Positions 1 through 64,000 of a DNA stretch of 64,000 bases are shown here, one piece after another; position 1 is the first letter of the stretch, and each line of letters begins with the position of its first letter. The translations under genes were made by a program, and so were the position numbers. The notes under the pieces are model-generated. The model did no database searches, was not told the origin of the DNA, and saw only the letters and a program-made list of their open reading frames with translations. Source of the DNA: a virus; the IMG/VR virus record IMGVR_UViG_3300025674_000024, positions 21,660 to 85,659 of that record. One strand, 5' to 3'.

Positions 1-384
1 TGTAAGATCACCGATTTTGTCCTCCTCCTCATCCTCTCCTTCCTCCTCAACCATCTGAGCGGCGAGAGCTAGGAGCTCCTCGTCGGAAAGGTCGGAGAGG
101 TCGATGTCTTCCTCGATCTCATCCTCGTTCTCAGAACGGAGAGCGGAGAGAAGGTCTTCCTGACTCTGCTTGGTGTCCATGTAGTCTCCCTTTCCGTCGG
201 GATACTTCCACAGACCCGTCTTGTCGAGCCAGTCCGCTTTGAAGGGTGCGGTCTCCAACCCGAGTGTGTCACTACCGATCTTAACACCGGCGGTTTCCAC
301 ATCCTCAGCTTGGGAGAGTTGGTTAGAGTAGGCTTCCCTCAGTTGGTCGTAGGCCTCCTGAGAGAATTGACCGAAGCCTGACAT
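1..384 (-). CDS. Acidic protein with effector-array-type leader (partial; runs off the window)
   Basis: Not in the ORF track. Manual translation from ATG 384 gives MSGFGQFSQEAYDQLREAYSNQ...EEEGEDEEEDKIGDLT with no stop to position 1. GGGTAAAA motif 27 nt upstream. Leader resembles the G-x-F-S-x-E-A leaders of neighbouring genes. Confidence 0.8.
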   Translation of the reverse strand, partial: MSGFGQFSQEAYDQLREAYSNQLSQAEDVETAGVKIGSDTLGLETAPFKADWLDKTGLWKYPDGKGDYMDTKQSQEDLLSALRSENEDEIEEDIDLSDLSDEELLALAAQMVEEEGEDEEEDKIGDLT

Positions 385-442
385 GTCGTTGTCCTAGACG
401 TACCTGAGTGTTTTACCCAGCCAGTTTGGACATTGTCATTCC

Positions 443-604
443 TTAGAGGTAGGCTGCGGCGAGAGCTTCTTCTTTCGTGACCTGCCCGCGGCGCTGCATC
501 TCCTCGGCGAGGTCCAAGAGACGCTCGGCCTCTTCGTTCTTGCCTTGGAAGATGAGTTCCTTACGCTTAGCAATAAGGTCGAAGTACTTTGATTTGGATG
601 CCAT
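443..604 (-). CDS. 53-aa small protein directly after the kinase gene (candidate cognate inhibitor)
   Basis: Manual translation MASKSKYFDLIAKRKELIFQGKNEEAERLLDLAEEMQRRGQVTKEEALAAAYL*; starts 2 nt after the kinase stop. Confidence 0.7.
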   Translation of the reverse strand: MASKSKYFDLIAKRKELIFQGKNEEAERLLDLAEEMQRRGQVTKEEALAAAYL

Positions 605-606
605 GA

Positions 607-2322
607 TTAGATCCCGTCGTAAAGTTCGTTGATGTACCGTTCTGCGTCTTGGTCAGTCATCCTACCAAAGATCCTGTTAATTCCGTCCATGGAAGTGCGG
701 ATCTCCGCATTGACTCTGACTCCGAAGTCTTCCTCCATCTTGTCTCTCACTTTCTGAGAGTTGGACACGAAGCGTTGGACAGAGCGAGTGTTGTAGTCCT
801 TAACCCGCATACGGTCCGCTTGCCAGTCACGGCCATTGGTCGTTCCGAGAGCCTCAATGAGAGCTGCTTTAGGACTAGTCTGAGCGAGACCGAAGTCCAC
901 GAGCCCGCCCTTGCCAGTGCTCTTATCGTAGAAGAAGTTCCCGCCGTGCATGTCGTTGTGAGCGACGCCGCGAGTGTGGATCGCTTTGCGTACGCGGAGA
1001 TACTCGTCAGTCGCCGCTTCTTTCTCCTTAGAAGTCATCTGCCAGCGTTGGTCACCGTACGGCTCTCCCGCCATGCGAGACATACCAAGGTAGCCCGAGG
1101 CTTCCTTTACGTGACCACCTAAACCCCCCATCACTATCTTAGCCTTCCCAGAGACCGTGGCTCCGTGTAGAGTTGGCGTCACACCGCTTCCCTCAAGCTT
1201 TTTGATTGCAGCGGCTTCAAACTCTCCAATCTTCCCTTGCTTCGTGACTCCCGGAGGAGGACCCTCGGTCAGCTTCACTCGACCCATAGCGCCTTGGCCG
1301 ATGAGCTGTCCTGGACCAGACATGTCTTTCTTCGGGTCATAACCTTTAATTCCTTGCGGGATGTCAAAGCTTGTCTTCTCACCCACAGCTTTACCTCTTT
1401 TCGCTCTCCCTCCAGCACCCTTGGGAAAAGCACTGCTAGACACGCCTCTTTTACGAAGCTCACCTTCCACTCTCTTTCGCTGGTAAGCGTTAAGCTTCTC
1501 CTCCTTAAGGATTCGCATAAGCTCGGGAGTACGAGCGCCCTGGAGAAGCTTCTTGTTAACAACCATCGCTTTCTTAGGCGGGAGTGTTGAAAGTTTAGCA
1601 GCGGCTTTAGCGGCTTTAGCTTTGGTAACATCACCTGCTCGAGCTATCTTTTTAAGATCCTGCTGCATCGCTCTTTCAATGGAGCCGTAGAGTTTCTTCG
1701 CTACAGGATCCTTGGCTTCTTCCTTGGCCTTGCGAACTCGAGCCAAGCCCTTTTGCATTTCTTGAATCTTATTCTCTATGGCCAGTGTCCCTTCACCCTT
1801 AGGCTTAGGGGGAGTAGGGGGCGCCTCTCCCAGCACTCTCCTCACCATCTCTCGGCGAGCGGCGAGACCGCGAGACCCGGCCGCGAGCTGTTCACGCTCG
1901 AGAGACCGCTTTCCAAGCTCTTCCAGCGGACGGTCCTTGGGCTTTTGCTGTTGATCCTCGTCCTTAGGCTTTAACCTCTCTCCGAGGCGACGAGCGGCGG
2001 ACTTAAGCGGAGCACCTTTCTTAACGATCTTGGCACCGTACTTCTCACGGACCGCATCCGCTACGGACTTCACATCTGCTTGCTTCAGGCCTCTTTCCTT
2101 GGCCTTCTTCGCGATTGCGGGCATGCCCTCTCCGGGCTTCACAGAGATAGGAGTTCCTTTGCGGCATTGTCCCTGAGTGCCGTACACGCTTCCATCGCGA
2201 CGTTGGCACAGTTGCGCAAACTCGAAAGAGTCGTACTCTCCCTCGCTGAATTCTTCTACGAGAGAGTCTTTAACATACGAAAGAAGTTCTTCGTCGAACT
2301 CCCCGTGTTGCGAAAGCTTCAT
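607..2322 (-). CDS. CQRxDG-module protein with C-terminal Ser/Thr-kinase-like domain
   Basis: N-terminal CQRRDGSVYGTQGQCRKG; Lys-rich linker; kinase motifs IGQGAMGRV (Gly loop), VTK, HNDMHGGN (catalytic loop), DFG. Confidence 0.85.
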   Translation of the reverse strand: MKLSQHGEFDEELLSYVKDSLVEEFSEGEYDSFEFAQLCQRRDGSVYGTQGQCRKGTPISVKPGEGMPAIAKKAKERGLKQADVKSVADAVREKYGAKIVKKGAPLKSAARRLGERLKPKDEDQQQKPKDRPLEELGKRSLEREQLAAGSRGLAARREMVRRVLGEAPPTPPKPKGEGTLAIENKIQEMQKGLARVRKAKEEAKDPVAKKLYGSIERAMQQDLKKIARAGDVTKAKAAKAAAKLSTLPPKKAMVVNKKLLQGARTPELMRILKEEKLNAYQRKRVEGELRKRGVSSSAFPKGAGGRAKRGKAVGEKTSFDIPQGIKGYDPKKDMSGPGQLIGQGAMGRVKLTEGPPPGVTKQGKIGEFEAAAIKKLEGSGVTPTLHGATVSGKAKIVMGGLGGHVKEASGYLGMSRMAGEPYGDQRWQMTSKEKEAATDEYLRVRKAIHTRGVAHNDMHGGNFFYDKSTGKGGLVDFGLAQTSPKAALIEALGTTNGRDWQADRMRVKDYNTRSVQRFVSNSQKVRDKMEEDFGVRVNAEIRTSMDGINRIFGRMTDQDAERYINELYDGI

Positions 2323-2325
2323 GAG

Positions 2326-4182
2326 CTACCTACTGCTTACTCCAAAGATGATCTGGAACCAAACTTCCTCATCTTTTTCAAGACTTTCGGCGAAGTCTAA
2401 CCCCTCAATTTTACCGTTCTTAATCACCCCGGTCAGCAAGTTATTTCCCTGATGCTTAAACCCAAGTTTTTCGTACGCTTTTCTACGAACGTCGCCTCCA
2501 CCATCCTCATCAAAAGCGAACGCTCTTACTTTCGTCCCGCTAGGAAGTCCGCCAAGAGCTTCATCAAACTGTCTCTTCGCTGTAAGAGCAATTCTTACCT
2601 GCTGACGACGGTCTGTGACTCCACCTTTGGTGTAGGAATCGTTGACCTTATAGCCAATCTCATAAGATCCGTCCGTCTTTGGAGTGACGAGAGTCTTAAC
2701 TTCGTTACTCCCAACCTTATCAGTGATGTACACTCCCTCAGAGTCACTAGAGACTTTGTCTTTGCTTTCTCCCTTCTTCAGTCTCTCTTCTACTTTCTTA
2801 ATTTTCTCTCCTCTCTTCTTGGCCTCTGGGCTTCCCTTTTCTTCTTGCGCCTTAATCTTTGCGGCGACGCTCATCGCTTCCCTGTTAAGTCTCAGGGCCG
2901 CGTCCATATCACCCTTAGCCATAGCCTCCTGAGCTCTCTTTGCTAAGCCAGAGTACTGAGTCTGAAGGTCGGGTTCTGCTTTCTTTTTAGTTTTAGGCTT
3001 AGTTGCTGTCGGCTTCCCTGAGAGTTCTTTCTTTGCTTGTTCCTTTGTCTTCTTTCCCTCTGCCACATCGAGAGCGGCTTTCGCTCTCTTGTTTCCAGAG
3101 GCCGCGGCTTTCTTCAGGGCCTTCATCTCTTTGGGACCCACGGGAGTACCTTTCCGACAGGTTCCCGAAGTCCCATAGAAGGTCCCGTCCGCACGCTGAC
3201 AACGAGCAAACTCAAGTGAATCCGCTTCGTTAAAGTCGTTTTTCTTATCGGGAGCTCCAAAAATAGCGATGTACCACAGAGCTGTGTCTTTGTCCTTGCC
3301 CTCTGCAAACATCAGGAGAGTGCTGCCTAAACCTTGCTCGGCCCTGTCGGAGGCACTTACTTTTCCACCTTTTCCAATGCGCCCATACTGTGTCCCAGGA
3401 TTTGCATCGGTTCCAGAAGTCGGATCTGAAAAACCCATTCGTTTATAGGCTCTAATTCGAGACGCGCCTCGCCCGTCCTCTCCCCAAGCTGTAGCTTGAA
3501 CTACATAACCTTCAGGCAAGTTTTGTCTATGAGCGTTCCAGACACGCTGAACTTGGCGAGCAATAGCCATTTGCTCTTTCCGGTCTGTGATTTGACCAGC
3601 GTCATACTTGCCGTTGACTTGAAAGTTAAAATCGCCTTGACCAAATGATGTGGTAACTACTGTTCCTCCAGGAGTTGTGAAAGTAGTTCCAAGAAATCCA
3701 TTAGACTTAAATTCAACTTTGGTTCCTTTTGGAACGTCTTTCGTGACTCCTTCCACAACTTTTTCTGAGTTGGTGATGGGCTTGAGAGACTTTTCAGCTC
3801 GCTCTTTCATGAACCCTGCAAATTCATCTTCAGGGTCTTTTTTCAAATACTCGTTTGCTTTCTTTATTTGGTCTTCATAAATCTTTTTGTCTTTTTCAGC
3901 CTTAGCAATAGGACCGAGGGTACCCTTTAGGGTGCCACCTCTTTCGTAGTCAGTAGGCTTTTTAGGAGTTGTCTTTCCTTCAACAACTTTCAAAGCTGCT
4001 TCAGCTTTTTTATTGCCGCTTTTAGCCGCTTTCTTCAGAGCATCGACTTGCTTTTCACTAACTTGCTTTCCTTTGCGGCAAGTTCCAGCAGTGCCGTAAA
4101 ATGTCCCATCGGGACGTTGGCAACGAGCGTAGTCAAGGACTGTGTAAGCGCTCTCTGAGAATGTGGAGTACGTACGTTTCAT
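2326..4182 (-). CDS. Tandem (CQRxDG module + GNAT-like domain) x2 protein
   Basis: Two copies of the Cys module, each followed by a homologous domain (VNGKY...DRKEQMAIA...AWGEDGRGASRIRAYKRMGF and VNDSY...DRRQQVRIA...AFDEDGGGDVRRKAYEKLGF) ending in a GNAT-like Y-x-[KR]-x-G-F motif. Confidence 0.65.
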   Translation of the reverse strand: MKRTYSTFSESAYTVLDYARCQRPDGTFYGTAGTCRKGKQVSEKQVDALKKAAKSGNKKAEAALKVVEGKTTPKKPTDYERGGTLKGTLGPIAKAEKDKKIYEDQIKKANEYLKKDPEDEFAGFMKERAEKSLKPITNSEKVVEGVTKDVPKGTKVEFKSNGFLGTTFTTPGGTVVTTSFGQGDFNFQVNGKYDAGQITDRKEQMAIARQVQRVWNAHRQNLPEGYVVQATAWGEDGRGASRIRAYKRMGFSDPTSGTDANPGTQYGRIGKGGKVSASDRAEQGLGSTLLMFAEGKDKDTALWYIAIFGAPDKKNDFNEADSLEFARCQRADGTFYGTSGTCRKGTPVGPKEMKALKKAAASGNKRAKAALDVAEGKKTKEQAKKELSGKPTATKPKTKKKAEPDLQTQYSGLAKRAQEAMAKGDMDAALRLNREAMSVAAKIKAQEEKGSPEAKKRGEKIKKVEERLKKGESKDKVSSDSEGVYITDKVGSNEVKTLVTPKTDGSYEIGYKVNDSYTKGGVTDRRQQVRIALTAKRQFDEALGGLPSGTKVRAFAFDEDGGGDVRRKAYEKLGFKHQGNNLLTGVIKNGKIEGLDFAESLEKDEEVWFQIIFGVSSR

Positions 4183-4460
4183 CCGCTGAAGAATCCTTTG
4201 CTGTAGAGAGACTCGCCGTAAAGGATGGCTGCAGCTGTGGAATTGGCAACATCCTCCAGGTCAGGTACATCATCGCCACGCTCGGCCATGCGAGTGAAGA
4301 AGGAGATGAGAGCGAAAGCACCATCTAAGTCTGTGAACTCGTCTCCGATGAAGTCTCCGCGACGAATGCCGTAGGGACTTCCATCTTTCGCGAGAGCGAT
4401 GATGATGAAGTTGGAGCCGGGGATGGAGATGGGCTCGGGAAGGTAGAAGAGTTGGTTCAT
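4179..4460 (-). CDS. 93-aa small acidic protein after the DUF3626 gene (candidate cognate inhibitor)
   Basis: ATGA overlaps with both neighbouring genes; lacks the Cys module. Confidence 0.7.
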   Translation of the reverse strand: MNQLFYLPEPISIPGSNFIIIALAKDGSPYGIRRGDFIGDEFTDLDGAFALISFFTRMAERGDDVPDLEDVANSTAAAILYGESLYSKGFFSG

Positions 4461-6226
4461 TTGTAGTAGCGAGAGATGGCCTCGATGTCCCGGTAGTTCG
4501 GGTCAGTGCGCTCGATCTTGAGATCGTTCATCTGAGGAGGAAGTTCCACGATCCTCACTCCCTGCTTCTCGAGCGCTCTGCGGGTAGCGGTGGGGATGTC
4601 GTGTCCTCTGTAGTATCTTACCTCTTTGATATCCGAAGTGCGTAAGCCGCCGTGGATCTGAGCTTCGACGTAGGCGGTCGGGAGGCGCATCCCGCCGTCC
4701 ATTGACGTCGTCATATTCATACGCTGACCGATCGTCCCGCCATTGTACTGGATGTCCTGCACCTGCGTGCGAGGGCTGCTCGGGTTAGCCGGGTCACGGA
4801 CAGGACTGGCCATGATGCCCCTCGGCCGAGCTGCGTCCAGAGAGTCCCCAACAGTAAAGGTCGAGCGGTCCTTAACGCTGTTGTTAAAGACGACTTGCAC
4901 TCCTCCGTACTGCGCCATCTGGTTCGGACCACCCTGCAGGGAACGAGCTCGGTCCGGGTGCTCCAGCGCTGCGTACACCGGGCGCTTTTCCGGAGCTTCC
5001 AACTTCGAGATCCCCATCACAGCCTCCTCTCCGCTCCTTCTTCCTTCGAGGTACCCGCTCTTGCCTCGCTTGATACCGCCCGTTCCAGCTTGGAACCCGT
5101 TCTTCGCCTCTCCCTCTTTGACGAACTTTGCGAAGCCTTTGGGGTTGAAGGCCATGACGGGTTCTGCACCGTCGAGAAAGTCCTTGAGGTCCTTGTCAGC
5201 ACCCCCTCTGGGGACTCGAGTCGGCACGGACGCTGCGACTGTCCCTCCACCGTCAGAAGGAGCTTTGGTGAGCTTTATTGGTTCCCCAAAGTACGCCGCG
5301 TTGACTCCGTCGCGTGGCAGGTCGTTAGCTTTGATCCTTAGGTCGGTAGCCCTGGCTTCGAGAGCTTTTGACGGGTGGTCCTTCGGCGTGTTGTACGCAT
5401 TGAATCCGTCTTTCTCGGCCAGCTCTCTAGCCTTCCGATTCAGCCGATCAGACTCGTCTGTCAGCTTCTTACGCTCTCCCGTGGCCTTGATGAACTCATC
5501 GCGGTCCTGCGCGTGGTAGGCTTGACGCATGAGGAGAGCGGCTTCGTGAGCCTTCCCGATCTTTGCGGAAAGGGCCTTGACCTCCGGATCTTTCCAGTCC
5601 TTCCCCTGCTTCGACAGCTCCGCTGCTTGCTCCTTGAGTTTAGCTTCTCGGTCGAGAGCTCGGTTGAACACCTCCTTGACTTTTTCGTCGGAGATCTTCG
5701 TCGGGCGCTTGCCCGAGTCTTGTGCCGGAGCGGAAACTTCCTCTTTCTTCTTCTCCGCTTTTGGAGTAGTAGCCTTGGGTGCCGGTGCAGGTTCTTCCTT
5801 CTTAGGCTTAGGCTCGGGTTTGACCGAGGCGGGCTTAGGCGCGGGTGTGGGAGTGAAGTCGGGCTTTACCTCCTCTCCCAACCTCTTCTTAATCTCTTTG
5901 AAAGCCGCTACGAGCTCCGGCCCCTTCTTAATCTGCTTGACGCCGAACTTCTCTCTCACTTGGTCCGCGATGGCTTTCACTTCGGCGCCCTTGAGACCCG
6001 CGGCCACGGCTTTCTTATAGAGCACGGGCATACCCTCACCCGGCTCGAGAGTGATCGGCTTTCCTTTGCGACACTGCCCACTCGTTCCGTAGACGGAGCC
6101 GTCTGGGCGCTGACACGCTTGGCCAAACTCGAGAGAGTCGCTGAGTTCGGAGTAGCGGAGAGTGAGCACTTCACGTGCTTTAGCTTCTAAGGAGGAGTCC
6201 CAGCCTCCGTGTTGTGAAAGTCTCAT
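4457..6226 (-). CDS. CQRxDG-module protein with C-terminal DUF3626 (ART-like) domain
   Basis: CQRPDGSVYGTSGQCRKG; C-terminal RPVYAAL, YGGVQVVF...KDRSTFTVGDS and YVEAQIHGGL...DI motifs typical of DUF3626. Confidence 0.75.
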   Translation of the reverse strand: MRLSQHGGWDSSLEAKAREVLTLRYSELSDSLEFGQACQRPDGSVYGTSGQCRKGKPITLEPGEGMPVLYKKAVAAGLKGAEVKAIADQVREKFGVKQIKKGPELVAAFKEIKKRLGEEVKPDFTPTPAPKPASVKPEPKPKKEEPAPAPKATTPKAEKKKEEVSAPAQDSGKRPTKISDEKVKEVFNRALDREAKLKEQAAELSKQGKDWKDPEVKALSAKIGKAHEAALLMRQAYHAQDRDEFIKATGERKKLTDESDRLNRKARELAEKDGFNAYNTPKDHPSKALEARATDLRIKANDLPRDGVNAAYFGEPIKLTKAPSDGGGTVAASVPTRVPRGGADKDLKDFLDGAEPVMAFNPKGFAKFVKEGEAKNGFQAGTGGIKRGKSGYLEGRRSGEEAVMGISKLEAPEKRPVYAALEHPDRARSLQGGPNQMAQYGGVQVVFNNSVKDRSTFTVGDSLDAARPRGIMASPVRDPANPSSPRTQVQDIQYNGGTIGQRMNMTTSMDGGMRLPTAYVEAQIHGGLRTSDIKEVRYYRGHDIPTATRRALEKQGVRIVELPPQMNDLKIERTDPNYRDIEAISRYYK

Positions 6227-6420
6227 TCTTTCTCCACGCTTCGCTTTCTCAACTCCGCCTCTATTGCCTTTCGCCCGCGCTGTGCGAGTTTATCTTTCGT
6301 CTTATTTTCTTTCTCTAGAGAATCCGCTTGACTAGGAAGTCCAAAAATGTATGGATCACCAGCCTCACTTCGACCCATCCTCTCCCGCACTTCTTGAGGT
6401 CTTTTAGGTTGAATTTTCAT
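6223..6420 (-). CDS. 65-aa small protein after the ART gene (candidate cognate inhibitor)
   Basis: Starts 2 nt after the ART stop and overlaps the next start (ATGA). Confidence 0.6.
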   Translation of the reverse strand: MKIQPKRPQEVRERMGRSEAGDPYIFGLPSQADSLEKENKTKDKLAQRGRKAIEAELRKRSVEKE

Positions 6421-6422
6421 GA

Positions 6423-8054
6423 TTAGACTTCCTCCACGGTGAAGATGTGCATCGGCTCGCCCTCAAATGTTTCAACGCGGTGGTTCGTGTATCTATATTT
6501 TGTGCCGCCAGGAGTTAGTATCTCTTTCTCGCCGCTCTGACCAAAGTTTTCAACTGAAGCTCCGGTTCTATTACGCGTTTCAAAGATAACTCTCGCGCGA
6601 TCTTGCACGACCTTACCGGTATATCCCGCTGAGATAAGGGCACTAGTAGACCACGAAGCCGGTGCGGGATCACTAAAAGTACTCTTAGATTGCGCTGCTG
6701 AAATCATCTGATCTAGCGCTGAACTCGGAATGTTAATTCCACGGTACTTTTCTACGTCAGGATGGTCCATTCGCGAAAGCATTTGATCGATTCTCTGCGC
6801 TTGTTTAGCCCGTATTGAATCGGACCCTGGCTGTTCAACTGCCCGTCTAATCGCTCGATAGTCATTTCGTGTGAAGTCGACGATGGAGTCAATACCTTTT
6901 TGAACTTCACGCTCGTCTCCACCGTATGCCTTAATAAGAGCTTTTGCCTGTTTAGACGTACCTAATTCACCCCATTCTCCAAAAATCGCTGTAGAGTTCT
7001 TATGCGCCCCATTTTGAGAAGGATTAGAGTCAGAATCCAGTAGTTTGATCATACTCCGCGACATTTCATATTTACTAAACCGCTCATTGGGGTCTAATTT
7101 CGCATATTCAATCCGGCGGTCTGCCTCTTCCACCCTGTCTTTAATCGGTTTCAAAAGCGCCTGTCTTTCTGTCCAAGAAGCCCCACTTTCTAAAAGTTTC
7201 ATATCGTTCTCTTTCGCGACTTTTAACTCTTTTTTTGCTTGTGTTCGGTCACGAATTGCCACAGCCATTTCTTTCAGATCTTTCGCATCTCTTAAGTTTA
7301 TGAGATTGTAATAGCGTTCTTGATTCTCATCAGAATCACCGGTAGCTTTTTTGCGAAGTTCGCGAAGACTGCTTATTTGATTGTTTATGCGAATTTGTTG
7401 GGCTTCTGTGAGTTGTTTAGGCGTAGGTCTTGAGAAGATACCTCCCTCAATTGCTTTTCTATCATCAGCGATTCTTTGGAGTTGGTCTCGGATAGTGTAC
7501 ATCCGATCGTCAGCTTCGTCACTTCCCGTCTTTTCAAACTCTTCCTTAGCTGCTTTCATTGCAGCTTTAAGTCGAGTTTCTGTGGAATTGATTAGCTGAA
7601 GAGCCTCTTTTTTCTTCGTCTCAGCGTCAGAACCATCCGTCTCCTCTTTTACCTTTTGTTCCTCTCTATTTAAGTTCCTACGTGCTTTTTTACTCTTTTC
7701 ACCAAGCTCTCCGTCTTTCTTCTCATCCTCAGCCCTACCTTGCTCAGGCTTCTTTTGGCTTTTTACGGGCTTTGGAGCGGGCTTGATCGCGCTAGAGGCC
7801 TCTTGAGTTGCTGACGGTTTGAGCCCAGGTTTTTCTGGGTCCTCCGTCCTAGAAAGTTTCTCAAGTGCTTTCTTTGCCCCGGAGTCTCCAGCTTTTGCTT
7901 TAGCCTGCAACTCTTTAATCTCTCTGGGGCCGACCTCCTTGCCTTTACGGCATTGTCCAGAGGTTCCGTAAAAGCTCCCGTCTGAGCGCTGACATCTTGC
8001 AAAGTCAAGGACTTCTAAAGCTTGCTCTGAAAATGTTGAATAAAGTCTTTTCAT
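6423..8054 (-). CDS. CQRxDG-module protein with C-terminal VIP2/Alt-like ADP-ribosyltransferase
   Basis: True start is probably ATG 8054 (MKRLYSTFSEQ; ATGA overlap). R-S-E triad: KYRG, SWSTS, GEKEIL...GTKY. Confidence 0.8.
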   Translation of the reverse strand: MKRLYSTFSEQALEVLDFARCQRSDGSFYGTSGQCRKGKEVGPREIKELQAKAKAGDSGAKKALEKLSRTEDPEKPGLKPSATQEASSAIKPAPKPVKSQKKPEQGRAEDEKKDGELGEKSKKARRNLNREEQKVKEETDGSDAETKKKEALQLINSTETRLKAAMKAAKEEFEKTGSDEADDRMYTIRDQLQRIADDRKAIEGGIFSRPTPKQLTEAQQIRINNQISSLRELRKKATGDSDENQERYYNLINLRDAKDLKEMAVAIRDRTQAKKELKVAKENDMKLLESGASWTERQALLKPIKDRVEEADRRIEYAKLDPNERFSKYEMSRSMIKLLDSDSNPSQNGAHKNSTAIFGEWGELGTSKQAKALIKAYGGDEREVQKGIDSIVDFTRNDYRAIRRAVEQPGSDSIRAKQAQRIDQMLSRMDHPDVEKYRGINIPSSALDQMISAAQSKSTFSDPAPASWSTSALISAGYTGKVVQDRARVIFETRNRTGASVENFGQSGEKEILTPGGTKYRYTNHRVETFEGEPMHIFTVEEV

Positions 8055-8467
8055 TGTTCGTCGGCTCTGTTCATCTGTCCCTTGATCTTCTCTGCCCAGG
8101 CTTTGCCGGCATCGCCTCCCCATAACTCCCAAGAAACTTTTGAAGCGGAGGGTGGGTTGGTAGTGTGGTTCTTCTTGTAGGCGGAGTGACGAGCGAAGAA
8201 GCTGACCATGCGACCAATCGTCCCGGGAGAGAGTTTCTGACGGTTCTTCAGCGAGGCGGCTCGAGCCACTCCGCTTCCGATCCCGGCTTTCCCGGCCTCC
8301 TTAGTCGACAGTCCACCGCGTCCCACTTGTTTGCGCAGAGCGAGACCGCGAGCGGCGGCATCAGCCACGGACTGGGGAGGGCGGAAGTCTATGTTAGCAT
8401 ACTTCTCCGCCCACTCCGGATTCTCGGCCCACTCGAGAGCCTCTTCGCTGAAATGTCCGCCAATCAT
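8051..8467 (-). CDS. Conserved phage head-associated domain protein with array-type leader
   Basis: Leader GHFSEEAL. Domain PP..VA..A.RGL...RA..L...LS..TI.RM.SFFARH...SWELWGGDAG..WA resembles one I recognise from phage head-module proteins. Confidence 0.55.
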   Translation of the reverse strand: MIGGHFSEEALEWAENPEWAEKYANIDFRPPQSVADAAARGLALRKQVGRGGLSTKEAGKAGIGSGVARAASLKNRQKLSPGTIGRMVSFFARHSAYKKNHTTNPPSASKVSWELWGGDAGKAWAEKIKGQMNRADEQ

Positions 8468-9069
8468 CGCGCTCTCACGACTTTGTTTTTGATCCCTCTC
8501 TTAATGGCTTCCTCAGTCATCGCTCTGCGGCGTTGCTCAGGAGTCATATTAGCGAGTTCAGCCTCGCGCTTAGCACCTTGGCCGCTCCGCATCTCCACCT
8601 TAAGGCGGTCCCCCATGGCCTTTTTGATGATCTTGAGTGTCCCCTCCTTGGCGTCAATATCTCCTTCATCCACGGCCTTCATCACAGCTTTGTGGATCTT
8701 TCCGAGGTGAGCTGTGGTCTCCGCTTTAGCGTACACCTTGTCAAAGAGTTTGTCGTGTGTGTCTCCCCACGAGTAAGCTTCCGACTTAGCGGCTTCTTTG
8801 ACCTCGGCCAATGCGGAGGAACTCATAGGCCCTGCGCCACCCTTGGGAGGCTTCACACCGAGATCCTCAGGGCTCACCTCTTTGCCCTTGCGACACTGGC
8901 CTCCAGTGCCGTACTTGGAGCCGTCAGGGCGTTCGCAGGTGGTGAAGTCGTACGCTTCGGAGAAGCTCTGGGCGCTCTCGTCGTAACTGTCTGAAGCACC
9001 GTGCTTTTCAGCGTAAGCCGCATAGAGCTGCTCGATGGATTCGGGTTTAAAGGTGCCTTGGGGTTTCAC
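8464..9069 (-). CDS. CQRxDG-module protein with short helical C-terminus
   Basis: SFSEAYDFTTCERPDGSKYGTGGQCRKG. Confidence 0.75.
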   Translation of the reverse strand: MKPQGTFKPESIEQLYAAYAEKHGASDSYDESAQSFSEAYDFTTCERPDGSKYGTGGQCRKGKEVSPEDLGVKPPKGGAGPMSSSALAEVKEAAKSEAYSWGDTHDKLFDKVYAKAETTAHLGKIHKAVMKAVDEGDIDAKEGTLKIIKKAMGDRLKVEMRSGQGAKREAELANMTPEQRRRAMTEEAIKRGIKNKVVRAR

Positions 9070-9172
9070 GGGTCTGAGGTAATTAAGCCTATTTTAAACC
9101 ATCTAAGCGGGTTACCCACGCTCCTTGATGATCTTGTCGATGCGACGAACTTCAACTTTTTGAGCGGCTCAT

Positions 9173-9835
9173 CTACATGCGCTCCATCTTCTTCGCACGA
9201 GCGAAGTCGGCTTTTGCCTGAGAGTTACTAGTATAAGCTAGTGCTCGCATCCATCCCACTAACTCTTTTCTGTCGTAACTATCAAGGATTCCGCCTTGAT
9301 CTCTACGCTTTTTCAAGAGCTTTTTGATGTTGTCAGCATTGATCTTAGCCTGACCCCCCTGCTCTTCTGCTCTCGCAATGGAGCTTTTCACGGCCGGCAT
9401 AAGCTTTCCTTCGCCACCACTCCCTCTTTCGACGACTCTGAGGATTGTGCGAGAGTCTTTAGACGCTTCTTTTTTGATAGCCTCGAGCTCACTTAGCGTC
9501 TTCTCGTCGCCAGCACGGCGCTGAGCTGCTCGCTCGAACATCCCCTTGGTCTTAGCGGCAGCGGTGGCCTTGTCCTTTTCGCGGCGCATGACGGCTGGGT
9601 TGCTGGCCGCGCCCTGCTTGAGCTTCTCGGTGGGGGTCATCTCTTTCGCCCCAGCCTCCTTGCCCTTGCGGCACTGACCGCCAGTTCCGTAGAAGCTACC
9701 GTCGGGGCGCTGACAGCGGGCGAAGTCGTAGGCCTCGGCGTAGGCCAGTTGGTCCTCGGGATTCTCCGAGTACTTGAGTTCGGCGAGGGCTTTGGCGGCG
9801 GCCAACGCTTCGTCTGTGAAACGGTCTTTCCGCAT
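9173..9835 (-). CDS. CQRxDG-module protein with basic helical C-terminus
   Basis: AYAEAYDFARCQRPDGSFYGTGGQCRKG; GGGTAAAA motif upstream. Confidence 0.75.
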   Translation of the reverse strand: MRKDRFTDEALAAAKALAELKYSENPEDQLAYAEAYDFARCQRPDGSFYGTGGQCRKGKEAGAKEMTPTEKLKQGAASNPAVMRREKDKATAAAKTKGMFERAAQRRAGDEKTLSELEAIKKEASKDSRTILRVVERGSGGEGKLMPAVKSSIARAEEQGGQAKINADNIKKLLKKRRDQGGILDSYDRKELVGWMRALAYTSNSQAKADFARAKKMERM

Positions 9836-9895
9836 GAGTCTGCTTTAATAGGAATGGGTTCCTCTTTTGGGTTTTACCCATTTCAATTATACACT

Positions 9896-9918
9896 AAAAA
9901 GCCCGGGCCTCCCTGGGC
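9896..9918 (-). terminator. Rho-independent terminator after the HNH gene
   Basis: Minus strand GCCCAGG-gagg-CCCGGGC followed by TTTTT. Confidence 0.6.
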
Positions 9919-9937
9919 CAAACTACTATGAGGAGTT

Positions 9938-10594
9938 TCAATCGTCGTATCTAGCTAAGACGTGAAAGACTGAGGAGTTCTTAAGTCTTATGGACTCAGC
10001 AACGTACAAGTCTGGATCAACAATTTGCTCGAACGAGTACCCCAAAGACAAAAGCTTAACCATGTTCCCGTACGTTTTCCATTTCTTCTTTCCTAGAGCT
10101 TTAGCTATGCGATATCCCGTGGAATGCCCGCTAAGATACTCTCCCCATGCCGCCTCATACTCCCCCTCGGTCCAATGCTTCCTCTTTGAAGCCGCGGCTC
10201 TTTGAGCCTTTATCGCCTGAGAATCAGAATACTCTGGCGTCCCCCTGTGCTTATCGTGCATTTTCCTCGCTCGTTCTTGAGCTGGTTTCCACATCAAGCC
10301 TTTACTTTTTGCCTCCTTGATCTTTTCCATTAAGGCTAAACTTCCTCTTTCTCCGCCCTTCATTGCTGCTTCCACTAAGGGAAGATAGGAGTCTTTGCCA
10401 TGCCAAACATGAGCGTGAAAACTTGGAGAGCAAACGTACAGATTGCTTGGGTCATTAGTTCCACCTTGACTTTGAGGGATGCGATGGTGAACGTGCATCC
10501 CTTTCATCTGCTGATCCGTAAGACCCCAGTTCTCTTGAGCTATAGCCCTATAGTGTCTACGATCAACTTTGACTAGGCTAGACTCCTTCTTCAT
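9938..10594 (-). CDS. HNH homing endonuclease
   Basis: HVHHRIPQSQGGTNDPSNLYVCSPSFHAHVWH; C-terminal helix-turn-helix-like segment. Confidence 0.85.
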   Translation of the reverse strand: MKKESSLVKVDRRHYRAIAQENWGLTDQQMKGMHVHHRIPQSQGGTNDPSNLYVCSPSFHAHVWHGKDSYLPLVEAAMKGGERGSLALMEKIKEAKSKGLMWKPAQERARKMHDKHRGTPEYSDSQAIKAQRAAASKRKHWTEGEYEAAWGEYLSGHSTGYRIAKALGKKKWKTYGNMVKLLSLGYSFEQIVDPDLYVAESIRLKNSSVFHVLARYDD

Positions 10595-11409
10595 TAGTCT
10601 TCGTACCTGCTAAGGATTTTGCCGATCACGGAGTTTCTCACTACATCTTCTCGTGTAAACCTCACTCGAGCCACTTCATCAATGTTTGCCAACCGGTGAT
10701 AAGCGTCTAAGAGGCCGTTGTCTGAGTTGAAAACCTCAAGATCAACCTGCTTAGTATCACCAGTGACTACAACTCTAGAGTTTTCAGAAACTCGAGTCAA
10801 AACAGTCTTGACATTATGGATAGTACTGTTTTGAGCCTCATCAAAGATGATTAGACTATCCGCAAAGCTTCGTCCTCGAATGTCCTCCAGCAGGATTGGC
10901 TCAATGAGTTTCTTGTTCATTAGGTACTCAGCTGCACCCTGAGAGCGCATGATCACTGAGAGATTATCAAACACCGGACCTACTAACGGGGCCATCTTTT
11001 CTTCCATAGTTCCAGGAAGAGCACCACGGCCTCTTTGGTGCATAACTCCAACGTCAGAACGAAGGTAGAACACCTTATTGATCAAGTTTTTCCTGAGTGC
11101 CTCAAGTCCCCAGTGAAGAGCGACAAGAGTTTTACCAACTCCACTTGGACCAACGGCTATGGTCACAGTATGGTGGTTGATTGCTTCCCACAGATCATCT
11201 TGACGGTCAGTCAGAGGATTGAACGGGAGCAGATCCATCGTGTTGCGGTGGACGTCGCTCAACATCGCAGCTTCTCGGGCCCGACGTTCTTTACGACGCT
11301 CTTTGCAGGCTGGCATTATGTTAACGGAATTGAAGGTTTGGGTGTCGACTCGGACAACTCTTAGGCGATCATGCGAATCACCTCCATTCCCGCTTGATGT
11401 AGTATCCAT
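10594..11409 (-). CDS. phoH: PhoH family ATPase
   Basis: GPSGVGKT, LPGTMEEKMAP, IRGRSF, DEAQN, TGDTKQVDL, DVVRN. Confidence 0.95.
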   Translation of the reverse strand: MDTTSSGNGGDSHDRLRVVRVDTQTFNSVNIMPACKERRKERRAREAAMLSDVHRNTMDLLPFNPLTDRQDDLWEAINHHTVTIAVGPSGVGKTLVALHWGLEALRKNLINKVFYLRSDVGVMHQRGRGALPGTMEEKMAPLVGPVFDNLSVIMRSQGAAEYLMNKKLIEPILLEDIRGRSFADSLIIFDEAQNSTIHNVKTVLTRVSENSRVVVTGDTKQVDLEVFNSDNGLLDAYHRLANIDEVARVRFTREDVVRNSVIGKILSRYED

Positions 11410-11503
11410 GGCTCGAGAGCTTTGGACTCGAGAGTTTTACCCGGAGAGTCCGTGAGGAGAGTAAGAGAGCCGTAAGTGTCCTCTCCTCACAGTGTCCTCT
11501 CTC

Positions 11504-13192
11504 CTAGTCAATGCCTACATCGTAACGTATATCCTGTCTCCCTCCTCTCCCCTTACCGAAGAATAGGCTGCTCTCCGCAGGTGTGAGCAACTCTCTCCTC
11601 CTCCCAGTCTTCATCTCTCCGAACTCTTTCATCAGATCTTTACGACCCGAGCTCCTGCCTAAGCTACTCCTCAGAGCGTCGTTAAGCTCCGCTCCTCCCC
11701 CGTCAAGATGGAACATGTAGTAGGTACACGCCCAGACGACGGAGTCTGTACGGTCATCATGAGGGACGTGAGGGAACGCTGTGAGTTCCTTGATGAAGTC
11801 CTGAACCCACGCCCCATCTACGAACTTCACTCGTTTGGCTTCAAAGAGCGGGCATATCGTCTGGAGTCGGATCGTCTTGGACTTCAGAGGCTTAAACGGA
11901 TGGACTTGGATCTTGCTCTCGCGTTCCAGCACCTGAATGAGTGATTGCCCAGAAGCGGCTTGCTCGATCGTCATGAAGCGTGCGCCATAATACTTCTGAG
12001 TCTGCTCCACCATGGCCATGAGGTCTGGGAATCCCCATCTCCCGTGCACAAGCTCTCGGATGTAGATGTTGTCAGGATCTTTGCGACTAAATCCCGCTAC
12101 GCATATCACACTCTCGTCAGCCTGTTGCCTCTCGGAGAACGCCGTGTCGAGTGATAGGTAGGTGATGTCAAACTCCGGACACTCGTCTGGGTCTATGACT
12201 TGGACCCACCCGGCCTTGACAATAGAGCCTTCCTGAGCCGTCGGAGTCCCTTGGTACAACGCGGCGAACTTACTGCTTCCCATCGCGCGCTTTTGCGACA
12301 AGAGCATGTCCGTCGTGAAGACGGGGTTTGATGGCCAGTGAGACTCTCCGTTCTTACGGCCTAGAGGGTCTGTAGACTCGTTCTCGCAGATCCCGGGGAT
12401 GTTGATCCAACGCCAGCCCGTCGGATTCTCCACCTCATCATACATCCCGTCGCCGTCCATGAGAATCCCGTGAAGGTCTCTTTCATGGAAGCGCGTGCCG
12501 ATGAGTATTTGCGCCCAGCGGTTGGTGCGGCGTGTGGAAGCTTGTTCACCCCAGAAAGTCTCAAGACCTTCTAAAGCGGCTCTAGAATCAGACCCCTTCA
12601 GTGGGTCATCAATAACGAGGGCCCCAACTCCGGGACTGTCCATCGCAGGTGTACCCGCCGTGAAGCCTGTAAGAACTCCTCCCACTGAAGTAGCTAGGAT
12701 GTATCCCCCTCCTCTTATCCCATACTTTTCATCTGGGATAAAGCCCTGCCACTCTGGGAATACTTTCGTAAAATATTTATGCCTTAAGTACCCAAAGATC
12801 CCTCTATGAAACTTGTTGGAGAGCTGCTGCCCGTACGAAGCAATGATGTGCTGGGTCTGTTGATCTCTCCCAAGTAGCCATGCTACAAAGAGTTGAGAGA
12901 GCATAGACTTCCCAGAACGAGGCGGGCAAGAAACGATAAAGCGTTGATAGCGCCATTCCGCCACATCTTCAAACCCAGAAGCTATGATTTCATGAAATGG
13001 CTCCACCACTAACTTCCCATCAAGCATAAGATCAGAGAAGGCTAAAAAGCAACTTCTTGCTGCTCTATACTTATAGTCTAAGATGATACTTTTCGGGGCC
13101 TCCATGACCGTGAGTTCTTGGAGCCCTCTCTTATAGACTCTCCAGGAAGAAAACTCTTCTAGTTGAGAGACATGGCTAATGATAGGCCTCAT
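11504..13192 (-). CDS. terL: Terminase large subunit
   Basis: PPRSGKS (Walker A), VIDDP (Walker B), GTRFHERDL, ALYQGTP; nuclease domain SLDTAFS...IEQAASG...FPHVPHDDRTDS. Confidence 0.95.
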   Translation of the reverse strand: MRPIISHVSQLEEFSSWRVYKRGLQELTVMEAPKSIILDYKYRAARSCFLAFSDLMLDGKLVVEPFHEIIASGFEDVAEWRYQRFIVSCPPRSGKSMLSQLFVAWLLGRDQQTQHIIASYGQQLSNKFHRGIFGYLRHKYFTKVFPEWQGFIPDEKYGIRGGGYILATSVGGVLTGFTAGTPAMDSPGVGALVIDDPLKGSDSRAALEGLETFWGEQASTRRTNRWAQILIGTRFHERDLHGILMDGDGMYDEVENPTGWRWINIPGICENESTDPLGRKNGESHWPSNPVFTTDMLLSQKRAMGSSKFAALYQGTPTAQEGSIVKAGWVQVIDPDECPEFDITYLSLDTAFSERQQADESVICVAGFSRKDPDNIYIRELVHGRWGFPDLMAMVEQTQKYYGARFMTIEQAASGQSLIQVLERESKIQVHPFKPLKSKTIRLQTICPLFEAKRVKFVDGAWVQDFIKELTAFPHVPHDDRTDSVVWACTYYMFHLDGGGAELNDALRSSLGRSSGRKDLMKEFGEMKTGRRRELLTPAESSLFFGKGRGGRQDIRYDVGID

Positions 13193-13194
13193 CT

Positions 13195-13797
13195 TTATCT
13201 TGGGTTCGTGTACCCACCTCTTTGAACTCCGTAATGGAGATGATATTCTTTAAAAGTCTCCGAAAGGCTGTCCGCTGGGATCCTCTCCCCGTCTATCAAT
13301 ACGCCGTATCTTGTCAGTCTTCCCTTCCTACGGAAGTACTCCCAATCTCCGTAGATTTGAAGCTTTTTCTCTTTTTGTATCTTACGGCTTTTATCCGCAT
13401 TTCTTCTGCATGCTTCTCTCTTCCTTTCCGTCCACACTTTACCAGAGGCCTTAGCAGCTTTTGTCATATGACCGGGAATAGAAGCTGTCTTAAGCCCTCC
13501 CTTTCTCCCAGCTTCTCTAATGACTGCAAGAGAATAGAAGCCTCCGCAATTCTCGTTCAAGCACAGAGGATTGTTCAAATGAGGCTTTATCAGCTCTGTC
13601 TCAGCTTTTCTTGCATCTTCCCAAGATGAAAAGACTTTTAGAATCTCTTTTTGTGGGACATATTCATCCCACTTTGCCCTATGAGTTATAGGACTGCCCC
13701 AATACTCTTCATCAAAGAATTTCTCTTTATGAACACCGAAGTAAAAGTAGTCTGAGCCAACAAATGTGATTTTGTACGTGTAGATTCTAGGCTCCAT
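13195..13797 (-). CDS. GIY-YIG (Seg-like) homing endonuclease
   Basis: N-terminal IYTYKITF...YFYFGVH...YWGS...KEIL...AETELI...CLN pattern; sits between the terS candidate and terL. Confidence 0.7.
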   Translation of the reverse strand: MEPRIYTYKITFVGSDYFYFGVHKEKFFDEEYWGSPITHRAKWDEYVPQKEILKVFSSWEDARKAETELIKPHLNNPLCLNENCGGFYSLAVIREAGRKGGLKTASIPGHMTKAAKASGKVWTERKREACRRNADKSRKIQKEKKLQIYGDWEYFRRKGRLTRYGVLIDGERIPADSLSETFKEYHLHYGVQRGGYTNPR

Positions 13798-14093
13798 CAG
13801 TCTTCTTTGGCGTTACCTTGGGAAAGTTTCTTAATAAGTTCATCGACACGTCCACTATATTCTTTAGCGAGCTCTTTTTCCTGCTTAGACTCTGTCTCTT
13901 GAATAGAGATTATATCACTAAGGAGATCTCGATGAGCTTTGAGACTTGAGTTAAATACTTGCACGAGGTCCCTTAACGGAGCCTCACCCATCGTAGCTTC
14001 GATGTCTCCGAGAGCTTGCTCCGCGACCTTGAGGACTTTTTCGGCCAGCTTGGACTTTTGAGCGATGATCCGCTCGTTACGATCTTCAGCCAT
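13797..14093 (-). CDS. Helical protein, possible terminase small subunit
   Basis: Position upstream of terL and helical composition only. Confidence 0.35.
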   Translation of the reverse strand: MAEDRNERIIAQKSKLAEKVLKVAEQALGDIEATMGEAPLRDLVQVFNSSLKAHRDLLSDIISIQETESKQEKELAKEYSGRVDELIKKLSQGNAKED

Positions 14094-14094
14094 G

Positions 14095-14271
14095 TTAGAA
14101 ACTTCTCCTGCAGCGGGAGCACCCGCGGCCTCTCGTGTTAGCGTTGTTTCGCACCGTAGTGGGTGGGCTGTGGATCTGCTTCAAGAGCGCCTGCGCTTTC
14201 TGCCTGTCACCGTTGTGAAGCGCTCTGTAGTACTCCTTCCAAAGAAGATCACGCCTAGACGGGTCAATCAT
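14095..14271 (-). CDS. Small basic hypothetical protein
   Basis: Probable start at ATG 14271 (MIDPSRRDLL), preceded by GGAGGAG; C-terminal CxxC. Confidence 0.5.
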   Translation of the reverse strand: MIDPSRRDLLWKEYYRALHNGDRQKAQALLKQIHSPPTTVRNNANTRGRGCSRCRRSF

Positions 14272-14482
14272 AGCTCTCCTCCTCTTGGTCCATGGTCCCG
14301 TAGATCGCGTCAAGCAGTTCGGACAAGGCAGTCTCCTCGTCCTCAAACTTATCGAGGAAGGATTCTGGGACTTGCTGTGACAGAAGTCGTATGTGCGTCT
14401 TCTTAAGCCGCCTGTACTTTTCAGCGTCGATCTGGGAACTGAAGTCGGAGAGATCCACTCCCGCCCCTGCTACTATGCGCAT
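14264..14482 (-). CDS. Hypothetical protein
   Basis: Tightly packed ORF on the coding strand. Confidence 0.55.
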   Translation of the reverse strand: MRIVAGAGVDLSDFSSQIDAEKYRRLKKTHIRLLSQQVPESFLDKFEDEETALSELLDAIYGTMDQEEESYD

Positions 14483-14491
14483 GGTGGACTT

Positions 14492-15688
14492 TTACCCCTC
14501 TCCGGTGCCGTACTCCTCGAGAGTCTCTTCCTCGGAGATTCCTGGTAGGTACTGGTCCGGGCGGAAGAACTGGAACTCGCTGGCCTTGATCCAAGCTCTC
14601 CCCAGAGGGGTGTTACCTACTCTTATGTAGGTCTCTCCTTCTATTGTCAGCTTTACTCCTGCGGAAGCTGGGAAGATGGCTCCGTACTTCACGCGAGCGG
14701 TAGCGGTGTCCGGGTCGGAGGGGTCGGTGTACAGCAGAGCCTGCTGAGTGATCACCTGGCCGTAAGCTGTGACTGGGAGGCTCGAAGCTGAGAACTCCTC
14801 GGTGTTTCCGGGAGTCTCTGGAACGTAACTCTCTCCCAAGATGCGAATCAGACCGTTAGTCAACTGCAGCAAGCGGTTACCCGTGTCCACGCCGAAGTAA
14901 GAGCGGATGGAGTTCCCATCTGAGTCCTTAATGCTGATGACCTCGAAGCGTCCACTCGTATCGAGAGTCCCAGTCGGAACCTTCACGTACTTCGCGTCGA
15001 TTTCCGCTTTGGTCATAAAGACCTGAGAAGGATCCCACTTGTAGACCAAGTCTCCGTCGTCGTTGAAAAGCACACCGCTGTAGGACGGATCGTAGTCGAT
15101 TGTATCGTTGGGGGGAGGTAGCACCGGGTCGAGGATGATGCTGTCTCGTACAGCTTGCCCGGGTTGCAGAGTGGCAAGAACGTTCTGCGGGAAGAGCTTA
15201 GAGCAGTCCCCCCGAGCGACGCATGGGTCGATGGCGATACCGCGGTAGTAGTCCTGCACTACGATCTGCCACACTTGCGTGTAGGTGTAGTGCGAGGAGT
15301 CTGTGAGTCCGGTGAAACTTTCTCTTACAAGGTGAAAGGGTTCGACGATTTCTACGCCCGTGTTACAGGGGACTGTGTTAACCAGAGTCTCGTGACTGGC
15401 CGCGAGCAATTGCACGGCAAAGTCGTGCCCTGACTGAGAGAGATACGATTGGGAAGCGATATTGACCTCGAATGTCATCGTGCGCTCCATGGTCAGAGGA
15501 GCCTGACGAATCGTCTGCACGGAGGAACCCGTATAGCGCACCACCATCGAGTTCACCATTTGGAGGATGCCCTCCTCGTCAGAGACGTCCGCGAGTCTTA
15601 CCACATTGACACCGAGGGGAACGAGAGTGGAGGACAAGAGCGCGTTGGACATGTAGCGCTCGATCTTCGTAATGCTGTCTAATCGCAT
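14492..15688 (-). CDS. Mu gp37-like tail terminator / head-tail protein with C-terminal extension
   Basis: N-terminal ITKIE...VVRYTGS...ERTMTFEV pattern and position in the neck cluster. Confidence 0.5.
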   Translation of the reverse strand: MRLDSITKIERYMSNALLSSTLVPLGVNVVRLADVSDEEGILQMVNSMVVRYTGSSVQTIRQAPLTMERTMTFEVNIASQSYLSQSGHDFAVQLLAASHETLVNTVPCNTGVEIVEPFHLVRESFTGLTDSSHYTYTQVWQIVVQDYYRGIAIDPCVARGDCSKLFPQNVLATLQPGQAVRDSIILDPVLPPPNDTIDYDPSYSGVLFNDDGDLVYKWDPSQVFMTKAEIDAKYVKVPTGTLDTSGRFEVISIKDSDGNSIRSYFGVDTGNRLLQLTNGLIRILGESYVPETPGNTEEFSASSLPVTAYGQVITQQALLYTDPSDPDTATARVKYGAIFPASAGVKLTIEGETYIRVGNTPLGRAWIKASEFQFFRPDQYLPGISEEETLEEYGTGEG

Positions 15689-16022
15689 TAGACTTTGCGC
15701 TCCATCATCATGGTGTTGTACACCCTGCCCGTCTTGTTGTTGCGAATGGTGAGAGCGTCCTCTTCCTCGACCAGGGCATAGTCCCTGCGGTCATTCTTAT
15801 GTAGCTCAGGTTGATATAGTCATGTGCAGGGATCTCCAGGCCGGTAAGCGTGGGGATCGGGTTGCCGCTATCGTTTTTAATTTCAACGCCATCAGCAGTC
15901 ACGCTTAGCGTCGCGCTGCCGATATTTACCGGAAGGGGATCTGCGGTCGAGGCGATCTTAGCGTCCCCGCTCCCGTCGACGAAGCTGATAAGACGGTTTG
16001 ATACGAATCTGGGCTCTGACAT
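15688..16022 (-). pseudogene. Out-of-frame fusion of a structural-gene 5' part and a fibre-type 3' remnant (deletion scar)
   Basis: The ORF reads normally to IPAHDYINLSY and then looks like junk. A different frame (15798-15688) reads KNDRRDYALVEEEDALTIRNNKTGRVYNTMMMERKV*, and its TAA overlaps the next ATG (TAATG). Confidence 0.6.
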
Positions 16023-16420
16023 TAGACTACAGCACGGATGGATGAGATGGCGGAACCGGAAACTTTGTAAAGTCCCCCTGTAGGAACGCCACCGGCTATC
16101 GCAGCGGCCTGATCAGCATATTCGGTAAGTTCGCTGACGAGAGCGTCCACGACAGCGTCGGAATCAAGAGAGGAAGCGACAGGAGGGACAGTAGCCGTGA
16201 CCCACGCTCCCTGATAATAGACGTAGAGTTCTCCGGTGTCGGAATCCCACCACAAGTATCCGGCTTGAGGAGCTGTAGGAGGGAGAGAGTTGATGTAGAC
16301 CGGAGGAGAGACTTCCGCGGAAGCTACCGCCTCCCAGGAAGTTCCGTTCCACTTCCAGGACTGGTCTCCGACCGTGTAGATCTGGTTGAGAGTGGGGGAT
16401 GTGGGGAAAGAGAGTGCCAT
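16022..16420 (-). CDS. Small virion/fibre-associated protein
   Basis: FPTSPTLNQIY...WKWNGTSW and PP..PQAGYLWWDSDTGELYVYY motifs common in cyanophage structural proteins. Confidence 0.65.
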   Translation of the reverse strand: MALSFPTSPTLNQIYTVGDQSWKWNGTSWEAVASAEVSPPVYINSLPPTAPQAGYLWWDSDTGELYVYYQGAWVTATVPPVASSLDSDAVVDALVSELTEYADQAAAIAGGVPTGGLYKVSGSAISSIRAVV

Positions 16421-16422
16421 TG

Positions 16423-17463
16423 TCAGGAGCTAGAGGAGTTGCCAGATGTGATAATAGCGCCGTCGTCCGCGGGTTGCTGAGGGAGGTAGGCCTCGTCCCC
16501 GAAATCACCCCAGTTCGGCTCATCGTTGTTGTTCTCAGCGTTGAAGAAGTCCCAACGGTAGTCCGGCACGCGATCGCCGCCGGTGTCGCTCCACCAGCCG
16601 CTGAGTCCCTTGCCGCTGACGCCGTTGTAGTATTGTGGGGTGCGCCAAGAACGGAGGAGTCCCGCTCTAGAATTGATCGCCATCTCCCCGTCCGGACGGA
16701 CGGCGGGGTTGTAAGTGGTGGCGGCCTCGAGCTCCTTGATCGCTCTCTCGTAGTCCTTTAAGATGTCCTCCCGGCGTCTCACCGTGTCGAGGTAGTACCT
16801 CGCGATGATCAGAGAGGTTCGGCGACGGTTGGAGCTGACGAGCAGCTTCCCCGCTTTGGTGGACTGGTTGATGTAAGAGTCGATCAGCGCGCAAGCGTCC
16901 TGGATCGCCATCTCCAGACGTACGACGTTCGGTTGAGCGGCGTCCGCATCGTCAATGTTTGTGATCTGGATCGCTTCCTTCAGTCCGTAGGCCATGATGA
17001 AGTCGTCCGAAGTTGCCGATCTTGGGTCCGCGGAACGATCTCGCCGAGAGTAAGCTTCTCCGCTCGCGTAAGCACCGAGGTTGGACATCTCATTCCAACC
17101 TAGTTGCTCCTCAGCCGGCTTCTGAAGATTCTTTGCTTGGACCTTAAAGAACGCGCGAACCGCATTACGACGGATCGTAGCGACGGAGGCACCAGACCTG
17201 ACTGGGGCTCTGAGAGCTCGGTTAATGTCCGTAGGAGGAGTGTAGTTGACGAAGACCTTGTCACCCAGCTTAACGTTCTTCCCGAACGTGAGAGTGATCT
17301 CGTTCGTCTCAGAGTAGGCTCGGTCGGTTACTGGGATCTTCCCGTAGTTGATCGTGAAAGACGTGACTGGCACATCAATCGTATCGTCCAGAGTCTGATC
17401 AAAGACGAGAACGCCCTTGGACTGCTCCTTTATGGTAAACTCGAGTAGCTGCGGTGCCGCCAT
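16423..17463 (-). CDS. Mu gp36-like (DUF1320) head-tail adaptor with N-terminal SwmB-like domain
   Basis: AIQDACALIDSYI...IARYYL...YERAIKEL; N-terminal L.FDQ.LD...FTI...ITLT......GDKV.VNY.PP. Confidence 0.7.
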   Translation of the reverse strand: MAAPQLLEFTIKEQSKGVLVFDQTLDDTIDVPVTSFTINYGKIPVTDRAYSETNEITLTFGKNVKLGDKVFVNYTPPTDINRALRAPVRSGASVATIRRNAVRAFFKVQAKNLQKPAEEQLGWNEMSNLGAYASGEAYSRRDRSADPRSATSDDFIMAYGLKEAIQITNIDDADAAQPNVVRLEMAIQDACALIDSYINQSTKAGKLLVSSNRRRTSLIIARYYLDTVRRREDILKDYERAIKELEAATTYNPAVRPDGEMAINSRAGLLRSWRTPQYYNGVSGKGLSGWWSDTGGDRVPDYRWDFFNAENNNDEPNWGDFGDEAYLPQQPADDGAIITSGNSSSS

Positions 17464-17466
17464 GTC

Positions 17467-18048
17467 TTACAGGTGGATGTGCAGGTAGGGATCTCCCTTG
17501 TAGTCGGGATTGAAGCCCAGGGAGGTCCAGAAAGCGTGAGGAGGATCTAGGACTCTGATTTCCGTGATGTCTCCCGGAACCTGCCCAAGGAGAGTCTTCA
17601 CACCCATGAGGATTGGAGCGTCGTCTCCCCAGTTGAGGTGTTCCCAGTTGGTGATCGTAAGGACACCGTTGAAGGTTTCGTAAGAGACAGAGCCTAGGAG
17701 GACACCAGGAGGAACGTCATCGTTCTGAGTGGTGATCCGAGTGAGTTCAATGAAGTCCTCGTCAGGGTCCGTGACGGCATCAGACGTGGCTGGGTCAGTC
17801 CCGAGGAGGCCGATAGGCTGGAGGATAGAGCTGAGTATCCCCGGAAAAGATTCCAGAGAGTCGTACACGAGAACGGTAACGAATTTTCTCTCCAGAGTCT
17901 CGGTTCCGACGGTCTCAAATAGGGTGTCCTCGGACAGGGCGTAGGTCCAAGACTTGGGATTGTACGGCTTAGGACCCTCATCACCGATCTCTTCCCACCA
18001 AGAAACCTTTCGGGTAGTCGTATCGTCGGGATCGTAAGTCAACATCAA
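17467..18048 (-). CDS. Hypothetical protein (degenerate GNAT-like C-terminus)
   Basis: Ends with AFWTSLGF. Confidence 0.45.
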   Translation of the reverse strand: MMLTYDPDDTTTRKVSWWEEIGDEGPKPYNPKSWTYALSEDTLFETVGTETLERKFVTVLVYDSLESFPGILSSILQPIGLLGTDPATSDAVTDPDEDFIELTRITTQNDDVPPGVLLGSVSYETFNGVLTITNWEHLNWGDDAPILMGVKTLLGQVPGDITEIRVLDPPHAFWTSLGFNPDYKGDPYLHIHL

Positions 18049-18278
18049 AATGTCCCCAACTCAACCGTGTATCTCGTGGTGAGAAGAAGATCCTGAGTTT
18101 CTTCTTGCACTTCCGGATTGTAGTATTCAGTGAATACTTGAGCCGGATCGGGCGGCTTTACGAGAAAAGTTGGGTAGGTCTTACGAATCTCCGCCAAAAG
18201 CCCATTCACAAGATCAGCGTTTCCCAGGCTTCTCGCCCGAAAGTACTGAAATGTCAGAGCTTGGACGGAAATTCCCAT
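18045..18278 (-). CDS. Hypothetical protein
   Basis: Probable start MGISVQ at 18278, downstream of a GGGTAAAA motif and AGGAAGGA. Confidence 0.5.
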   Translation of the reverse strand: MGISVQALTFQYFRARSLGNADLVNGLLAEIRKTYPTFLVKPPDPAQVFTEYYNPEVQEETQDLLLTTRYTVELGTF

Positions 18279-18309
18279 GTTGACTATCCTTCCTTTGTGT
18301 GTTTTACCC

Positions 18310-18579
18310 TCAGTAAACCGCAAGAACGAGATGGGGTCCAGAAATTGTTTGTATGACTGTTGGAACAAAAGTTTGTCCCCCAACACCAATGGCGGCGGGA
18401 ATGATCTCACATGAAGTTTTTACTGTGAGAGATCCATTGATGGTTACGTCTTTACAAAAAATTGTCGATCTAGCTTGTTCTTTTACTGTTGGAGCGCCAG
18501 GCACCGAACTTCCGCATCCTAATTCATCATTAGTGTTAAATTGCGGCGTATTGAACTTGTTTCCATTAATTGAAGACAT
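18310..18579 (-). CDS. Small structural protein
   Basis: Follows the spike gene; KDVTINGSLTV beta-helix-like segment. Confidence 0.45.
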   Translation of the reverse strand: MSSINGNKFNTPQFNTNDELGCGSSVPGAPTVKEQARSTIFCKDVTINGSLTVKTSCEIIPAAIGVGGQTFVPTVIQTISGPHLVLAVY

Positions 18580-18581
18580 AG

Positions 18582-19319
18582 TTAGGCTCCTCCAAACCAG
18601 TCTGAGTCAAGTGGGTTATAGCTTTGATATGAGTAGGCTTCATCAGTTGTAGGAGCAACTTTATCCCAAATCGTTCCTTCATCCACGGGTTGCTCTCCGT
18701 CTCCGTCTGAGTCGGGTGGCTGTCGCCCGTCGTCTTGATCCTGATGAATGTGGTTAAGATCAATGTGTCTCACCCAAAAGTAAGTCCCCCTTCTTTTAAG
18801 ACAAACACACAACCAATCGCTGCCGCATGGTCCTCCCTCCTCAATACACATGCACCCGATATTCTCCTCCGTTGGAGGCGGAAGTTCTCCGGAGGGATAC
18901 ACCGACAAACGAGTCATAGCCGAGTTCATGGGCTGCTCGGCTTTCTCGAACTCGTTAGGGTCGAAGATTGGGTCGCCAAAGTTAAGGCGGTTGGGATCTC
19001 CGTTGCGAGGGACAATAGGAACCCGTGCCTTCTTGTCTACGAGAGCTTGAGGCTGCTTTCCTTTGAGAGGAACGATCGGATAGATCCAGTCCGTCTCGGT
19101 CGGTTCTCCCGCTTGATCGAAGTCTTTCCCTTGGAGAAACTCAGGATTGACTTCATCGAGGATGAGCCTCACACGCCCGAGTTCTTCGGGATCTTCCACG
19201 TCAATGACTGTCCCGTAGGTGTTCATCATCTGACCGCTAAGATTAGCGGCCTGCTGAGCACCACGGAACGATCTGAGGAGGACTCCGGCGAGTTGGTCTA
19301 CGTTGTGATTTGTTGACAT
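18582..19319 (-). CDS. Baseplate spike/hub (gpV/gp5 OB-fold)
   Basis: YGTVIDVEDPEELGRVRL...TDWI...NGDPN. Confidence 0.7.
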   Translation of the reverse strand: MSTNHNVDQLAGVLLRSFRGAQQAANLSGQMMNTYGTVIDVEDPEELGRVRLILDEVNPEFLQGKDFDQAGEPTETDWIYPIVPLKGKQPQALVDKKARVPIVPRNGDPNRLNFGDPIFDPNEFEKAEQPMNSAMTRLSVYPSGELPPPTEENIGCMCIEEGGPCGSDWLCVCLKRRGTYFWVRHIDLNHIHQDQDDGRQPPDSDGDGEQPVDEGTIWDKVAPTTDEAYSYQSYNPLDSDWFGGA

Positions 19320-19340
19320 GTTCCCTCTAGTTATGTCCTA

Positions 19341-19577
19341 TCAGCGATGCTTCTTCGCGCGTAGCGGGCGCTGAGAGATCTCGTACTTAGAGACGGGAGC
19401 AGCAGAAGCCTTTGGCGCGACGGCGGGTTCCGGGGCGGGCGCGGGAACTTCCGCTACAAACTCCTCTAAGTCCTCGCTCGCGGGCTCCTCCATCATCTCG
19501 TGGGTGATAAGATCCTCGGCGGGTTCTTCCTTGACGTAAGACCCAAAGCCGAAGCCACTTCCGTATGATTCTGTCAT
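19341..19577 (-). CDS. Acidic low-complexity hypothetical protein
   Basis: Coding-strand ORF with an upstream AGGTAAAA motif. Confidence 0.5.
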   Translation of the reverse strand: MTESYGSGFGFGSYVKEEPAEDLITHEMMEEPASEDLEEFVAEVPAPAPEPAVAPKASAAPVSKYEISQRPLRAKKHR

Positions 19578-19607
19578 GGTGCTTGTGATGTGTAGCTAGA
19601 TTTTACC

Positions 19608-22600
19608 TTAGGCTTGTCCGTACAGCACTGGCCCCTTGCATAAGGGAATTTCGTCGCTATGGAATAGATAACGAGACCTCGTGATGAACGGGACCTCTAC
19701 GAGCTTGGCGGGAGACGGCGTGACAATTCCTTCGAAGTCTTGTGTCAAGATCTCAAAGCCGCCCTCCGTGGTGATAGACTCATTAGAGATCTCAGGCTTG
19801 CAAATGACCTTCTCGCGGTGACAGAAGAATTTCGCCGGGTCGAACACCGGGTCGTCCGCCGCCGAAAGATCGGCGACAAAGTAAGCGTAGGAGACTGTGT
19901 AGTTTGTGAACGAGGCTTCGTCCGGATCGTCTGGAAATTCGATATTCGGGATGATTAGAGACGGAGCATCATTGACTTGGGGTTCCGTAGAGTCGTTAGG
20001 ACGGAGTCGGAACGTCTCAACGTCAGTGTCGAGGAAGCCGGTGAGTCTCTCTCCGCGGTCACTGAACTTAAAGTAAGAGCCTGGGCGAGTGCCGTCGGGA
20101 TTGAGCTTTCTCTCCTGGTACCCGTCGTAATCCAGCACAGCCGACAGAGTGAGTGGGGAAGAAGAATCAGGAGCCTCAAATGAGAGCACTGCATCCTCGA
20201 ACCCATCCTGTAGGAATGTATCGGACTTTTCCGTCGTGGAGATAAGGAAGTCCTCCACGTAGAAAGTCGCATAGTCGTCAAAGTCTTGCGGAGGCTCGTC
20301 GTACACCTCGTCGTAGAGGAGTGGGAGGACGTCCGTGACTGGCAGATTGGTATAAGAAGGCGGAAGCAAGCGCGAGAAGTAGGCTTGGTTAGCCATGACA
20401 CTCTCGGCGCGGTTCCAGAACTTCCCGTTCCGCTGGTAGTCCACCGGCAGACGAACGTGCTGGCGATACGATGCCACATCGTCTGGGCCGGTGTTCTCGT
20501 CCGCGATGAGCGGATTGACAAAAGCATTATCCAGCCCGGGATCGGAGACGTTGAGCACTCGGTTCTTCCAGATCCTGAGCGGATGCAGAGAGTGAGTCAC
20601 CGACGGGCGCATGCGCCAAGCCGGAGCGGAGAAGATGAGCTGGTCGAGACGAACTCTGATCGGCTCCACCGGGCACGGAAAGACTTCCGGATTGCCTGGG
20701 TCAAAGCATGGTTCGCAGAAGGGATCTATTTCCTTATCGTAATAGCCACTGTCCTTGTCTTCGGTGGGGAGCGGTGTGGTTTCGATGCGGCCATTGTCGA
20801 GAGTGCAAGCAACCTCGATGGGATCCGGGCTGTCGCCAGAGACACACGGGATGCAGTTTAGTGGCTCTGTGATCGGAATGAGAATGGCTGGGTCTACCGC
20901 AATGCTATCATCACCCTCAGTCGTTATCTCTAGCAAAGACTCCGTAGTAAGCTCAATGAGCACTGTGACTGCACCCGTGGAGAAAAACCCGTCATCAATT
21001 GGGGGTTCTGAGTAGGGAGTGCTAGATATAAAGGTGCTATTGTCTTGGACAACACAGTCAATTGGGGGAAGAGATCCTCCGGCAAAAGACCCGTTGTTGT
21101 AAGCGATGCAAATAAGGCCTGGAGGTTGGACTAAGTCGTACTCTGAATTGTCATAAAGAGTGCAAGTGTCAATTATGCCTCCATAGATAAGGACGGCGTC
21201 TTTTCCTGGGTCTGCGCCGTACACGTATTCCCCACCGTCAAGAGTTCCGCACTCCGCTCCGCACTCCGTATTGCTCAGGGGCGGTCGGAGAGGATTGATG
21301 CCGGGTTGGTACAATCCTCCATCAACAAATTCACAGTTAGGCGGGATGCTGCTCTCGTAATCGCAGTTGGGTACTACAATCTCGTCAAACACCCCGTCAT
21401 CAAACGAGAGGAAACCGTCGATCACCCCTCCGCTAACACAGTCGAGATCGGTCTGTCCTACGAAAGCGCGAGATCCTACTAACCTATCGTACTCTCCGTC
21501 GTCCGTACCCATCCAGGCGGCTTCAGCGGGGATCGGGAAGTAGGTGGAATTGTCGAGTGATGGGTCAAAGATCCACTCTACGCACGGGAAACGAGTCTCG
21601 CCGTAAGTCGTCTTAGCTTCGTACTCAAAGGACAGTTCTGATAGCTCGAGTCCGTCAAAAGCGATAGTATCCCCGTCATACCCGTCAGCATCAGTCCCTG
21701 ACGCCGCGATGAGGATCTCGTTCCCAACTCCCGCGTCCGTGTACAGAGTCGCTCCCGCTTCTCCCGCTACGTCTACGACGAGATCATCGAAGTCAATGGT
21801 CCTCTCGTAATCCTCAGGGAGGCCATCACAGACGGAGAAAGGATCTCGATCGTACAGACCGTCTCCTACCGAGTTGGTGAAGATGATTGGGAAGTCGTAG
21901 TCTCCACCGTCTAGGTAGAACTGCCCAAGGATCGAAGGGTACTCGCCGTTGTCGATGAAGCAGGTCGGTGGGAATAGAAATTGAACGCCGTTGCACCCGA
22001 TCGGGATACTCGTCTCTGGTCCCGGATCGGTCGCTATCTCGTTCGGTTCGGAATCAAAGTACTGCCTCAGAGTGAGGACATAGTTCGGTGTCTCGCATAC
22101 TCCGAACTCTGCGTCGGGCGGCTCGTAACACTCGCTGAGGTCCATCGAGCGGTCATCGATGGTAATCGCATCATCCCTCTCAGTAAAGAGCTCGGCTCTG
22201 CCCTGGTTGAATATCCCGACGTCCTCGATCGTTGATGTAGCCGTGCTCGGGTAGTCTCCGTTGTCTAGGAAGTCTACGGGAGGGTTGGTGATCAGCGCCT
22301 CGAAAGTTCCGTTGTCCGTGATCGTCGTAGACTCTTCGGGCCCGTCAGTCTCGAGTCCAAGGCCTACAAAGACTTCCGTGGTGCACGGACCGTCATCGAT
22401 GGACAGCTCCTGCCCGTTCTCTAAGAGAAGCTGCTCAAGATTCTGAGTCTCCAGGCGAATGATCTTCGTTTCCAGAGAGACTGTGGGTTGGTACAGCTCG
22501 TCACAGTCCTCTACCTTAAAGTTGTAGTGATCGGTAAGATAAGCAGTGGCCGGTCCGGGTTTCAGACCGACCATGTTTAGGAGGTCGACGATCGTCAGCT

Positions 22601-23387
22601 GAGAGAGAATGTCGTCAAGGCTGAGACCTTCTTCCTCGCTGAAGCCGTGAACGTCAAGAGCATCAAGAAGGAAGTGTGCGGAGATATGATTACCTTTGTT
22701 GCCCCAGACTCCGAAGAACTGTGACAGGAGCTGCTGGGAAGTCCAGTCGGAGATGTCACTCCACTCCTCGACAAAGAAGAGGAACGGCTTAGCGTCTGAG
22801 CCGTCCAAGAAGATTTGGATGCCAGACGGAGCCGCGTCGAGTAGGCGGACCGAAGTGATCCCCTGAGCGAGGTCCTGAGTGACAAACAGGGAAGAGTCAG
22901 TCTCGTTCGTAGTCCTCGCGTCCACGAGGCCGTCAAAGATGTACTCTCCTCCGGAGATCAACACCGGGGTCTCGGAGTATAGCAGTTCCTCGGGCTGGCC
23001 TAGCGGTACTAAGCCGACTCTCCCATCCTTCTCGAAGACGTGGAAGAGAAAGTCAGCCGAGGCTCTTACCTCGTCCCGACGGAACGGTGCTGGCCTATCT
23101 TCGTACGGCTTATCTTTGTCATATACACCAAACGTACCGACTTGGACCGCTCTCTTCTCAGACACCGTCTGAGGCAGTCCTTTCCACTTATATGAACCGT
23201 CCGTCGTCTGGATGCGCTTGCCCCAGTATCCGTCTCCGTTGAAGCCGAGGAGTTGGGCATTCCAATCCAACTGCCCGTTGACTCGGGAGAGAACTTTGTT
23301 GAGAGTTTCCTTCTGCTTATCTGTAAAGACCTCTGGCAGATGGCCTCTCAGCTCATACTGCTCCTTGTCAAATATAGGACGTGGCAT
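19608..23387 (-). CDS. Large acidic, Cys-rich baseplate/tail structural protein
   Basis: 1259 aa in the baseplate cluster; many D-[NDG]-G-x-[YF] repeats. Confidence 0.6.
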   Translation of the reverse strand: MPRPIFDKEQYELRGHLPEVFTDKQKETLNKVLSRVNGQLDWNAQLLGFNGDGYWGKRIQTTDGSYKWKGLPQTVSEKRAVQVGTFGVYDKDKPYEDRPAPFRRDEVRASADFLFHVFEKDGRVGLVPLGQPEELLYSETPVLISGGEYIFDGLVDARTTNETDSSLFVTQDLAQGITSVRLLDAAPSGIQIFLDGSDAKPFLFFVEEWSDISDWTSQQLLSQFFGVWGNKGNHISAHFLLDALDVHGFSEEEGLSLDDILSQLTIVDLLNMVGLKPGPATAYLTDHYNFKVEDCDELYQPTVSLETKIIRLETQNLEQLLLENGQELSIDDGPCTTEVFVGLGLETDGPEESTTITDNGTFEALITNPPVDFLDNGDYPSTATSTIEDVGIFNQGRAELFTERDDAITIDDRSMDLSECYEPPDAEFGVCETPNYVLTLRQYFDSEPNEIATDPGPETSIPIGCNGVQFLFPPTCFIDNGEYPSILGQFYLDGGDYDFPIIFTNSVGDGLYDRDPFSVCDGLPEDYERTIDFDDLVVDVAGEAGATLYTDAGVGNEILIAASGTDADGYDGDTIAFDGLELSELSFEYEAKTTYGETRFPCVEWIFDPSLDNSTYFPIPAEAAWMGTDDGEYDRLVGSRAFVGQTDLDCVSGGVIDGFLSFDDGVFDEIVVPNCDYESSIPPNCEFVDGGLYQPGINPLRPPLSNTECGAECGTLDGGEYVYGADPGKDAVLIYGGIIDTCTLYDNSEYDLVQPPGLICIAYNNGSFAGGSLPPIDCVVQDNSTFISSTPYSEPPIDDGFFSTGAVTVLIELTTESLLEITTEGDDSIAVDPAILIPITEPLNCIPCVSGDSPDPIEVACTLDNGRIETTPLPTEDKDSGYYDKEIDPFCEPCFDPGNPEVFPCPVEPIRVRLDQLIFSAPAWRMRPSVTHSLHPLRIWKNRVLNVSDPGLDNAFVNPLIADENTGPDDVASYRQHVRLPVDYQRNGKFWNRAESVMANQAYFSRLLPPSYTNLPVTDVLPLLYDEVYDEPPQDFDDYATFYVEDFLISTTEKSDTFLQDGFEDAVLSFEAPDSSSPLTLSAVLDYDGYQERKLNPDGTRPGSYFKFSDRGERLTGFLDTDVETFRLRPNDSTEPQVNDAPSLIIPNIEFPDDPDEASFTNYTVSYAYFVADLSAADDPVFDPAKFFCHREKVICKPEISNESITTEGGFEILTQDFEGIVTPSPAKLVEVPFITRSRYLFHSDEIPLCKGPVLYGQA

Positions 23388-23392
23388 AACTC

Positions 23393-23602
23393 TCAGTAAG
23401 TGCCGTTGTTAGCAAGAGCGGGAAGCGCGGATTCTATCAACTGCCTCTGATAGTCCACGTAGGCTTTAGTAGCTCCGTCATCATCCGCGTTGGGATAGAC
23501 GTTGACATCAGGCTCGAGCCCGGTGATGCGATTCCCTCTCATATCGAGAGTGCCGGTGATCTGTACTTGGGCTCCTGAGACTCTAGTATCTGCCATTGTC
23601 AA
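23393..23602 (-). CDS. Small fibre-repeat protein
   Basis: LDMRGNRITGL...DGATKAYVD fibre/adhesin-type motif. Confidence 0.6.
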   Translation of the reverse strand: MTMADTRVSGAQVQITGTLDMRGNRITGLEPDVNVYPNADDDGATKAYVDYQRQLIESALPALANNGTY

Positions 23603-25079
23603 GTGATGGGATCAGCTTAAAGTCCACGTAAAACTTCGTGGCAAGGTCTTCGTCCTCCGCGGGCTCGGAGAGGAAGATAATCTCTGACGGCTTAACCGAA
23701 GAGTTGGAGCGGTAGAAAGTTACGGCGTCTGCGAAGATGTCTACTCCGCCCGGGTCGGACCTGACCGTACGAGCGAGAGGGTCATCTTGAAGTTCGGCGT
23801 CTAAGATGACTTCCCAGCCGGGCTCAAGCTCGACGTAATCTGGGAAGATGATCTCTGCTCTCTGGATCTCCGACTCAAGCAGAAAGGTCTCCGAAGAGAG
23901 CTCGAGATACATATCTTCCGCCGCCGTTGGCGGAGCCATGTATTTAGTTGCGTACTCCGCTATATCAGTAACGAGAGAACGAAGGCTTGTATCTTGAAAG
24001 TCCGTAAGCCACTTCGCTACGGGTTCGTATTTCGTAGAGGTCTGACGGCGGAGGTCGTTGACTGTGACTACCTGTTGATCTTTTACCTCAATCTGAGCGA
24101 GGAGGATATAAGGACGGTTTATCTCGGCAAATTGATCATCCTCCAGAAAGGGTTCCACGGATGACACAGGGCCGCTAGGGCGCTGGTTGGGATAGAGCGC
24201 CTCGCCGGTGTAGCGAATGTCGGTGACATCCGCGATCCCATCCCAGAAGAAGAATCTCCAATAACGAGCCGGAGTATCACGTGAAACGTTAAATCTCCAG
24301 CTTCCGTCAAAGTATCTCTGATCGTCGAGAGTCCAGACAATCGCGTCGTTAGACGAGTATAGAGCGCATCGCCCTGTCGAGATTGAAGATCCGTTGAGAA
24401 AGAACTCTTCAGCCGTGACAGGGAGAGTGAAATCCACAGTGATGGAAGATCCCGTGAAGTAATTTCCCGTCGCTCCGTCCGGGTCGGGTCTCCAGCTACC
24501 GTCATCAACTTCCGAGAATGCGTACTCTACCGGAAAGTAGTTGGCTTCCGTAGATGCTTCATATAGGGATGGAGTGTTGCTAAGAGAGTAGTTTTCTACG
24601 CGGTAAAGGGCGTAGGAAGGATTTTCAGGTTGAGTGTAATTTAAGTAGTACCCTACCTGATAAACACCATCTTGGGCTCCGCCATCTACAATGGAGCGGA
24701 GATCGATAGCTAAGCCCGTGGTTAGGATTTGCCCGTAGGACCAAGTGATGGTGCCGCTTTGAATGACAAGTAAGGATCCATCATCCGGCAATCGACCTAC
24801 TTCCAAAGATCCGGGACCGGAAAGCTTTCCGAATTGCGGATCGATGTAAACTAAGCCAGTCTTAGCATCGCCGAAGTAGTCTAGACGATATTCTTCAGAA
24901 ACTCCAGGAAGACGGTCGTAAATTGGTCGACCGCTTGAATATCCCCAGACCGTAGGTTCTGGCTGTAATCTCTTAACTTCTCGAGACTCATCGGAAATGA
25001 TGTCAAATCGGGATAGTCCCGTAGACGCAGGAGCTACTTGTATCGGACCCAGCAAAGATTCAGGGAAAACTTCCGTCAT
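23583..25079 (-). CDS. Baseplate wedge/tail protein with discoidin-like domain
   Basis: IYDRLP; central AF...W...ITVDF...SNDAIVWT...ARYWRF discoidin-like pattern; follows the baseplate J gene. Confidence 0.55.
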   Translation of the reverse strand: MTEVFPESLLGPIQVAPASTGLSRFDIISDESREVKRLQPEPTVWGYSSGRPIYDRLPGVSEEYRLDYFGDAKTGLVYIDPQFGKLSGPGSLEVGRLPDDGSLLVIQSGTITWSYGQILTTGLAIDLRSIVDGGAQDGVYQVGYYLNYTQPENPSYALYRVENYSLSNTPSLYEASTEANYFPVEYAFSEVDDGSWRPDPDGATGNYFTGSSITVDFTLPVTAEEFFLNGSSISTGRCALYSSNDAIVWTLDDQRYFDGSWRFNVSRDTPARYWRFFFWDGIADVTDIRYTGEALYPNQRPSGPVSSVEPFLEDDQFAEINRPYILLAQIEVKDQQVVTVNDLRRQTSTKYEPVAKWLTDFQDTSLRSLVTDIAEYATKYMAPPTAAEDMYLELSSETFLLESEIQRAEIIFPDYVELEPGWEVILDAELQDDPLARTVRSDPGGVDIFADAVTFYRSNSSVKPSEIIFLSEPAEDEDLATKFYVDFKLIPSLDNGRY

Positions 25080-28000
25080 AAGGCAAGTGTACCTTCACCA
25101 TAGTTCACAGGCTTAAACTGAGTCTTATCCGGAGAGTAAGACAGCTCCAGAGGAGACGTAGAAGTAAGTGTGCTTTCCCAGACGTAGTTATAACTTGCTT
25201 TCTCGTTAGCTTTCGAGATGACACGTAGGCTAGTGATTCCTAACTTGGACGTAGAGATGGATGGCCCTAAGCGCGAGATTATCCTCTCAGCTCCCTCGGC
25301 TTTCACGGTGAACTTCAGGAGATTACCGAAGACCTCTTGAACTCGCGGAGAGTTTGGTTGGACTCCGGCCCATGAAGTGGTTGTGTCGGGAGGAGTGAAA
25401 GATCTTGTGACACGATAGAACTTCTGTGAGTAAGTCGTCGTGTCAAGGATGACATCCTCGTAGCGGTACGATGGATCGTAGTATCGGACGTTCTCTGCTC
25501 TGTCAGACCTCACGAAGACGCCGTTGTCAAAGTAGGTCTCGAGGTTCATAAGCGGAGTTACGTGCTCGGTAGCCTCGTACACGCGAACCGAAGAGCCGTT
25601 GCGGAAAGCCGCTGCGTCTCCCGGAGCGAAGCGGAACATCTCTCTGAAAGTCGGGATCCCGCCTCTTTCCTCGACCCACCTCTGGGAATTCCAGAAGTAA
25701 GTGCCGTAGTCCTCTCCGGCGGGTCCTAAGACTCTCAGAGTCTCTCCCGTGATAAGATCTCCTTTCGTCTCTATTTGTTCCTCGTCGATGAGGATTGATG
25801 TCAGAAGATCTGCGTTGATGATACGAATGGAGGAACCAGCATAGATCGTATAGTCGTAGCGGAACACGCTAGGCTCGACTTCCACGATGAGTCCTTGCTC
25901 AACCATCTCATTCACGTCCGTTGTGATCGGAGTGAAATCTACCAGAGCTTGGAAGTACCGAGGCAGTGGAAGGTTGCTCTCCAGAAGTCTCTTACAGCTT
26001 GGCGTAACATTGTCACACTCAGAAGCCTGGAGGAAGCAATCCTCAAGAGTGGAGGAATCAAACCCGCCGCGAGAACGGAAGCGGACATACTCTCCGAGAG
26101 CAAACCTAGACTTATACCTAAACTGCTTATTGGCAAACAAGGGACGAGCTGCGCAGTCCAAGTACTCGACGACTTGGATCACCTTCACTAGACCCGCCTC
26201 TACGAGGAGATCCACAGCTTCTTTGAAAGTCTGCTCTTCCTTCTTAGCGAAAGTGAAGTCTGTCAGTACTTCCAAGTAGACCTTTCTGAACCCTGTGAGA
26301 CGATCGGCGTAACATACGTCTTCGGAGACAATCCCAGTCAGGATCTGCTCTGGGTCGGGAGTGGAGAGGAAGTCCCCGGAAGAGTAGGATTCTCCCTGAG
26401 TGAGAAGCTCGATTTGGATCCTACGTGTCCCAATGTACCCCTCGTTCTGAGCGGTCCCTAAGTTAGTCAAGTCTGAGAGAGGAGTGAAGTTTCTTTTAGC
26501 CACCCAGACGGGATAGCCGGGACGACGATTAAGAGGGACAGCGGTGGGAGTGCGAGGCTCAAACACTTCGGTATTAAGATCCTCTCTTTCGAAAGCGATG
26601 ATCTGAGGATCGTATGCTCCGGCGCCATTAAGCGCTGTGATCCCCTCTCCGACGACATAATCTGAGAACGTCTTAGCCTCAGACAGCAGACCGTCTAGGA
26701 TGAGCGTGCTGGGAGTTCTTCTTCCGCTGAAGGTGAAGTCAACTAGGACGACGTGAAGAGTCGTGTCCTGATCGTTGAGGTTAGCGACGACATCGCCGGC
26801 TCTGTACTCTCCAACTTGAAGGTCTCGGATGATGCGGAAGTCCAAGTCTCCAATGTTGGAGTGGTAGGACTTAGTACCAGTGACGGGCGTGAAGTCCTGC
26901 TCGACGTTATAGTAGACCGGAAGAGTACCCGTGGAGTTCACCACGAGGTCTCCTGCCTTCAGGACCGTGCCAGTCTCAAAAGGCTGCGGTTCTGTGACCT
27001 CAAACTCTGACACGGCGATCGTACGTGGAGAGTGGTACGCCGTGAGAGAGGCGATGTCTGGGTCGATGTACCGCGAGGTAGTACCCAGAGTCAGAGAGAA
27101 AGCAGTTGCTAAAGCGCCTTCAACATCTGAGACGTTCGGTTCGTAACTGACCGGAAAGACTGCGTTGGGTGTGAGAATACCAAAGAGATCGTCCCGGACC
27201 GTACGAGTAAACTCCCTGAGATCCGCGGCGTAAGGCTTATTCGGGTCGTAATCGAGTGTCAGGGAGATGTCGACATCGTCCACTTCCATGGAGTAGACGG
27301 TACCTGTGAACTCTGTGGGGAGAGAGAAACGCAGAAGGTTCTGAAGTGCTCTGCGCTGACCGCTAGTGAGTGGAGTGCCGTCTGGGTTAAGGAGGAAGAA
27401 AGCAACGGAGGGCGTTCCACTTACGAAGTCTTCCGTGTAGCGGAAAGCGTCTTTTTCGGAACGACGTGGGAGCACGTTCACCGAGGCTCCGGCTCCGAGT
27501 GCATCTGAGAAGAAGTCGACCCAGTCCTCAGCGGACACGGGGTTGCGACGGCGGATGAGCGTGAAGAATCTCTCTTTGACTTCCGAGAGAAGCTCGACGT
27601 TCTGTCCGCCTACCGCCGCTTCCTCGTTTGTGACACCGAGGACTCCGGCCAGGGAAGTGACAGGCCGTATGATGGAATTCTTAGGGACATTTCCTCTTAC
27701 GCCCTTGAGGACGGCTACGGCTTGGACTTTACCCGTCGTCTCGTTGGGTGGGATGCGTAGCAATTCCGTAGTGACAAAAGAGATGGATTCACCTCCTGTC
27801 AGGTTGGGATCTGTGGCAACTTCAAATCCCGCAAAGATTACGAAATCTTGACTACGAGGAGCGATCTCAAATGTGAGATCAACTACACTTCCGGCACCCG
27901 TGCGTCGTTGAGCACCAAGAAATGGACCGATCCACTCGACGAGAACGGATTCCGGGAAGGAATTAGCGAATGAGAGAAGCTCGGCTTGAGCGAAAGCCTG

Positions 28001-28153
28001 ACCCTCCAATAGGGCCATGATCGGGGATCCGCTCGAGAAGTCGTTGATAGTCGCCCCGGATGTTTCATACACACGTTGGGCAGCGGCTGCGACTAGCTCG
28101 GACTCGTTCCTCGGGTCGAGCTCAATAGGAGGAAGAGGAGCGTAGTTCGGCAT
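25076..28153 (-). CDS. Baseplate J-like wedge protein (extended)
   Basis: LDPRNE...NDFSSGSP..ALLE; G..GNV; TNEEAAVGG..VE......R......R..VSAED. Confidence 0.85.
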   Translation of the reverse strand: MPNYAPLPPIELDPRNESELVAAAAQRVYETSGATINDFSSGSPIMALLEGQAFAQAELLSFANSFPESVLVEWIGPFLGAQRRTGAGSVVDLTFEIAPRSQDFVIFAGFEVATDPNLTGGESISFVTTELLRIPPNETTGKVQAVAVLKGVRGNVPKNSIIRPVTSLAGVLGVTNEEAAVGGQNVELLSEVKERFFTLIRRRNPVSAEDWVDFFSDALGAGASVNVLPRRSEKDAFRYTEDFVSGTPSVAFFLLNPDGTPLTSGQRRALQNLLRFSLPTEFTGTVYSMEVDDVDISLTLDYDPNKPYAADLREFTRTVRDDLFGILTPNAVFPVSYEPNVSDVEGALATAFSLTLGTTSRYIDPDIASLTAYHSPRTIAVSEFEVTEPQPFETGTVLKAGDLVVNSTGTLPVYYNVEQDFTPVTGTKSYHSNIGDLDFRIIRDLQVGEYRAGDVVANLNDQDTTLHVVLVDFTFSGRRTPSTLILDGLLSEAKTFSDYVVGEGITALNGAGAYDPQIIAFEREDLNTEVFEPRTPTAVPLNRRPGYPVWVAKRNFTPLSDLTNLGTAQNEGYIGTRRIQIELLTQGESYSSGDFLSTPDPEQILTGIVSEDVCYADRLTGFRKVYLEVLTDFTFAKKEEQTFKEAVDLLVEAGLVKVIQVVEYLDCAARPLFANKQFRYKSRFALGEYVRFRSRGGFDSSTLEDCFLQASECDNVTPSCKRLLESNLPLPRYFQALVDFTPITTDVNEMVEQGLIVEVEPSVFRYDYTIYAGSSIRIINADLLTSILIDEEQIETKGDLITGETLRVLGPAGEDYGTYFWNSQRWVEERGGIPTFREMFRFAPGDAAAFRNGSSVRVYEATEHVTPLMNLETYFDNGVFVRSDRAENVRYYDPSYRYEDVILDTTTYSQKFYRVTRSFTPPDTTTSWAGVQPNSPRVQEVFGNLLKFTVKAEGAERIISRLGPSISTSKLGITSLRVISKANEKASYNYVWESTLTSTSPLELSYSPDKTQFKPVNYGEGTLAL

Positions 28154-28584
28154 TAGAAGAAGCCTTCGTCGACGACCGGAAAGTTATTGATTCTTTCGTT
28201 GAGAATTTGTTTTGTGATTGTGTCTTGTTGGTCTAACTGAGCGTACTTCACAAGAAAGCTCTGACCCGAACCTCCCTGACTGTACTTAGCGTTAGTACTC
28301 CAGAAGAGAGGAGCGCTCGCCGGGTTAGTGTTGACTTGGTCCCCGAACTGCACGAGGCCCATAAAGCTCTTACGTCCGGTGATCGGAGTAGACCCGTAGC
28401 TTTGGTCAGTCTCGAGAGTCATGAAGACTCTATCTAAGCCCGTGTCTCCACCGCGCTGAATGTCGTTCGCGTTAATCGGGGAGAAGTGCCAATCCGTATC
28501 GGCGCCATCGAATTTTAGTTCCCGGGCCCCATTTAGCCACTGAGACGTGACAATTACTCCCGGCCCAAACAGGGTTTTACTCAC
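28153..28584 (-). CDS. Tail/baseplate protein
   Basis: KTLF..GVIVTSQWLN fibre-type N-terminus. Confidence 0.55.
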   Translation of the reverse strand: MSKTLFGPGVIVTSQWLNGARELKFDGADTDWHFSPINANDIQRGGDTGLDRVFMTLETDQSYGSTPITGRKSFMGLVQFGDQVNTNPASAPLFWSTNAKYSQGGSGQSFLVKYAQLDQQDTITKQILNERINNFPVVDEGFF

Positions 28585-28628
28585 AGTTTACTTCTGATGG
28601 GGTTCTCTACGAATTTTACCCTCACACT

Positions 28629-28651
28629 AAAAAGCCCCGCCGAAGCGAGGC
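28629..28651 (-). terminator. Terminator after the tail tube gene
   Basis: Minus strand GCCTCGC-TTCG-GCGGGGC-TTTTT. Confidence 0.8.
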
Positions 28652-28694
28652 CGAAGGGATAAGTTTAAGCGGACCAACTATGGGGCTAAGTACC

Positions 28695-29117
28695 TCACGA
28701 ATATGTCCAGTCATTGACTGTGAACACCAGTTCGATGGTGCCCACGTCGCCGGACTCCCGGTCCATCTCAGCCACGGTCAGCTGTTGAAGCTGGCAGCCG
28801 CTGAGAACGTAGGGGGTGCTGTTGCTATTATCGCCGTTACATGTCGTCGGTTGGACCGTGATGGTGATGAACTCGCAGTTGTAATCTGCCCAAACCTGCT
28901 CGATCGCGTGAGCGAGAGCGGGATCGTAAGGTGCGGTGAGGGTGACGTCGTCCACGGAGCGAGGACCCACAACTTTGTAGATGCGGTTACCGGTGCCGTT
29001 GGCATACTGTCCGCTCTCCGCCGTATCCACGATCCCAGAGAACTGAGTCCAGATCGTCTCCAGTCCGGAGATGGTGACGATGAACGCTGACTTTGGAATT
29101 GGAATGATGACTGGCAT
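28695..29117 (-). CDS. Tail tube protein
   Basis: 140 aa; WTQFSG...KVVGP....DVTLT..YD...L.GC...EMDRES...IELVF tube-like pattern. Confidence 0.7.
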   Translation of the reverse strand: MPVIIPIPKSAFIVTISGLETIWTQFSGIVDTAESGQYANGTGNRIYKVVGPRSVDDVTLTAPYDPALAHAIEQVWADYNCEFITITVQPTTCNGDNSNSTPYVLSGCQLQQLTVAEMDRESGDVGTIELVFTVNDWTYS

Positions 29118-29155
29118 TGGAGATTCTCCTTATGAGTATGAATGTAAAGGAGAGA

Positions 29156-31431
29156 TCAAGCGAACACGTCGTTGATATAGAAGCCAGAACCGAAACCGCC
29201 AGTGGAGCCCATGCCAGTGATGTTCACGGCACGCTCTACGGTGATCTCAGCACGGACCACGCGACGCTCACGGATGTAGTACTCAGGACGAACGGCGGGA
29301 GTGCCGGTCAGCTGGTAGGTGTAAGCGAATGCGGGAGTCGCGGCGTTGGCACCACCTGCGGGCATCACGGAATCGGAAGCGCTTAGCGGGCTGTAGAACA
29401 GCAGCACGGCGTTTTCGGGGAACACCGGAGTCAGAGTGCCGTCATCGGCGAGACGACGACCTTCAGCCACGCGGATACCGCGCTCGAGACCGAAGTAACG
29501 TGCGAGCACGTCCACGTCTATCGAGTCGGCGGTCGTGAACTGAATGCGATCCAGAATCGCGGCGTTGGTCAGCAGGCTGTCGAACACAGCGGTGCCGATT
29601 ACGGCGCCATTGGGACGAATACCGATCTGATTGGATACGGCACGCTTCCAGTTGAGAACGTCGGAGATGGGGTTGTTGCCAGCTGCACCCCAGCTAGCAC
29701 CACCGGAGGAGATGCCGATCGTGGTGGCGTTAGCATCGTAGGTGGTCCAGTTAGCGTAACCGAGTCCCAGGGTACCACCGGCGACAATGTTGCCGGCTTC
29801 GTAGTTACCTGTGGTGCTCACCGCATTGGACACGGTCACCTCGTAGCTGTTCATGAGGCGGGACATCGCGTTGCGTGTCTCAATGGCGCGCAGGTCGACT
29901 TGAGCAGGGCCCTCACCGGCGTTCTCGATCACTTCCTCGGGAAGTTCCCAAGCGATCACTTCTTGCTCGAGAGCGTAAGCGTCGGTGTCGAAGCGGCTTT
30001 GAACGGCGGGGATGTTGGTGCCGTAGGCGCGACGGTAGTCGGAGATAGCGAAGGCTTCCTTGCCGAAGCGCAGGATTTTACCGGCGCGGGTGGGGGTGTC
30101 CACCACAGGGGCAATGAAGTTTGCGATGCTGGTCTCGGGCAGCATGAAGCCCTGAGCCAGGGTTGTGAGAATAGGCAGTATGTTATCGTAAAAGAGTTTA
30201 GCTTTTACTTCTTACGGTTTTCATTCCCGTAAGTTCAGACTATATCATCATCCCTTGAATACGCCTTTAATCCATCCATCTCCAGGACATTCTTTACTCC
30301 TGGTTCTCTCTACGATACCGTCTTCTGCAATTCGGTACCAGCGAGTTTTTCCTTTAGACATCTTGCCACCTTTAGCGGCAAAATATTTTCCTTGGGGCCC
30401 TCTACCTCTTTCCCAGCCGTCACCCGGACAGGAATGAGATCTTGTAACTTGATCCTCTTTATGCCACCATAGCATTTTGCCAGTAGCTAGTCCGCCCTTT
30501 CGAGAGTTTTCTCGGGCGGTCGGATCATTCTCCATCAGAGCCTTCATAAACTTAGAATTAAGTTTCTTATGCTCTTCAGAAATAGTTTTGTTCTTGTGGG
30601 CTTTCCCTATGTTTTTTCTCCATTCTTCAGAGAAATTTCTCCCTAAGTTTGTTTTTAGACCGTCTAAACATTTTGTTCGTAGGTCTAAGTATTCTTGAGG
30701 AGAAAGTTCTCGTCCGTCTAGATGAGACATAAACCAGTAGGCTTGCTTAAGTTTGACTTCTTCTGGGAAAGCGTCTATAAGCAGCTTATGCGCTTGTAGG
30801 TGCTCTATTGGAGTAAGCCAAACTAAGTTTGAAGTATCGTCAGAACCGCCAAGACATCTTGAAATGATGTGATGAAGTTCGTGATACCCCTCTGGTTTTT
30901 CTTTGCGATAAAGGAAAGATGAAATGAATTCTGTGTACTCAGGGGAGCTGGGCGCTCGTGGGAAGGTTATTGTTGGGTCACTCACTTCCTAGTCGTTGAA
31001 CCTTTTTATCTCAATCTATTTTACAAATAGACACCCGAGATAAACTTGGCTGCTGATTCCCATTTCAGGGTTCCAGCAATTCACCCAGTTCTCGCATCCT
31101 TCTTACGAAAGAGCGGGACCGTTTTCACAATCGACACCACCGTAGGTGTCACGAAGCAAATGTGTTATCGTAAGAGAGTTTAGCTCTTACTTCTTACGGT
31201 TACTGTTCCCGTAAGTTCAGACTATATCATCATCCCGATCGTCTTTGCAGTTGATCGGGAGCCGGGCGCTCTTGGGTGGAGTTATTGTTGGGACTCATCC
31301 ACCTAGTCGTTGAACGTTCCACAGAACCTAAGCCCTCTGTGGCTTCGCTGCTGATTCTCCTTTCAGAGTTCCAGCAATTCACCCGGTGTTCGACGCGGAT
31401 CACTCCACGAAGGAACCTATCGATTCATCAT
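29156..31431 (-). CDS. Major capsid protein, spliced: join(31423..31431, 31130..31156, 29156..30175), 351 aa
   Basis: AAGGAG Shine-Dalgarno, then exon 1 MMN, exon 2 LRDTYGGVD and exon 3 PILTTLAQGFMLPETS..., giving an in-frame VDPILTTLAQGF capsid N-terminus. Confidence 0.88.
30176..31129 (-). mobile_element. Group I intron 2 of the capsid gene (contains an HNH ORF)
   Basis: Minus strand: 5' exon ends in U; P1 GAU|UGU-GAAA-ACGGUC; P AATTGCTGGAA; Q AATCAGCAGCC; R GTTCAACGACTA; S GATATAGTC; terminal G. Confidence 0.92.
30248..30985 (-). CDS. Intron-encoded HNH homing endonuclease (NUMOD-like repeats)
   Basis: HELHHIISRCLGGSDDTSNLVWLTPIEHLQAH; twin CPGDGW repeats; AT-rich; lies between the R and S elements. 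Confidence 0.9.
   Translation of the reverse strand: MSDPTITFPRAPSSPEYTEFISSFLYRKEKPEGYHELHHIISRCLGGSDDTSNLVWLTPIEHLQAHKLLIDAFPEEVKLKQAYWFMSHLDGRELSPQEYLDLRTKCLDGLKTNLGRNFSEEWRKNIGKAHKNKTISEEHKKLNSKFMKALMENDPTARENSRKGGLATGKMLWWHKEDQVTRSHSCPGDGWERGRGPQGKYFAAKGGKMSKGKTRWYRIAEDGIVERTRSKECPGDGWIKGVFKG
31157..31422 (-). mobile_element. Group I intron 1 of the capsid gene (266 nt, no ORF)
   Basis: P AATTGCTGGAA, Q AATCAGCAGC, R GTTCAACGACTA, S GATATAGTC; exon GAAU pairs with intron GUUC; terminal G at 31157. Confidence 0.92.
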
Positions 31432-31513
31432 TGACTTTAAGTCTCCTTCTGCAGAAGATATAGTTTGTCCCTGGACTTACACCAACCCCAAGAGGTTAGA
31501 TGCCAGGGTGAAA

Positions 31514-31960
31514 TTAGCTGAAGCTGACGAGCACGTAATCCTCACCGCCTTGGGTGAGAACTTCGCGGATGATCGGGGTTGTGCCGTTGACAGTCACAGC
31601 GGCGCCGGCAGCGTTAGTCACTGCCTGACCGTTGGCGTTCACCTCGAGAGCGGTACCGATGTCAGCGGCCACGGGCACGTTAGCACCGGCCTCGGCGGAA
31701 ATTAGCAGCAGACCGGAGGTAGCCACGGTCAGCATGCGAGTCTCGTCGGTTGCGAAACCGGTCGCGGGAACGTTGTCGTTCATCGTGAACTGTGCCACGC
31801 CCACGGATTCGCCGCCGTTGGACTGTTGAACGAGCAGGGGTACGGTGCCGGGAGCCGCGGTCAGTTCGACCACACGGAATTCATTAACGGCGGTGCCTTG
31901 AGCGACCTGGAAACTTTCTGCAAATCTTACATACTGACGCCCATAAACAGGTGCAGCCAT
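31514..31960 (-). CDS. Capsid decoration/cement protein
   Basis: Immediately upstream of the capsid gene; GVAQ...TVATSG....AE...IG..L..NANGQAV pattern. Confidence 0.7.
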   Translation of the reverse strand: MAAPVYGRQYVRFAESFQVAQGTAVNEFRVVELTAAPGTVPLLVQQSNGGESVGVAQFTMNDNVPATGFATDETRMLTVATSGLLLISAEAGANVPVAADIGTALEVNANGQAVTNAAGAAVTVNGTTPIIREVLTQGGEDYVLVSFS

Positions 31961-32063
31961 GTGTTTTCTCCTAAGATGAAAAGGATATCAATTGCCGTCT
32001 TTTCTTAGACGGGTCTTCACAGTGTTGTTTTACCCACCCCTAACATGGGACAGGTTTCAATAG

Positions 32064-32984
32064 CTACCTATACTTGATCACACACCGGCAGCGGTCATGG
32101 CACCTACACCCCACTCCTGGCATAGGGAGAGATCCGATTGGCACCCAGCCGAGAGAGTCGTAGTATTTGCAGTCCTCACACACTCTCCTATCGTGCTTTG
32201 AGCTGCGCCGCATCTCTTTGAATCCCTCGGTTCTCTTCTTGGAAGACTCCCCTGTGACGAACCATCTCCAGAGAGGAGTGACTAAGAATCTCTTAAGACG
32301 AGCGCCGAGTCCATTCCAGGTAGCGGGGCCTCTCTGCCTTTGCCTCGGTTTGGATTCCTTTTGAGCTTTCTCAGCCTGAGTGTCGGTCTCAGCGGTAGGA
32401 CTAATCTTACGGCCTTTGCCCTCTTTCTGAGTGTCTTTAACTGTAGTCTTAGCCGCTCGAATTGCCGCTTTGGTAGCTCGAGCCCCTGTGAGGGGGATGA
32501 CAAGAGATGTGGGAGCAGAGACTACCGGAGCTTCGAGATTTCTTTCATCTTGGGACACAGTGAGGGGTTGGTCTTCTCCCGGGACAGGATAGTACCAATC
32601 ATCATCCTCCTCCTCCTGGTAATTCTCCTCATCTGAGAGACGGTCATTATCCAGGGAAAGCTTGATGTCGTCAAAGAAGTTCCAGAGGTACTTCATCTGA
32701 CCCATCGTCTCGGAGTAGAGAGTCTGTGGGATCTTTGTCTCTCCCAGTCCTAGCATCACAGCTGCAACTGATGAGATAAGAGTATCCTCTGCAGAAGCCC
32801 TCTGGAACTCTGAGAAAGTGATCTTATTGGCTTTGAGCTTTCTTGTGAGGGCCTCAGCTCGGCCTTCCATCTCCGCCTCTAGGCCCTCAAGAGAGGTGAA
32901 GGATTCAGCTAAGCGCTGGGCACGGTCGATGTAACTCTCCCGGCGCTTAGCCGCCTGACCAATAAAGGACAGAAGCTCCATCAC
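32064..32984 (-). CDS. Head morphogenesis (MuF/gp7-like) protein
   Basis: C-terminal VCEDC...GWVPIGSLPMPG..CRC..RCRC. Confidence 0.7.
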   Translation of the reverse strand: MMELLSFIGQAAKRRESYIDRAQRLAESFTSLEGLEAEMEGRAEALTRKLKANKITFSEFQRASAEDTLISSVAAVMLGLGETKIPQTLYSETMGQMKYLWNFFDDIKLSLDNDRLSDEENYQEEEDDDWYYPVPGEDQPLTVSQDERNLEAPVVSAPTSLVIPLTGARATKAAIRAAKTTVKDTQKEGKGRKISPTAETDTQAEKAQKESKPRQRQRGPATWNGLGARLKRFLVTPLWRWFVTGESSKKRTEGFKEMRRSSKHDRRVCEDCKYYDSLGWVPIGSLPMPGVGCRCHDRCRCVIKYR

Positions 32985-35044
32985 TCAGCGGTGAAAAGAA
33001 CGCGCTTAAGAGCCTCCGTGTAATCGATCTCTTCTTCGCGGGAGATCTTCAGCGCTTTTTCGTGGGGATCAAGATCCTCCTCTCTCACCACAGACTCGCC
33101 ACCTGCAACTTCCTCGAAGCAAACCTGGGAAGGAAGGTTTTCTAGGATACGCATCAAAGGGGTAGCGGCGGTCTCGCCTTCCGAAAACTCGAGAGTACCA
33201 AGCTCCAAACCCTCCATGTAGTCTACAAGGTCCTCAGCAGCCACTACAGCCTCGGTCAGCCTACCCGTCTCGTAGAGACCTTCGGCAAACTGCTCGAGTT
33301 GCATGCGGTGAGCCTTACGCTCAGAAAACTCCGCTTCAGATTTGAGCTTAGCGTTAGCGGCTTCGAGTTCCTCGAGGCGTGCCATCATCTCCTCAATCTT
33401 GGAAACGGGAGCTTCCTCGGAGTGGTTCACGTACATCACGCGAACACCCTTGCCTTTTGCTTGCTTGCCTGTGCCGCCGCCATTAGCGAGATCTAAGTAC
33501 TTATCAGGGTAGCCCTTCATCTCAGGGGCTTTGCCGGTCTTCTTACGGTCTTTCTCCATCTTAGAGGACTTACCGGTCTCGCCGTCGTAACCGTCGACTT
33601 CCTCGTCGGTTCCCTTCTCGTCGCCTTCGAAGCCCTTGATCTCGGGAGCAGTTCCCTTCTTACCGCGGCCAGTTTCGCCTTCGGGACCAGCTTTTCCAAC
33701 TTCGCCGCGACCGCTCTGATCGTTGTTGGGATCGAGGGCCTTGCGACCCTTCATACCGTCCTTGCCACGCTTAGGCTCAGAAGTCTTGTCGACGTACTTG
33801 TTGTCGTCGGTCTCAGCATAGCCGAGATTGATACCCTTGGACGGAGACTTAGTGCGCACAAGACCACCGGGGCCATCCTCTTCGGGAGTCACGCCAGTGT
33901 CAGACGAAGCCACGCTGTCCATGCCACGCTTCTTCTTGCTAGGCTCAAAGGTGGGGTCCATGTACATCTCTTCATCCTCTTCCTCCATAGCCTCGCCATT
34001 TTTAGGCTGCTTTTTCACCTTGGAGGCGACGGGACCCTCTCCGTCAGCTTCTTCAGACTCCATGCCGGACATACCCTTGGGAGCGGGAGCCTTGAGGCCC
34101 TTTACCTTGCCGTCATGCTCAGCGGTGGCTTCACCGTGCTCCTCAGAATCAGACTCCTCGTAGGACATGCCCTTCTTCTTGGAGCCGCATGAACCGTAGT
34201 CCATGTCCTTCTCTTTCATAGCCTCGTCCATGGACTTACCACTGGCCTCAGCTTTCTTTTTGGCGGCTTGCTTCTTAAGAGCGTCGGGTAGATCTTTACC
34301 TTCCATCTCCTTGGACATCACGGAGTCATCGTCCTCCTTTTCTTCGGAGTCGCCCTCCTCGCCCATCTTTTCGCCCTTGACTTTCTTGGGCTTTTTCATA
34401 CCCATCATCTCACCTTCGGCGAATTCGCCTTCGATGGTTTCTTCTTTAACTTCGGCGGGAGCTTCGAGTTGCTGCTCCATCACCTCTTCCTGAGTGTTCA
34501 TCTCAGCGCGAGCCTCATTGAGTTTTTCTTTAAGGAGTTCAAGAGGTCCCATGTCCTTCTTGAGTGTAGGTCCGAGTTCCGGATCGAACACGGCGTCTGG
34601 AGTAAGAGTTGTGGCGAAATCTACGATCCCGTCATCACTCTCCTCGTAAGCGAAGCCTTTAAGCCCTTTCACAGCCGGAGGTTGGGCCCCCAGCAGAGCG
34701 ACGTGGCGCAGTGACCACTTACCCGGCTCTGGGTTGATCTTGGACTCGGGAGAATAGAAGGATGCGCTCACCTTCTTATAGAGTCCGTTCTGAATGTAAT
34801 CCTTAGCTAAGGGAGAGAAGTCAATCTCAGCAAAGAGTTTGTCACCCTTAACTTTGACGTCCCGAACCCATCCCCATGAGGGAACTTTGTCATTGTCCTC
34901 GTGGCCAATCCGAATCGGAGCCTCGTGAACACTAGGATTATAGGAGGAAGCGATCTCAGAGAGGTCTTTCTTTGTAAACTCTCTTGTCACCCCTTGCGCC
35001 GAGGTCTGGGTCCCGGCTTTAAAGATGTGTACTTCTTTGATCAT
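32981..35044 (-). CDS. Mu-like prohead protease I with fused scaffold
   Basis: IFKAG, EAPIRIGH, WGWV, YKKVSASFY, LRHVALLGAQPPAVKGL; long charged C-terminal region. Confidence 0.9.
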   Translation of the reverse strand: MIKEVHIFKAGTQTSAQGVTREFTKKDLSEIASSYNPSVHEAPIRIGHEDNDKVPSWGWVRDVKVKGDKLFAEIDFSPLAKDYIQNGLYKKVSASFYSPESKINPEPGKWSLRHVALLGAQPPAVKGLKGFAYEESDDGIVDFATTLTPDAVFDPELGPTLKKDMGPLELLKEKLNEARAEMNTQEEVMEQQLEAPAEVKEETIEGEFAEGEMMGMKKPKKVKGEKMGEEGDSEEKEDDDSVMSKEMEGKDLPDALKKQAAKKKAEASGKSMDEAMKEKDMDYGSCGSKKKGMSYEESDSEEHGEATAEHDGKVKGLKAPAPKGMSGMESEEADGEGPVASKVKKQPKNGEAMEEEDEEMYMDPTFEPSKKKRGMDSVASSDTGVTPEEDGPGGLVRTKSPSKGINLGYAETDDNKYVDKTSEPKRGKDGMKGRKALDPNNDQSGRGEVGKAGPEGETGRGKKGTAPEIKGFEGDEKGTDEEVDGYDGETGKSSKMEKDRKKTGKAPEMKGYPDKYLDLANGGGTGKQAKGKGVRVMYVNHSEEAPVSKIEEMMARLEELEAANAKLKSEAEFSERKAHRMQLEQFAEGLYETGRLTEAVVAAEDLVDYMEGLELGTLEFSEGETAATPLMRILENLPSQVCFEEVAGGESVVREEDLDPHEKALKISREEEIDYTEALKRVLFTAE

Positions 35045-35083
35045 ATTAGTAAGACTGGGACAGCCTCAAGGTGGTTTTACCCG

Positions 35084-36493
35084 TCATTCTCCTAGTATCT
35101 CGTCGATCAGGGCATTGAGCGCATCATCATCGAGATCCTCATCTTCCTCTTCTTTCTTAGTGGGAGCGGGAGTTGGAGTCTCATCTCCCACTCTCTCCTT
35201 CTCGTTCTCCTCAGTCTCTTCCTCCTCGGGAGGAACTTCTGGGAGGGGACCCTTAGCTTGGGTGTCTTCAGGTTCCTCGAGTTCCACTTTGAAGTTGGCT
35301 TCGATCCAGTCTCGAGTGGGACGGAACCCGACTTTCTCGATCATCACGCCGACGTCAGTCATCGTCAGAGAGGACTTGTCCTCGGTCACAAAGTGGCGAC
35401 GGATCTTCGGTGCCACAACGTTAGTACCGAAGTTGAGATCTACGATCCAGCGAACGAGGCTCTCGTTGAGAGTAGCGCACAGGAGTTCGGAAAGCTCCTG
35501 AGCTCGGACCTCTCTCACGGTCTGAGCGACCTCCGAAGAAGCTCTCGAGCCAGCCTCAGCGCTCCCTGCTTCGTCCTCTCCCGCGATGAGAAGGTTGATC
35601 TCTCTGATCAGAGAGTCTCGCAGCTGGGAGAAAGTCTCTGGAGAACCCTGCGGATTGATGAACTCGAGTTGGTAGCCCTCCGGGAGGATCAGCGCGGTCT
35701 CTTGGGAGAGGTTGGTGAGGTGATCGTAGAGAGTGTCAATTTCAGAAGTCGTAGCGGACAGAGGAGCGGTAGCTACAGCTGTCGGGTTCGCGAAGCGGTC
35801 GCTGTAAAGAAGTTGAGACTCGAGAGCTCGCCGCTTGAACTTGACGATAGGATAGAGGATCCGGCCCAGACCGCAGCCGTACGGATCTCCGTTGGCCTGA
35901 GCCCAGTAACGAAACACCATGAACTTGCGAGCGGGGAGATCTTCCCCCTCGAAAGTGTTGGCGCGAGTTACGAGCTTCATTGTGAAGCCCATGTCAGCAT
36001 CCTTGTTTTCTTGAAAGAGGAAGCGGCGCACGTCCCTGGGTCGCACGTCGTAGGCCTTCACTCCGCTCTTCGTGCGACGCCACATGATCTCGCCGACGGA
36101 GAACCCGACAACGTAAGCCTCGAGCATCGCCTTGAAGATCTCGTCCATCGGGAGATCGTAGATCTGACCCTCGACAAACTCTTTCACGGCTTGGTCCCCG
36201 GGAGAATCCGAGGCCGGTTCTACAATGAGGTCTCTCGCTGTGATCTCTTGGACCACCTTCTCCCAGGCTGCTTGGACGTTAGAGTCAAAGAGCAGTCTCT
36301 GATAGATGATGAGAGCAGCGATACCGCCCTTCTGAAGGAGAAGCTCATCGTTGGGACGGACGATGACGTCGCCAGTCCCGGTGTGCATAACACCTGGGAA
36401 GTATCCGTAAACCGTCTGCCTATTGTAGGGGTTGGCTGAATACTGGGCTACCTCCCCTTTGGGGATAGCTGGGATTTCAAAGCGCTTTGCCAA
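35084..36493 (-). CDS. Portal protein (Mu gp29/DUF935)
   Basis: GFSVGEIMW, P.RKF, DPYG.GL...LY, LVRWIVDLNFG. Confidence 0.9.
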   Translation of the reverse strand: MAKRFEIPAIPKGEVAQYSANPYNRQTVYGYFPGVMHTGTGDVIVRPNDELLLQKGGIAALIIYQRLLFDSNVQAAWEKVVQEITARDLIVEPASDSPGDQAVKEFVEGQIYDLPMDEIFKAMLEAYVVGFSVGEIMWRRTKSGVKAYDVRPRDVRRFLFQENKDADMGFTMKLVTRANTFEGEDLPARKFMVFRYWAQANGDPYGCGLGRILYPIVKFKRRALESQLLYSDRFANPTAVATAPLSATTSEIDTLYDHLTNLSQETALILPEGYQLEFINPQGSPETFSQLRDSLIREINLLIAGEDEAGSAEAGSRASSEVAQTVREVRAQELSELLCATLNESLVRWIVDLNFGTNVVAPKIRRHFVTEDKSSLTMTDVGVMIEKVGFRPTRDWIEANFKVELEEPEDTQAKGPLPEVPPEEEETEENEKERVGDETPTPAPTKKEEEDEDLDDDALNALIDEILGE

Positions 36494-36494
36494 T

Positions 36495-36848
36495 TCAGAT
36501 CACCAGTGAAAGAGACAGAGGAGGTTGAAGATCTCCCGAGACACTGTAAGTGATCGTCACAGAGTAAATACCCGTCTCTCCGTTAGTCCAGTTTCCACTT
36601 ACAGATAAGTCTTGCACGGCTCCTACTTGCTCCGCGATCGCATTGGAGATCTTCGCGTCGATCGCAGCGGGCTGCATGGTCTCAAAAGTATCGTCAGGAA
36701 GGCCGTAGTCCGCTCTCATGATCCTCTCGAAAGGCCGTGTCTCCAGCACAGAGATGATCCTCTCTTCCACCAACTGGGCATCAGTGGACAAGCTCAAGCC
36801 ACCACCAGAGACTTGCAGAGGGTATGTGAGACCGCGGATGTTTGTCAT
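36495..36848 (-). CDS. Baseplate wedge gp25/gpW-like protein
   Basis: GLTYPL...I.SVLETRPFERIMRADYG. Confidence 0.85.
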   Translation of the reverse strand: MTNIRGLTYPLQVSGGGLSLSTDAQLVEERIISVLETRPFERIMRADYGLPDDTFETMQPAAIDAKISNAIAEQVGAVQDLSVSGNWTNGETGIYSVTITYSVSGDLQPPLSLSLVI

Positions 36849-37144
36849 GAGATCCTATATCGTCTGACGATCTCGGCATTGATCTTTCTTACGTAAGTAT
36901 CCCATCCTTTGGGCTGCTCTTTGCCGAGACTGAGCGCCTCCTTTCGCAACTCGTCGAGTGCGATGTTGGAATACATTGAAGGGTCTATCGGACCTTTCTT
37001 TTTAACCTCAACGTCGTTCTCCATCCCGACGACAAGAAGGGAAGAGCACAGAGTCCCGAGTGAGACCTTGTGCTCCGCCGCTCTCGCCTTTAGTTCGGAA
37101 TGGAGAGACTCTTCGACGTCGAACGTCAGGCGTTTCTTTGCCAC
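36845..37144 (-). CDS. Ribbon-helix-helix DNA-binding protein
   Basis: KRLTFDVEESLHSELKARAA...SL. Confidence 0.7.
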   Translation of the reverse strand: MAKKRLTFDVEESLHSELKARAAEHKVSLGTLCSSLLVVGMENDVEVKKKGPIDPSMYSNIALDELRKEALSLGKEQPKGWDTYVRKINAEIVRRYRIS

Positions 37145-37165
37145 TGTAGTCTCTCCTTGTGTTTA

Positions 37166-40100
37166 TCAGTTCAGGCCTTGCTGAGAAAGAGTGTCGGGAA
37201 TGCCGCCAATACCGACGCGGACAAGATCCACTTCGATACGCTCCAGTGTGGGTGCGGGAACCACAAACAACTTTACGTTGACGAAGCCGTTCTCCAGGTT
37301 GCCGCCGGGGTTGTTCCGCTCGTCGCAGACCACCTCGAAGGCCTCCGCGGGAGTGGAACCGAACAGAGCACCTGGAATGTAGAAGTTTTCGTACAGAGTG
37401 TTGTGAGCGATCGCGCGGATCTGGTTGAACGTAACGGCCCGTCCGTCGATGATGTTGAAGATTTGACCGTCGAAGGCGGAAAGCATGCTTCCGTAAATGA
37501 CGTTCAGAACCACACGGGTGTTGACAAAGGAGTAGAGAGCCTGCGTCGCATTTCCGCGGTTCACGCGAGTGCGGGAACCCCAGACGAACACAGGACCGAA
37601 CACCTCCCCGGTGTCGGCATCCACGGTGCTGTAGCCAGGCAGCTGACGCAGAGCGTTGAGACCCTGTGGGTTGCTGACTTCCTGCTGCGCGGTAGAGATC
37701 TGGATCTCCACGCCGCGAGCACCGGCCAGGCTGTACTTCGCTCCTGCGGGAGGCAGTCGGAAACCGGAAGCCTCGTCGCGGTAGCGGCGAAGTGCGAGTC
37801 CTGTGACGTAGGAAGTGGGTTGGATGAACACACCCACGTCGTTCTTGACGTAGGGAGCGTAGTAGGCGAGGAAGCCTTGCGTGGTCGAGTAGGACAGAGC
37901 CTCCTCAAACAGACGGTTGTGGCTGTCCATGCCCTTCTCGATGACGGCCATCTGGGGAACGCCGCCGTTGTTGACTCCGCGGAGCGCCTCGCTAACGAGA
38001 TCACCAGCGGTAACGGCGAGGAAGTTCCACAGGTTGTTGGGAACGTCAGCCTCGGGCTCGAGCAGCTCAGCGGTCACGTAGGCACCGTAGAGGGTGTCGT
38101 AACTCTGACCAGTCTGCAGCACGTAGTGGATGAAGATGTCATCGAACGACGTGTTGGCCTGCTCACCTGTGCTTAGGGGCACGCAGACGAAGTTGTTCTC
38201 GCCGGCGAAGTCCTGAGCGGGGTTCAGGGGGACGGCAAGATCGTCTTCTGTGTACTGGAAGGTGTAGGGGTTGGAGGTCGAGGTCACCAGGAATTCCACA
38301 CCACCGGCATTATCCACACCGGCATTGGTGATGGTGACGGCGGTACCGGCCACAGCATCAGCGGCGGACTCAGCGAAAGAGATGGTGTTCGCATCGACCT
38401 TGATCACAAAGTAGGTCGCGTCGTCGGTCAGGCCACTGGCGAGAGTAGCCCCCGTAGCGGTGTTCACCGTCACTTGGTCTCCGGTCAGGTAACCGTGGGA
38501 TGTGATGGTAACTTCGTCAGCGGCGAAGGTCACGTTGGCCGCAGCTACCTCGTACACCGGCACACCCTCGGGAGTGCGGCTGTAAGAGAAGCGAACGTCG
38601 GTGCTGATATCAGCGGCGTAAGCAACGCCGTAGGGGTCGTTCACGCCGGTCTGAATTGCCACATTGGCCTCGTCGCGAACACCGGCCACGGCGAGAGTCA
38701 CGTCGAGTTGGTACTTGCGACCGCGGATGTAACGCAGGACTCCGGCATCGCTGAACTCACCACCATCCAGACCCACGGCCATCTTCTTGTAGAAGCGGAC
38801 GGGAGTGGAGGTCGTGATAGCGGAGGTCGGGTAGTCCGCGAAGGCCTCGGAAGCAAGATCAGAAGCGGAGCGAGCGAGACGGAATAGGTTCCGGTCGATC
38901 TGCTCAGCGAAGTACACGTCGGAGGACGTAGCCGTGGTGCCTTCGAAGATGGTCTCCGTGGCGGTGGCGATATCTCCGTCGAAGTACAGCTTGTCAGCAG
39001 TCTTCACAGGGTGGTTAGCCGAGAAGATGAGGGCGTCACGGCCGCTCATGATCACGGATTGAGTAGCGGCTCCGGCAGGGTTCAGAACCGTGGTGGAATC
39101 GGTACCCGCGGTAGTCAGAGTGATCTGAGTGCCGGCGACTGCGTTGGCGAGCGAAGTGGCGAGCCGGATGGTGTTGTCATCCACCTTGATCACAAAGTAC
39201 TCTGTGCCAGTGCTGAGACCCGTGGGGGAAGCAGAACCGTCGGAGGGCAGCAGGTAGTAGTTGATTGCATCGCCGGTCGAGTAACCGTGAGCGACCACGG
39301 TGATCTCGTCAGTGACGGTGTCTACATCAGCGGCGTTGAAGTAGAACAGCGTCAGACCGCCGCTGAAGACAGCGGAGGAGGGATCGGTCACCTGACGAAC
39401 GAGACCCTTGAAGTCGTGCTGAGCAGTGGGCTTCTGGAGAGTACCAGGCAGGTGTAGAGTGTTGAACGACACATCGTCAGCACCGCCGTTGGCTTCGACC
39501 AAGCTGGAGGTCTTGCCCTTGATCTCTACGGTGAATTCCCATGCGGGATCAGCGTAGGTGAACACGAGCATGCCGCCACCATGGGGAGTACCACCGGTCG
39601 TCAGATCGATCGGCTGGTCAGCGGAAGCGCGGGCCTTAGATGTGGCGAGCTTGATCTGTGTGCTCGACAGCGTGTTGTCGATGTCGCTGGCGATGACGTA
39701 GAACGAACCTTCCAGAGGCTGGCTGGTGACACCAGTGGGAGTGTCAGAGTACAGCGGAGCGGTAGGCAGAGGCGTGTTCTCGAAGATTGCGACGGACACC
39801 AGAGTACCTGAAGGCAGAGCATCCACGTCCCACTCTTCGGCGAGAGTGATAACGTCGGTCGCGGGAGTTACGGCAACGTCAGCGCGGACCTTCTGGTCAT
39901 CCTTCATCGCGTAACGGATACCGTCGGCGATGGCGGAGTTGGCGCTGAGGATTCCGCTAGCGGGATCGTAGTTGGCCTGGGTGAAGTTGAGTGGGCTGGT
40001 GTCAGTCCACTCGTAGATCACGTTGTCCACGAGGTAGAGACCGCCGGTCTCGAAACCGTTGGAGGGATTGTGATCCTCGAAGTTCTTGTAGGTCTGGATG

Positions 40101-41062
40101 TTGGTCACGAAGTACGGACCGCAGTCCACCAGAGCCATCCACTTGTGGTCAGCGTCAGAGCAGACTTCCTCCATCGTCTGACCCAGGTTCACCCGGTCGG
40201 ACTTACCGAACTTACGGAAAGCCGGAGGAGCGATCATGTAGCCCTGAGGCAGGTTGGTACCGTCAAACGCGGTACGAGCGGTCTGCACGTAGTCAGCGAT
40301 CGTCTCTTCGCTCTCCTCCACGTTGCTGATGCCGTAGCCGGCAGCGGCGAGGATGTACTGAGCACCGGTGATGGCGTTGGAGTTCACCACTTCTACGACG
40401 GAGTTGAACACTCTGCCAGTGATGTGGAAAGCCGCTTGGTCTCCGCTTTCCGCGGTCTTACGGAGGTAAGCACCGGCGGAGATGTCGCGGTTAGCGTCGA
40501 TGGCGTCCACGACGGCGTCGCGCATCGCCTTGGAGATCAGCAGGTTGTTGGAATCATTTCCAGCAACGTAATCTACAGGTGCGGTCACCTTCACGCCAAG
40601 CCAAGCACCAGCGGAGTTCACGTCACCCAGTTGGATGCCGTTGATCTCGAGCTTGATGTAGAACTCGTCGCCTTTGGAGACCTTCTTAGGAGCGGCAACA
40701 CCGTTGTCGATGTTAGCGCTAGGATCGAAGGAAACACCGACGATGATGGAGGGGATGCCCACGCGAGTCACGCGAAGGTCGCCCACGCCGCACTGCTGGA
40801 AGAAGGCCTTCACAGCGTAGTACGAATCGAGCTCAGCGCCACTGGTCGGCAGTTCGCCGATCAGGTTCTCGTACTCGTTCAGGCTCGACACGAAGATCGG
40901 GCGGTTGTACGGGAAGGTTGCCACAGATGCGGTCTGAGGAGCCTCAACCATCATGTAGACGGTGCTGAAGCTAGCAACCGAAGCACGAGAAGCTACAGCC
41001 GATTCGTAGATAAAAGTACCCGGAGCACCGCCACGGGCGCCCCCAAGGGAAATTGTTGCCAT
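37166..41062 (-). CDS. Tail sheath protein with about four inserted beta-domain repeats
   Basis: PGTFIYE, AFFQQCG; C-terminal VWGSRT, FVNTR, AFEVVCDERNN, PAPTLERI; repeated HGY.TGD...YFVIKVD.NTI.LA units. Confidence 0.9.
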   Translation of the reverse strand: MATISLGGARGGAPGTFIYESAVASRASVASFSTVYMMVEAPQTASVATFPYNRPIFVSSLNEYENLIGELPTSGAELDSYYAVKAFFQQCGVGDLRVTRVGIPSIIVGVSFDPSANIDNGVAAPKKVSKGDEFYIKLEINGIQLGDVNSAGAWLGVKVTAPVDYVAGNDSNNLLISKAMRDAVVDAIDANRDISAGAYLRKTAESGDQAAFHITGRVFNSVVEVVNSNAITGAQYILAAAGYGISNVEESEETIADYVQTARTAFDGTNLPQGYMIAPPAFRKFGKSDRVNLGQTMEEVCSDADHKWMALVDCGPYFVTNIQTYKNFEDHNPSNGFETGGLYLVDNVIYEWTDTSPLNFTQANYDPASGILSANSAIADGIRYAMKDDQKVRADVAVTPATDVITLAEEWDVDALPSGTLVSVAIFENTPLPTAPLYSDTPTGVTSQPLEGSFYVIASDIDNTLSSTQIKLATSKARASADQPIDLTTGGTPHGGGMLVFTYADPAWEFTVEIKGKTSSLVEANGGADDVSFNTLHLPGTLQKPTAQHDFKGLVRQVTDPSSAVFSGGLTLFYFNAADVDTVTDEITVVAHGYSTGDAINYYLLPSDGSASPTGLSTGTEYFVIKVDDNTIRLATSLANAVAGTQITLTTAGTDSTTVLNPAGAATQSVIMSGRDALIFSANHPVKTADKLYFDGDIATATETIFEGTTATSSDVYFAEQIDRNLFRLARSASDLASEAFADYPTSAITTSTPVRFYKKMAVGLDGGEFSDAGVLRYIRGRKYQLDVTLAVAGVRDEANVAIQTGVNDPYGVAYAADISTDVRFSYSRTPEGVPVYEVAAANVTFAADEVTITSHGYLTGDQVTVNTATGATLASGLTDDATYFVIKVDANTISFAESAADAVAGTAVTITNAGVDNAGGVEFLVTSTSNPYTFQYTEDDLAVPLNPAQDFAGENNFVCVPLSTGEQANTSFDDIFIHYVLQTGQSYDTLYGAYVTAELLEPEADVPNNLWNFLAVTAGDLVSEALRGVNNGGVPQMAVIEKGMDSHNRLFEEALSYSTTQGFLAYYAPYVKNDVGVFIQPTSYVTGLALRRYRDEASGFRLPPAGAKYSLAGARGVEIQISTAQQEVSNPQGLNALRQLPGYSTVDADTGEVFGPVFVWGSRTRVNRGNATQALYSFVNTRVVLNVIYGSMLSAFDGQIFNIIDGRAVTFNQIRAIAHNTLYENFYIPGALFGSTPAEAFEVVCDERNNPGGNLENGFVNVKLFVVPAPTLERIEVDLVRVGIGGIPDTLSQQGLN

Positions 41063-41140
41063 TAGAGTTTAACTCCTTCTTTGATGTTGAGAGAGCTGAG
41101 GGCTTCGGACAGTCCCACCGTGGTCCCACGTAGGGGTCTC

Positions 41141-41572
41141 TCAACCACTTTGAGTATCGGAGGATGCCTGAGGCGAGTCCAAACCGTACCCGTTGATTCT
41201 GTCCCGCTTGAGAGTGGCAAAAGCCGTGTACTCTGACAACCTCTCTGTGAAGTTGTTTAGAGTATCCCAAGGGAAGATGGCACTTGCGATGTCCACTTTT
41301 TCTGGGTTTGCGGTGTCAGGCGAAAAGTTGATCGCCGTGTCTAGTTGATTAAGAGTTCCCGGAGATCCAGCCGCAGTGCTCGAAGTGTTTTTACCCGTTT
41401 CGCCGTTGGGTCCTGTGACGAACACAGGCACTCCGATGGCTGGTTTGTTGCGGATGTCGAAGCTTTCGTTGTATTCTAGGATCTCTCGGAAGTTCCGAGA
41501 ATCACCCGTGTAAGCGTAAGCTAGCTTATTCCAGGAGTCACCCTGACTCCAAGTTCTTGTCTGTCCTGGCAT
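41141..41572 (-). CDS. Tail X/LysM-like baseplate protein
   Basis: QGDSWNKLAYAYTGD.....EILEYN. Confidence 0.7.
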   Translation of the reverse strand: MPGQTRTWSQGDSWNKLAYAYTGDSRNFREILEYNESFDIRNKPAIGVPVFVTGPNGETGKNTSSTAAGSPGTLNQLDTAINFSPDTANPEKVDIASAIFPWDTLNNFTERLSEYTAFATLKRDRINGYGLDSPQASSDTQSG

Positions 41573-41994
41573 TAGAACCTCCGATTACGACCTCTTAGGA
41601 TGGCTTTGGCGACAGCCGCCTCAACTCTCGGCATTGACATCACGGGGATCCCGAGCCAAGGACGTGCTGGCATCTTGGATGTCCCAGTCATGTGATAGAT
41701 ACCGTAGTCCGCTCCCATACGAGCCGAGAAGATGCCTCGAGCAGCCTCTGGGCGGATACGAGTGCGATCTTGCATACGCCCGGTAAGGCGTAAGATAGGC
41801 TGACCTGGATAGGCCTGGCTTTTCCAATCTCGGTACTTAGCGGAGAGAGGAGCCCACTTCTTACCTTCCTGTGGGTCTTTTTCCTCTCCCCATGCCGCTC
41901 GGTTGTCTTCTTGAAGTATCCTCGCGATCTCGTTACGAGAAGATTCCCACCAGTTCTCGTTGAGAGTCGGGACACTCAGCTTAAAGCTGATCAC
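41572..41994 (-). CDS. Virion morphogenesis (Mu gpG-like tail completion) protein
   Basis: DP..G.KWAPLS...IL.LTGRM...YH..GT..MPARPWLG. Confidence 0.85.
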   Translation of the reverse strand: MISFKLSVPTLNENWWESSRNEIARILQEDNRAAWGEEKDPQEGKKWAPLSAKYRDWKSQAYPGQPILRLTGRMQDRTRIRPEAARGIFSARMGADYGIYHMTGTSKMPARPWLGIPVMSMPRVEAAVAKAILRGRNRRF

Positions 41995-42805
41995 TTCTTC
42001 CTCCGTGCCGCCCGCTTAGTCTCCTCGTTCTGCTTCTCGACGAACTCCGATTGGATCCTCGCCATGAGAAGAACTTTGGACACAGGCTGATCTTCCAACC
42101 ACTCGACCGACGAGTCCCATCTCTGCTTACACAAGTGAAAGGCGAGCTCCAACCACTTGTCTACGTGCATCACACGATCGTTGAGAAGCTCGGGTCCCAT
42201 CCAGTCGGAGAGAGGCTTCACGTACGAAGCGGGAATCACGGAAAGATCATCCTCAGTCAGTCCTCCTAGTCTCATTATGAGAAGAAGAGAGAGGTGAGGC
42301 TGAGTGATGTCGGGATAGTCGTTGTTTATGAGGCTGAAGAAGTAGAAGTCTTTAGGCTTGAGTTCCCTGAACTGCAAAACGAGGCGACCCGCTAGAGTCA
42401 CCTTGTAAGTGAAGTCCTCGTTAGAGACCGCCTTTAGAAGTTTGGGTCCTCTTCGTCCTCTTCATCGGTCCCACCCGCTTTAGCAAGTAGTTCCGTGACC
42501 TTCTTCAGGTCTTTCATCTTGAGCTTCTGAAGCTCATCGAATGTAATCTTACCACTCCCAACGGACAGTCGGGCTGCGAGCTTCAGAGAACGTTCCATGT
42601 CTCCGATGCCGCCGAGTGTCTTCTCGAGGTAGAGAAGATCGCTGGCCATCATCTCGCGGAGGACGACCTCCTTTCCAGATGACAGAGTCGCGAAGTATGT
42701 TTCTTCGGCGGAGTCGAGAGAGGATTGAGGACGGTTAGCACCTTCCGCGAGTTCTTCAGCGGACTTGCGCATGACACGCACGCCTGACTTCTTCTCTTCT
42801 TCCAT
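41991..42805 (-). CDS. Tail assembly chaperone pair (42434..42805 plus a -1 frameshift extension to 41991)
   Basis: The first ORF ends GAC CCA AAC TTC TAA with slippery C CCA AAC at 42440-42446. The -1 frame is open into ORF 41991..42401. Confidence 0.75.
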
Positions 42806-42843
42806 GGTTTATGTTGTAACCTGTAGTAACTTTTTACCCCAGC

Positions 42844-43734
42844 TCAGTTGACGTTGACCTTGATCGCTGGGTGGGGATCATAGTCGGTTAGGATGAAGTC
42901 GTCCAAGGTTAGATCCTTAAGAGTGCGGCGTTGGAGCCATTCATCAGAGAGTCTCGCTTGGCACTCATCCTTCCACGGGAGTTTGAGCATCTGCTCAACG
43001 AGATGGTAGCAGTTCTCATAAATATGAGAATTTGCGCTTGGCATATAGACAAACCGAGCGGTCTTGTCCGTGCAAGCCGCAACAACTTTGAGCATGATCG
43101 CGTAGCGAGCGATGTCAAGAGGGAAACCGACAACCATGTCGTTTGACCGAGCGGGAACCATCAGGTCTAGCCAACCATCCTTCGCGGGCATGAACTGCAT
43201 ACCGATGTGACACGGCGGGCAAGCCGGATCGATAACGGTCGGATTGTGAGTGATGACGGTCGCTTGCCGAGTGTTCGGGAAGTGAGTCAGGGTGATGATG
43301 GCGTCCTGCAGCTGGTCAACAGACCGATCGGTCTCCAAGACCTCGTTGGGCATCTCCATCCCAGAGGCGGACGGTGGCCACTGACGCCACTGACGACAGT
43401 AAGCGGAGGCGCCAAGCTCACCGTCCTTGTCGGCTAGGAAGTCCCAGAAGTGCTTGGCGGGGCCCAGCGCATCGACGTTGGTATTGAACCCAATGTCGAA
43501 GAGGAATTCCCTACAGGTGTTCTTCCAGGGCAGTTTGCGGAGGCGAGTCAGAGGGAATCCCTCACGGAGATCCACTCTCACGGAACAACCAAAAGCTGCT
43601 CGAGTCTCGCCGTTACGACCTTCAAAAGTATCTCCCGCCTCCATCAGAGCACGGAGATAGTTGGCGTAGATGCGATCCCAATTCCCAGAGATGATGGACT
43701 TTCCGTTGAATGAAAGAGAGTGTCCGGCGTTCAT
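42844..43734 (-). CDS. Thymidylate synthase family enzyme, probable dCMP (hydroxy)methylase
   Basis: DLREGFPL, PPCH (catalytic Cys), RSND, HIYENC; GFPLDIARY in place of ThyA's G-x-PFNIASY. Confidence 0.8.
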   Translation of the reverse strand: MNAGHSLSFNGKSIISGNWDRIYANYLRALMEAGDTFEGRNGETRAAFGCSVRVDLREGFPLTRLRKLPWKNTCREFLFDIGFNTNVDALGPAKHFWDFLADKDGELGASAYCRQWRQWPPSASGMEMPNEVLETDRSVDQLQDAIITLTHFPNTRQATVITHNPTVIDPACPPCHIGMQFMPAKDGWLDLMVPARSNDMVVGFPLDIARYAIMLKVVAACTDKTARFVYMPSANSHIYENCYHLVEQMLKLPWKDECQARLSDEWLQRRTLKDLTLDDFILTDYDPHPAIKVNVN

Positions 43735-43943
43735 GAGTAGATTTTGGCGGATGTTTCGTGGTAGTATTTCTCGAACTCCTCGTCCTTGATGCCGGGAGGA
43801 AGCTTTACGTACATAGCAGCCGCAGTGCGAAGACTCTCCTGAGCCATCGCTCTGTGGCCCATGTCGTAGCGATCGTTCGCATCATCGACCCAGTCTCTCG
43901 CGTAGATGAGGAGGGCTTCGGGGTCTTGGCGCGGAGGAATCAT
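43731..43943 (-). CDS. Hypothetical protein
   Basis: Closely spaced ORF between the kinase and TS genes. Confidence 0.55.
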   Translation of the reverse strand: MIPPRQDPEALLIYARDWVDDANDRYDMGHRAMAQESLRTAAAMYVKLPPGIKDEEFEKYYHETSAKIYS

Positions 43944-43944
43944 C

Positions 43945-44514
43945 TTAGGACTTTCTCAGAGCTTCGGCACAGCGAGAAAGGACTGCGCGAGCGGTGACGT
44001 TCTCGTTCATAATCTGAACGTTCGGGAACATAGTGATGTTCTCGTAGAAGTTGAGAATCTGCTCCGTGTACACTTGGTGCTCTTGCATACGGGCGATGTA
44101 CTCATCACGGATGAGCCACGGCGCGGCTTCGGGATTCTCCGCTCTTACTTCCTCGATGTGGAGCGGAGCGGACCAGTGCCAAGGACGGAACAGCCCAACG
44201 TGGACCACCGACCCGTCTGTAGCATCCGCAAGCTCGATCTCGAAATCGATGACATCCTCGAAGTGACCGGCATTGCGGCGACGATGCTGCTCGAGGATGT
44301 AGCTGCAAGGATAAGCTCGGTCAAAGATCGCGTAGGTCTTCTTGGAGTTCTTCCAAGTCGCGATGTCCTCTCGGTAGAAGTCGAAGATGTTCTCTTGGTC
44401 CTTGGGCGGAGGGCCGTGGTGAGCGATATAGCAGTCGCCGGCAAGTTCCTGAGTCATGACGTCAATCAGAGTTGACTTGCCAACTCGGTCTGGGCCTGAT
44501 ACGATGATGAGCAT
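43945..44514 (-). CDS. dNMP (thymidylate-type) kinase
   Basis: IIVSGPDRVGKSTLI P-loop; IFDR motif. Confidence 0.8.
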   Translation of the reverse strand: MLIIVSGPDRVGKSTLIDVMTQELAGDCYIAHHGPPPKDQENIFDFYREDIATWKNSKKTYAIFDRAYPCSYILEQHRRRNAGHFEDVIDFEIELADATDGSVVHVGLFRPWHWSAPLHIEEVRAENPEAAPWLIRDEYIARMQEHQVYTEQILNFYENITMFPNVQIMNENVTARAVLSRCAEALRKS

Positions 44515-44907
44515 GGTTGGTTCTGTACAGACGGATTGTAGTGGGGAGGAGATGATAGTATTCTCAGCTAGCGGGAGATGATGTAGCCTAGGATGAGGCT
44601 GTCGTCAAGGTAGTCTAAGTTGAGGATTACTTCCACTGAGGACATCATTCTCCTTTCTTTGCTGTCAAAAAAGTGCATCCTAGCAAGGCTCTGCTTATTT
44701 CCTGGGAGTGGTTCCAGAGTGTAGAAGCGGGCTTTCTTTTTGCTCATGAGAGGGGAAGGGAGAGTTGGACGGGATGGGATGGGGAACAGCGGACTTTATC
44801 TAGGAGAAGCCTCTTCATTGTATCCTGATCAACTTCGGAGATCTCACAGGCTGTGATAAGGTTGCAGTGTCCCGAATAGAGAGCCGTCAGGGCCCTTTCT
44901 ATCTTTG

Positions 44908-47832
44908 TCAAAGCAGTCCCTTCTCGATCAGGTCTATGCGGGTCTTGAGCTTCTTGACCCACCCGTTCTCCGCCATCTGCAGCATAGAGTACTCTGACCC
45001 GTTGGGCTCTTCCGACCCGTCTGGGTTGGATGGAGTCACAGTGCACTCACTGGGAGACTTACGGAGCCGGTCGTCAATAGCGACCGAGGAGAAGAAAGCT
45101 CGAGAGAGCGGTACGTCGTTGATCCCCACACCCGCTTGGAACCTTGCCCACGAGTAAAGGTGGGCCATCTGGAAAGTTACGGAGAAGACCTCCGCATACT
45201 TCTCAGGGACCATGAACCACATCTCATCGTGAATGGACAGGATGAACTGCGCTGGGATCTTGTACTTGCGAGCCAACCAGTGAGTCGCGGTGAGAATCAC
45301 AGCGAGCATCTCCGCACCCGACGACTGGATTGTCCAGTTAATGCGACCTGTGTGAAAGTCATCTCCCACCGCAGAGGGACGCAGAGCGGTCGAGATCTTC
45401 GTCCCGAGGCAAGGCAGAGTGGGAACCTTGGCCCTTAGCGCGATGCCCTCCATGAAGTTATAGCAGCCGCTGTCGCTGCCTCCTTCGTAGTACCCGTCTG
45501 GGCTCTTACGACCTTTCTTGAAAGCCAAAGCTTTGGTGCCGTACCGACGGAGCTCCTCGGATCCGCGATCCTTGTACTTCTTCTGGATGGTGTTAGCTAT
45601 GGTTCTCACGCCCGCGCCGTACAGCATAGCGAAACCTACACCCTTAGCCGTGTCTCGGTCAATGCCGATTGCACTCGCGAGCTTAGTGTGCGCGTCGGTA
45701 CCCTTCTCTTTGGACCCAGCGAGGACGGTATGCGCCATCGGAGATGCACCCACGAATCCTCCCTCCCAGGAGTCTGCATAGATGCTTGCGATCTGCAGCT
45801 CCTGACCGTCAAAGTCAGCGCCTACGATCTTCCAGCCCGGAGGACACTGGACCCGAGTCTTGAGCTCAGTGCCGATTCTCCAGTTCTTCGTGGAGCACAT
45901 GGTGACCATGAGGGATTCCACAGTCCGGCGAGTCACAGTCCCGTGAGCGATGATCTCGGGCATTATCATGTTCCAAGCACCACCGTGAGGGTTCTCGACC
46001 TCTAGGAAGATGCGGTCCATGACACGCTTACGAACCGAAGTCCAGTAAGACGTGGCGTTAGCAATGTCGAGAGCGCGCTTAGCCTCGGGAATATCGCTGC
46101 TGAGCCGACCGTTCTCCATGTCCACGAGAAAGTCTTTGGACAACAGCACACCGACGTTCTCACCGGTACCCTTAGGATGAGGGATCTTCTGCAGCTTACC
46201 TTCAACGTCGCGGTAGCACCAACCGTCTCCCTTGATGTTCTCGATCGGAGACCCCTCCCACTTGAGCTTCAGCAGGAAGTGAGAGACCGTGGCTTTCGTC
46301 GTGACCTTCTTGTCAGAGTCCGTCAGGTACTCGGAAGCCCACTTTGGTTTGAAAGCGTACTTGCCTGTGTAAGACCGAGGTGTCCAAACTAATTGGGACA
46401 ACCAAGGATCTTTCTTAGCCCACTCGTCCGCATTGTGCCTCCACACGTGCTCTTGCTTATCAAACCCACGGAGAACGTCCGTGAACTTGACCGTCTTCTT
46501 GTGGCCAAGACTGGCAAGAGCTATGCAAGTCTCAGGATCTTCCTCGAAGAGCTTCTGGGCGGTGACAATGTCCTTATCCAGTTCTGTGTTCCACTCCGCT
46601 ACGTACTTTTGAATGAGAGAGCGACAGATGTCCGTCATCTCCTGAGCGTGAGCGTGAAACACTTCTTCAGTGTGAGAGATCCAATCCGACCACTGCGTGG
46701 AGATCGGGATGCGCGATCCGTTGAGGAAGTAGTGACCGGCAATCCCCACCTTTGAGGGAGTCGCGTTAAGGTACTTTGGCCAAAGGGCTTGGAAGAGCTC
46801 AGTCGTGTAGAAGGCGTCCTTCATCGCGTACTCGAGCAGGTCCCGACGATTTGCGAGTTGGTGCATCTCCGTGGCTTTCACGAAGACGTTTCGGATCTCC
46901 TTGTCGGCATCCTCCATGCGATGGACTTCCTCGCCGAAGTATTCCCTCACGGCCGCGACGTGGAAGTTGTAGACATTCACCAGGGCATTCGTGGAACCTT
47001 CGCTAGCCCATCTAGGACGGAACTGAAGTTTCTTCTTCTCTTCCTCGCTGAGTTCCTCGGGATCCTTGCCCGCGAGGACATAGAGCCACCTCTGGCCCGA
47101 CGCGAGGCCGGAGACCGCGACGTGAGCTGAGAGCGTGTCAAAGTAGAAGTTCTCCGGCTCGCTTTCAGTAAGCGTGTAGCCGTCACGAGCGCGAACGCGA
47201 TCATAGGAAATGTTATGACCGACAACAAAACTTCCTTTGCCAATAGGTATGAGGTCATACTGGGTCCATTCCTCTTGCGGTAGAGTTGGGTCGCACATCT
47301 CCGCTGCGAGCCATACATAAGAGGCCTTAGCAGAGAAGCAAGTACCAATCACTGGGAAAGCGCCTCCGACCACGAAGGTCTCAGTATCATACGTGAACGC
47401 TTTCTCGAGAGGATGCGGAACCTGCTCTGTGATAAACTTCTTCCCGTCCCACTCGTATCGGGTCCATCCGGGCTGGAAGATGAAGTCGTCGTACCCGGGG
47501 CACTTAGGAAGCTTTGCTTTGGAGAATTCTTCTGCTTTGGTAAGATACTCGTCAAGAAACTCTCCGGCCATGTGTTCGAAGTGATCTTTGATGTCGTTTC
47601 CCACAAGATCTGGGAACGGAAAATCACCGTCGTAGAGGTTCTCGGGATAGTCCACAGGAACTGGGACATCGAACCTACTTAAAAGCCGCCGCGACCGTTC
47701 GAGCGTGCTGCTCTTAACCGTCGGGCGGCTCAGGTTGCCGAAAAGCTTCTTATGAAGAAAATCGCTGAGGACGGGATAGCCGTGTTCGTTCTTCATAGAC
47801 GATGCAGTCATCCGATAAATTGTCGATTCCAT
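44908..47832 (-). CDS. Family A DNA polymerase, Pol-gamma-like, with 3'-5' exonuclease
   Basis: DTETF, VGHNISYDRVR, DTLSAHVAVSG, GTVTRRTVE, VGADFDGQEL, RDTAK...AMLYGAG, RINWTIQSSG, SIHDE. Confidence 0.92.
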   Translation of the reverse strand: MESTIYRMTASSMKNEHGYPVLSDFLHKKLFGNLSRPTVKSSTLERSRRLLSRFDVPVPVDYPENLYDGDFPFPDLVGNDIKDHFEHMAGEFLDEYLTKAEEFSKAKLPKCPGYDDFIFQPGWTRYEWDGKKFITEQVPHPLEKAFTYDTETFVVGGAFPVIGTCFSAKASYVWLAAEMCDPTLPQEEWTQYDLIPIGKGSFVVGHNISYDRVRARDGYTLTESEPENFYFDTLSAHVAVSGLASGQRWLYVLAGKDPEELSEEEKKKLQFRPRWASEGSTNALVNVYNFHVAAVREYFGEEVHRMEDADKEIRNVFVKATEMHQLANRRDLLEYAMKDAFYTTELFQALWPKYLNATPSKVGIAGHYFLNGSRIPISTQWSDWISHTEEVFHAHAQEMTDICRSLIQKYVAEWNTELDKDIVTAQKLFEEDPETCIALASLGHKKTVKFTDVLRGFDKQEHVWRHNADEWAKKDPWLSQLVWTPRSYTGKYAFKPKWASEYLTDSDKKVTTKATVSHFLLKLKWEGSPIENIKGDGWCYRDVEGKLQKIPHPKGTGENVGVLLSKDFLVDMENGRLSSDIPEAKRALDIANATSYWTSVRKRVMDRIFLEVENPHGGAWNMIMPEIIAHGTVTRRTVESLMVTMCSTKNWRIGTELKTRVQCPPGWKIVGADFDGQELQIASIYADSWEGGFVGASPMAHTVLAGSKEKGTDAHTKLASAIGIDRDTAKGVGFAMLYGAGVRTIANTIQKKYKDRGSEELRRYGTKALAFKKGRKSPDGYYEGGSDSGCYNFMEGIALRAKVPTLPCLGTKISTALRPSAVGDDFHTGRINWTIQSSGAEMLAVILTATHWLARKYKIPAQFILSIHDEMWFMVPEKYAEVFSVTFQMAHLYSWARFQAGVGINDVPLSRAFFSSVAIDDRLRKSPSECTVTPSNPDGSEEPNGSEYSMLQMAENGWVKKLKTRIDLIEKGLL

Positions 47833-48130
47833 TATGGGAGTCAGGCAGGCTGGTAAACTTCCTCTTTCTTATCTCGAACCGCCTCAGCGAGTTCCTCAGC
47901 TTCTATGAAGAGCTCAGCGGCATCTTGCTCATATCCCTGCTCTCCGAGTATCCAGGCTTCGTCAACAAGCTGGTGAATGCGGTCAATGATCGGGTCGTAG
48001 GGAGTCATGGTGTGAAGTCTCGTGATAAGCTTTACAGATTTCGATGTCCTTTATCACTTGCTCCATAGAGGCAGCATTTCCGCTGTAGTGTTCTTGGGCG
48101 CCGTCTAGGTAGAGAACCCAGCGGTAAAGC

Positions 48131-48541
48131 TCAAGTTTCTTGCTGAACCAGATCGTCTGCATCTTTAACTCGTAAACTACCACCTCGCAAGGCGTAACCT
48201 GAGTCTCTCCTCCAGTTGTATCCGTTGGACATGTTCACAGCCTTTTCGGGCGGGATATCCCAAAAAGTTTTACCGATCTCTTCGTCATAAAGACCAATCT
48301 CGAAGTATTCGTTAAGCTGCTCGAGGAACTCAGGGTGAGAGTTCCACTTGCGGTGGAGCCGCACTCGCCACTTCATATACTCGTCTCGTGACCGACGGGA
48401 CTTTCCCTCTTGCCACTGGGAGTACCAGTTCTCCAAAGCGTCGATGATTCCCACTCCGGCTTTCATCTTAAGCTGGCCGTAAGATCGGTTGAACTCACGA
48501 GTCTCTTGGTTCCACTGTTCGAGTCCTTTGATGTCATTCAT
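48131..48541 (-). CDS. Hypothetical protein
   Basis: Coding-strand ORF; TAATG overlap with the upstream gene. Confidence 0.6.
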   Translation of the reverse strand: MNDIKGLEQWNQETREFNRSYGQLKMKAGVGIIDALENWYSQWQEGKSRRSRDEYMKWRVRLHRKWNSHPEFLEQLNEYFEIGLYDEEIGKTFWDIPPEKAVNMSNGYNWRRDSGYALRGGSLRVKDADDLVQQET

Positions 48542-49452
48542 TAGATGGGTACCTCCAGGCGAGTTTGGATTGCGGTCTTGTTGAAATTGGGAAGGCCAGT
48601 CTCTTCCCTGATATGGTCTCGGTGCCTCTCAACACCGCTCATCCCATCATAGATAAGAGGGAATGAGAGAGCACGGTTAGCGGGATAGTCTCGCCAAGCG
48701 ATCATCTCTGTGAGAGCGAAAGGAACATCCTCCTCCCACGCTGGGTCTCTCGCCTCGTAGATGAGAGCGAGAGCATCGTTCACCCACCAAGACCTCACAC
48801 TCTCTATGTTGTCTTTCCAAGTGGTGGGATCAACTAGGGAGAGCGGACATACCTCACGAAAGTACCTCACCCATTCTCTCCCTCTCCTCACGACCTCGAG
48901 AGCGGACACTGGAACAGCGTCTAAGAGGTAGGACTCTTCGCCATTCATCACTCTCTCGTACACAGTCGGGAATAAGATAGCTTGAGATGCGAGTTCAAAG
49001 TCGGGAGCTGTGTCCCCTGACTTTGACCAGTTGGAGATGTTGAAGAGGACAGCGTCAAAGATCGCGAGAGTCTTGGCCTTGTTGACCTCGACTCTGTTCA
49101 CAGTGACTTTATCAACCTTCTGACCCGCTGCCTCAAGCTGAGTCTCGAGGTCCTTGATCTGCTTTCGCAGTCGCCTAGCCTCCGCGTTGGAGAGACGGCT
49201 CACGTGGGCTTTGTAGGCCTCAACTCCGCGCTGGATCTCAAGGGTGTTCTCCTCAATCTCTGTGCAAAGCGTCGAGATCTTAAAAGTCTCAGCGGAGAAG
49301 TCTTCGGTCAGCTTCTCCAAAGCTTGCTTAAACGCCTCCTCTAGGCTGTTCACTCGACCAATGAACTTGTCCTCGAGCTTCTTAACCTCTCTATTGAGAG
49401 AGTCTTTTTGCTTTAGGAGGCGTGTTGTCTTTGTGTCGACCCAGTGATTCAT
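48541..49452 (-). CDS. Coiled-coil hypothetical protein
   Basis: 303-aa ORF with a heptad-rich N-terminal half. Confidence 0.65.
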   Translation of the reverse strand: MNHWVDTKTTRLLKQKDSLNREVKKLEDKFIGRVNSLEEAFKQALEKLTEDFSAETFKISTLCTEIEENTLEIQRGVEAYKAHVSRLSNAEARRLRKQIKDLETQLEAAGQKVDKVTVNRVEVNKAKTLAIFDAVLFNISNWSKSGDTAPDFELASQAILFPTVYERVMNGEESYLLDAVPVSALEVVRRGREWVRYFREVCPLSLVDPTTWKDNIESVRSWWVNDALALIYEARDPAWEEDVPFALTEMIAWRDYPANRALSFPLIYDGMSGVERHRDHIREETGLPNFNKTAIQTRLEVPI

Positions 49453-49649
49453 TAAAGTAGTTTCTACAGATCAATGGTATTACAGAGGAGTCCCCGGTAA
49501 ATTGAGGAGCCAAGCGGCCAACTCAATCGCTTCTCTGCGACAAGTTCCCTGCTTCTGGTAAGTCAAGAACGAGATTTCGTATTCTCGTGCTCTTCCTTTC
49601 TCTCTCGCTAGCCCTAAAAAGTGGTGGTAGCGTTTGTCTAAGTCTTCTT

Positions 49650-50213
49650 TCATGGGGCTCGCTTAACCGAAGCTTTGAGAATGTCAGTAGCGAGATCCAC
49701 GATCTCCACGTTGAAGTCGTACACCTCCTCTGGGTCGGAGAGACGGTGGAACTGTCCGGAAAAGCAGTCTTTGGACAAATCTCTCAGGAAGGCGTTAGCG
49801 GGAGTAGGAGGCTCGCACAGAGCGATGTCGTCCTTAAGCTGAGGAGCCGCTTCCTCGATTGCTCTTACAAGACGCCCATAGATTGTTGACGTGATTGCGA
49901 ACTCCTCTTCGGTCTTGATCGAGGAGTAGCGCTCTTCGCCTTCGGTTGGGCGCAACTCCAACGCATTACCGTCTGGGAGAATGATCTGAATGGTATCATA
50001 TTCCTCCGGCTTTCGTCGGAAACAGACTTCGGGCGAGTTGAACGCTACCTCTTCCTGATTTTCCTCGTTAAGGATGTCGTGCTCGATGAGATCGTAGAAG
50101 GCGTTAGCGATCGTCTCCCAGTCTGGACCCTCGAACTCGGCCGCAATGGCCATGAACACCTTTGGGTTAGCTAGAAGCCGCGGGACGGGATAAATGATCT
50201 GTTGGGACTCCAT
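49650..50213 (-). CDS. Acidic hypothetical protein
   Basis: 187-aa ORF preceded by GAGGAG. Confidence 0.6.
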   Translation of the reverse strand: MESQQIIYPVPRLLANPKVFMAIAAEFEGPDWETIANAFYDLIEHDILNEENQEEVAFNSPEVCFRRKPEEYDTIQIILPDGNALELRPTEGEERYSSIKTEEEFAITSTIYGRLVRAIEEAAPQLKDDIALCEPPTPANAFLRDLSKDCFSGQFHRLSDPEEVYDFNVEIVDLATDILKASVKRAP

Positions 50214-50529
50214 GACTCCTCACTTGGTAGGATCTACGTTAATTTTACTACAAATGAGCTTAGCTTGCTTCATGTAGTGTGCGTGTTCGGCTTCGCGATC
50301 AACATCTGCATAGACTCGCGCCCAGCTGCCCTGCTCGAGAGATTCGGCATAGCGAGAGGCTTCGAGAGCATCGTCAAAGCGGATCTCTTCTCCGTTACGG
50401 ACTCCGTTGCAGATGAGGCGCTGGACTTTCTTGTTCATAGCAGAGAGAGGACTGTGAGGAGAGGAGCCGGGAGAGGACATCACGTTGCAGTGTCCTAGCT
50501 ATTAGACTTTTAAGTTGACAAACTTTAAG

Positions 50530-51246
50530 TCAACTGGGATAAAAGGCAACACCCGTGATAACACCCGTGTAGTACGACCCAGTGTCGAGACGTACGACCT
50601 TACCCGTGGGAGTGTCGTAGATCATCGGCTTACCGTTCTTTTGGATCGTGTGACCGTGTACGGTAAGATGCTTCGTGCTGTAGCCGTTGATGTGACGGTC
50701 CCAGTAGAGGACCTCGGGATCTTGCTCATTGAGGGCTAGGCCAGGTGTGACTGACGCGTGAGTGACTAAGAGAGTGAGCATCTCTCCCTCCCATGACACA
50801 GGAGATGAGTGCTCATAGTATAGCGGAAGAGACTCGAGCCACCCCCACAGGCCATAGTTCTCCGCGTGCTCAAAGTCCTCCAGCTGCCCGCCGTTCATCC
50901 TCCAGAGGCGGTAGTCACCACCGATCGTTGGGATACCGCGGTCGACCTGTCTCTTAGCATCTAGGAGCATCTGCTCGTGGTTACCGCGGAGGACGTGCAC
51001 AGCAGACAGTCCCCACTTCTCCGGGTCTGTGTGAAGGTCGTGCACGAGTGATAGGACAGCTCCACCCTCTTCACCGCGGTCTATGAGATCCCCCACGAAC
51101 ACGAGCGTGCAGCCCGTGTTGATCACCTCCGAGAGAAGCTGCCTAAGACCGTGAGCGCAGCCGTGTATGTCGCCGATGACTACGACCGCGTCCTCGTCGA
51201 GAGGCTGATCGCGAAGTAAGATGCCTTGTTGTTTTAGCTTTTTCAT
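50530..51246 (-). CDS. Metallophosphoesterase (Ser/Thr protein phosphatase, NinI/PrpA-like)
   Basis: IGDIHG, GDLIDRG, LRGNHE, HAS, HGHT, LDTG. Confidence 0.9.
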   Translation of the reverse strand: MKKLKQQGILLRDQPLDEDAVVVIGDIHGCAHGLRQLLSEVINTGCTLVFVGDLIDRGEEGGAVLSLVHDLHTDPEKWGLSAVHVLRGNHEQMLLDAKRQVDRGIPTIGGDYRLWRMNGGQLEDFEHAENYGLWGWLESLPLYYEHSSPVSWEGEMLTLLVTHASVTPGLALNEQDPEVLYWDRHINGYSTKHLTVHGHTIQKNGKPMIYDTPTGKVVRLDTGSYYTGVITGVAFYPS

Positions 51247-51262
51247 ATTTCCATTATACACT

Positions 51263-51286
51263 AAAAGAGCCCGCGTGAGCGAGCTC
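51263..51286 (-). terminator. Terminator overlapping the promoter of the phosphatase gene
   Basis: GAGCTCGC-tcac-GCGGGCTC-TTTT followed directly by AGTGTATAAT. Confidence 0.65.
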
Positions 51287-51845
51287 CAGTGTTACACTTA
51301 CCGAGTTGGTCCGTCCCCGTCTCCCTTTCCCGCAAGGCTCTTAGCCATAAGGTGGGACCATTCTTCGAGCTCGCGCGTAGACATCCTCGCGAGTCCCACA
51401 CTGCTCATCACACGGAAGAGTTCCTCCATGCGGTCGTAGTCAGGCGCAGAGTCCGAGATCTGCAGAGTACCGTCCGCGGTCTCCCTTCTTAAGCTCATTG
51501 GCTAACCTCAGTGTGGTGTTTTCCGACAAAGTTTTTACCTCTCCGATGAGCTCGTCGAAAGGATCCGTTACTCTCGCGCAGAAGAACACTCGGTGAGGGA
51601 CCGTGTGGTCCTCCCAGACCTCGTACTTGTATCCTGTCATTGAGGTTGGTAGCCTTCAGTGGTCATCTCCAACGCGATCCTGCGCAGGTCGGTGGAGGTC
51701 ATATACTCGAGTCCGTTCTCGTCCATTGTGTCGGCCACGCTCTTGAGGTAACCGACAATGGCCTCGAACATGCTCTGAGCAATGTACTCCTCGAGCAGCT
51801 TCTCGAACTCATCCTGAGTGAAGCCAGGAGGAACTTGGATCTCGA

Positions 51846-52241
51846 TCACTTATTCATCTGCAGTGTAGGAACGGGCATACCGCCCTCGGTGGGCACATAG
51901 ATCGTCACGTTGCCTTTCTGGCTACCTTCCTCCAGGCCGGTGATATAGAGATACTGCAAGTACTCCCGGTTACCCTTGAGGCTGTCACCGATGATCTGGT
52001 TGGCCTGAGCTACGCCCTTCGCGCGCTCGACCTCAGCTTGCGCGAGTTCCTTTGCCGAGTCGAGCTTAGCCTTAGCCTCCAAGACTGCGACTTGGCGAGT
52101 GAACTCGGCTTCTTGCAACTGCGCCTTACCGTTAAGCGTCTTCGTGTACACTCCGTATTGCGGCAGGCCGAAAGCGAGACCGCCAATGACGATCGCTCCG
52201 AGGAGCCCGATGATGATGATGCCCTGACTTTGATTGTTCAT
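51846..52241 (-). CDS. Membrane-anchored SPFH/prohibitin-like small protein
   Basis: N-terminal transmembrane segment; GKAQLQEAE...AEVERAKGVAQANQIIGDSLKGN.EYL.YL...IYVPTE. Confidence 0.7.
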   Translation of the reverse strand: MNNQSQGIIIIGLLGAIVIGGLAFGLPQYGVYTKTLNGKAQLQEAEFTRQVAVLEAKAKLDSAKELAQAEVERAKGVAQANQIIGDSLKGNREYLQYLYITGLEEGSQKGNVTIYVPTEGGMPVPTLQMNK

Positions 52242-52478
52242 TTGATCGAGTTGATTGCGAATGAGTTGCTTAAAGGAAGGAGTCCCAGAAGCTGTCTCCC
52301 AGCCCGAGAGCTGCTGCCATTGTATCGAACTCCCCCACGGAAGTATATCCCGAGTCTCTCCAGCGGAAATAGGCGCACTTGTACACACCCGCCCAGATCC
52401 TCTGCTTTTCCGTGTTAAAGAAGTAGCGGTAAGTCTCCATGTATTGAGCTCGGTCCAATTCGTTGAGGAACATGAGTC

Positions 52479-52733
52479 TTAAGAGTCTACCCAGATCCAC
52501 CCTAACAGGAACTTCGTCATCTTGCGATGGAACCAGCTAGGTTTTTCGGTAACGTGAACGTGGAAGTTTCCGCTCATGCGCCAACATCCCACAGTGTTGG
52601 GGACTACCACCTTAAACCCAGAAAGAGTCAGGGTGTTAGCGTCATAGCCGCCAGCAAAGCTTTCTCCGCCACCGTCGTCAATGTTGATCTCCCTCTTATT
52701 CTCCCAGGAGTCGGGTACACTCAGTCCGTTCAT
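52479..52733 (-). CDS. Hypothetical protein
   Basis: MNGLSVPD...KPSWFHRKMTKFLLGW; start approximate. Confidence 0.45.
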   Translation of the reverse strand: MNGLSVPDSWENKREINIDDGGGESFAGGYDANTLTLSGFKVVVPNTVGCWRMSGNFHVHVTEKPSWFHRKMTKFLLGWIWVDS

Positions 52734-52830
52734 TCGTTGCTTGCCTCGATAATGATCACAGCGATGACTCCGGCGACGAACAGCAGGCCGACGCCGACGA
52801 AAATGTTGACGCTCCACACAGCTTCGTTCA

Positions 52831-53142
52831 TTAGTCCGGCCTACCTTCGTTGGGACGGCGACAGAACCACTCAGCTAGCACGTCAGGGTCTTGCGGTCCG
52901 ACGAGATGATTAGAGGGGTCTGGGTCACCGAGGTCGAGGCTGTTGAGTAGTTCGTCAAGCGAACCTGGCTCAGCCTTTCCCTGGATGGCTTCTCTTCTCG
53001 CTCGGTTGAGGATGCGGGCGGCGGAGCTGTGATGATCCGCCCACTTCTGGGCCCAAGTCATTTCTTTGAATGAGACTTCAATCCCTCCTGCGATGCGTGC
53101 CGCGATGTCTTCGAGGCGAAGCCTAGTCTGAGTCGAGAGCAT
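52831..53142 (-). CDS. Conserved cyanobacterial/cyanophage hypothetical protein
   Basis: MLSTQTRLRLE.I..RIA.G.EV...EM.WAQK pattern. Confidence 0.6.
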   Translation of the reverse strand: MLSTQTRLRLEDIAARIAGGIEVSFKEMTWAQKWADHHSSAARILNRARREAIQGKAEPGSLDELLNSLDLGDPDPSNHLVGPQDPDVLAEWFCRRPNEGRPD

Positions 53143-53204
53143 GGAGGCTGTTCAGTTGGTAGATCTTACCACAAAGGGAAGGAGGGCCGAAGCCCTCCGT
53201 TACG

Positions 53205-53741
53205 TCACGCTGCGACGGCTTCTTTGGTCTCTACGGGAGCGTCAGCATCCCGCTTAGCTTGCAAATACTGCACCACGCGAGCGGGAGTGGAGGCCTCGTA
53301 GGGATCGTCAGAGGCGTTATCACGCTTGCCCTCTTCGACACCGGACCACTCCAGCTCGCCGTTGTTCACGACAATAGCGTAGCGCCAGCTGCGGATCGCA
53401 AAACCGAGGTTGGTCTTCTGCACAGCCATGCCTGCCGCGGCAGTGAAAGCACCGTTACCGTCGGGCAGAGCTTTGACTTTCTGGATGCCGAGGGACTCGA
53501 ACCACGCGTTCATCACAAAAGCGTCGTTCACCGACAGGCAGTACACTTCGTCGACATCGAGCGCGCGGATCTCGTCGTAGGCGGCCTCGAAGCCCGGGAG
53601 TTGCTGCTCGGTGCAGGTGGGAGTGAAGGCGCCGGGCAGTGAGAACACCACCACGCGCTTACCAGAAAAGATCTCCTTGGAGGTGCGAGTCTCGAACTCG
53701 CCGCCCTCGCGGAAGATGAAATCTACGATGGGAAGGTTCAT
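53205..53741 (-). CDS. Peroxiredoxin (PRX5/type II)
   Basis: SLPGAFTPTC, CLSVNDAFVMNAW, PDGNG.FT, RSWRYA. Confidence 0.95.
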   Translation of the reverse strand: MNLPIVDFIFREGGEFETRTSKEIFSGKRVVVFSLPGAFTPTCTEQQLPGFEAAYDEIRALDVDEVYCLSVNDAFVMNAWFESLGIQKVKALPDGNGAFTAAAGMAVQKTNLGFAIRSWRYAIVVNNGELEWSGVEEGKRDNASDDPYEASTPARVVQYLQAKRDADAPVETKEAVAA

Positions 53742-53809
53742 TTGGTTTTGATCGTTTCTTACTCATGGGTAGGAGGAACTCTTCAGTCCCTCCGAGATCT
53801 ATACTAGCT

Positions 53810-54508
53810 TTACACCTCGAGTGTAAACCTGCGAGTGTAGTCGTAAGCGTAGTGAGTGCGGTAGCCGTGATGGCCCCAACCGATCCAAGTGTAAGCGTAA
53901 CTCATGTACTGCGGGATTGTCTTCCCCGGTGTCATCATGTGGGGCTCGATCCTCTTCCACTGCGGTTCGTTCACCATGTAACGGAGTTGAGTGTGGAGAG
54001 TAGACGGGTCGCCGCCGTAGCGGCTCGCGAAGGATCCCAGACCGTGATAGCGGTTCGCAGATGTCCACTGGATGAGGCCAAAGCCCCCAGAGTGGCATCC
54101 GTAGTATCCAGTGCGGGTACCACCTTCGCAGATGTTGGGTACGAAAGTGGATTCTTGGCGGATGTTCCCCATGACGGTCGCCAGAGCGTTCCGGTCGGAT
54201 AAGCCGTGTTCTTGGAGCGTGGAGAGCGCGATCTTCTCGTTTAGATTGCAGCTCTTACAGACGAGCCGTGGTTCCACAGGTTCTGGAGCAACCTCCTTTA
54301 CAGCCACCTTGTCGTCCTCCACGGGAGAGGGAGGAGTAAGGGGGATGGTTATGCCAAACGCGGGTAGGATGGCGATGGAGGCTGCGGCAGTTCCCGCTAG
54401 AGCGGCGACTGCGGGTGTAAGAGATTTCAGCATGGAAAGAATTGAACTCAGCATCCCGTTATGTAAGAGTGTCACACCCGCTGTCTCAAGCGGCATCTTA
54501 CCGGGCAC
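53810..54508 (-). CDS. Phage lysozyme-like cell-wall hydrolase with N-terminal signal/anchor
   Basis: ATVMGNIRQES, GFGLIQWT, QLRYM; hydrophobic N-terminus; start uncertain. Confidence 0.8.
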   Translation of the reverse strand: MPGKMPLETAGVTLLHNGMLSSILSMLKSLTPAVAALAGTAAASIAILPAFGITIPLTPPSPVEDDKVAVKEVAPEPVEPRLVCKSCNLNEKIALSTLQEHGLSDRNALATVMGNIRQESTFVPNICEGGTRTGYYGCHSGGFGLIQWTSANRYHGLGSFASRYGGDPSTLHTQLRYMVNEPQWKRIEPHMMTPGKTIPQYMSYAYTWIGWGHHGYRTHYAYDYTRRFTLEV

Positions 54509-54618
54509 AAGTTTGGTCTAAGGGACTTATCATCCCCGAGTCTTCCCCAACGAGTTGGGCGCCTCTCATAAAGACGTCCGAGCCTTGGCCCGAAAGAAAG
54601 ACTTTTCAATTTTACACC

Positions 54619-54648
54619 AAAAGAGGGAGAAGCGGTAACTCCTCCCTC
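54619..54648 (-). terminator. Terminator after the tmRNA
   Basis: GAGGGAGGAG...CTTCTCCCTC-TTTT. Confidence 0.65.
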
Positions 54649-54649
54649 G

Positions 54650-54866
54650 GATTCGTCACGGGTGGGTCGCTCAGGCGGCGACGGCCACGCGCTCGAAAGC
54701 TACGATGTTGTTGGCGCTTATGCCAGAACCCTCTCGCTCGTCGAAAGCCTTTCACCCCCGAGTGAATAAGATCTGCGCAGTAGTTATCACTAGAGTAGTA
54801 ACTACCGCGCTAAACCTATTCATGGAGATGCGGAGAGTCGAACTCCGGTCCGAACGAGATTGTTGC
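54650..54866 (-). ncRNA. ssrA: Circularly permuted (two-piece) tmRNA
   Basis: The 3' acceptor/T-arm part (CGGAG-TTCGACT-CTCCG-CATCTCC-A, 54823) precedes the 5' part GGGGGTG-AAAGGCTTTCGAC (54759). G3.U70 pair present. Tag frame 54715-54671 encodes ANNIVAFERVAVAA*. Confidence 0.9.
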
Positions 54867-54878
54867 TCCGAAGAGCAA

Positions 54879-54955
54879 TTCGCGGGGCGAGGACTCGAAC
54901 CTCGCAATTCTATGCTATGTGCATAGCGTGTTACCGTTCGGTGCACTACCCACGA
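54879..54955 (-). tRNA. Atypical tRNA with CAU anticodon (Met or Ile2)
   Basis: Acceptor TCGTGGG/CCCGCGA; anticodon stem CTATG/CATAG with loop CACATAG; T loop TTCGAGT; lacks U33 and has a 6-bp T stem. Confidence 0.65.
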
Positions 54956-55415
54956 GTGACCCCTCTGTTTGAGCTTCATCCGGCGTCCCGGGGTAGGCTT
55001 GAGGGGTGTTGAACCCAACCAACCGCCAAGCTTCCCGAAGGAGAGGCATCGTTGACTGGGAAGGCAAGACTGGGGGATCGAACCCAGGTGCGAAACACGA
55101 GGTGATCAACTCTCGCGTAACCACGTCTTCCAGACCCTCGCAGAAGGCCCCATTGATCACGTGAGACGCCTCAAGGACGCACAGAGGTGGAGGCTCGTTG
55201 GGGTGCCGCTACTTCCCCCTGTTGCGGCGTGTATGGTAGGAGGGGCGGCCTCCTGAGTGCATTACCGCCCGCTTTTGCATCACCCAGCAGTACCGGGGAG
55301 AGGCATCGCACTTCCTACGGGGTGGGCCCGGATATGATGATCCCGGACCCGTTGCCAAGACAGTAGCGACCCGCCTTGGACTTCAGCCCGATGCTTTCGC
55401 AGAGCGGGAACATCA
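54956..55415 (-). ncRNA. Candidate structured ncRNA or degenerate tRNA cluster
   Basis: About 460 nt with no credible ORF, GC-rich hairpins and T-loop-like GGTTCGATCC and GGTTCAAC; TACAAT -10 at about 55418-55423. Confidence 0.45.
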
Positions 55416-55766
55416 CTATTGTAACACGTCTTTCTCGTCAGTAAACTTCCTCGCTCTCTGAAGCTTCAGCCACTGCAGCAACTGCTTCATCTGGACGATG
55501 GCGGGATCCTCGGGATCCTCTCCCTCCACTACGATGCCGAGAGCTGTGATTGCAAGGTCGTGATCTTGCCGAGAGATTAGAGACATACTTGAGCCTCAGA
55601 GTCGTGACGGTAGAAGCGAGCGTTCTCCACTCGCTTAGAGATGATCTGCTCCATGGCGCAGCCAAGAGAGCTAGCGGCTCCCTCGTACTGGTCAATACCG
55701 TCCGGGCCGTCGTAGAGGACCCAGTAGTAGTGACCGTTGCGATGGAGGATTTCGATCTTCATAGTT

Positions 55767-56024
55767 TTAGTCGAAGCGGGAACCGAGGTCGGGACCCGGG
55801 TTTTCGTAGCGGTTGACGGCGTCGGCAATGTCCTTCTCTTCGAAGCAGAACTGCACGAGGCGACCGTTGAGGATGATGTCGTACTGCGTGTAGTCCACGC
55901 GGTACATGGGGCAGTTCTCCATGAACCCGCCGGCCATGCGCCACATGGACTTAGGAACGACGTCGTACTGGGTGCCGGTCTGAGGGGAGGTGTAGGTGGT
56001 CTGCATGGGGTGGTTGTTTTCCAT
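55767..56024 (-). CDS. Small early protein (probably leaderless)
   Basis: ATG lies 6 nt after TATAGT. Confidence 0.55.
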   Translation of the reverse strand: MENNHPMQTTYTSPQTGTQYDVVPKSMWRMAGGFMENCPMYRVDYTQYDIILNGRLVQFCFEEKDIADAVNRYENPGPDLGSRFD

Positions 56025-56030
56025 AGATCT

Positions 56031-56059
56031 ACTATACCACACCATCCGTGAGGATGCAA
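56031..56059 (-). promoter_or_regulatory. Sigma70-type early promoter
   Basis: TTGCAT-17 nt-TATAGT with extended TG. Confidence 0.75.
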
Positions 56060-56244
56060 CTCACATGACGTCGTTCGGGAGGAAGATCTCGTCGGGAGCC
56101 ATCGTATGGTTGATGAGCGCGTCGATCTGAGCCTGAAGTCGGTTCTCCAGCTCGTAGAGCGCGTTAGTCGTCTCGACGTTCTCCCGTTCGAGTTCGTCAA
56201 TCCGATCTTGGAGTTGGTCGATGTGCCATTGAGTGATCATGGTC

Positions 56245-56757
56245 TCAATCCCAGAATGAATCAAGCGTGTCAATCACGCGGCGGTAGTGGCTCCACGGCG
56301 CGAACCGCCCCCTGTACATGTGCTCTCCGAGCTTTAGCATATTGAGCTCGTGAATGCACGCCTGCGTGATTGCGTTGGACTCGGTGAAGCCCCAAGACCT
56401 GAAGCAGTCAAACTTCTCGATGTAGTACACGAATGGGAACTGCCTCTGCCAGCCCTTATGGTACACGGCATCGCGTCTCAGCCCGTCCCTCTGGACGATC
56501 TCGCACTTGGCATAACCAAACTGGTTCTCGATCTCAGTGCACGAGAAATCGAGCCCGTTGATGTACTCGTCGGCGAGCTCCTTGTCAAAGACGACCTCCG
56601 TCTCTGTCCATTCTGCCGCCATGCCCTCACAGAGGGACTTGAACTCTGGGTCGAGCGCACGCCACACGAGATTGTGGACGAAGTACGGATACTGCCCCGC
56701 ACCCTTCGGGTACCTCACGGAGAAGTGAAGGATCTCGAAAGAACGTTCTTTAGTCAT
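56245..56757 (-). CDS. Hypothetical protein
   Basis: 170-aa coding-strand ORF. Confidence 0.55.
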   Translation of the reverse strand: MTKERSFEILHFSVRYPKGAGQYPYFVHNLVWRALDPEFKSLCEGMAAEWTETEVVFDKELADEYINGLDFSCTEIENQFGYAKCEIVQRDGLRRDAVYHKGWQRQFPFVYYIEKFDCFRSWGFTESNAITQACIHELNMLKLGEHMYRGRFAPWSHYRRVIDTLDSFWD

Positions 56758-57619
56758 TGCAGTTAAGAAGGCAGTCGAGGAGATCTCTAAGGTATATCAC
56801 GTCATCCTTGGAAAGTCCCGAGAGCGAGATCAACTGCTCGGACTTCGGATCGAGAACGAAACCGATGCTGTAGCCGTCATCAGGATTGTAACCTCCGGTC
56901 GCTTGGATCGTCGTAGTCATCTTCCTAACCTCAGTTTACGTTCAGGGCTTACGGTCGCATTGTACCAGTCGTCGTATGGCCAAATATACTCCTCCATCCA
57001 ACCAGCGTTTAGATCCTCCCAGAGATCTGTACGCGCGCACTCGCACCAACAGTCGCTCGATTGGGGGAGGCGTAAGAGAAAGCACCACCACTCGAAGGCA
57101 ACTGCAAGTCCCTCGAATCCGTCTAAGAATCTGGTTAAGAGTTTGTTTGTCTTGCCCCACATCATACTCCTCCAAACATAAGTTCTGGGTCACCATGATC
57201 AATCTCGAAGGTGACGCCAAAAGAGTCGCTCAAGTAGCGGTGGTACCTCATCAAAACGAGTTCTCCATCATCGTCCATGTGGCGAGAGAGCGTCTTAGCT
57301 TCTCGTAGGAGGAGCTCACCGTCGCGAGTCCTCCTCTCCTTGCTTAGCACCGCAGCTCTCACGCAGAGGTGCTCGATTCGACCCAAGATAAGGTTGTCAA
57401 CTTCGGCCATTCTTATTGAAAGGGTTTAGGCTCTACGGACTTTACGTAGTCCCACATCACCTTAAGATTGGTGTCGATGCAGGTCTGACATTCTAAGTCT
57501 GGGAACCAGTGGTCTTTGTCCGTGTAACACACCCACTGATCCGCTTCCTTCTCCAGGTAGGAGACCCCGGGCAGAGCGAGGATCCGCTGCGCGAGCTTCG
57601 GGAGAGTGCGAGTCACGAC

Positions 57620-57799
57620 TCAGTACCCGTTGAGGAAGTTGGCGAGAGCCTCGTCATACTCTTCCTGAGTATTGAAGGCACGAGCTCCAATGGTACACGG
57701 GAAGGTCTTTTTCGTAGCTTTCGTCGAGGCGGCCTCAGCGACTGTGAAGCCTTTGTCGACGGCATACTGGATGTACGGGTTGAGGTTGGTATTTTCCAT
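57620..57799 (-). CDS. Small early protein (probably leaderless)
   Basis: ATG lies 6 nt after TGTGTATTAT. Confidence 0.55.
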   Translation of the reverse strand: MENTNLNPYIQYAVDKGFTVAEAASTKATKKTFPCTIGARAFNTQEEYDEALANFLNGY

Positions 57800-58499
57800 G
57801 GATCTATAATACACAGCGGTAGCCTTAATACACGGTCCGCTATTCCACTTTCTCAATTGTCATGAAGGTAGTCGAGGTCGTGGTCAAACCCAAGAGGAGC
57901 GCGCATCCACTCGTGGAACTCTCGACCGAGGTCGAGTGCCTCGGCCATCATCCCCTGATTAACGAGGTACTCCATGCGCTCCTCAGCCCAGTCAAGAGTA
58001 GCCTCTATGAACTGCGTCTTCTCGTCCATGTGTGATTGTGCGGGATGGGCTCGGTTCCGTACTCCCAGTCGTCGTAGTCGTCCGCGTTACGGACCGAGGA
58101 CGGGTCTGCGAGGCGTTCCAGGGCTTCTTTGTAGGTCTCGATGCCCTGGCGGGTGTGGTCGAGAGCGTTATAGTCGGTGATAAGTTTTGTCGTCCCGTGC
58201 GTGGTGTACATGTAGGACGGGTCTCTGTCAGCGGGTTTTCCCATCTGAGATCTCCGCGTAGGTCTGGAGCCCGAGGGCCTTCCTCAGGGCATTGTTCTCC
58301 CTCACGAGTAGTTTTACCGCATCGAGGGTCGTGATCTCGCACTCGTCGGGGATCGTGTCCTCGACCGCCATCCCGATGAGGGTAACGTAGTGCCTCCAGT
58401 CGCGCTCCTCAGCCTCGATCATCGCTAATCTCCTTAGCCCGTCGCTGTTTTCCTTGTAAGGGCGCTCGACCGCGGCCAAGGCTCCCTCTTCCCCTCTCA

Positions 58500-58793
58500 T
58501 CACTGACCTCCGATATGGGTGGTCGCGATGAGGCAGGGGTTGCGCGGCACGCACTCGATCCACTCAGCTCCGTCGTACACGGCCGGGAAGTAGACATATT
58601 TCCCTCCCCATGCTGTGAAACTGCAGCCTTCTGAGCCGCCGTAGCCGCCGTCAAACTCGCGGTCGAAGACACCATAGTCGATGGGGACCGCAACGGGAGC
58701 CATAGGCCTTCTTTCCGACTTGATGACTAGCATCTCGAGCTCGTCCTCGTTGTCAATGAGCATCTGCTCCAGTTCGGTACGCCAGTTCATCAC
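58500..58793 (-). CDS. Conserved phage hypothetical protein
   Basis: FDGGYGGSEG.SFTAW...YVYFP.VYDGAEW...VPRNP. Confidence 0.6.
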   Translation of the reverse strand: MMNWRTELEQMLIDNEDELEMLVIKSERRPMAPVAVPIDYGVFDREFDGGYGGSEGCSFTAWGGKYVYFPAVYDGAEWIECVPRNPCLIATTHIGGQ

Positions 58794-59113
58794 TTCATCC
58801 CGTCGAGAAAGGTCTTAATGAAGATGACCGCCGCAACGACCATGATGGTGGTCAAAAGCCAGGGGGCAAAGTGCCCGATGAAGACGCCTAGTCCTACGAA
58901 GAGGAAGGCCTTGAGGTAGTTTTTCATCGCTCCAAAAAGGCGAGGTAGTCTTGAGCTTCTTGAAGAGTGGTGAAGGTCGCCACGGAGTAGCGGTAGTTCA
59001 TTAGCTCCGTGACGGCCTCCCAGCACTCGATGTTGTACTCTCCGCTTACGCGGTCTTGAGTTATGGTGTGGCCAGACGACTTAGACATGATGGATCTGTC
59101 GGACTGGAATCTA

Positions 59114-61105
59114 CTATACCACAACTTCCTCCGCTTTGGCAAGTTTGCTACCCTTGCCGTGCACGGGTCGAGCTTTGAGAGTCTTAGCGGAACAGACCTT
59201 AGGCTTCTTCCGCTTGGATTCGAACTTCAGCTCGTATGAGTCTGTGCCGATGTGGAGTAGTTCAGCGCCCTCAGGCAACCAACGCTTGCCCCTCGAGGTC
59301 GTTCGTAGCAGTTCATCCCACGGAATAATATTTCCAAAGATGCCCTCTGCAGATTTCCACACCGCGACAATTGGATCTTGAGGTAGATTCGTTGTTGAAC
59401 CTCTCAGGAGAACTTTCGTCGGAGAATCTGACAGTGGACCGCGATGTCGAGCGTTAACCTTATAGAAGTAGCCGTTGTTGCAGACGAAAACCATCTTTTG
59501 ATCGTCCGGGATCACAAAGTTGGCTCCGCGAGGTGCCTTGAGTTGTGTGAGAATACCCTTCTCCTCGTCGACCATGACGTAGCGGGGCTTTGGACCGCTC
59601 TGAGCGAGTTGGACTTTCCGTCCCTCGACCTTCACTGTCTCCACAGCGACCTCCTTGGGAGGATCTATGCCTTCGCTGCGACGAGCGTTCCCATGTCGCT
59701 CCGCGAGTTCCTCCACCTCACTAACAATGTACTCTCCGCGCTTTTTCTCCGAGGAAGTCAGAGAAATGATCTCCTTGATGCGCTTCTGCACATCCTTGGC
59801 TTCCTGTTGCAGCTGCTTGTCATCCAGCTTCGTCAATTGAGCAAGTCGCATGTCGAGGATGGCGTCCGCCTGCCTTTCCGTGTACTGCATCTTGACCAAG
59901 CGGGCTTTAGCATCAGCACGTTCCTTAGCGAGTCGGATCTGCGCGATGACCTCGTCGATCATCGTGATCGCGGTGATCAAGCCTTGGACCACCTCAAGCC
60001 TACCGCGTCGCTTCTCGAGTTCGGCTTTGAGAGAAGCTAAGAGGCGCTGGTCCCGCCATCCCGCCCAGCGGATGAGCATGTCGTGCGGCGCGAGCTGCAC
60101 CGGCTTCAAGTTGTCGATGACAAGATTCCGTGCGGAAAACTTCGTGTCAAGCGACGTGTTCTTGAAGATTTCAGCTCGAGCACGTGCTTCGTCGGCACTC
60201 GCCTTAAGAACGACCACTAGGCGGATCCCGCTGCGGTCCGTCTCGTCTCGGACGTCTGCGACCGTAGTGATTTTGCCTTTCTCAATCCCTTCTTTGATCT
60301 GATCCCCAACCTGCTCCGTGTTGGTGTGTAGAGGCAGGTTCGTGAACACGAGAGCGGTGCGCTTGGACTTCTTCCCGTAGTCGATCTGCTCGGAGGAGCA
60401 GTGGGCGCGCATGCGGACGGAGCCGACACCTGTGTTGAGGTATTCGACGAGACCTTCGTCCTTGACCACGTGGCATCCCGTAGGGAAGTCCGGAGCGAGA
60501 GAGTTCTTCGCCGTGATCATGTCATCATCAACAAGAGCTCGGAGAGCCTTGGCGACGCCGCGGAGGTTGTGAGTGGGGATCTTTGTAGCAAAGCCTACTC
60601 CAATCCCTTCCGCTCCGTTAAGCAAGATAAGAGGGACTCTAGCGTTTAGTTGCACCGGCTCCTGTAAGCTCCCGTCATAGTTAGGACGAGTGACCCAGGT
60701 ATCTGAGTCTTGAAGCAAAGCATCCCAGGCAAACTGGGAGATCTTTGACTCAGTATATCTCGGAGCAGCGGCGTTGTCCGTCGGAGACCCGCCGTTCCCA
60801 TGGATGTCAATAAGAGGGTGATTGTTGGTCCACCATGCGGCAGCCGTAACCATTGCGCCGTATGCACCGCCGTGAGGATGATACTTACCGGTGGTCTCGC
60901 CTTCAACACGAGCGCACTTCATATAGCGCCCGTCAGGACGAAGGTTAAGGGCCTTCATCGCGGCCATGATGCGCCTAGTGACCGGCTTTAAGCCGTCATA
61001 AAGATCTGGGATTGCCCGACCAACGAGCACAGCCATGCTGTACTCAAGGTACGCGGACTTCATCTCTTTAACGAGCCCTGCTTGGACAGTTGTTCCTTCA
61101 GTCAT
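59114..61105 (-). CDS. Type IIA topoisomerase subunit A (GyrA/ParC-like)
   Basis: RAIPD..DGLKPV.RR, GKYHPHG, AAAPRYTE (catalytic Tyr), GIGVGFAT.IP.HN, PDFPTG, QADAILDMRL..LT; start MTEG at 61105. Confidence 0.92.
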   Translation of the reverse strand: MTEGTTVQAGLVKEMKSAYLEYSMAVLVGRAIPDLYDGLKPVTRRIMAAMKALNLRPDGRYMKCARVEGETTGKYHPHGGAYGAMVTAAAWWTNNHPLIDIHGNGGSPTDNAAAPRYTESKISQFAWDALLQDSDTWVTRPNYDGSLQEPVQLNARVPLILLNGAEGIGVGFATKIPTHNLRGVAKALRALVDDDMITAKNSLAPDFPTGCHVVKDEGLVEYLNTGVGSVRMRAHCSSEQIDYGKKSKRTALVFTNLPLHTNTEQVGDQIKEGIEKGKITTVADVRDETDRSGIRLVVVLKASADEARARAEIFKNTSLDTKFSARNLVIDNLKPVQLAPHDMLIRWAGWRDQRLLASLKAELEKRRGRLEVVQGLITAITMIDEVIAQIRLAKERADAKARLVKMQYTERQADAILDMRLAQLTKLDDKQLQQEAKDVQKRIKEIISLTSSEKKRGEYIVSEVEELAERHGNARRSEGIDPPKEVAVETVKVEGRKVQLAQSGPKPRYVMVDEEKGILTQLKAPRGANFVIPDDQKMVFVCNNGYFYKVNARHRGPLSDSPTKVLLRGSTTNLPQDPIVAVWKSAEGIFGNIIPWDELLRTTSRGKRWLPEGAELLHIGTDSYELKFESKRKKPKVCSAKTLKARPVHGKGSKLAKAEEVVV

Positions 61106-61550
61106 TACGTGTTGAAATGAAACGACCTCGGCTATCACGCAGCCGTTCTGAGAATCTCCCTGCGTCGTAAGCCGCTTGGATGTTTTCTGAGTTGTTGACC
61201 CACTCTAAGTTGGACACATGATTGTTTTGCTTATCATGGTCTACGTGGTGAACAATCGGCTTAGCCTCCGCTAAGGGGACCCAGGCACGAGCTGTGACTC
61301 GATGAGAAAGATCTCCAGTAATCAGCCTGATGTAGCCTTTTGTGTTAGGAGATCCTTTGACCCACTTAGCTCGTCGAAACTCATGTGTTGTGATGAACAC
61401 GGAGTTCCAACGGTCCCAAACTTGCTTCTCCGTTAGAAAAGCGGGTTCTGCTACTCGGCCATCCAGAGTAGACCAAAGAGAGGTTTCTTGGTCCAAAGCC
61501 CATGGTCCAGGGTCCAAGTCAAGAAGACTGTCCGTGTCGTAGAGTCTCAT
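61098..61550 (-). CDS. HNH endonuclease
   Basis: HRVTA.AW...VHHVDHDKQNNHVSNLEWV..SEN. Confidence 0.85.
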   Translation of the reverse strand: MRLYDTDSLLDLDPGPWALDQETSLWSTLDGRVAEPAFLTEKQVWDRWNSVFITTHEFRRAKWVKGSPNTKGYIRLITGDLSHRVTARAWVPLAEAKPIVHHVDHDKQNNHVSNLEWVNNSENIQAAYDAGRFSERLRDSRGRFISTRND

Positions 61551-61777
61551 ACGGGAACCTCTTGAAGGTCGAGTTGCAAATCATTGATCACTCCCTCGAG
61601 CTCGAGGATGGCCTCATCATAGTCGAGAGGTTCATAGCCCTCATCGCGAGAAGCGGTGTCCGTGTAAGCCCCGTTGGGATCGTTCCACTGAAGGAACTCG
61701 AGGATGGCCTCCCGTGACCCACGGTCGTAGAGCCGCTGAGCGTAGGGGAGGATGTTATTAGGATTAAGGTGTTCCAT
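61547..61777 (-). CDS. Small early protein (probably leaderless)
   Basis: ATG lies 6 nt after TGTGGTATTAT; LQWNDPNG.YTD motif. Confidence 0.55.
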   Translation of the reverse strand: MEHLNPNNILPYAQRLYDRGSREAILEFLQWNDPNGAYTDTASRDEGYEPLDYDEAILELEGVINDLQLDLQEVPV

Positions 61778-63080
61778 GTAGCTATAATACCACACCCGAG
61801 GTGGGTGTAACTTGGTATGTACCACTTTTTAGACTGTCACTTATCACCGAGGACGGTGGTTGAATGGGAAGAATCGTGCATAGGATACTTAAGCCACGAC
61901 AGGTCGTCACCAAAGTTCTGCGGACCGTAACCCACTTGCTCGAGAAAAGCTTCTATGCGGTTACGAAGTTCCTTTCCAGATAAGCCTCCGGGCAGAGTTA
62001 CCTCGAGTCCCATCTCGCTATCTTCATATTTGAGTGTGAAGGTTTCGTCATTCATTTGGAAGATGAAGCAGGTTTGATGAGTTCCCAGATCGCCAGGAGC
62101 CCGAGGATCTGCCAGTAAGTGAGGTTTCCGATGAAGGCCATACTGAGGATGAAGTGGATCACCCACGCCCTGCCAATAATCGTAATGGAAGCAACGACGG
62201 CTACACCTAACGCGATTCCCAGTCCCTCAGCGATGCTCTCTAGGGTAAGCCTTTTCTTCATGATGTCGTCGATGGTGGTCATTGTTGGTAAATCCCGAAC
62301 TTGGTTACGCAGAAGTTCCGCTGGTTGCAGCACACTTTGACGCGCTCCCCTCCCTGCCACACCCAGAAGGAGTAGTTGCAGGATTGCTGGGCGAGCGCGG
62401 CGTTGCCGATCGTCAGCGATATTATGGCAAAGATCGCGGCCCTCATAAAGGAGTGTCCTCTCCTAGATACTCGTGTTGGTGCGCCTGCCATCGCAGTAGG
62501 GCCGGGATGGAGCTCGGCTGGATACCGATGTTGTCGAGGACCTTCTCGAACCAGTCCGCCGTGGTATCGATCACAGCTTGAGCCAGCTCCTCACGGCCAG
62601 AGTCGCGCTCGCAATGGAAGTTGATTACCTCAGTGATCTCTCTCATGAGTTTAGTCTTGTCAGTCATTCTGGGAGTTGCTCTAGTGCGTGACGGATGGTA
62701 TTGAGTGAATCCAATTCAATGGATGTAACATCCCACCTCTCCTCTAACTTGTCCATCTCTTTTAGCGCCTGTTTTTTCAAGCTCGGTGGTTTCGGGAGGC
62801 GGATGGCACGTAGATCTGTTGCAACGTGCTTACCCTCTTCTTACACCCTCCTCAATCGCCATCTCGAGGATCACTCTCACTTTAGGTTTCATTCCACACT
62901 CTCCGTTGTGCTGCGTAGGAGATCCGCATGATCTGCTCGCACTCGTCGTACGACAACCCTGTGATCTTCCTCACCCAGTCAAGCTCACAGTCGTCCGTGA
63001 GCTGCGCGAGTGCGTAGGCGTAGTCATCAGCCGTGTAAGATCCGCTTTCTTCTTTATTAACAAGAATGGCGTAATCGCCA

Positions 63081-63953
63081 GTCAGTGGGTGTTGGTTAGT
63101 CATTGTTGTTTTCCTGTGTTGTTGTTGTTGGGCGCATTGCTTCTCGAAGGTCTTCCAGAAGTTCGTCCTCTTTAATGTAAACATTTGGAAAATTATCGTA
63201 GAGATAAGCATAACCTTTGTAAAAGTCATGATTCATTAGGTTTACTTCCATCCACTCAATCACCTGCTCCAACTGGGCATCACGGCCTAAATCGTAAGCA
63301 GCTCGCATGTCATCTTCAGCGTACAAAACTTCACCTTGGTCAACATGTGGTGGCCATCGAAAACAAAGGTTATTGGCGATGTCACGGCATTTTGCGTCAG
63401 TCAGTGGGTGTTGGTTAGTCATTAGATTTCTCCAGTTGATTAATTGCTGAATAACAAAACTCTCGTCAGCACAAAGCCAATTGCAAAGCAGCTAACCGCG
63501 ATAATAAGATCTTTTCGTACATGTTTCATGATTAATACCGATAACCTTTGTAATCACACTTGGAACAATGAACACTCCATTGCGGAGGACAAGTAGTCAA
63601 GCACACTGAAGGATTAGAATTCATTAGCTCGGATTTGCATTCAGGACATGCAAGTCCATTAAGCACTGGTTCCGTTGAGAAATACCGTGCTCGATTGCAA
63701 GCTTTGCTGTTGTGAACGTCTAGAGGAATTAGTTCCATGGGTAATTAGTGGTAATGGTTACTGGGCTTCAAGCTCATCGGCGATGGTGAGGAGTTTTCAT
63801 CAGTTGTTCTCCTGTGTTGTTGTTGTTGTTGGGCGCATTGCTTCTCTGAAGGCATTGATTACTAAGTAGCGATCACTCCGGTATTCACCGTCATAGCTCA
63901 GGCTATGGTTCATATTGCAGTTCTTAAGCCAATCAATCACCTGCTCCAACTGC
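63081..63953. repeat. Short direct repeats among paralogous small ORFs
   Basis: GTCAGTGGGTGTTGGTTAGTCATT at about 63081 and 63400; TGTTGTTGTTGTTGGGCGCATTGCTTCTC at about 63117 and 63818; CAATCACCTGCTCCAACTG at about 63257 and 63934. Confidence 0.85.
63096..63422 (-). CDS. Member of a repeated small-ORF family (MTNQHPLT...RAAYD...QLEQVIEW)
   Basis: Paralogous segments at about 62882-63103 and 63800-63975. Confidence 0.6.
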   Translation of the reverse strand: MTNQHPLTDAKCRDIANNLCFRWPPHVDQGEVLYAEDDMRAAYDLGRDAQLEQVIEWMEVNLMNHDFYKGYAYLYDNFPNVYIKEDELLEDLREAMRPTTTTQENNND

Positions 63954-64000
63954 CAATCGGCAGCGGCTCGCATGGTTCGTCGAGTCGCTGGGCAAGGTTC

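Follow-up and report, generated by a model that had tools for sequence, protein, structure and literature searches.

Phages are known to package ready-made enzymes and inject them into the host, as exemplified by T4 Alt and the T4 internal proteins, P1 Dar, the N4 virion RNA polymerase and the polyvalent proteins. To our knowledge, the signals that select such cargo have been described for very few phages. The internal proteins of T4 are housed in the phage head and injected, and IPI-III and Alt bear the CTS, a short linear peptide that the T4-type prohead protease removes by cutting after Glu; T4-type phages contain polymorphic internal-protein loci. The MuF polymorphic toxins of temperate phages combine a constant N-terminus with a variable toxic C-terminus, and occur with a Mu-type head module. 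Polyvalent proteins join 2–15 effector domains in one polypeptide (PMC5512222).

We analyzed a window of 64,000 nucleotides from a viral record (IMGVR_UViG_3300025674_000024, positions 21,660 to 85,659). The virus is a phage of cyanobacteria, and its closest cultured relative is the Synechococcus phage S-CBWM1 (TerL 50.6% identity). The window contains an array of genes that share a small two-cysteine module and differ in their C-terminal domains.

Organization and context of the module array

The array consists of six tandem genes on the minus strand (607–9835), which in six-frame translation carry a total of seven module copies. We scanned the six-frame translation of the entire 85,659-base contig with the strict pattern C[QE]RxDG[ST]xYGTxGxCRKG. 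It was found exactly in these six co-oriented genes, confirming the count of genes and copies given in the preliminary description, and the 85.6-kb contig contained no strict-pattern copies beyond the seven in the array. No phage record was matched by the array in a megablast search.

The first gene of the array, g6 (9173–9835, 220 aa), contains its module core at 9662–9715 and ends in a short basic tail, and the next, g5 (8464–9069, 201 aa, module core 8884–8937), likewise has a short, basic tail. In g4 (6423–8054, 543 aa, module core 7941–7994), a long, coiled or charged middle part precedes a C-terminal R-S-E ADP-ribosyltransferase-like domain. For this gene, a start at the upstream TTG at 8132 was dropped in favor of the ATG at 8054, which gives a 543-aa product that matches the called protein (P0020) exactly. 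A Pro/Lys-rich linker connects the module of g3 (4457–6226, 589 aa, module core 6062–6115) to a C-terminal DUF3626-like (SopF-family) domain. The product of g2 (2326–4182, 618 aa) is made up of two units that join a module, a linker and a domain of predicted GNAT fold, with module cores at 4069–4122 and 3148–3201, and g1 (607–2322, 571 aa, module core 2155–2208) has a C-terminal protein-kinase-like domain.

Smaller ORFs accompany these genes on the same strand. A 138-aa ORF inside the array (8051–8467) lacks the module and overlaps its neighbors by 4 nt; it matches phrog_2859 in PHROGs (1.2e-12), and its relatives in an atlas search are viral hypothetical clusters only. Directly 3′ of g4 lies a 65-aa ORF (6223–6420), for which no relatives were found in the fetched loci. 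A 93-aa ORF (4179–4460) overlaps both g3 and g2 by 4 nt, and is kept as a pair with g3 in three other loci (L025, L028, L037), with an identical 4-nt overlap in L028. A 53-aa ORF (443–604) lies directly 3′ of g1.

The gene order on the minus strand is Portal_Mu, Mu-like_Pro, major head protein, baseplate, adaptor, terL (11504–13192), phoH (10594–11409), the array and tail-fibre-like genes, with an HNH endonuclease gene (9938–10594) between phoH and the array. The protease is assigned to Mu-like_Pro (PF10123) with 25.9 bits (cut-off 25.2), and is fused to a scaffold-like C-terminal part. The scaffold maps to 32064–32984, and the C-terminal part of the protease to 32981–35044. A G+C-rich hairpin with a T-run at ~9895–9921 ends the HNH gene. 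It is followed by GGGTAAAA, a candidate late-promoter element on the minus strand (9872–9879), just upstream of g6. The next site (411–418, minus strand) marks where a further unit begins, which encodes an acidic protein and is cut off at position 1 of the window. There are 10 sites of GGGTAAAA, all on the minus strand, compared to 0.96 expected. The coordinates agree with the earlier placement of the array downstream of terL and phoH, behind a motif of the structural genes: it sits within the late/structural block, behind a strand-specific GGGTAAAA common to the head and baseplate genes.

Comparison with the T4 CTS shows that the module is likewise a constant N-terminal element on unrelated, mostly basic proteins, with an ART among the cargo and several genes per genome. 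However, it is predicted to fold into a two-cysteine domain of ~35 aa, which is also present at an internal position in g2, and the head module here is of the Mu type (Portal_Mu, Mu-like_Pro). A tblastn search with the module region among 50,697 phage records, many T4-like phages included, matched only S-CBWM1 and no T4-like phage, and assignment to the T4-type CTS was rejected.

The array resembles polyvalent-protein loci, in which ARTs, kinases, GNATs and nucleotidyltransferases predicted to be packaged and injected are encoded near terminase and portal genes (PMC5512222), in that ART-, kinase- and GNAT-type domains are found near portal-terminase genes. In its set of protein-modifying domains it also recalls the virion-associated ARTs (PMC9503650). 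Unlike in the polyvalent proteins, there is one effector per gene, each with its own module copy: five of the six array proteins have a single cargo, and only g2 has two, which are homologous domains of predicted GNAT fold. A term search of the text of PMC5512222 found no mention of a two-cysteine module.

An analogy with the MuF toxins had also been drawn. It holds as a functional likeness, in the constant N-terminus and variable C-terminus, but a Pfam search found no MuF domain (PF04233) in the six array proteins or the 85.6-kb contig, which is incomplete. The module is also ten times smaller and the array is multi-gene, and the module-carrying phages look lytic, in contrast to the temperate carriers of MuF.

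Cargo domains of the array proteins and their homologs

In the C-terminus of g1, HxDxxxxN and DFG motifs are readable, and H-N-D-M-H-G-G-N and D-F-G align with the RIO-like kinase of S-CBWM1. Pfam matches to ABC1 (22.7 bits), Pkinase (22.4 bits) and APH (21.8 bits), all at ~1e-4, lie just below the respective cut-offs, and PHROGs gave a match to phrog_18305 ('kinase'). These motifs and below-cut-off profile matches indicate that the domain belongs to the protein kinase-like superfamily.

The two C-terminal domains of g2 are mutually homologous. An AF2 model of domain 1 (pLDDT 76, pTM 0.75) has a GNAT-like predicted fold. In a wide structural search, the top 50 matches were nearly all GNATs, with Z scores of 5.5–6.5 that are below the confidence level of the tool, and the best Foldseek match had an E-value of 0.077. 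A conserved D-G-R-G...R-A-Y-x-[KR]-[ML]-G-F resembles the acetyl-CoA-binding motif A by eye only.

The C-terminus of g3 matches DUF3626 (PF12294) in Pfam with 21.5 bits and 1.3e-4, below the cut-off of 27. The protein matches phrog_8314 (PHROGs, 1e-7), and 26 of the 30 matches in an atlas feature search fall in DUF3626 clusters (score 0.94). Profile and sequence searches of PDB gave no relevant match for this C-terminus.

When the g4 C-terminus is aligned with 13 relatives, R99, S128/S130 and E170/E172 are invariant and appear in the order of the R-S-E motifs (Arg, Ser-x-Ser, Glu-x-Glu), consistent with an ADP-ribosyltransferase-like domain. The protein has no Pfam match of its own at E ≤ 0.1, and a profile search of PDB gave no relevant match for its C-terminus. 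It is linked to PF03496 solely via one other module protein (P0102, BLAST 5e-5), which matches this family with 21.3 bits and 1.8e-4, below the cut-off of 23.4. PF03496 is matched in Pfam by three other module proteins, the best at 4.5e-12.

SopF is an ADP-ribosyltransferase. DUF3626 is the SopF family (PMC6682159), so the g3 and g4 cargoes may both be ARTs, of different families. Of the four enzyme types proposed initially, the kinase, GNAT, DUF3626 and R-S-E ART-like C-termini do differ, but two of these may be ARTs. For the tails of g5 and g6, no family match was found in Pfam, PHROGs or NCBIfam; the g5 tail is kept in six other module proteins, and the relatives of g6 are P0003 and P0052.

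To describe the family as a whole, the C-terminal parts of 183 module proteins were clustered by BLAST, giving 68 clusters that refer to these parts only. When whole cargo regions were clustered by single linkage, common linker segments joined g1, g2, g3 and g6, and this procedure was replaced. Pfam matches of the module proteins include kinases, ADPrib_exo_Tox, CTP_transf_like, DUF6496 and others. The C-termini of homologs are variable rather than fixed, as had been proposed, and many unrelated C-termini are preceded by the module, a conserved unit that is portable and N-terminal.

The two-cysteine module and its leader

The module is a real domain of ~35 aa. Twelve columns are invariant in an alignment of the seven array copies, and an AF2 model (pLDDT 78) predicts a helix, a beta-hairpin and a short strand, forming a folded two-cysteine mini-domain. 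The preliminary description had recognized no named family, and none was found: the module had no match in Pfam, PHROGs, NCBIfam or PDB sequences, and Foldseek with the module model returned nothing below an E-value of 1.8. The sole PDB match of the module profile, the beta-hairpin of FGF21, was discarded as a chance match of 11 residues (E 0.09).

A search of 1.84 billion representatives with the module profile matched 972 protein clusters, defined at 50% identity, at E ≤ 1e-3, nearly all with the module near the N-terminus. Among the best 150 of these clusters, 124 have their first module beginning no more than 40 residues from the N-terminus, and two or more copies are present in 24. Up to 15 copies are present per genome. 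A pattern scan of 185,579 prokaryote genomes, which used the window's own seven copies as a 71-copy alignment was too diverse, found the module on only four MAG contigs; a match in Thalassovita mediterranea failed the module profile and was dismissed as chance. The module is essentially phage-restricted, with nearly all occurrences in uncultured relatives of S-CBWM1. Nearly all carriers have TerL proteins of 50–82% identity, and the recurrent synteny of the module with terL therefore reflects mostly shared descent and is no independent evidence.

This near confinement to one TerL lineage, together with the tandem arrays and the resemblance of g2 to two fused units, would be expected if the shared N-terminus were a relic of serial duplication or domain swapping in one lineage, with no role in targeting, on late-acting proteins that are not packaged. 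We regard this as improbable. The module copies of the array are only 68% identical in DNA and differ at third codon positions, which rules out recent gene conversion between them and indicates that conservation acts on the peptide. Retention of the module across the 972 clusters with unrelated C-termini implies selection on the module itself, and the reported occurrence of a module-bearing NMNAT in virions of S-CBWM1 also argues against a relic.

In the 100 residues after each module copy, the composition is Lys/Ala/Glu-rich, and the net charge of all six array proteins is basic (+4 to +36). This is as expected of internal head proteins such as those of T4, which are basic and DNA-associated. 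The Lys-rich basic linkers and net positive charge, and the conserved basic positions of the module (an Arg that follows the first Cys and an Arg-Lys pair that follows the second), could also point to a nucleic-acid-binding or metal-dependent pairing handle. The enzymes would then be placed on the phage genome, or paired via their cysteines, and packaging would be a by-product of riding on DNA rather than of scaffold recognition. Each module has two Cys, such that a four-ligand metal site needs two modules, and 24 of the 150 proteins have two. We consider such a handle unlikely. A PDB profile search and Foldseek showed no similarity of the module to a known DNA-binding or zinc-binding fold, and the module lies nearly always at the extreme N-terminus, a placement typical of a targeting signal but needless for a DNA-binding domain.

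A short motif, F-[SGA]-E, precedes 131 of 160 modules (82%) at a distance of no more than 14 residues, compared to a background of 7.5%, and its spacing varies. We regard it as a candidate cleavage site only. The motif is also found upstream of some four-cysteine motifs (see below), and occurs five times in the protease-scaffold protein. Its frequency and its occurrence in the protease-scaffold protein suggest that the leader could be an assembly signal. Virion loading, if any, might then be set by the leader or elsewhere, and the module might be a regulatory or host-target docking domain, which keeps the enzymes in an inactive state or recruits them to a shared host protein. We give this explanation a low probability, as about one fifth of the modules lack the leader motif, and it is unlikely that a single host target serves an NMNAT, kinases, ARTs and non-enzymatic tails alike.

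Virion enzymes of S-CBWM1 and a model for packaged cargo

S-CBWM1, the only cultured phage with the module, contains just two module genes (gp39 and gp165), which are scattered, in contrast to the six-gene array. Its single NMNAT ORF (gp39) has the module at its N-terminus. This NMNAT is reported in the virion proteome by two papers, both citing Xu et al. 2018 (PMC10665884, PMC9602691); the enzymes are described in them, and no account of a common N-terminal element was found. One of them cautions that non-structural proteins, when abundant, may remain in virion suspensions purified with CsCl (PMC9602691). In both S-CBWM1 and a 277-kb relative, many of the module genes are located away from the structural block.

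According to the same papers, three S-CBWM1 kinases are detected in virions; these, and gp106, begin with a different, four-cysteine motif. The motif occurs in gp106, gp113, gp161 and gp162. The RIO-like kinase gp113, which has this motif, is homologous to g1 (23% identity over 218 aa, E 1e-9), and the two genes occupy an equivalent position downstream of terL and phoH. Either tag can therefore be joined to homologous cargo.

The virion report for the S-CBWM1 NMNAT and the location of the array in the late structural block support the description of the array proteins as packaged enzyme cargo; the report concerns one relative, S-CBWM1. The packaged-effector reading put forward in the preliminary description is supported in part, by the portable N-terminal module, the variable cargo, the late block and the reported NMNAT in virions; the likeness to MuF is functional only.

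In our judgment there is an even chance that the array is late-expressed virion cargo, that the module is a common handle for prohead loading, and that the enzymes are ejected with the genome. Each array protein has a four-part build, beginning with a short leader that in most cases contains F-[SGA]-E and continuing with the mini-domain, a basic, Lys/Ala/Glu-rich linker that is probably disordered, and an exchangeable C-terminal domain. The mini-domain would act as the handle for uptake into the Mu-type prohead, by binding either the scaffold/protease core or DNA. The kinase, the GNAT-fold domains and the two ART-type domains would be ejected with the genome, and would modify host proteins as the next infection begins. 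It is our inference that the module itself directs loading, that the leader may be cleaved, and that the proteins may be ejected and act on the host.

A more far-reaching version, possible but doubtful, is that the two-cysteine mini-domain and the F-[SGA]-E leader form a self-sufficient, transferable label for the Mu-type prohead, with the four-cysteine motif as a second, interchangeable label, and that these phages carry a large arsenal that diversifies rapidly. Such a label would load and eject any protein fused to it in this cyanomyovirus lineage. Each genome might then hold up to 15 pre-made host-takeover or anti-defence enzymes, organized like a polymorphic toxin system.

Packaged phage enzymes as such were already known; the two-cysteine domain is undescribed. 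As a candidate signal, the module is defined by sequence and widespread (972 clusters), and comes with a catalogue of natural fusions to kinases, NMNAT, domains of predicted GNAT fold, two ART-type families and dozens of uncharacterized domains. The cultured phage-host pair S-CBWM1 and Synechococcus CBW1002 makes the candidate signal testable. If the module is indeed a loading handle, this would provide a small tag for putting proteins into phage heads, and would explain the kinases and NMNAT in cyanophage virion proteomes. It would also mark ~60 cargo families without an assigned function as effectors that act early in infection by abundant cyanophages of freshwater and estuaries.

Organization and predicted transcription of the module array

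The core of the module, a two-cysteine N-terminal domain of ~35 aa (C[QE]RxDG[ST]xYGTxGxCRKG), was searched by regular expression in six frames of the whole 85,659-base IMG/VR virus contig, of which the window spans bases 21660-85659. Exactly seven matches were found, all within six co-oriented minus-strand genes at 607-9835 (g6 to g1 in transcription order), bearing out the number described from the sequence alone. The TerL of this contig is 50.6% identical to that of the non-T4 cyanomyovirus Synechococcus phage S-CBWM1, and no DNA-level match to the array was found among phage records. The seven copies share 12 invariant columns. Their coding DNA is 68% identical between copies, with differences mostly at third codon positions, which argues that selection acts on the module peptide and rules out recent conversion between copies. 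That the module is a mere relic of paralogy is, beside this pattern, very improbable.

The 100 residues C-terminal of each module form a Lys-, Ala- and Glu-rich linker, and all six proteins are net basic. Small ORFs are interleaved (443-604; 4179-4460, 93 aa; 6223-6420; and 8051-8467, 138 aa, matching phrog_2859), several of which overlap their neighbours by 4 nt. The 93-aa ORF overlaps the stop of g3 (4457-6226) by 4 nt, and the pair is kept in three other viral loci (L025, L028 and L037); the small ORF may encode an inhibitor, a chaperone or an immunity partner. No relatives of the small ORFs following g4 and g1 were found in the fetched loci.

The array lies in a minus-strand block containing a Portal_Mu gene (35084-36493) and one in which Mu-like_Pro is joined to a long C-terminal region (32981-35044), followed by genes for a scaffold-like protein, major head protein, baseplate, head-tail adaptor, terL, phoH, an HNH endonuclease and the array. 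Beyond it come genes for an acidic protein and for a pair of small proteins that by eye look membrane-spanning, then tail-fibre-like genes. The HNH endonuclease gene between phoH and the array (9938-10594) resembles one at contig bases 1-362, outside the window, and GIY-YIG-like ORFs occur among the tail-fibre genes; this genome is rich in homing endonucleases.

The sequence GGGTAAAA occurs at ten sites, all on the minus strand (411, 9872, 11435, 14490, 18302, 28614, 32028, 35075, 41389 and 42832), against 0.96 expected. Most lie 15-60 nt upstream of a start codon, of genes including those for the protease, head, baseplate, phoH and array, and GGGTAAAA is probably the core of the late promoter of this phage. 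The gene order and these sites agree with the preliminary description, which placed the array downstream of terL/phoH behind the motif of the structural genes. Because the array has a single such site ahead of it (9872-9879, 3' of a terminator-like hairpin) and the following one lies at 411-418, g6-g1 look like one late transcription unit.

The module family, its leader and its distribution

With a profile built from the seven copies, a search of 1.84 billion representative proteins reached 972 clusters at E<=1e-3, of which 354 also passed E<=1e-10. In the best 150 of the 972 clusters, the median start of the first module is residue 18; in 124 it starts within the first 40 residues, and at least two copies occur in 24. 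Pfam matches in the same 150 included kinase families (9), ADPrib_exo_Tox (3), DUF6496 (3), CTP_transf_like, RIO1 and others, none covering the module itself. In IMG/VR, 49 loci were found, each with 2-6 module genes arrayed on one strand. The C-terminal regions (cargo) of 183 module proteins fell into 68 BLAST clusters, 41 of them singletons, with kinases the largest; ten further cargo types had almost no Pfam match. The profile search and this catalogue thus confirm that one module is joined to variable C-termini, and it stands outside named families as supposed: neither Pfam, PHROGs and NCBIfam nor PDB sequences gave a match to it. A 687-aa module protein (L034, 1189-3252) showed a borderline match to FluMu_N (PF17891), a domain of Mu-like prophages (25.3 bits, cut-off 25.8).

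The AlphaFold model of the module (71 aligned copies, pLDDT 78) consists of a short helix and a beta-hairpin, the latter holding both the first Cys and the D-G turn, then a third, short strand past the second Cys, and a helix. Foldseek returned no match to it. The module of these basic proteins might be a DNA- or metal-binding handle, although we consider this unlikely.

Within 14 residues upstream of the module, [FY]-[SGAN]-E was present in 131 of 160 modules (82%), compared with 7.5% of control segments. The gap between it and the module is 2, 4, 6 or 7 residues, a variation more in keeping with a linear motif than with a rigid element of the fold. The protease-scaffold protein (32981-35044) contains five F-[SAG]-E, against ~0.7 expected at the contig-wide rate. 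The leader motif [FY]-[SGAN]-E may be a site of prohead-protease cleavage or docking. A scheme in which this leader is the true signal and the module a regulatory or docking domain appears distinctly unlikely.

Of the 50,697 deposited phage genomes searched, S-CBWM1 alone carries the module, in two genes. Among 185,579 prokaryote genomes it was found only on four MAG contigs, each with module arrays, which are probably binned phage DNA. Five large carrier contigs (92-277 kb) have 4 to 15 module genes each, some clustered far from terL, and the TerL of every one is 59-74% identical to that of the window. Because the only cultured carrier is S-CBWM1 and the large carriers share related TerL, the family is, on these comparisons, a lineage-specific expansion in S-CBWM1-like cyanomyoviruses. 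The recurrence of terL (22) and phoH (14) in the neighbourhood of the 49 loci is therefore not independent evidence. In three large relatives, a second divergent TerL-like ORF (33-34% identity) adjoins the main terL (G001:C1:208543-211257, G002:C1:135141-138167, G005:C1:74313-77270).

C-terminal domains of the array proteins

The kinase assignment of g1 (607-2322) held: it matched ABC1, Pkinase and APH at ~1e-4 each, slightly below the Pfam cut-offs, as well as a PHROG annotated as kinase, and aligned with the S-CBWM1 RIO-like kinase gp113 (E 1e-9) across the HxDxxxxN and DFG motifs. In g2 (2326-4182), the unit of module, linker and domain occurs twice. The two domains show homology with one another as well as with proteins elsewhere that have a single unit. 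The model of domain 1 (pLDDT 76, pTM 0.75) matched chiefly GNAT acetyltransferases in Foldseek, weakly, and in a structural search independent of Foldseek almost every one of the best 50 rows was a GNAT (Z 5.5-6.5). Two related domains are thus present as proposed, and their predicted GNAT fold is likely but not secure.

SopF, a Salmonella effector, is an ADP-ribosyltransferase. DUF3626, a domain of SopF (PMC6682159), was recovered in g3 as a Pfam match below cut-off, by phrog_8314 (1e-7) and by ESM Atlas matches to DUF3626 clusters, in keeping with its first assignment. For g4 (6423-8054; 543 aa from an ATG at 8054, the same as called protein P0020), described as an R-S-E ADP-ribosyltransferase, no Pfam match of its own was found. 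The Arg, Ser-x-Ser and Glu-x-Glu positions in its C-terminal 200 residues are nevertheless invariant in an alignment with 13 relatives, and its C-terminus shows similarity to P0102, another module protein, for which an ADPrib_exo_Tox match was obtained; by motif and by this link the domain looks ADP-ribosyltransferase-like. Neither g5 (8464-9069) nor g6 (9173-9835) matched any known family.

Virion enzymes of S-CBWM1 and the packaging hypothesis

According to a passage of PMC10665884 citing Xu et al. 2018, S-CBWM1 virions yielded APH, ChoK and Rio2 kinases along with an NMNAT-like protein. A passage of PMC9602691 repeats the NMNAT detection and names abundant contaminating proteins as a possible artefact of such detections. 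The single cytidylyltransferase/NMNAT ORF of S-CBWM1, gp39, has the module directly N-terminal of that domain, and the kinases gp113, gp161 and gp162, together with gp106, start with C-x-[KR]-G-K-S-C-G-x-x-C-[IV]-x(4,5)-C. This four-Cys motif (noted at L001 19107-19200 and 22702-22800, at L066 1831-1900 and 2743-2810, and in loci L068-L115) has no Pfam match. It is also N-terminal in 34 distinct viral-contig proteins (median position 28), and ten of the contigs with them also carry the two-Cys module. Some copies are likewise preceded by [FY]-[SGAN]-E. A four-Cys kinase of S-CBWM1 has a two-Cys-module homologue at the same genomic position in the window. Because gp39 has the module and three kinases have the four-Cys motif, the non-structural enzymes reported in S-CBWM1 particles in those passages all bear, by sequence, one or the other of two small cysteine motifs at the N-terminus. 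No other line of evidence for virion cargo is as strong; the proteome behind it is known second-hand.

We give about even odds to the array being packaged cargo with the module as its handle. Late-made, basic and modular, the array proteins would be carried in the head and delivered together with the DNA, the two-cysteine domain serving as the handle common to all. Functional analogues would be the capsid-targeting sequence of T4 and packaged effectors of the polyvalent or MuF type, and to that extent the earlier comparison with T4 and MuF stands. Membership in these families fails: the T4 sequence is a peptide, whereas the module is a folded domain and the head module of this phage is Mu-type; polyvalent proteins (PMC5512222) hold their effectors in one polypeptide, whereas those of the array are separate genes; and the MuF domain is absent from the 85.6-kb contig (38% complete by CheckV). 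The loading of enzyme cargo is a known principle; as far as our searches reach, the module, its four-Cys counterpart, their scale and the cargo catalogue are new to the literature.

Follow-up and report, generated by a model that had tools for sequence, protein, structure and literature searches.

Three enzyme genes in a cyanomyovirus genome are each followed by a very small gene, and the question raised by this locus is what these small genes do for the enzymes that precede them. Proteins injected with the phage DNA are the first phage tools acting in a new host, and the kinases and ADP-ribosyltransferases (ARTs) of cyanophage virions have no known targets or controls. The sequence analysed, a 64,000-nt part of the genome that is here called the window, carries the small ORFs s53, s93 and s65 on the minus strand of a late operon. 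The initial annotation read them as cognate immunity proteins that silence each enzyme in the producing cell until it is packaged. As summarized below, the small ORFs are probably enzyme-specific partner proteins of the three enzymes, since the small genes travel with their enzymes across related phages; that these partners act as immunity-like inhibitors is the function preferred here, as a tentative proposal at somewhat less than an even chance.

Genomic setting and coding potential

The tightly packed, single late operon 3' of the terminase gene would encode an array of effectors, probably capsid-packaged, in which a common N-terminal Cys module is joined to variable C-terminal enzymes. The Cys module was found in six array proteins whose C-terminal domains differ, and no Pfam match to a MuF domain (Phage_Mu_F or Phage_min_cap2) was obtained at E ≤ 0.1 for ten array proteins. 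An open minus-strand frame was confirmed for all three small ORFs at the positions first assigned to them, 443-604 (s53, 53 aa), 4179-4460 (s93, 93 aa) and 6223-6420 (s65, 65 aa). Under a codon model derived from 15 long window ORFs, each of the three scored best in its own frame among all six (own versus next-best frame: s53, 0.509 versus 0.123; s93, 0.496 versus 0.162; s65, 0.059 versus -0.138). Purifying selection acts on s93 and s53, with dN/dS values of 0.14 for s93 against its L004 homologue and 0.18 (dS saturated) for s53 against that of L008; the value for the kinase was 0.15.

The close spacing described initially was reproduced, with a 2-nt gap between the kinase stop and the s53 start, a 4-nt ATGA overlap between the DUF3626-like gene and s93, and a 2-nt gap between the ART gene and s65. 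This spacing is not peculiar to enzyme/small-ORF pairs: between TerL and the acidic gene, an overlap or a gap of at most 3 nt is found at 9 of the 13 junctions. The small proteins do lack the Cys module and resemble one another as little as had been stated: all three contain no Cys at all, and no pair among them matched at E ≤ 10 (blastp, word size 2). The sole PHROGs match of the small ORFs was that of s53, weakly, to phrog_3582 of unknown function (E 0.0016), and among the three pairs only s93 is acidic against a basic enzyme. The catalytic motifs of the kinase, the SopF-like ART and the R-S-ExE ART are intact in sequence.

Linkage of s53 to the kinase domain

Effector 1 (607-2322, minus strand) consists of the N-terminal Cys module and a C-terminal protein-kinase-like domain, whose translation shows a glycine-rich loop, an HxD...N catalytic loop and a DFG motif. 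The protein has sub-threshold Pfam matches to ABC1, Pkinase and APH over residues 427-487, and PF01636 was above its cut-off in the kinase frame. Kinases annotated as, or reported to be, virion proteins are among its homologues (S-CRM01, S-CREM2).

The downstream s53 (443-604, minus strand) is a three-helix protein, the family of which lies directly 3' of virion-type kinases of cyanomyoviruses. Its AF2 model (pLDDT 89.4) places the helices at residues 6-19, 23-38 and 44-51, and Foldseek returned a best E of only 1.2 for this model. In the family alignment M1, V42, A49 and Y52 are invariant, and a tail of the form V-S/T-x5-A-A-x-Y-L/I is conserved at the C-terminus. This invariant tail with its Ser/Thr and Tyr suggests that s53 may be a pseudosubstrate-type or active-site-plugging kinase inhibitor.

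An s53-like ORF was found directly 3' of 15/15 kinases of the same clade with a visible 3' flank, namely those of the window, L007, L008, G001 (both kinases), S-CBWM1 (gp113, with gp114 as partner), S-B68, S-H34, S-CRM01, S-N03 and S-CREM2 and, by coordinates, MA01, MA10, ME01 and MC09. The number of s53 copies equals that of clade kinases per record (G000, one; G001, two; S-CBWM1, one), and an s53-type query against 50,697 phage records matched 11, all within the 14 that carry a clade kinase. The kinases of T4-like cyanophages have no Cys module and yet keep the s53-type partner, so s53 tracks the kinase domain and not the N-terminal leader, which argues against a role connected with the packaging signal. 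No natural kinase-s53 fusion protein was found, which is weak evidence. The related kinases of S-CRM01, S-CBWM1 and S-CREM2 have been detected in virions, and in the part of that report dealing with them the small ORF downstream is given as 'hypothetical protein' (PMC10665884); that s53-type ORFs of different phages are homologous and are strictly paired with the kinase is shown here.

In S-CREM2 the s53 homologue, ORF13, appears in the proteome of CsCl-purified virions with one unique peptide and 11.5% coverage (PMC10665884, Table 3). The kinase ORF14 is represented by 21 peptides in the same proteome, where the neighbouring ORF12 and ORF15 are also listed (PMC10665884). An s53-type partner may thus be co-packaged instead of being left behind, and the proposal that silencing lasts only until packaging is weakened by this one peptide.

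Linkage of s93 to the SopF-like domain

Effector 2 (4457-6226, minus strand) combines a Cys module with a C-terminal SopF-like (DUF3626) ART domain. Its match to Pfam DUF3626 (E 1.3e-4, 21.5 bits) lies below the cut-off of 27 bits; a profile built from eight phage homologues matched the SopF structures 7dn8 (E 7e-8) and 7dn9 (7e-7), and the motif EAQIHG was aligned to EAHIHG of SopF, catalytic Glu included. PDB 7DN8 is described as SopF in complex with ARF1 (PMC10333799).

The acidic s93 (4179-4460, minus strand; pI 4.1) follows the SopF-like ART gene directly in 6/6 loci, the window and five related ones, whereas the downstream neighbour of s93 is of three kinds across the five related loci. 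Its homologues in metagenomes are 58-97% identical, and G001 contains neither s93 nor the SopF-like ART. The fold of s93 cannot be read from its AF2 model because the pLDDT is only 50.8; its Atlas score is below 0.8. In 5/5 distant phage contexts inspected, a small ORF of 42-111 aa follows the SopF-like C-terminal domain, and these ORFs have no detectable similarity to s93. Elsewhere the SopF-like domain extends the C-terminus of a 'minor capsid protein' (Streptococcus phage MissE2) or of a portal protein (MW202897).

The R-S-ExE ART and s65

Effector 3 (6423-8054, minus strand) carries its R-S-ExE ART domain at the C-terminus (residues ~340-543), joined to a Cys module through a helical linker. 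Its gene most likely starts at ATG 8054 rather than at TTG 8132 of the ORF list; the ATG creates an ATGA overlap with 8051-8467 and agrees with the N-termini of homologues. The representative library holds 135 homologues of the R-S-ExE ART. The catalytic Arg, Ser-Thr-Ser and Glu-x-Glu motifs occur in this order. Over 54 sequences R99, S128 and E172 never vary and E170 hardly does, and PF03496 was matched by 14/54 and PF01129 by 8/54, with no direct Pfam match for the window domain itself. The ART profile matched Vis (4xzj, 1.4e-17), 6drh and 6dre (5e-9) and HopU1 (1.2e-8), and the Atlas lead for effector 3 is 0.96. Judged from its motifs and profile matches, effector 3 is a true R-S-ExE ART. 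The enzyme assignments of the initial annotation are accordingly retained: kinase motifs are present, the DUF3626 profile reaches E 7e-8 to 7dn8, and the ART has its R-S-ExE residues.

The ORF s65 (6223-6420, minus strand) is a basic, K/R/E-rich ORFan, for which only s65 itself was returned among 5.8 billion clusters. Its own frame is the best of six, but weakly. It forms one low-GC3 block with the upstream ART (GC3 0.38 for s65 and 0.40 for the ART, against 0.64 and 0.68 for the flanking genes), and both genes are missing from L007 and L008. A 459-aa protein of G001 corresponds to the ART effector over residues 1-332 (40% identity) and then diverges into another C-terminal domain, followed by another 65-aa ORF unlike s65. 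With only 65 aa and no domain match, s65 cannot be an immunity protein of the ARH hydrolase type.

The linkage of the small genes to the upstream enzyme domain as cassettes is well supported for s53 and s93 and circumstantial for s65. The pairs consist of real genes, and what is passed on and exchanged as a unit is the small gene plus the upstream enzyme domain, not the N-terminal module or the downstream gene, with the case of s65 again circumstantial. Co-occurrence of small ORF and enzyme, which had been put forward as one check on the pairs, was observed for s53 (15/15 kinases) and s93 (5/5 related loci), and is circumstantial for s65.

Array members and enzymes without a partner

Several other members of the array bear on how general such pairing is. 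The GNAT-like effector (2326-4182, minus strand), in which the Cys module occurs twice and a C-terminal unit is duplicated, has no small partner ORF, the kinase gene beginning 3 nt past its stop. Nor was a small partner ORF present for the short Cys-module kinase of L006 or the HNH protein of G001, or after the ChoK-like gp161 and the APH-like gp162 of S-CBWM1. ChoK and APH kinases have been reported in S-CBWM1 virions (PMC10665884).

The non-enzymatic members had been said to have no partner, which is incorrect for one of them. The short Cys-module protein at 8464-9069 (minus strand), without a recognised enzyme domain, overlaps by 4 nt with p138 (8051-8467, minus strand), a conserved 138-aa ORF that has no Cys module and is translationally coupled on both sides. 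It matches PHROG 2859 (E 1e-12), has homologues in L006, L007, L008 and, in two copies, L003 (78-89% identical), and in 6/6 copies, the window included, comes after a short non-enzymatic Cys-module protein; in L007 one 44-aa ORF lies between the two. The other short Cys-module protein (9173-9835, minus strand) likewise has no recognised enzyme domain, with a gap of 103 nt after it.

Proposed function of the small partners

In the mechanism proposed here, the kinase, the SopF-like ART and the R-S-ExE ART would each be paired, in a cassette of two genes, with a small partner specific to the enzyme domain. Translational coupling would yield enzyme and partner in roughly equal amounts, and the partner would bind its own enzyme one-to-one and hold it inactive during virion assembly. 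Since the partner would be made only late, nothing would restrain an injected enzyme early in the next infection, and its quenching would follow at the late stage. A bolder version, in which late-expressed domain-specific antidotes serve as a timer that confines the enzyme to early action, quenches it late and keeps it silent in assembly, and in which the s53 family would make the first case of a PKI-like pseudosubstrate inhibitor encoded by a phage and directed at a virion-associated protein kinase, kept across unrelated cyanomyovirus lineages, is considered rather doubtful.

Against inhibition stand the presence of S-CREM2 ORF13 in the virion proteome, on one peptide, the lack of a partner for other virion kinases and for the GNAT-like and HNH effectors, and the general tight coupling, including the coupled p138 after non-enzymatic members. 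To our knowledge, there is no known immunity protein for the packaged ART Alt of T4. The toxin-immunity interpretation holds in part: the cassette linkage to the enzyme domain stands, several enzymes have no partner, and s53, s93 and s65 matched no immunity, antitoxin or defence family, with no hit of any kind in Pfam (E ≤ 0.1) or in NCBIfam or PADLOC (E ≤ 1).

On the unlikely side, and nonetheless to be taken seriously, is that the small proteins are regulatory subunits or cofactors (activators, specificity factors or stabilisers) which are co-packaged and enter the next host with the enzyme. The strict domain-specific linkage fits an obligate subunit as well as an inhibitor, and ORF13 of S-CREM2 shares the virion proteome with the kinase ORF14, ORF12 and ORF15, a detection that amounts to a single peptide. 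A precedent exists in SopF, as represented by the SopF-ARF1 complex 7DN8: the catalytic site of SopF is exposed only with the help of a small protein cofactor, ARF1 (PMC12560355), so that a partner could be an activator. However, the small proteins have neither the Cys module nor another common capsid-targeting leader, and there are related virion kinases that function with no partner gene of this sort.

It is improbable that the small proteins serve as chaperones or adaptors for particular effectors, as in type III/VI secretion, keeping the cargo soluble or unfolded and passing it to the prohead while leaving catalysis uncontrolled. Small, tightly coupled cognate genes adjoining cargo genes in a morphogenesis operon, and the acidic character of s93 (pI 4.1), would suit such a role, but s53 follows the kinase domain despite the different N-terminal delivery module in T4-like phages, and most cargo genes of the arrays have no such partner. 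Very improbable is the absence of any functional relation, with ordinary small phage ORFs lying between larger genes and s65 perhaps not a functional gene: a small next gene is not rare, since 8/42 genes (about 20%) of an inspected S-CBWM1 stretch are under 100 aa, tight coupling is general (9/13 junctions) and s65 combines a weak coding score (0.059) with the lack of any homologue, but the adjacency of s53 holds in 15/15 cases over two phage lineages with kinases only ~26% identical, that of s93 in 5/5 related loci despite changing downstream neighbours, and both are under purifying selection.

Comparison with known systems

The inhibitor reading has its closest known counterpart in the MuF polymorphic toxins of temperate phages, where a small 'immunity' ORF lies 3' of the toxin gene (Jamet et al., 2017, PMC5576092). 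According to the description of these toxins, they share with the array a head-associated N-terminal part joined to variable C-terminal enzymes, ARTs included (PMC5576092), and, next in line 3', a small ORF that varies along with the C-terminal domain; the proposed delivery with DNA is a further likeness (PMC5576092). Both traits of polymorphic toxins were found here, a common N-terminal module with variable C-terminal enzymes (the Cys module; the split of the ART and the G001 protein after residue 332) and a downstream small ORF that co-varies with the C-terminal domain (s53, 15/15; s93, 5/5 related loci; s65 and the G001 65-aa ORF differ). Unlike the MuF toxins, which belong to temperate Firmicutes phages, the array has cyanobacterial hosts and myovirus relatives; it has no detected MuF domain, its common module being a short Cys motif, and it contains several tandem effectors and a kinase cargo with its own conserved partner family.

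Other systems resemble single pairs. The antidote gene follows the toxin gene in Tre1-Tri1 and other ART toxin-immunity pairs of interbacterial systems, an order comparable to that of ART and s65, and the window ART profile matched, at E 5e-9, PDB 6drh and 6dre, which we take to be Tre1 (the structure file is titled 'PAAR repeat-containing protein'). SopF of Salmonella, an ARF1-activated ART of the DUF3626 family, has a catalytic domain homologous to that of effector 2, with the Glu motif aligned, whereas effector 2 is under the Pfam cut-off, is fused to the phage Cys module, is followed by s93, and occurs in a phage and cyanobacterium setting in which an ARF protein is not expected. The virion-associated kinases of S-CRM01, S-CBWM1 and S-CREM2 have kinase domains homologous to that of effector 1 at about 23-29% identity. 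Head-packaged ARTs and polyvalent effectors of myoviruses, T4 Alt among them, lie beside terminase and head genes as in the array; their packaging and injection are predicted or known, and the family is Alt/VIP2-like R-S-E (Iyer et al., 2022, PMC9503650). In contrast to the array, cognate small partner genes do not figure in the account given there of the packaged ARTs (PMC9503650).

Significance

The kinase with s53 and the SopF-like ART with s93 provide two ready pairs for the biochemistry of how packaged enzymes are restrained or switched on. The s53 protein is a very small conserved partner of one kinase clade in both T4-like and S-CBWM1-like cyanophages. The logic of the MuF systems, a toxin with a small ORF downstream, would reach a different delivery module as well as myoviruses of marine and fresh waters, and if the partners are co-packaged activators, they would represent a new way to deliver two-component enzymes.

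Setting of the Array

Within the window (bases 21660-85659 of the 85,659-base IMG/VR virus record, which is 38% complete according to CheckV), the large terminase (TerL) is encoded on the minus strand at 11504-13192 and shares 50.6% identity with the TerL of Synechococcus phage S-CBWM1 and 79% with its counterpart in another IMG/VR record, G001. A dense run of same-strand genes lies downstream of TerL and PhoH; most genes of this array are headed by a Cys motif (C-Q-R-x-D-G ... C-R-K-G), and their C-terminal domains differ. Past the window start the array continues into an acidic protein, more small genes and a baseplate-wedge-like gene, which places it inside the morphogenesis region, and S-CBWM1 shows this gene order too (TerL, PhoH, array, baseplate wedge). 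A promoter and terminator scan of 1-13400 gave no excess over shuffled sequences and nothing separating enzyme-partner pairs. PhoH and the array are separated by an HNH-like 218-aa ORF (9938-10594, minus strand) that is missing there in G001 and in the related metagenome locus L007. Beyond the window start, the baseplate-wedge-like gene has a GIY-YIG-like ORF on either side (11794-12411 and 15968-16552 of locus L018). These three ORFs are probably homing endonucleases.

Enzymes of the Array

The kinase (607-2322) carries a glycine-rich loop, an HxD...N catalytic loop and DFG; in its frame it exceeds the cut-off of the APH model, and direct Pfam matches are sub-threshold. The protein annotated as DUF3626 (4457-6226) scored 21.5 bits in Pfam, under the 27-bit cut-off. 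A profile of its C-terminal domain and seven phage homologues matched PDB 7dn8 (E 7e-8) and 7dn9 (E 7e-7), with the catalytic-Glu motif aligned to that of the SopF structures. It has been reported that DUF3626 is carried by SopF (PMC6682159), that SopF is an ADP-ribosyltransferase activated by ARF1 (PMC12560355), and that 7DN8 is the SopF-ARF1 complex (PMC10333799). The third enzyme, named ART (6423-8054), had no direct match in Pfam or by PDB sequence search. Searching PDB sequences with either full-length protein, ART or DUF3626-like, gave nothing useful, and profiles were required to obtain the PDB matches. Its C-terminal 204 residues matched 135 proteins in a representative library. Across 54 aligned sequences three residues never varied: the Arg, the Ser that opens S-T-S and the Glu that closes E-x-E. 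PF03496 was found in 14 of the 54 homologues and PF01129 in 8. The corresponding profile matched Vis (4xzj, 1.4e-17) and also 6drh, 6dre, HopU1, Vip2 and C2-I in the PDB. Judged by these motif and profile matches, the array holds two unrelated predicted ARTs and one predicted kinase, all with intact catalytic motifs.

Close ART homologues have the Cys module of the window as their leader, and other homologues have a second, S-CBWM1-type Cys leader. This second leader, K-R-C-x-K-G-K-S-C-G/S-x-x-C-I, was observed at the N-terminus of S-CBWM1 gp106, in the extended frame of its kinase gp113 and on three ART-domain homologues (P0020, P0021 and P0024), so that one set of cargo domains is joined to two leader types. 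Matches to the window-type module are also present in S-CBWM1 (120932-121060 and 26735-26830).

Small ORFs Downstream of the Enzymes

The initial annotation placed a small ORF directly 3' of each of these enzymes, namely s53 (443-604) after the kinase, s93 (4179-4460) after the SopF-like gene and s65 (6223-6420) after the ART gene. All three were found there, overlapping or within 2 nt of the enzyme stop codon as described; all lack Cys, and no similarity was found between any two of them. A codon model was trained on 15 long window ORFs and used to score all six frames of each small ORF. The own frame came out best every time, clearly for s53 and s93; the score of s65 was weak (0.059 versus -0.138 for the next-best frame), at the level of the neighbouring ART gene (0.133). 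As single queries against IMG/VR, the three recovered no relatives.

Two further points do not stand. Tight coupling is the norm in this operon and not special to the enzyme/small-ORF junctions, since 9 of the 13 operon junctions show an overlap or a gap of at most 3 nt. The statement that non-enzymatic members have no partner is wrong for the member at 8464-9069, which is followed through an ATGA overlap by p138, a 138-aa ORF. The kinase-s53 (600-612) and ART-s65 (6416-6428) junctions on the minus strand have ten identical bases, TCTAATCATG, which contain the TAA stop, two further bases and an ATG. Termination-reinitiation at these junctions could explain the match, as could chance. Translation continuing from ART into s65, by a -1 frameshift or by readthrough, was rejected because no slippery heptamer precedes the stop.

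p138 (8051-8467, minus strand) lacks the Cys module and is 78-89% identical across relatives, with copies in G001 (13245-13661 and ~16170-16586 of locus L003) and in the metagenome loci L006 (1510-1929), L007 (2618-3034) and L008 (3086-3502). Each of the six copies, that of the window included, comes after a short, non-enzymatic protein with the Cys module; in L007 a single 44-aa ORF intervenes. An effector gene lies directly downstream of p138, and p138 matches the middle of phrog_2859, a 740-position PHROG of unknown function (E 1e-12).

Conservation of the Kinase-s53 Pair

The proposed co-occurrence of s53 with its enzyme was borne out: an s53-like ORF follows 15 of the 15 kinases of the clade with a visible 3' flank, a count that leaves out the L005 kinase, truncated at the contig end. 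G001 has two kinases, each followed by a 50- or 51-aa s53 homologue, L007 and L008 have one pair apiece, and in S-CBWM1 the kinase gp113 is followed by the s53 homologue gp114 with a 4-nt overlap. By tblastn, the kinase domain matched 14 phage records, all of Synechococcus phages. In the five T4-like phages inspected (S-B68, S-H34, S-CRM01, S-N03 and S-CREM2), a 74-79-aa ORF lies 14-38 nt after the kinase; these ORFs are homologous to s53 (pairwise blastp E 1e-9 to 1e-3) and end like it in ...L-A-A-A-Y-L. One of them, S-CRM01 g129, matched 11 of 50,697 phage records; each of the 11 also belongs to the 14 with the kinase, and the match sits immediately 3' of the kinase match. By profile, the number of s53 copies equals that of clade kinases in each genome (two in G001 and one each in the window's record, S-CBWM1, S-CRM01 and S-CREM2). 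Because the Cys module is absent from the T4-like kinases, it is the kinase domain that s53 tracks, rather than the leader. The AF2 model of s53 is a confident three-helix fold (pLDDT 89.4) with no significant structural neighbour in the PDB by Foldseek (best E 1.2). Kinase-s53 fusions were sought among longer proteins and none was found, which is weak evidence.

In the T4-like cluster C cyanophages S-B68, S-H34, S-N03, S-CRM01 and S-CREM2 (L023-L027) an ORF15-like gene, the kinase, the s53-like gene and a large downstream gene are conserved as a block, and the ~150-aa upstream protein has a Cys motif of its own (C-P-x-G-H-x-W-D ... C-V-P); its S-CREM2 copy is a virion protein, with 4 peptides. 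Large HNH-type nuclease-like proteins adjoin kinase-s53 pairs in these arrays, namely L003 17945-19285 of G001 (variant leader, no small ORF next), S-CBWM1 gp106 (L001 19107-20669) and S-CREM2 ORF12, annotated as Cas9-like. An exception to the kinase-partner rule was observed in L006, where a 250-aa protein (470-1222) unites a Cys module with a short domain resembling a kinase (weak matches to Pkinase and ABC1). The next gene there is a 93-aa ORF with the Cys module, not an s53-like gene.

s93 and s65

For s93, 14 of 16 candidates were homologues at E<=0.01 (58-97% identity). Its expected association with the enzyme was also recovered, as each of the five metagenome loci recovered has the SopF-like gene, whole or with only its final 45-54 codons present, immediately 5' of s93. 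The downstream gene varies, being the duplicated effector in the window, L004 and L007, a kinase in L005 and L008, and the short kinase-like Cys protein in L006. G001 has neither the SopF-like gene nor s93. The dN/dS of s93 against L004 is 0.14; its alignment found no relatives in IMG/VR, its Atlas score was below 0.8, and its AF2 model had a pLDDT of only 50.8, too low to assign a fold. A SopF-like C-terminal domain, carried on minor capsid, portal or other proteins, is likewise followed by a 42-111-aa ORF in the five distant phages inspected. Of these ORFs, L5 gp3, MissE2_0036, the 57-aa ORF of MW202897 and 2AV2 gp018 were compared by hhalign and blastp, and no significant similarity was detected to s93 or among themselves.

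A search of 5.8 billion clusters with s65 recovered only s65 itself, and a narrower ART alignment (A5) found no locus in IMG/VR. As indirect evidence of a tie between them, ART and s65 are both missing from L007 and L008, where p138 leads to the SopF-like gene directly or after one short Cys protein. Residues 1-332 of the ART effector have a counterpart in a G001 protein (40% identity) whose C-terminal domain is different and which is followed by another 65-aa ORF, a swap of the sort that polymorphic cassettes would be expected to show. ART and s65 also form a low-GC3 block (0.40 and 0.38) flanked by genes at 0.64 (p138) and 0.68 (the SopF-like gene, with s93 at 0.63). GC3 changes by cassette across 1-9835 (minus strand), with the duplicated effector (2326-4182) at 0.43, the kinase at 0.57 and s53 at 0.69; this mosaic suggests cassettes of separate origins. 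The link of the small gene to the enzyme domain upstream is strong for both s53 and s93; for s65 it is circumstantial.

Possible Functions of the Small Proteins

The small proteins are tentatively regarded as putative inhibitors or immunity proteins, a reading in keeping with polymorphic-toxin logic and its phage precedent (PMC5576092), with catalytic sites that are intact, with translational coupling and with specificity for the enzyme domain. However, s53, s93 and s65 match no immunity family, and the GNAT-like and HNH effectors and the short Cys-module kinase of L006 have no such partner. S-CBWM1 gp161 and gp162, annotated as ChoK-like and APH-like kinases respectively, types reported in the virions of that phage (PMC10665884), have no small gene next, and the genome has no second s53 copy for them. 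The s53 homologue ORF13 is moreover listed in the S-CREM2 virion proteome, on one unique peptide, with 21 for the kinase ORF14, 28 for ORF12 and 4 for ORF15 (PMC10665884). That the small proteins are co-packaged cofactors or subunits is somewhat less likely than inhibition; an activator role is a fair rival, because SopF is itself activated by a protein cofactor. A role as chaperones or adaptors is improbable, and the absence of any functional link to the enzymes, considered mostly for s65, is more improbable still.

Comparison With Known Systems

In its logic the array resembles the MuF polymorphic toxins, which have small ORFs downstream. Unlike them, it contains no MuF domain by Pfam and is therefore not a member of that family. 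Head-packaged ARTs are known in myoviruses (PMC9503650) and virion kinases in cyanophages (PMC10665884); the consulted parts of these two papers mention no cognate small partners, and a literature search linking cyanophage kinases with immunity proteins returned nothing relevant. Of the new findings, the conserved pairing of kinase and s53 is the most concrete.

Follow-up and report, generated by a model that had tools for sequence, protein, structure and literature searches.

Genes at the locus

The stretch of DNA analysed here (the window) comprises 64,000 nucleotides, positions 21,660 to 85,659 of IMG/VR virus record IMGVR_UViG_3300025674_000024. Five features concern us, all on the minus strand.

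42844–43734, minus strand: ThyA-family enzyme of 296 amino acids (aa), a predicted dCMP C5-(methyl)transferase (Pfam, HMMER, and MAFFT)
43731–43943, minus strand: conserved 70-aa open reading frame (ORF) between the kinase and the ThyA homologue (ORF call and conservation)
43945–44514, minus strand: P-loop nucleotide kinase of 189 aa (GPDRVGKST and FDRAYPCSY), predicted to phosphorylate modified dCMP (sequence motif and fold match)
44568–44747, minus strand: 59-aa ORF between the polymerase and the kinase, of uncertain cassette membership (ORF call and conservation, 54% in relative L004)
44908–47832, minus strand: Pol-gamma-like family A DNA polymerase of 974 aa, directly upstream (PF18136, E = 8.9e-58)

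The TAA stop codon of the kinase gene lies 1 nt ahead of the ATG of the 70-aa ORF, the TGA of which overlaps the ATG of the ThyA homologue (ATGA), and the three genes are translationally coupled. A promoter/terminator scan of 42300–45200 was not above chance (3 versus 1.2 ± 1.2). The 70-aa ORF is 80% identical in L004. It had no match in Pfam, PHROG, or NCBIfam, matched only unnamed Atlas clusters, and had no similarity to the neighbor of the S-TIM5 ThyA gene.

A first-pass annotation, made from the sequence alone, had described a P-loop kinase two genes upstream of the ThyA homologue and a DNA polymerase nearby, and both descriptions hold. The N terminus of the kinase, MLIIVSGPDRVGKST, contains the P-loop. 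Its predicted fold (pLDDT 92.8) resembles a PPK2/thymidylate kinase-like NMP kinase, with Foldseek matches to PPK2 (E = 4e-5, TM 0.59–0.65) and to Mycobacterium tuberculosis TMPK (E = 1.7e-4). It also matched phrog_761, "thymidylate kinase," over residues 1–65 only (E = 2.4e-6). No named kinase family was found for it, as Pfam returned only AAA_14, under the cut-off, and NCBIfam returned nothing significant.

The active site of the ThyA homologue and its clade

The ORF of the ThyA homologue (42844–43734, minus strand) includes ...VPARSNDMVVGFPLDIARYAIML... It matches PF00303 with E = 1.8e-50 and 172 bits against a curated cut-off of 24.3, over profile positions 2–264 of 266, and the closest solved structure is thymidylate synthase 6auj (E = 1e-30). 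The first-pass annotation had noticed a dCMP-specifying Asp in its RSNDMVVGFPLDIARY motif, at the position of E. coli Asn177. Two alignments confirm this. HMMER aligned "parsndmvvgfpldiarya" of the ThyA homologue with "qrsadvflgvpfniasya" of 6auj, which puts Asp207 in the Asn177 column, and Asp207 also corresponds to Asn177 in a MAFFT alignment with E. coli ThyA (from NC_000913). Exchanging this Asn for Asp makes dCMP the substrate of thymidylate synthase (TS), as shown in work that PMC8670742 and PMC13326640 cite (Liu & Santi 1992; Hardy & Nalivaika 1992).

In E. coli numbering, the ThyA homologue retains the catalytic Cys (PCH), Glu58, Trp80, Tyr94, Arg166, Ser167, Asp169, His207, and Tyr209. 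Our first search returned no fewer than 297 protein clusters with E ≤ 1e-10. Cys146, Arg21, Arg166, Ser167, His207, and Tyr209 are conserved in the ThyA homologue and in 120 of 120 family proteins. Positions 58/80/94/143/146/147/165/168/169/177/205 read E W Y C C H A N D D N in the ThyA homologue, and all 120 family proteins from the first search share this signature. Asp177 is no chance substitution because every one of the 120 carries it.

Position 165 is Ala in the ThyA homologue and Gln in E. coli ThyA and RB69 td; it is also replaced (M or L) in three dCMP enzymes, T4 gp42, RB69 gp48, and PaMx74. The active-site loop reads CPPCH, in which Cys175 is catalytic and Cys172 occupies the Cys-3 position (position 143). 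Cys-3 is Cys in 120/120 family proteins, and the invariant CPPCH loop of the family has no characterised counterpart among the aligned references. The C terminus, ...HPAIKVNVN, aligns to ...HPGIKAPVAI of E. coli as a TS-like tail, and ...[IVLM][KR]xxVN is conserved in the family.

The first-pass annotation had proposed a phylogeny with ThyA and dCMP (hydroxy)methylases as a check. FastTree placed the ThyA homologue in a separate clade of 25 rows, all with Asp177 (support 99). The cultured cyanophage S-TIM5 falls within this clade, which is distinct from canonical ThyA as well as from the enzymes of T4, RB69, SPO1, and PaMx74, although these four characterised references are long branches of unsure placement in a tree built with FastTree only. 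Across the clade, position 143 is C, I, Q, G, or V and never Asp or Glu. The S-TIM5 "ThyA" (YP_007006147) is 39% identical to the ThyA homologue and has the identical 11-position signature, and S-TIM5 likewise encodes ThyX together with a dCMP deaminase and a kinase homologue. However, its kinase gene is 36 kb from thyA, no counterpart of the 70-aa ORF adjoins thyA, and a loop that is Ser-x-Tyr in our enzyme is Gly-x-Tyr. In the literature we found no function described for the S-TIM5-type ThyA and no cytosine modification described for these cyanophages; supplement lists of PMC8670742, PMC13326640, and bioRxiv 10.1101/2024.12.05.627091 may include clade members.

Gene content and palindrome avoidance

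The 85.7-kb contig also encodes ThyX (E = 1.4e-43) with a RHRSFCFQQFSGRY motif. Therefore, the ThyA homologue is redundant for dTMP. ThyX and a ThyA homologue with Asp177 also occur together in S-TIM5, G006, G018, G019, G024, and G028. The kinase profile was found in 17 of 18 close records, and the kinase gene was within ~320 bp of the ThyA homologue in the 6 records with coordinates for both. Of the TIM5-like records, 13 of 21 had the profile as well, and every one of at least 61 kb did (13 of 13). The complete genome of S-CBWM1 shares the synteny from tail genes to polymerase and encodes ThyX and a deaminase but neither ThyA nor the kinase. Thus, the kinase family co-occurs phyletically with this ThyA homologue.

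The first-pass annotation saw no glycosyltransferase in the window, and a Pfam scan of 83 of the 109 ORFs on the 85.7-kb contig found none, nor any dUTPase or TET family. dCMP deaminase, DHFR, and MazG were not found on the contig either. Because the contig covers no more than 38% of a genome (62% is missing), the absence of a gene from it is weak evidence. G006, a 150-kb relative with direct terminal repeats, served as a stand-in for the whole genome. Our scan of G006 covered 72 of 170 crude ORFs plus one near its PF18723 gene, leaving out six ORFs across locus borders and most opposite-strand ORFs. It revealed RNR, 2OG oxygenases, psbA/psbD-type reaction-centre proteins, and others, with no dCTPase or glycosyltransferase among the scanned ORFs. 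A glutaredoxin is encoded in G006 and a redoxin on the contig.

Neither the contig nor any of 10 large cassette-positive records yielded a dCTPase/MazG/dUTPase-type gene (MazG, 0/10), and unmodified dCTP should therefore compete. DHFR was not found in G000, S-TIM5, G001, or G002. A reductive methylase consumes tetrahydrofolate. The Pamexviruses with 5-methylcytosine (5mC) all encode DHFR in the account that we draw on from PMC9206674. With no dCTPase, glycosyltransferase, or DHFR found, complete replacement of cytosine is doubtful, and it may be partial. An HhH-GPD glycosylase was present in 8 of 27 cassette-positive records versus 0 of 15 without the cassette and is lacking in the 85.7-kb contig. 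This distribution is suggestive of mismatch repair after deamination, and it does not separate methyl from hydroxymethyl.

We compared palindrome avoidance in 14 records with a ThyA homologue carrying Asp177 and 14 relatives without one. For C/G-containing 6-bp palindromes, the observed/expected ratio was 0.91 in the former (sumO/sumE range, 0.82–0.94) versus 0.79 in the latter (0.73–0.88). The contrast had a Mann-Whitney P of ~2e-5, or 0.003 in a GC-matched subset, and represents two independent positive lineages only. The contigs compared were partial, and "absent" here stands for "not detected." Nonpalindromic controls were at 1.00. The contrast was weak for 4-bp palindromes, and AT-only palindromes occurred too rarely to be used as an internal control. 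C/G palindromes are avoided less strongly where the cassette is carried, and host differences could be the source of this contrast.

Predicted pathway and alternatives

We propose that this uncultured cyanobacterial virus probably puts C5-modified cytosine, most likely 5mC, into its DNA. The first-pass annotation had suspected a modified-cytosine genome, and that suspicion is strengthened by the fixation of Asp177 in the clade, ThyX on the contig, the co-occurrence of the kinase, and relaxed palindrome avoidance. It seems likely that C5-modified dC is present in virion DNA. We also favor, with somewhat less confidence, reading the kinase, the 70-aa ORF, and the ThyA homologue as a pre-replicative cytosine-modification cassette with 5-methyl-dCMP as its most likely product. 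If C5-modified dC is present, then the modification is reasonably expected to be methyl, hydroxymethyl is a less likely possibility, and anything else is improbable.

We infer the following route from the signature, the clade, the gene linkage, the co-presence of ThyX, and the palindrome statistics. The predicted substrate, dCMP, would be bound via Asp207. Cys175 would attack C6, and the one-carbon unit of methylene-tetrahydrofolate would pass to C5. The exocyclic methylene intermediate would then most likely be reduced by hydride transfer to 5-methyl-dCMP, because the TS-like closing C-terminal tail, His147, Tyr94, and Asp169 are kept and there is no carboxylate at Cys-3 to activate water. 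The partner kinase would produce the diphosphate and host NDP kinase the triphosphate, and the Pol-gamma-like polymerase, which would have to accept modified dCTP, would incorporate it. Phage ThyX would supply dTMP. The modified DNA would then withstand many type II restriction enzymes. Several features count against this route: no dCTPase or DHFR was found, the ThyA homologue is not close to the proven methylase lineage, and it keeps His147, whereas position 147 differs in contigs with modified cytosine (MetaGPA, PMC8670742).

This kind of system is a known phage trick; the enzyme lineage is uncharacterised. The Xp12/PaMx74 (Pamexvirus) dCMP methyltransferase, with which 5mC replaces cytosine, also has Asp177, a nonacidic Cys-3 (PaMx74 position 143 is Asn or Leu by alignment), and a retained C-terminal region, and synthesis there is likewise pre-replicative and at the mononucleotide level. 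Xp12 is represented in our comparison by PaMx74, the enzyme of which forms a long branch of its own, apart from the 25-row clade (FastTree), and has Pro at position 147. The description of the Pamexvirus cluster that we use from PMC9206674 lists DHFR, dCMP deaminase, ThyA, and a nucleotide pyrophosphohydrolase and names no dedicated kinase. In contrast, our virus has the kinase, the 70-aa ORF, ThyX, and a distant deaminase in its relatives, and no DHFR or MazG was found. A second precedent is engineered TS with Asp177 (N177D in E. coli and N229D in Lactobacillus casei), which has the same TS-like site (His147, Tyr94, Asp169, and C-terminal tail) and acts as a dCMP methylase according to papers cited in PMC8670742. 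Besides Asp177, the natural enzyme differs from E. coli ThyA by Q165A, L143C, C168N, D205N, and W83L.

The alternative that survives best, although we regard it as unlikely, is a new type of dCMP hydroxymethylase. The DNA would then have 5-hydroxymethylcytosine, bare or decorated by enzymes encoded in the missing 62% of the genome. The ThyA homologue shares Asp177 (Asp179 of T4 dCH) with T4 gp42. Hydroxymethylation recycles tetrahydrofolate (PMC6400193), and the lack of DHFR in S-TIM5 and the contigs is consistent with this. Ser110-Ala111-Tyr112 in the ThyA homologue and its close family may correspond to the Ser/Thr-x-Tyr loop of the hydroxymethylase signature (S-TIM5 has Gly in place of the Ser), and replacement of Leu143 by a small Cys and of Trp83 by Leu could admit water. 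However, the hydroxymethylase signature is Asp or Glu at Cys-3 and no C-terminal tail (PMC6400193 and PMC13326640). T4 dCH lacks the tail, and its D145N mutant is reported to be dead (PMC6400193). The ThyA homologue has Cys172 at Cys-3, as noted above no clade member has an acid there, and the TS-type tail is present and conserved. This argues against a T4-type hydroxymethylase and favors 5-methyl-dCMP. The first-pass annotation left methyl and hydroxymethyl open; methyl is now the better guess. Also, neither G000 nor the 72 scanned G006 ORFs contained a glycosyltransferase or carbamoyltransferase family. PF18723 (the 5-hydroxymethyl-dU DNA kinase helical domain, E = 8e-21) occurs in the high-GC relatives G006 and G010, and we considered the G006 protein as evidence for hydroxymethylation. 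We rejected it because the protein lacks a P-loop, is encoded beside an Rnl1-type RNA ligase, was present in 2 of the 46 records, and has no counterpart at the syntenic position of the window.

T4 itself follows the same logic as the proposed methylation cassette: a dCMP-specific ThyA homologue with Asp (gp42), a phage kinase (gp1), and a separate true TS (td, versus ThyX here). In gp42, however, Cys-3 is Asp, position 147 is Thr, and the C-terminal tail is lacking (PMC6400193), and T4 has a dCTPase and glucosyltransferases, of which none were found here. The kinase has only remote PPK2/TMPK-like similarity.

Cys172-Pro-Pro-Cys175 is a CxxC pair that includes the catalytic Cys, and it is conceivable, if improbable, that enzymes of this clade modify dCMP under redox control or by a new chemistry. 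In the first case, a Cys172-Cys175 disulfide would act as a switch, with modification on only in a reduced, illuminated cyanobacterial cell; the redoxin of the contig and the glutaredoxin of G006 are noted in this connection. In the second, Cys172 would help to make a C5 product not yet described. Because no dCTPase was found, the Pol-gamma-like polymerase itself would have to select modified dCTP in both cases.

It is quite unlikely that dCMP methylation is a side route to dTMP, in which deamination of 5-methyl-dCMP or -dCTP would yield dTMP or dTTP and leave little modified cytosine in the DNA. Such a route has been proposed for Xp12-like phages. Deaminases of the dCMP-deaminase family that are selective for 5mC do exist (bioRxiv 10.1101/2024.12.05.627091), the complete relatives G006, G018, and S-TIM5 encode a protein of this family, and no dCTPase enforces replacement. 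However, the deaminase gene is 78–90 kb from the ThyA homologue in these relatives, versus within 3 kb in published cases, and relatives lacking the cassette have it just as well (S-CBWM1, G057, G058, G062, and G064). With ThyX in the same genomes, a second dTMP route is unnecessary, and it would not need a dedicated kinase. Relaxed palindrome avoidance also argues for protected DNA.

An ordinary dUMP-methylating TS with an unusual residue is very unlikely. Every public name that we examined for these proteins, including those of S-TIM5 and JGI records, is "thymidylate synthase," the best PDB relatives are all thymidylate synthases, and the ThyA homologue passes the cut-off of NCBIfam TIGR03284 (127.7 versus 108.35 bits). 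However, it is far under the cut-offs of the other seven NCBIfam TS models (e.g., 150.6 versus 327 bits). It has Asp177 and Ala165 where canonical TS has Asn177 and Gln165, with Asn177, Gln165, and Leu143 replaced in every member, ThyX is already in the genome, and the linked kinase is missing from relatives without ThyA. We give just as little credence to a different C5 product, whether the 5-hydroxy-dCMP of RB69/DLP3 or something not yet described that involves Cys172: flavin-dependent 5-hydroxylation is a precedent for unexpected chemistry in ThyA homologues (PMC13326640), and the CPPCH loop lacks a characterised counterpart, but D169N, diagnostic of 5-hydroxy-dCMP synthases (PMC13326640), is absent (Asp169 in 120/120), the folate-site residues and C-terminal tail are TS-like, and Ile, Val, Gln, or Gly at position 143 in clade members means that the Cys is not essential.

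If the proposed cytosine methylation is correct, then a widespread aquatic cyanophage group, including TIM5-like phages and the Pol-gamma-type lineage, would carry modified cytosine. This would affect virome recovery and sequencing, escape from host restriction, and annotation as "thymidylate synthase." The clade would also offer an enzyme that is naturally specific for dCMP while keeping a TS-like active site, accompanied by a compact unclassified kinase, and both might provide tools for modified DNA. Because S-TIM5 is cultured, a direct test is within reach. Sequencing runs were analysed as Logan contigs, which bear on presence and not on base modification, transcript ends, or expression level; a lack of RNA contigs over part of the window carries no evidential weight. 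The Pol-gamma-type lineage was present in freshwater, estuarine, and marine runs, and RNA-library contigs contained pieces of the ThyA homologue and kinase genes at ≥99%.

Locus organization and the presence of ThyX

The window spans bases 21660-85659 of an IMG/VR record of 85,659 bp. CheckV rates this record 38% complete, and nearly all genes in the window are on the minus strand. The genes at issue are listed with window positions, except for the last.

42844-43734, minus strand: ThyA homologue, 296 aa, containing VPARSNDMVVGFPLDIARY
43731-43943, minus strand: small ORF, 70 aa, directly upstream of the ThyA homologue
43945-44514, minus strand: P-loop protein (kinase), 189 aa, upstream of the 70-aa ORF
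44908-47832, minus strand: Pol-gamma-like family A polymerase (PF18136, E = 8.9e-58), beyond the kinase
Contig G000:C1:326-1132 (locus L023:326-1132), minus strand, 20.5 kb before the window start: ThyX (PF02511, E = 1.4e-43), motif RHRSFCFQQFSGRY

The first-pass observation on the ThyA homologue and its kinase was confirmed. The ThyA homologue matched Pfam Thymidylat_synt over nearly the whole profile (E = 1.8e-50) as well as PHROG 160 ("thymidylate synthase"), and all of its best solved relatives were thymidylate synthases (6auj, E = 1e-30). HMMER paired its motif with "qrsadvflgvpfniasya" of 6auj, which puts an Asp on the column of E. coli Asn177, as had been read from the sequence. The P-loop kinase does lie two genes upstream, with the 70-aa ORF between, and the DNA polymerase is indeed close by. 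The TAA stop of the kinase is 1 base from the ATG of the 70-aa ORF, the TGA of which overlaps the ATG of the ThyA homologue (ATGA). With this spacing, the three genes of this cassette are translationally coupled. A related locus (L004) has exactly the same order of polymerase, two small ORFs, kinase, 70-aa ORF, ThyA, and tail genes, and its 70-aa ORF is 80% identical to that of the window.

The decisive context, central to the argument, is ThyX, which lies outside the window. The contig ORF at 326-1132, minus strand, carries the ThyX motif RHRSFCFQQFSGRY. The phage therefore encodes a flavin-dependent thymidylate synthase of its own, which leaves the ThyA homologue surplus for dTMP. ThyX also occurs together with a ThyA homologue carrying Asp177 (ThyA-Asp) in the cultured cyanophage S-TIM5 and in five other records: G006 (150 kb with terminal repeats), G018 (159 kb, which is rated 100% complete), G019, G024, and G028. 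Judged by polymerase DNA, Synechococcus phage S-CBWM1 is the closest relative in culture (66%). It has the tail-completion genes and then the polymerase in the same order as the window with nothing between. ThyX and a dCMP deaminase are encoded in its complete genome of 139 kb, whereas ThyA and a homologue of the kinase are absent from it.

Active site, phylogeny, and predicted product

A homologue search of 1.84 billion representatives gave 6752 matches at E ≤ 0.001, of which just 23 reached E ≤ 1e-30. Among 140 proteins of at least 230 aa from the best 150 of the 6752 matches, 113 had Asn177 and 27 had Asp177. One clade of a 154-row FastTree (support 99) held the window protein and S-TIM5 along with 23 further rows; all 25 had Asp177, and position 143 was Cys, Ile, Gln, Gly, or Val but never Leu, Asp, or Glu. 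The rest of the tree was canonical ThyAs (115 with Asn177 and 10 scattered with Asp177), from which this clade stands apart. PaMx74, T4 gp42, RB69 gp48, and SPO1 gp29 were separate long branches of unsure exact placement, and none of the characterized enzymes among the reference sequences obtained fell inside the clade. Its members are publicly named "thymidylate synthase," and the window protein passes the cutoff of one NCBIfam thymidylate synthase model, so pipelines will go on giving the clade this label.

An alignment was made of the window protein, 120 database relatives, S-TIM5 ThyA, and references drawn from annotated records (E. coli ThyA, RB69 td, T4 gp42, the RB69 gp42 homologue [5-hydroxy-dCMP synthase], the ThyA homologue of PaMx74, and SPO1 gp29). 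All 120 relatives share with S-TIM5 and the window protein the residues E-W-Y-C-C-H-A-N-D-D-N at E. coli positions 58/80/94/143/146/147/165/168/169/177/205. The same alignment recovered the published rules for the references: D143/T147/D177 in T4 gp42, E143/N169/D177 in RB69, and D143/N177 in SPO1.

As described in PMC8670742 and PMC13326640, Asp177 selects dCMP, and this residue is present in the window protein. The 5-hydroxy-dCMP synthase mark is D169N (PMC13326640); here Asp169, His147, and Tyr94 are kept. According to PMC6400193, hydroxymethylases are marked by Asp or Glu at 143, three residues ahead of the catalytic Cys, where the acid activates the substrate water (T4 D145N is inactive). 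In the same source, T4 dCH is without the C-terminal tail by which TS closes its active site for hydride transfer. The window protein has Cys at 143, forming a CPPCH loop, and a conserved tail (...HPAIKVNVN versus ...HPGIKAPVAI in E. coli). A third hydroxymethylase mark, the Ser-x-Tyr loop, is matched in sequence by its S110-A111-Y112; S-TIM5 has no match. By these rules, it would be a dCMP enzyme that is not of the 5-hydroxy type and that departs from two of the three hydroxymethylase marks (acid at 143 and absence of the tail). Asp177, the nonacidic residue at 143, the kept Asp169, and the TS-like tail favor 5-methyl-dCMP as its predicted product. The rival reading, a dCMP hydroxymethylase, draws support from the absence of DHFR, because a reductive methylase oxidizes its folate (PMC6400193).

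A Redoxin/AhpC-TSA family protein is encoded at 53205-53741, minus strand (PF08534, E = 5.5e-26). Its sole relevance here is that the catalytic Cys of the ThyA homologue forms part of a CxxC.

Probable kinase partner and other pathway components

Profile matches of the kinase were weak (AAA_14 below the cutoff, and PHROG 761 "thymidylate kinase" over residues 1-65). A structure model built from 50 homologues (pLDDT 92.8) had polyphosphate kinase 2 (E = 4e-5) and M. tuberculosis thymidylate kinase (E = 1.7e-4) as its best solved look-alikes, with TM of 0.55-0.65. The model predicts a P-loop NMP-kinase fold outside any named family. Profile searches found this kinase family in 17 of 18 records with a close ThyA homologue, the exception having ThyA at the extreme contig end, and not in S-CBWM1. 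It was in 13 of 21 TIM5-like records, which were all 13 of at least 61 kb; the 8 without it were fragments of <50 kb. Kinase and ThyA are within ~320 bp in the close group (six records with both coordinates) and 33-36 kb apart in TIM5-like phages. That they are inherited together in this second lineage even though they are not adjacent speaks well for a joint function of the two proteins. The predicted substrate of the kinase is the modified dCMP. Three records (G011, G012, and G015, the last labeled a provirus by IMG/VR) have two family copies, of which one is beside ThyA and the other is a 187-aa paralogue at a distance of 14-16 kb.

Among the scanned ORFs of the contig and of G006, none belonged to a DHFR, TET, glycosyltransferase, or dUTPase/dCTPase-type family, which agrees with the earlier remark that no glycosyltransferase is visible in the window. 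MazG was in 0 of 10 large cassette-positive records and was found only in four jumbo Pol-gamma-type relatives without ThyA-Asp (G057, G058, G062, and G064), within ~400 bp of a dCMP deaminase gene. The dCMP deaminase of complete relatives is far from ThyA, is present with or without the cassette, and most likely feeds ThyX. If dCTPase is lacking, competition from unmodified dCTP is to be expected, and C may be replaced only in part. The alternative is that the polymerase itself or an unrecognized protein selects the modified dCTP.

Some other genes were recorded. A calcineurin-like phosphoesterase at 50530-51261, minus strand (PF00149, E = 6.6e-12), has a possible nucleotide-hydrolyzing role; its best NCBIfam look-alikes, all far below the cutoff, were ApaH-type bis(5'-nucleosyl)-tetraphosphatase and Ser/Thr phosphatase. 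A 57-aa ORF at 49480-49653, minus strand, is 42% identical over 52 aa to the C-terminal end of a ~194-aa open frame in G002/L004 that matches HhH-GPD glycosylase, and it seems to be a remnant of one. HhH-GPD was in 8 of 27 cassette-positive and 0 of 15 cassette-free records. A PF18723 protein (5-hmdU DNA kinase helical domain, E = 8e-21) with no P-loop, flanked by a 2OG-Fe(II) oxygenase and an Rnl1-type RNA ligase, is in G006 (L066:18024-19202, plus strand). It was otherwise only in G010 (G010:C1:11319-12062) among 46 records searched, both of high GC (65%).

Palindrome avoidance, relation to known systems, and environmental occurrence

If cytosines are protected, then selection against restriction sites should relax. 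Counts of C/G-containing 6-bp palindromes were compared with those expected from a maximal-order Markov model. Avoidance was strong in S-CBWM1, with a median O/E of 0.74 and values of <0.7 in 46% of palindromes versus 1% of nonpalindromic words. Only 13% of palindromes were at <0.7 in the window's contig and 17% in G006. GC-rich palindromes were extremely scarce in the whole S-CBWM1 genome (observed versus expected, both strands: GGGCCC, 2 versus 35.9; CGGCCG, 2 versus 21.7; GCGCGC, 2 versus 20.4; CGCGCG, 0 versus 16.1).

Further Pol-gamma-type relatives were gathered for comparison. Of 31 such records, 30 had no match to the ThyA profile, and these 30 include complete genomes of 279 and 277 kb (L136 was left out of the profile search). 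We compared 14 records with ThyA-Asp and 14 without, S-CBWM1 included, at ≤60 kb each. Summed O/E was 0.82-0.94 (median, 0.91) with ThyA-Asp versus 0.73-0.88 (median, 0.79) without it (Mann-Whitney P ~2e-5). Each positive lineage alone differed from the negatives (P = 0.0001 and 0.002), the difference held within the subset with GC of 0.49-0.57 (P = 0.003), and nonpalindromic controls had a median of 0.99-1.00 in every record. Relaxed avoidance with ThyA-Asp is in the predicted direction and supports protected cytosines, but it is not decisive because the positive records represent no more than two independent lineages, fragments are common in the set, and restriction load may vary between hosts.

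The interpretation as a modified-cytosine system is therefore supported by the Asp177 clade, ThyX co-presence, kinase co-inheritance, and palindrome relaxation. Its logic matches that of T4 (gp42, gp1, and td) and of Xp12/PaMx74, in which ThyA-Asp leads to 5mC. The N177D rule is already used for mining viromes, according to bioRxiv 10.1101/2024.12.05.627091 and PMC8670742. New here are a naturally occurring clade that combines a CPPCH loop with a TS-like active site, its small ORF and unclassified partner kinase, the joint presence of ThyX, and the cyanophage setting. The literature searched, which stopped short of the S-TIM5 genome paper and supplements, held no account of modified cytosine in these phages.

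Pieces of the ThyA and kinase genes were found at ≥99% identity in metatranscriptome contigs from two studies, which shows presence in RNA libraries and not proven transcription. Runs with this stretch were labeled aquatic, freshwater, marine, estuary, and marsh metagenomes. Elsewhere in the window, a gyrase/topoisomerase IV subunit A-like gene (59114-61138, minus strand; PF00521, E = 6.8e-111) is overlapped by an upstream HNH endonuclease ORF (61098-61550, minus strand; PF13392).
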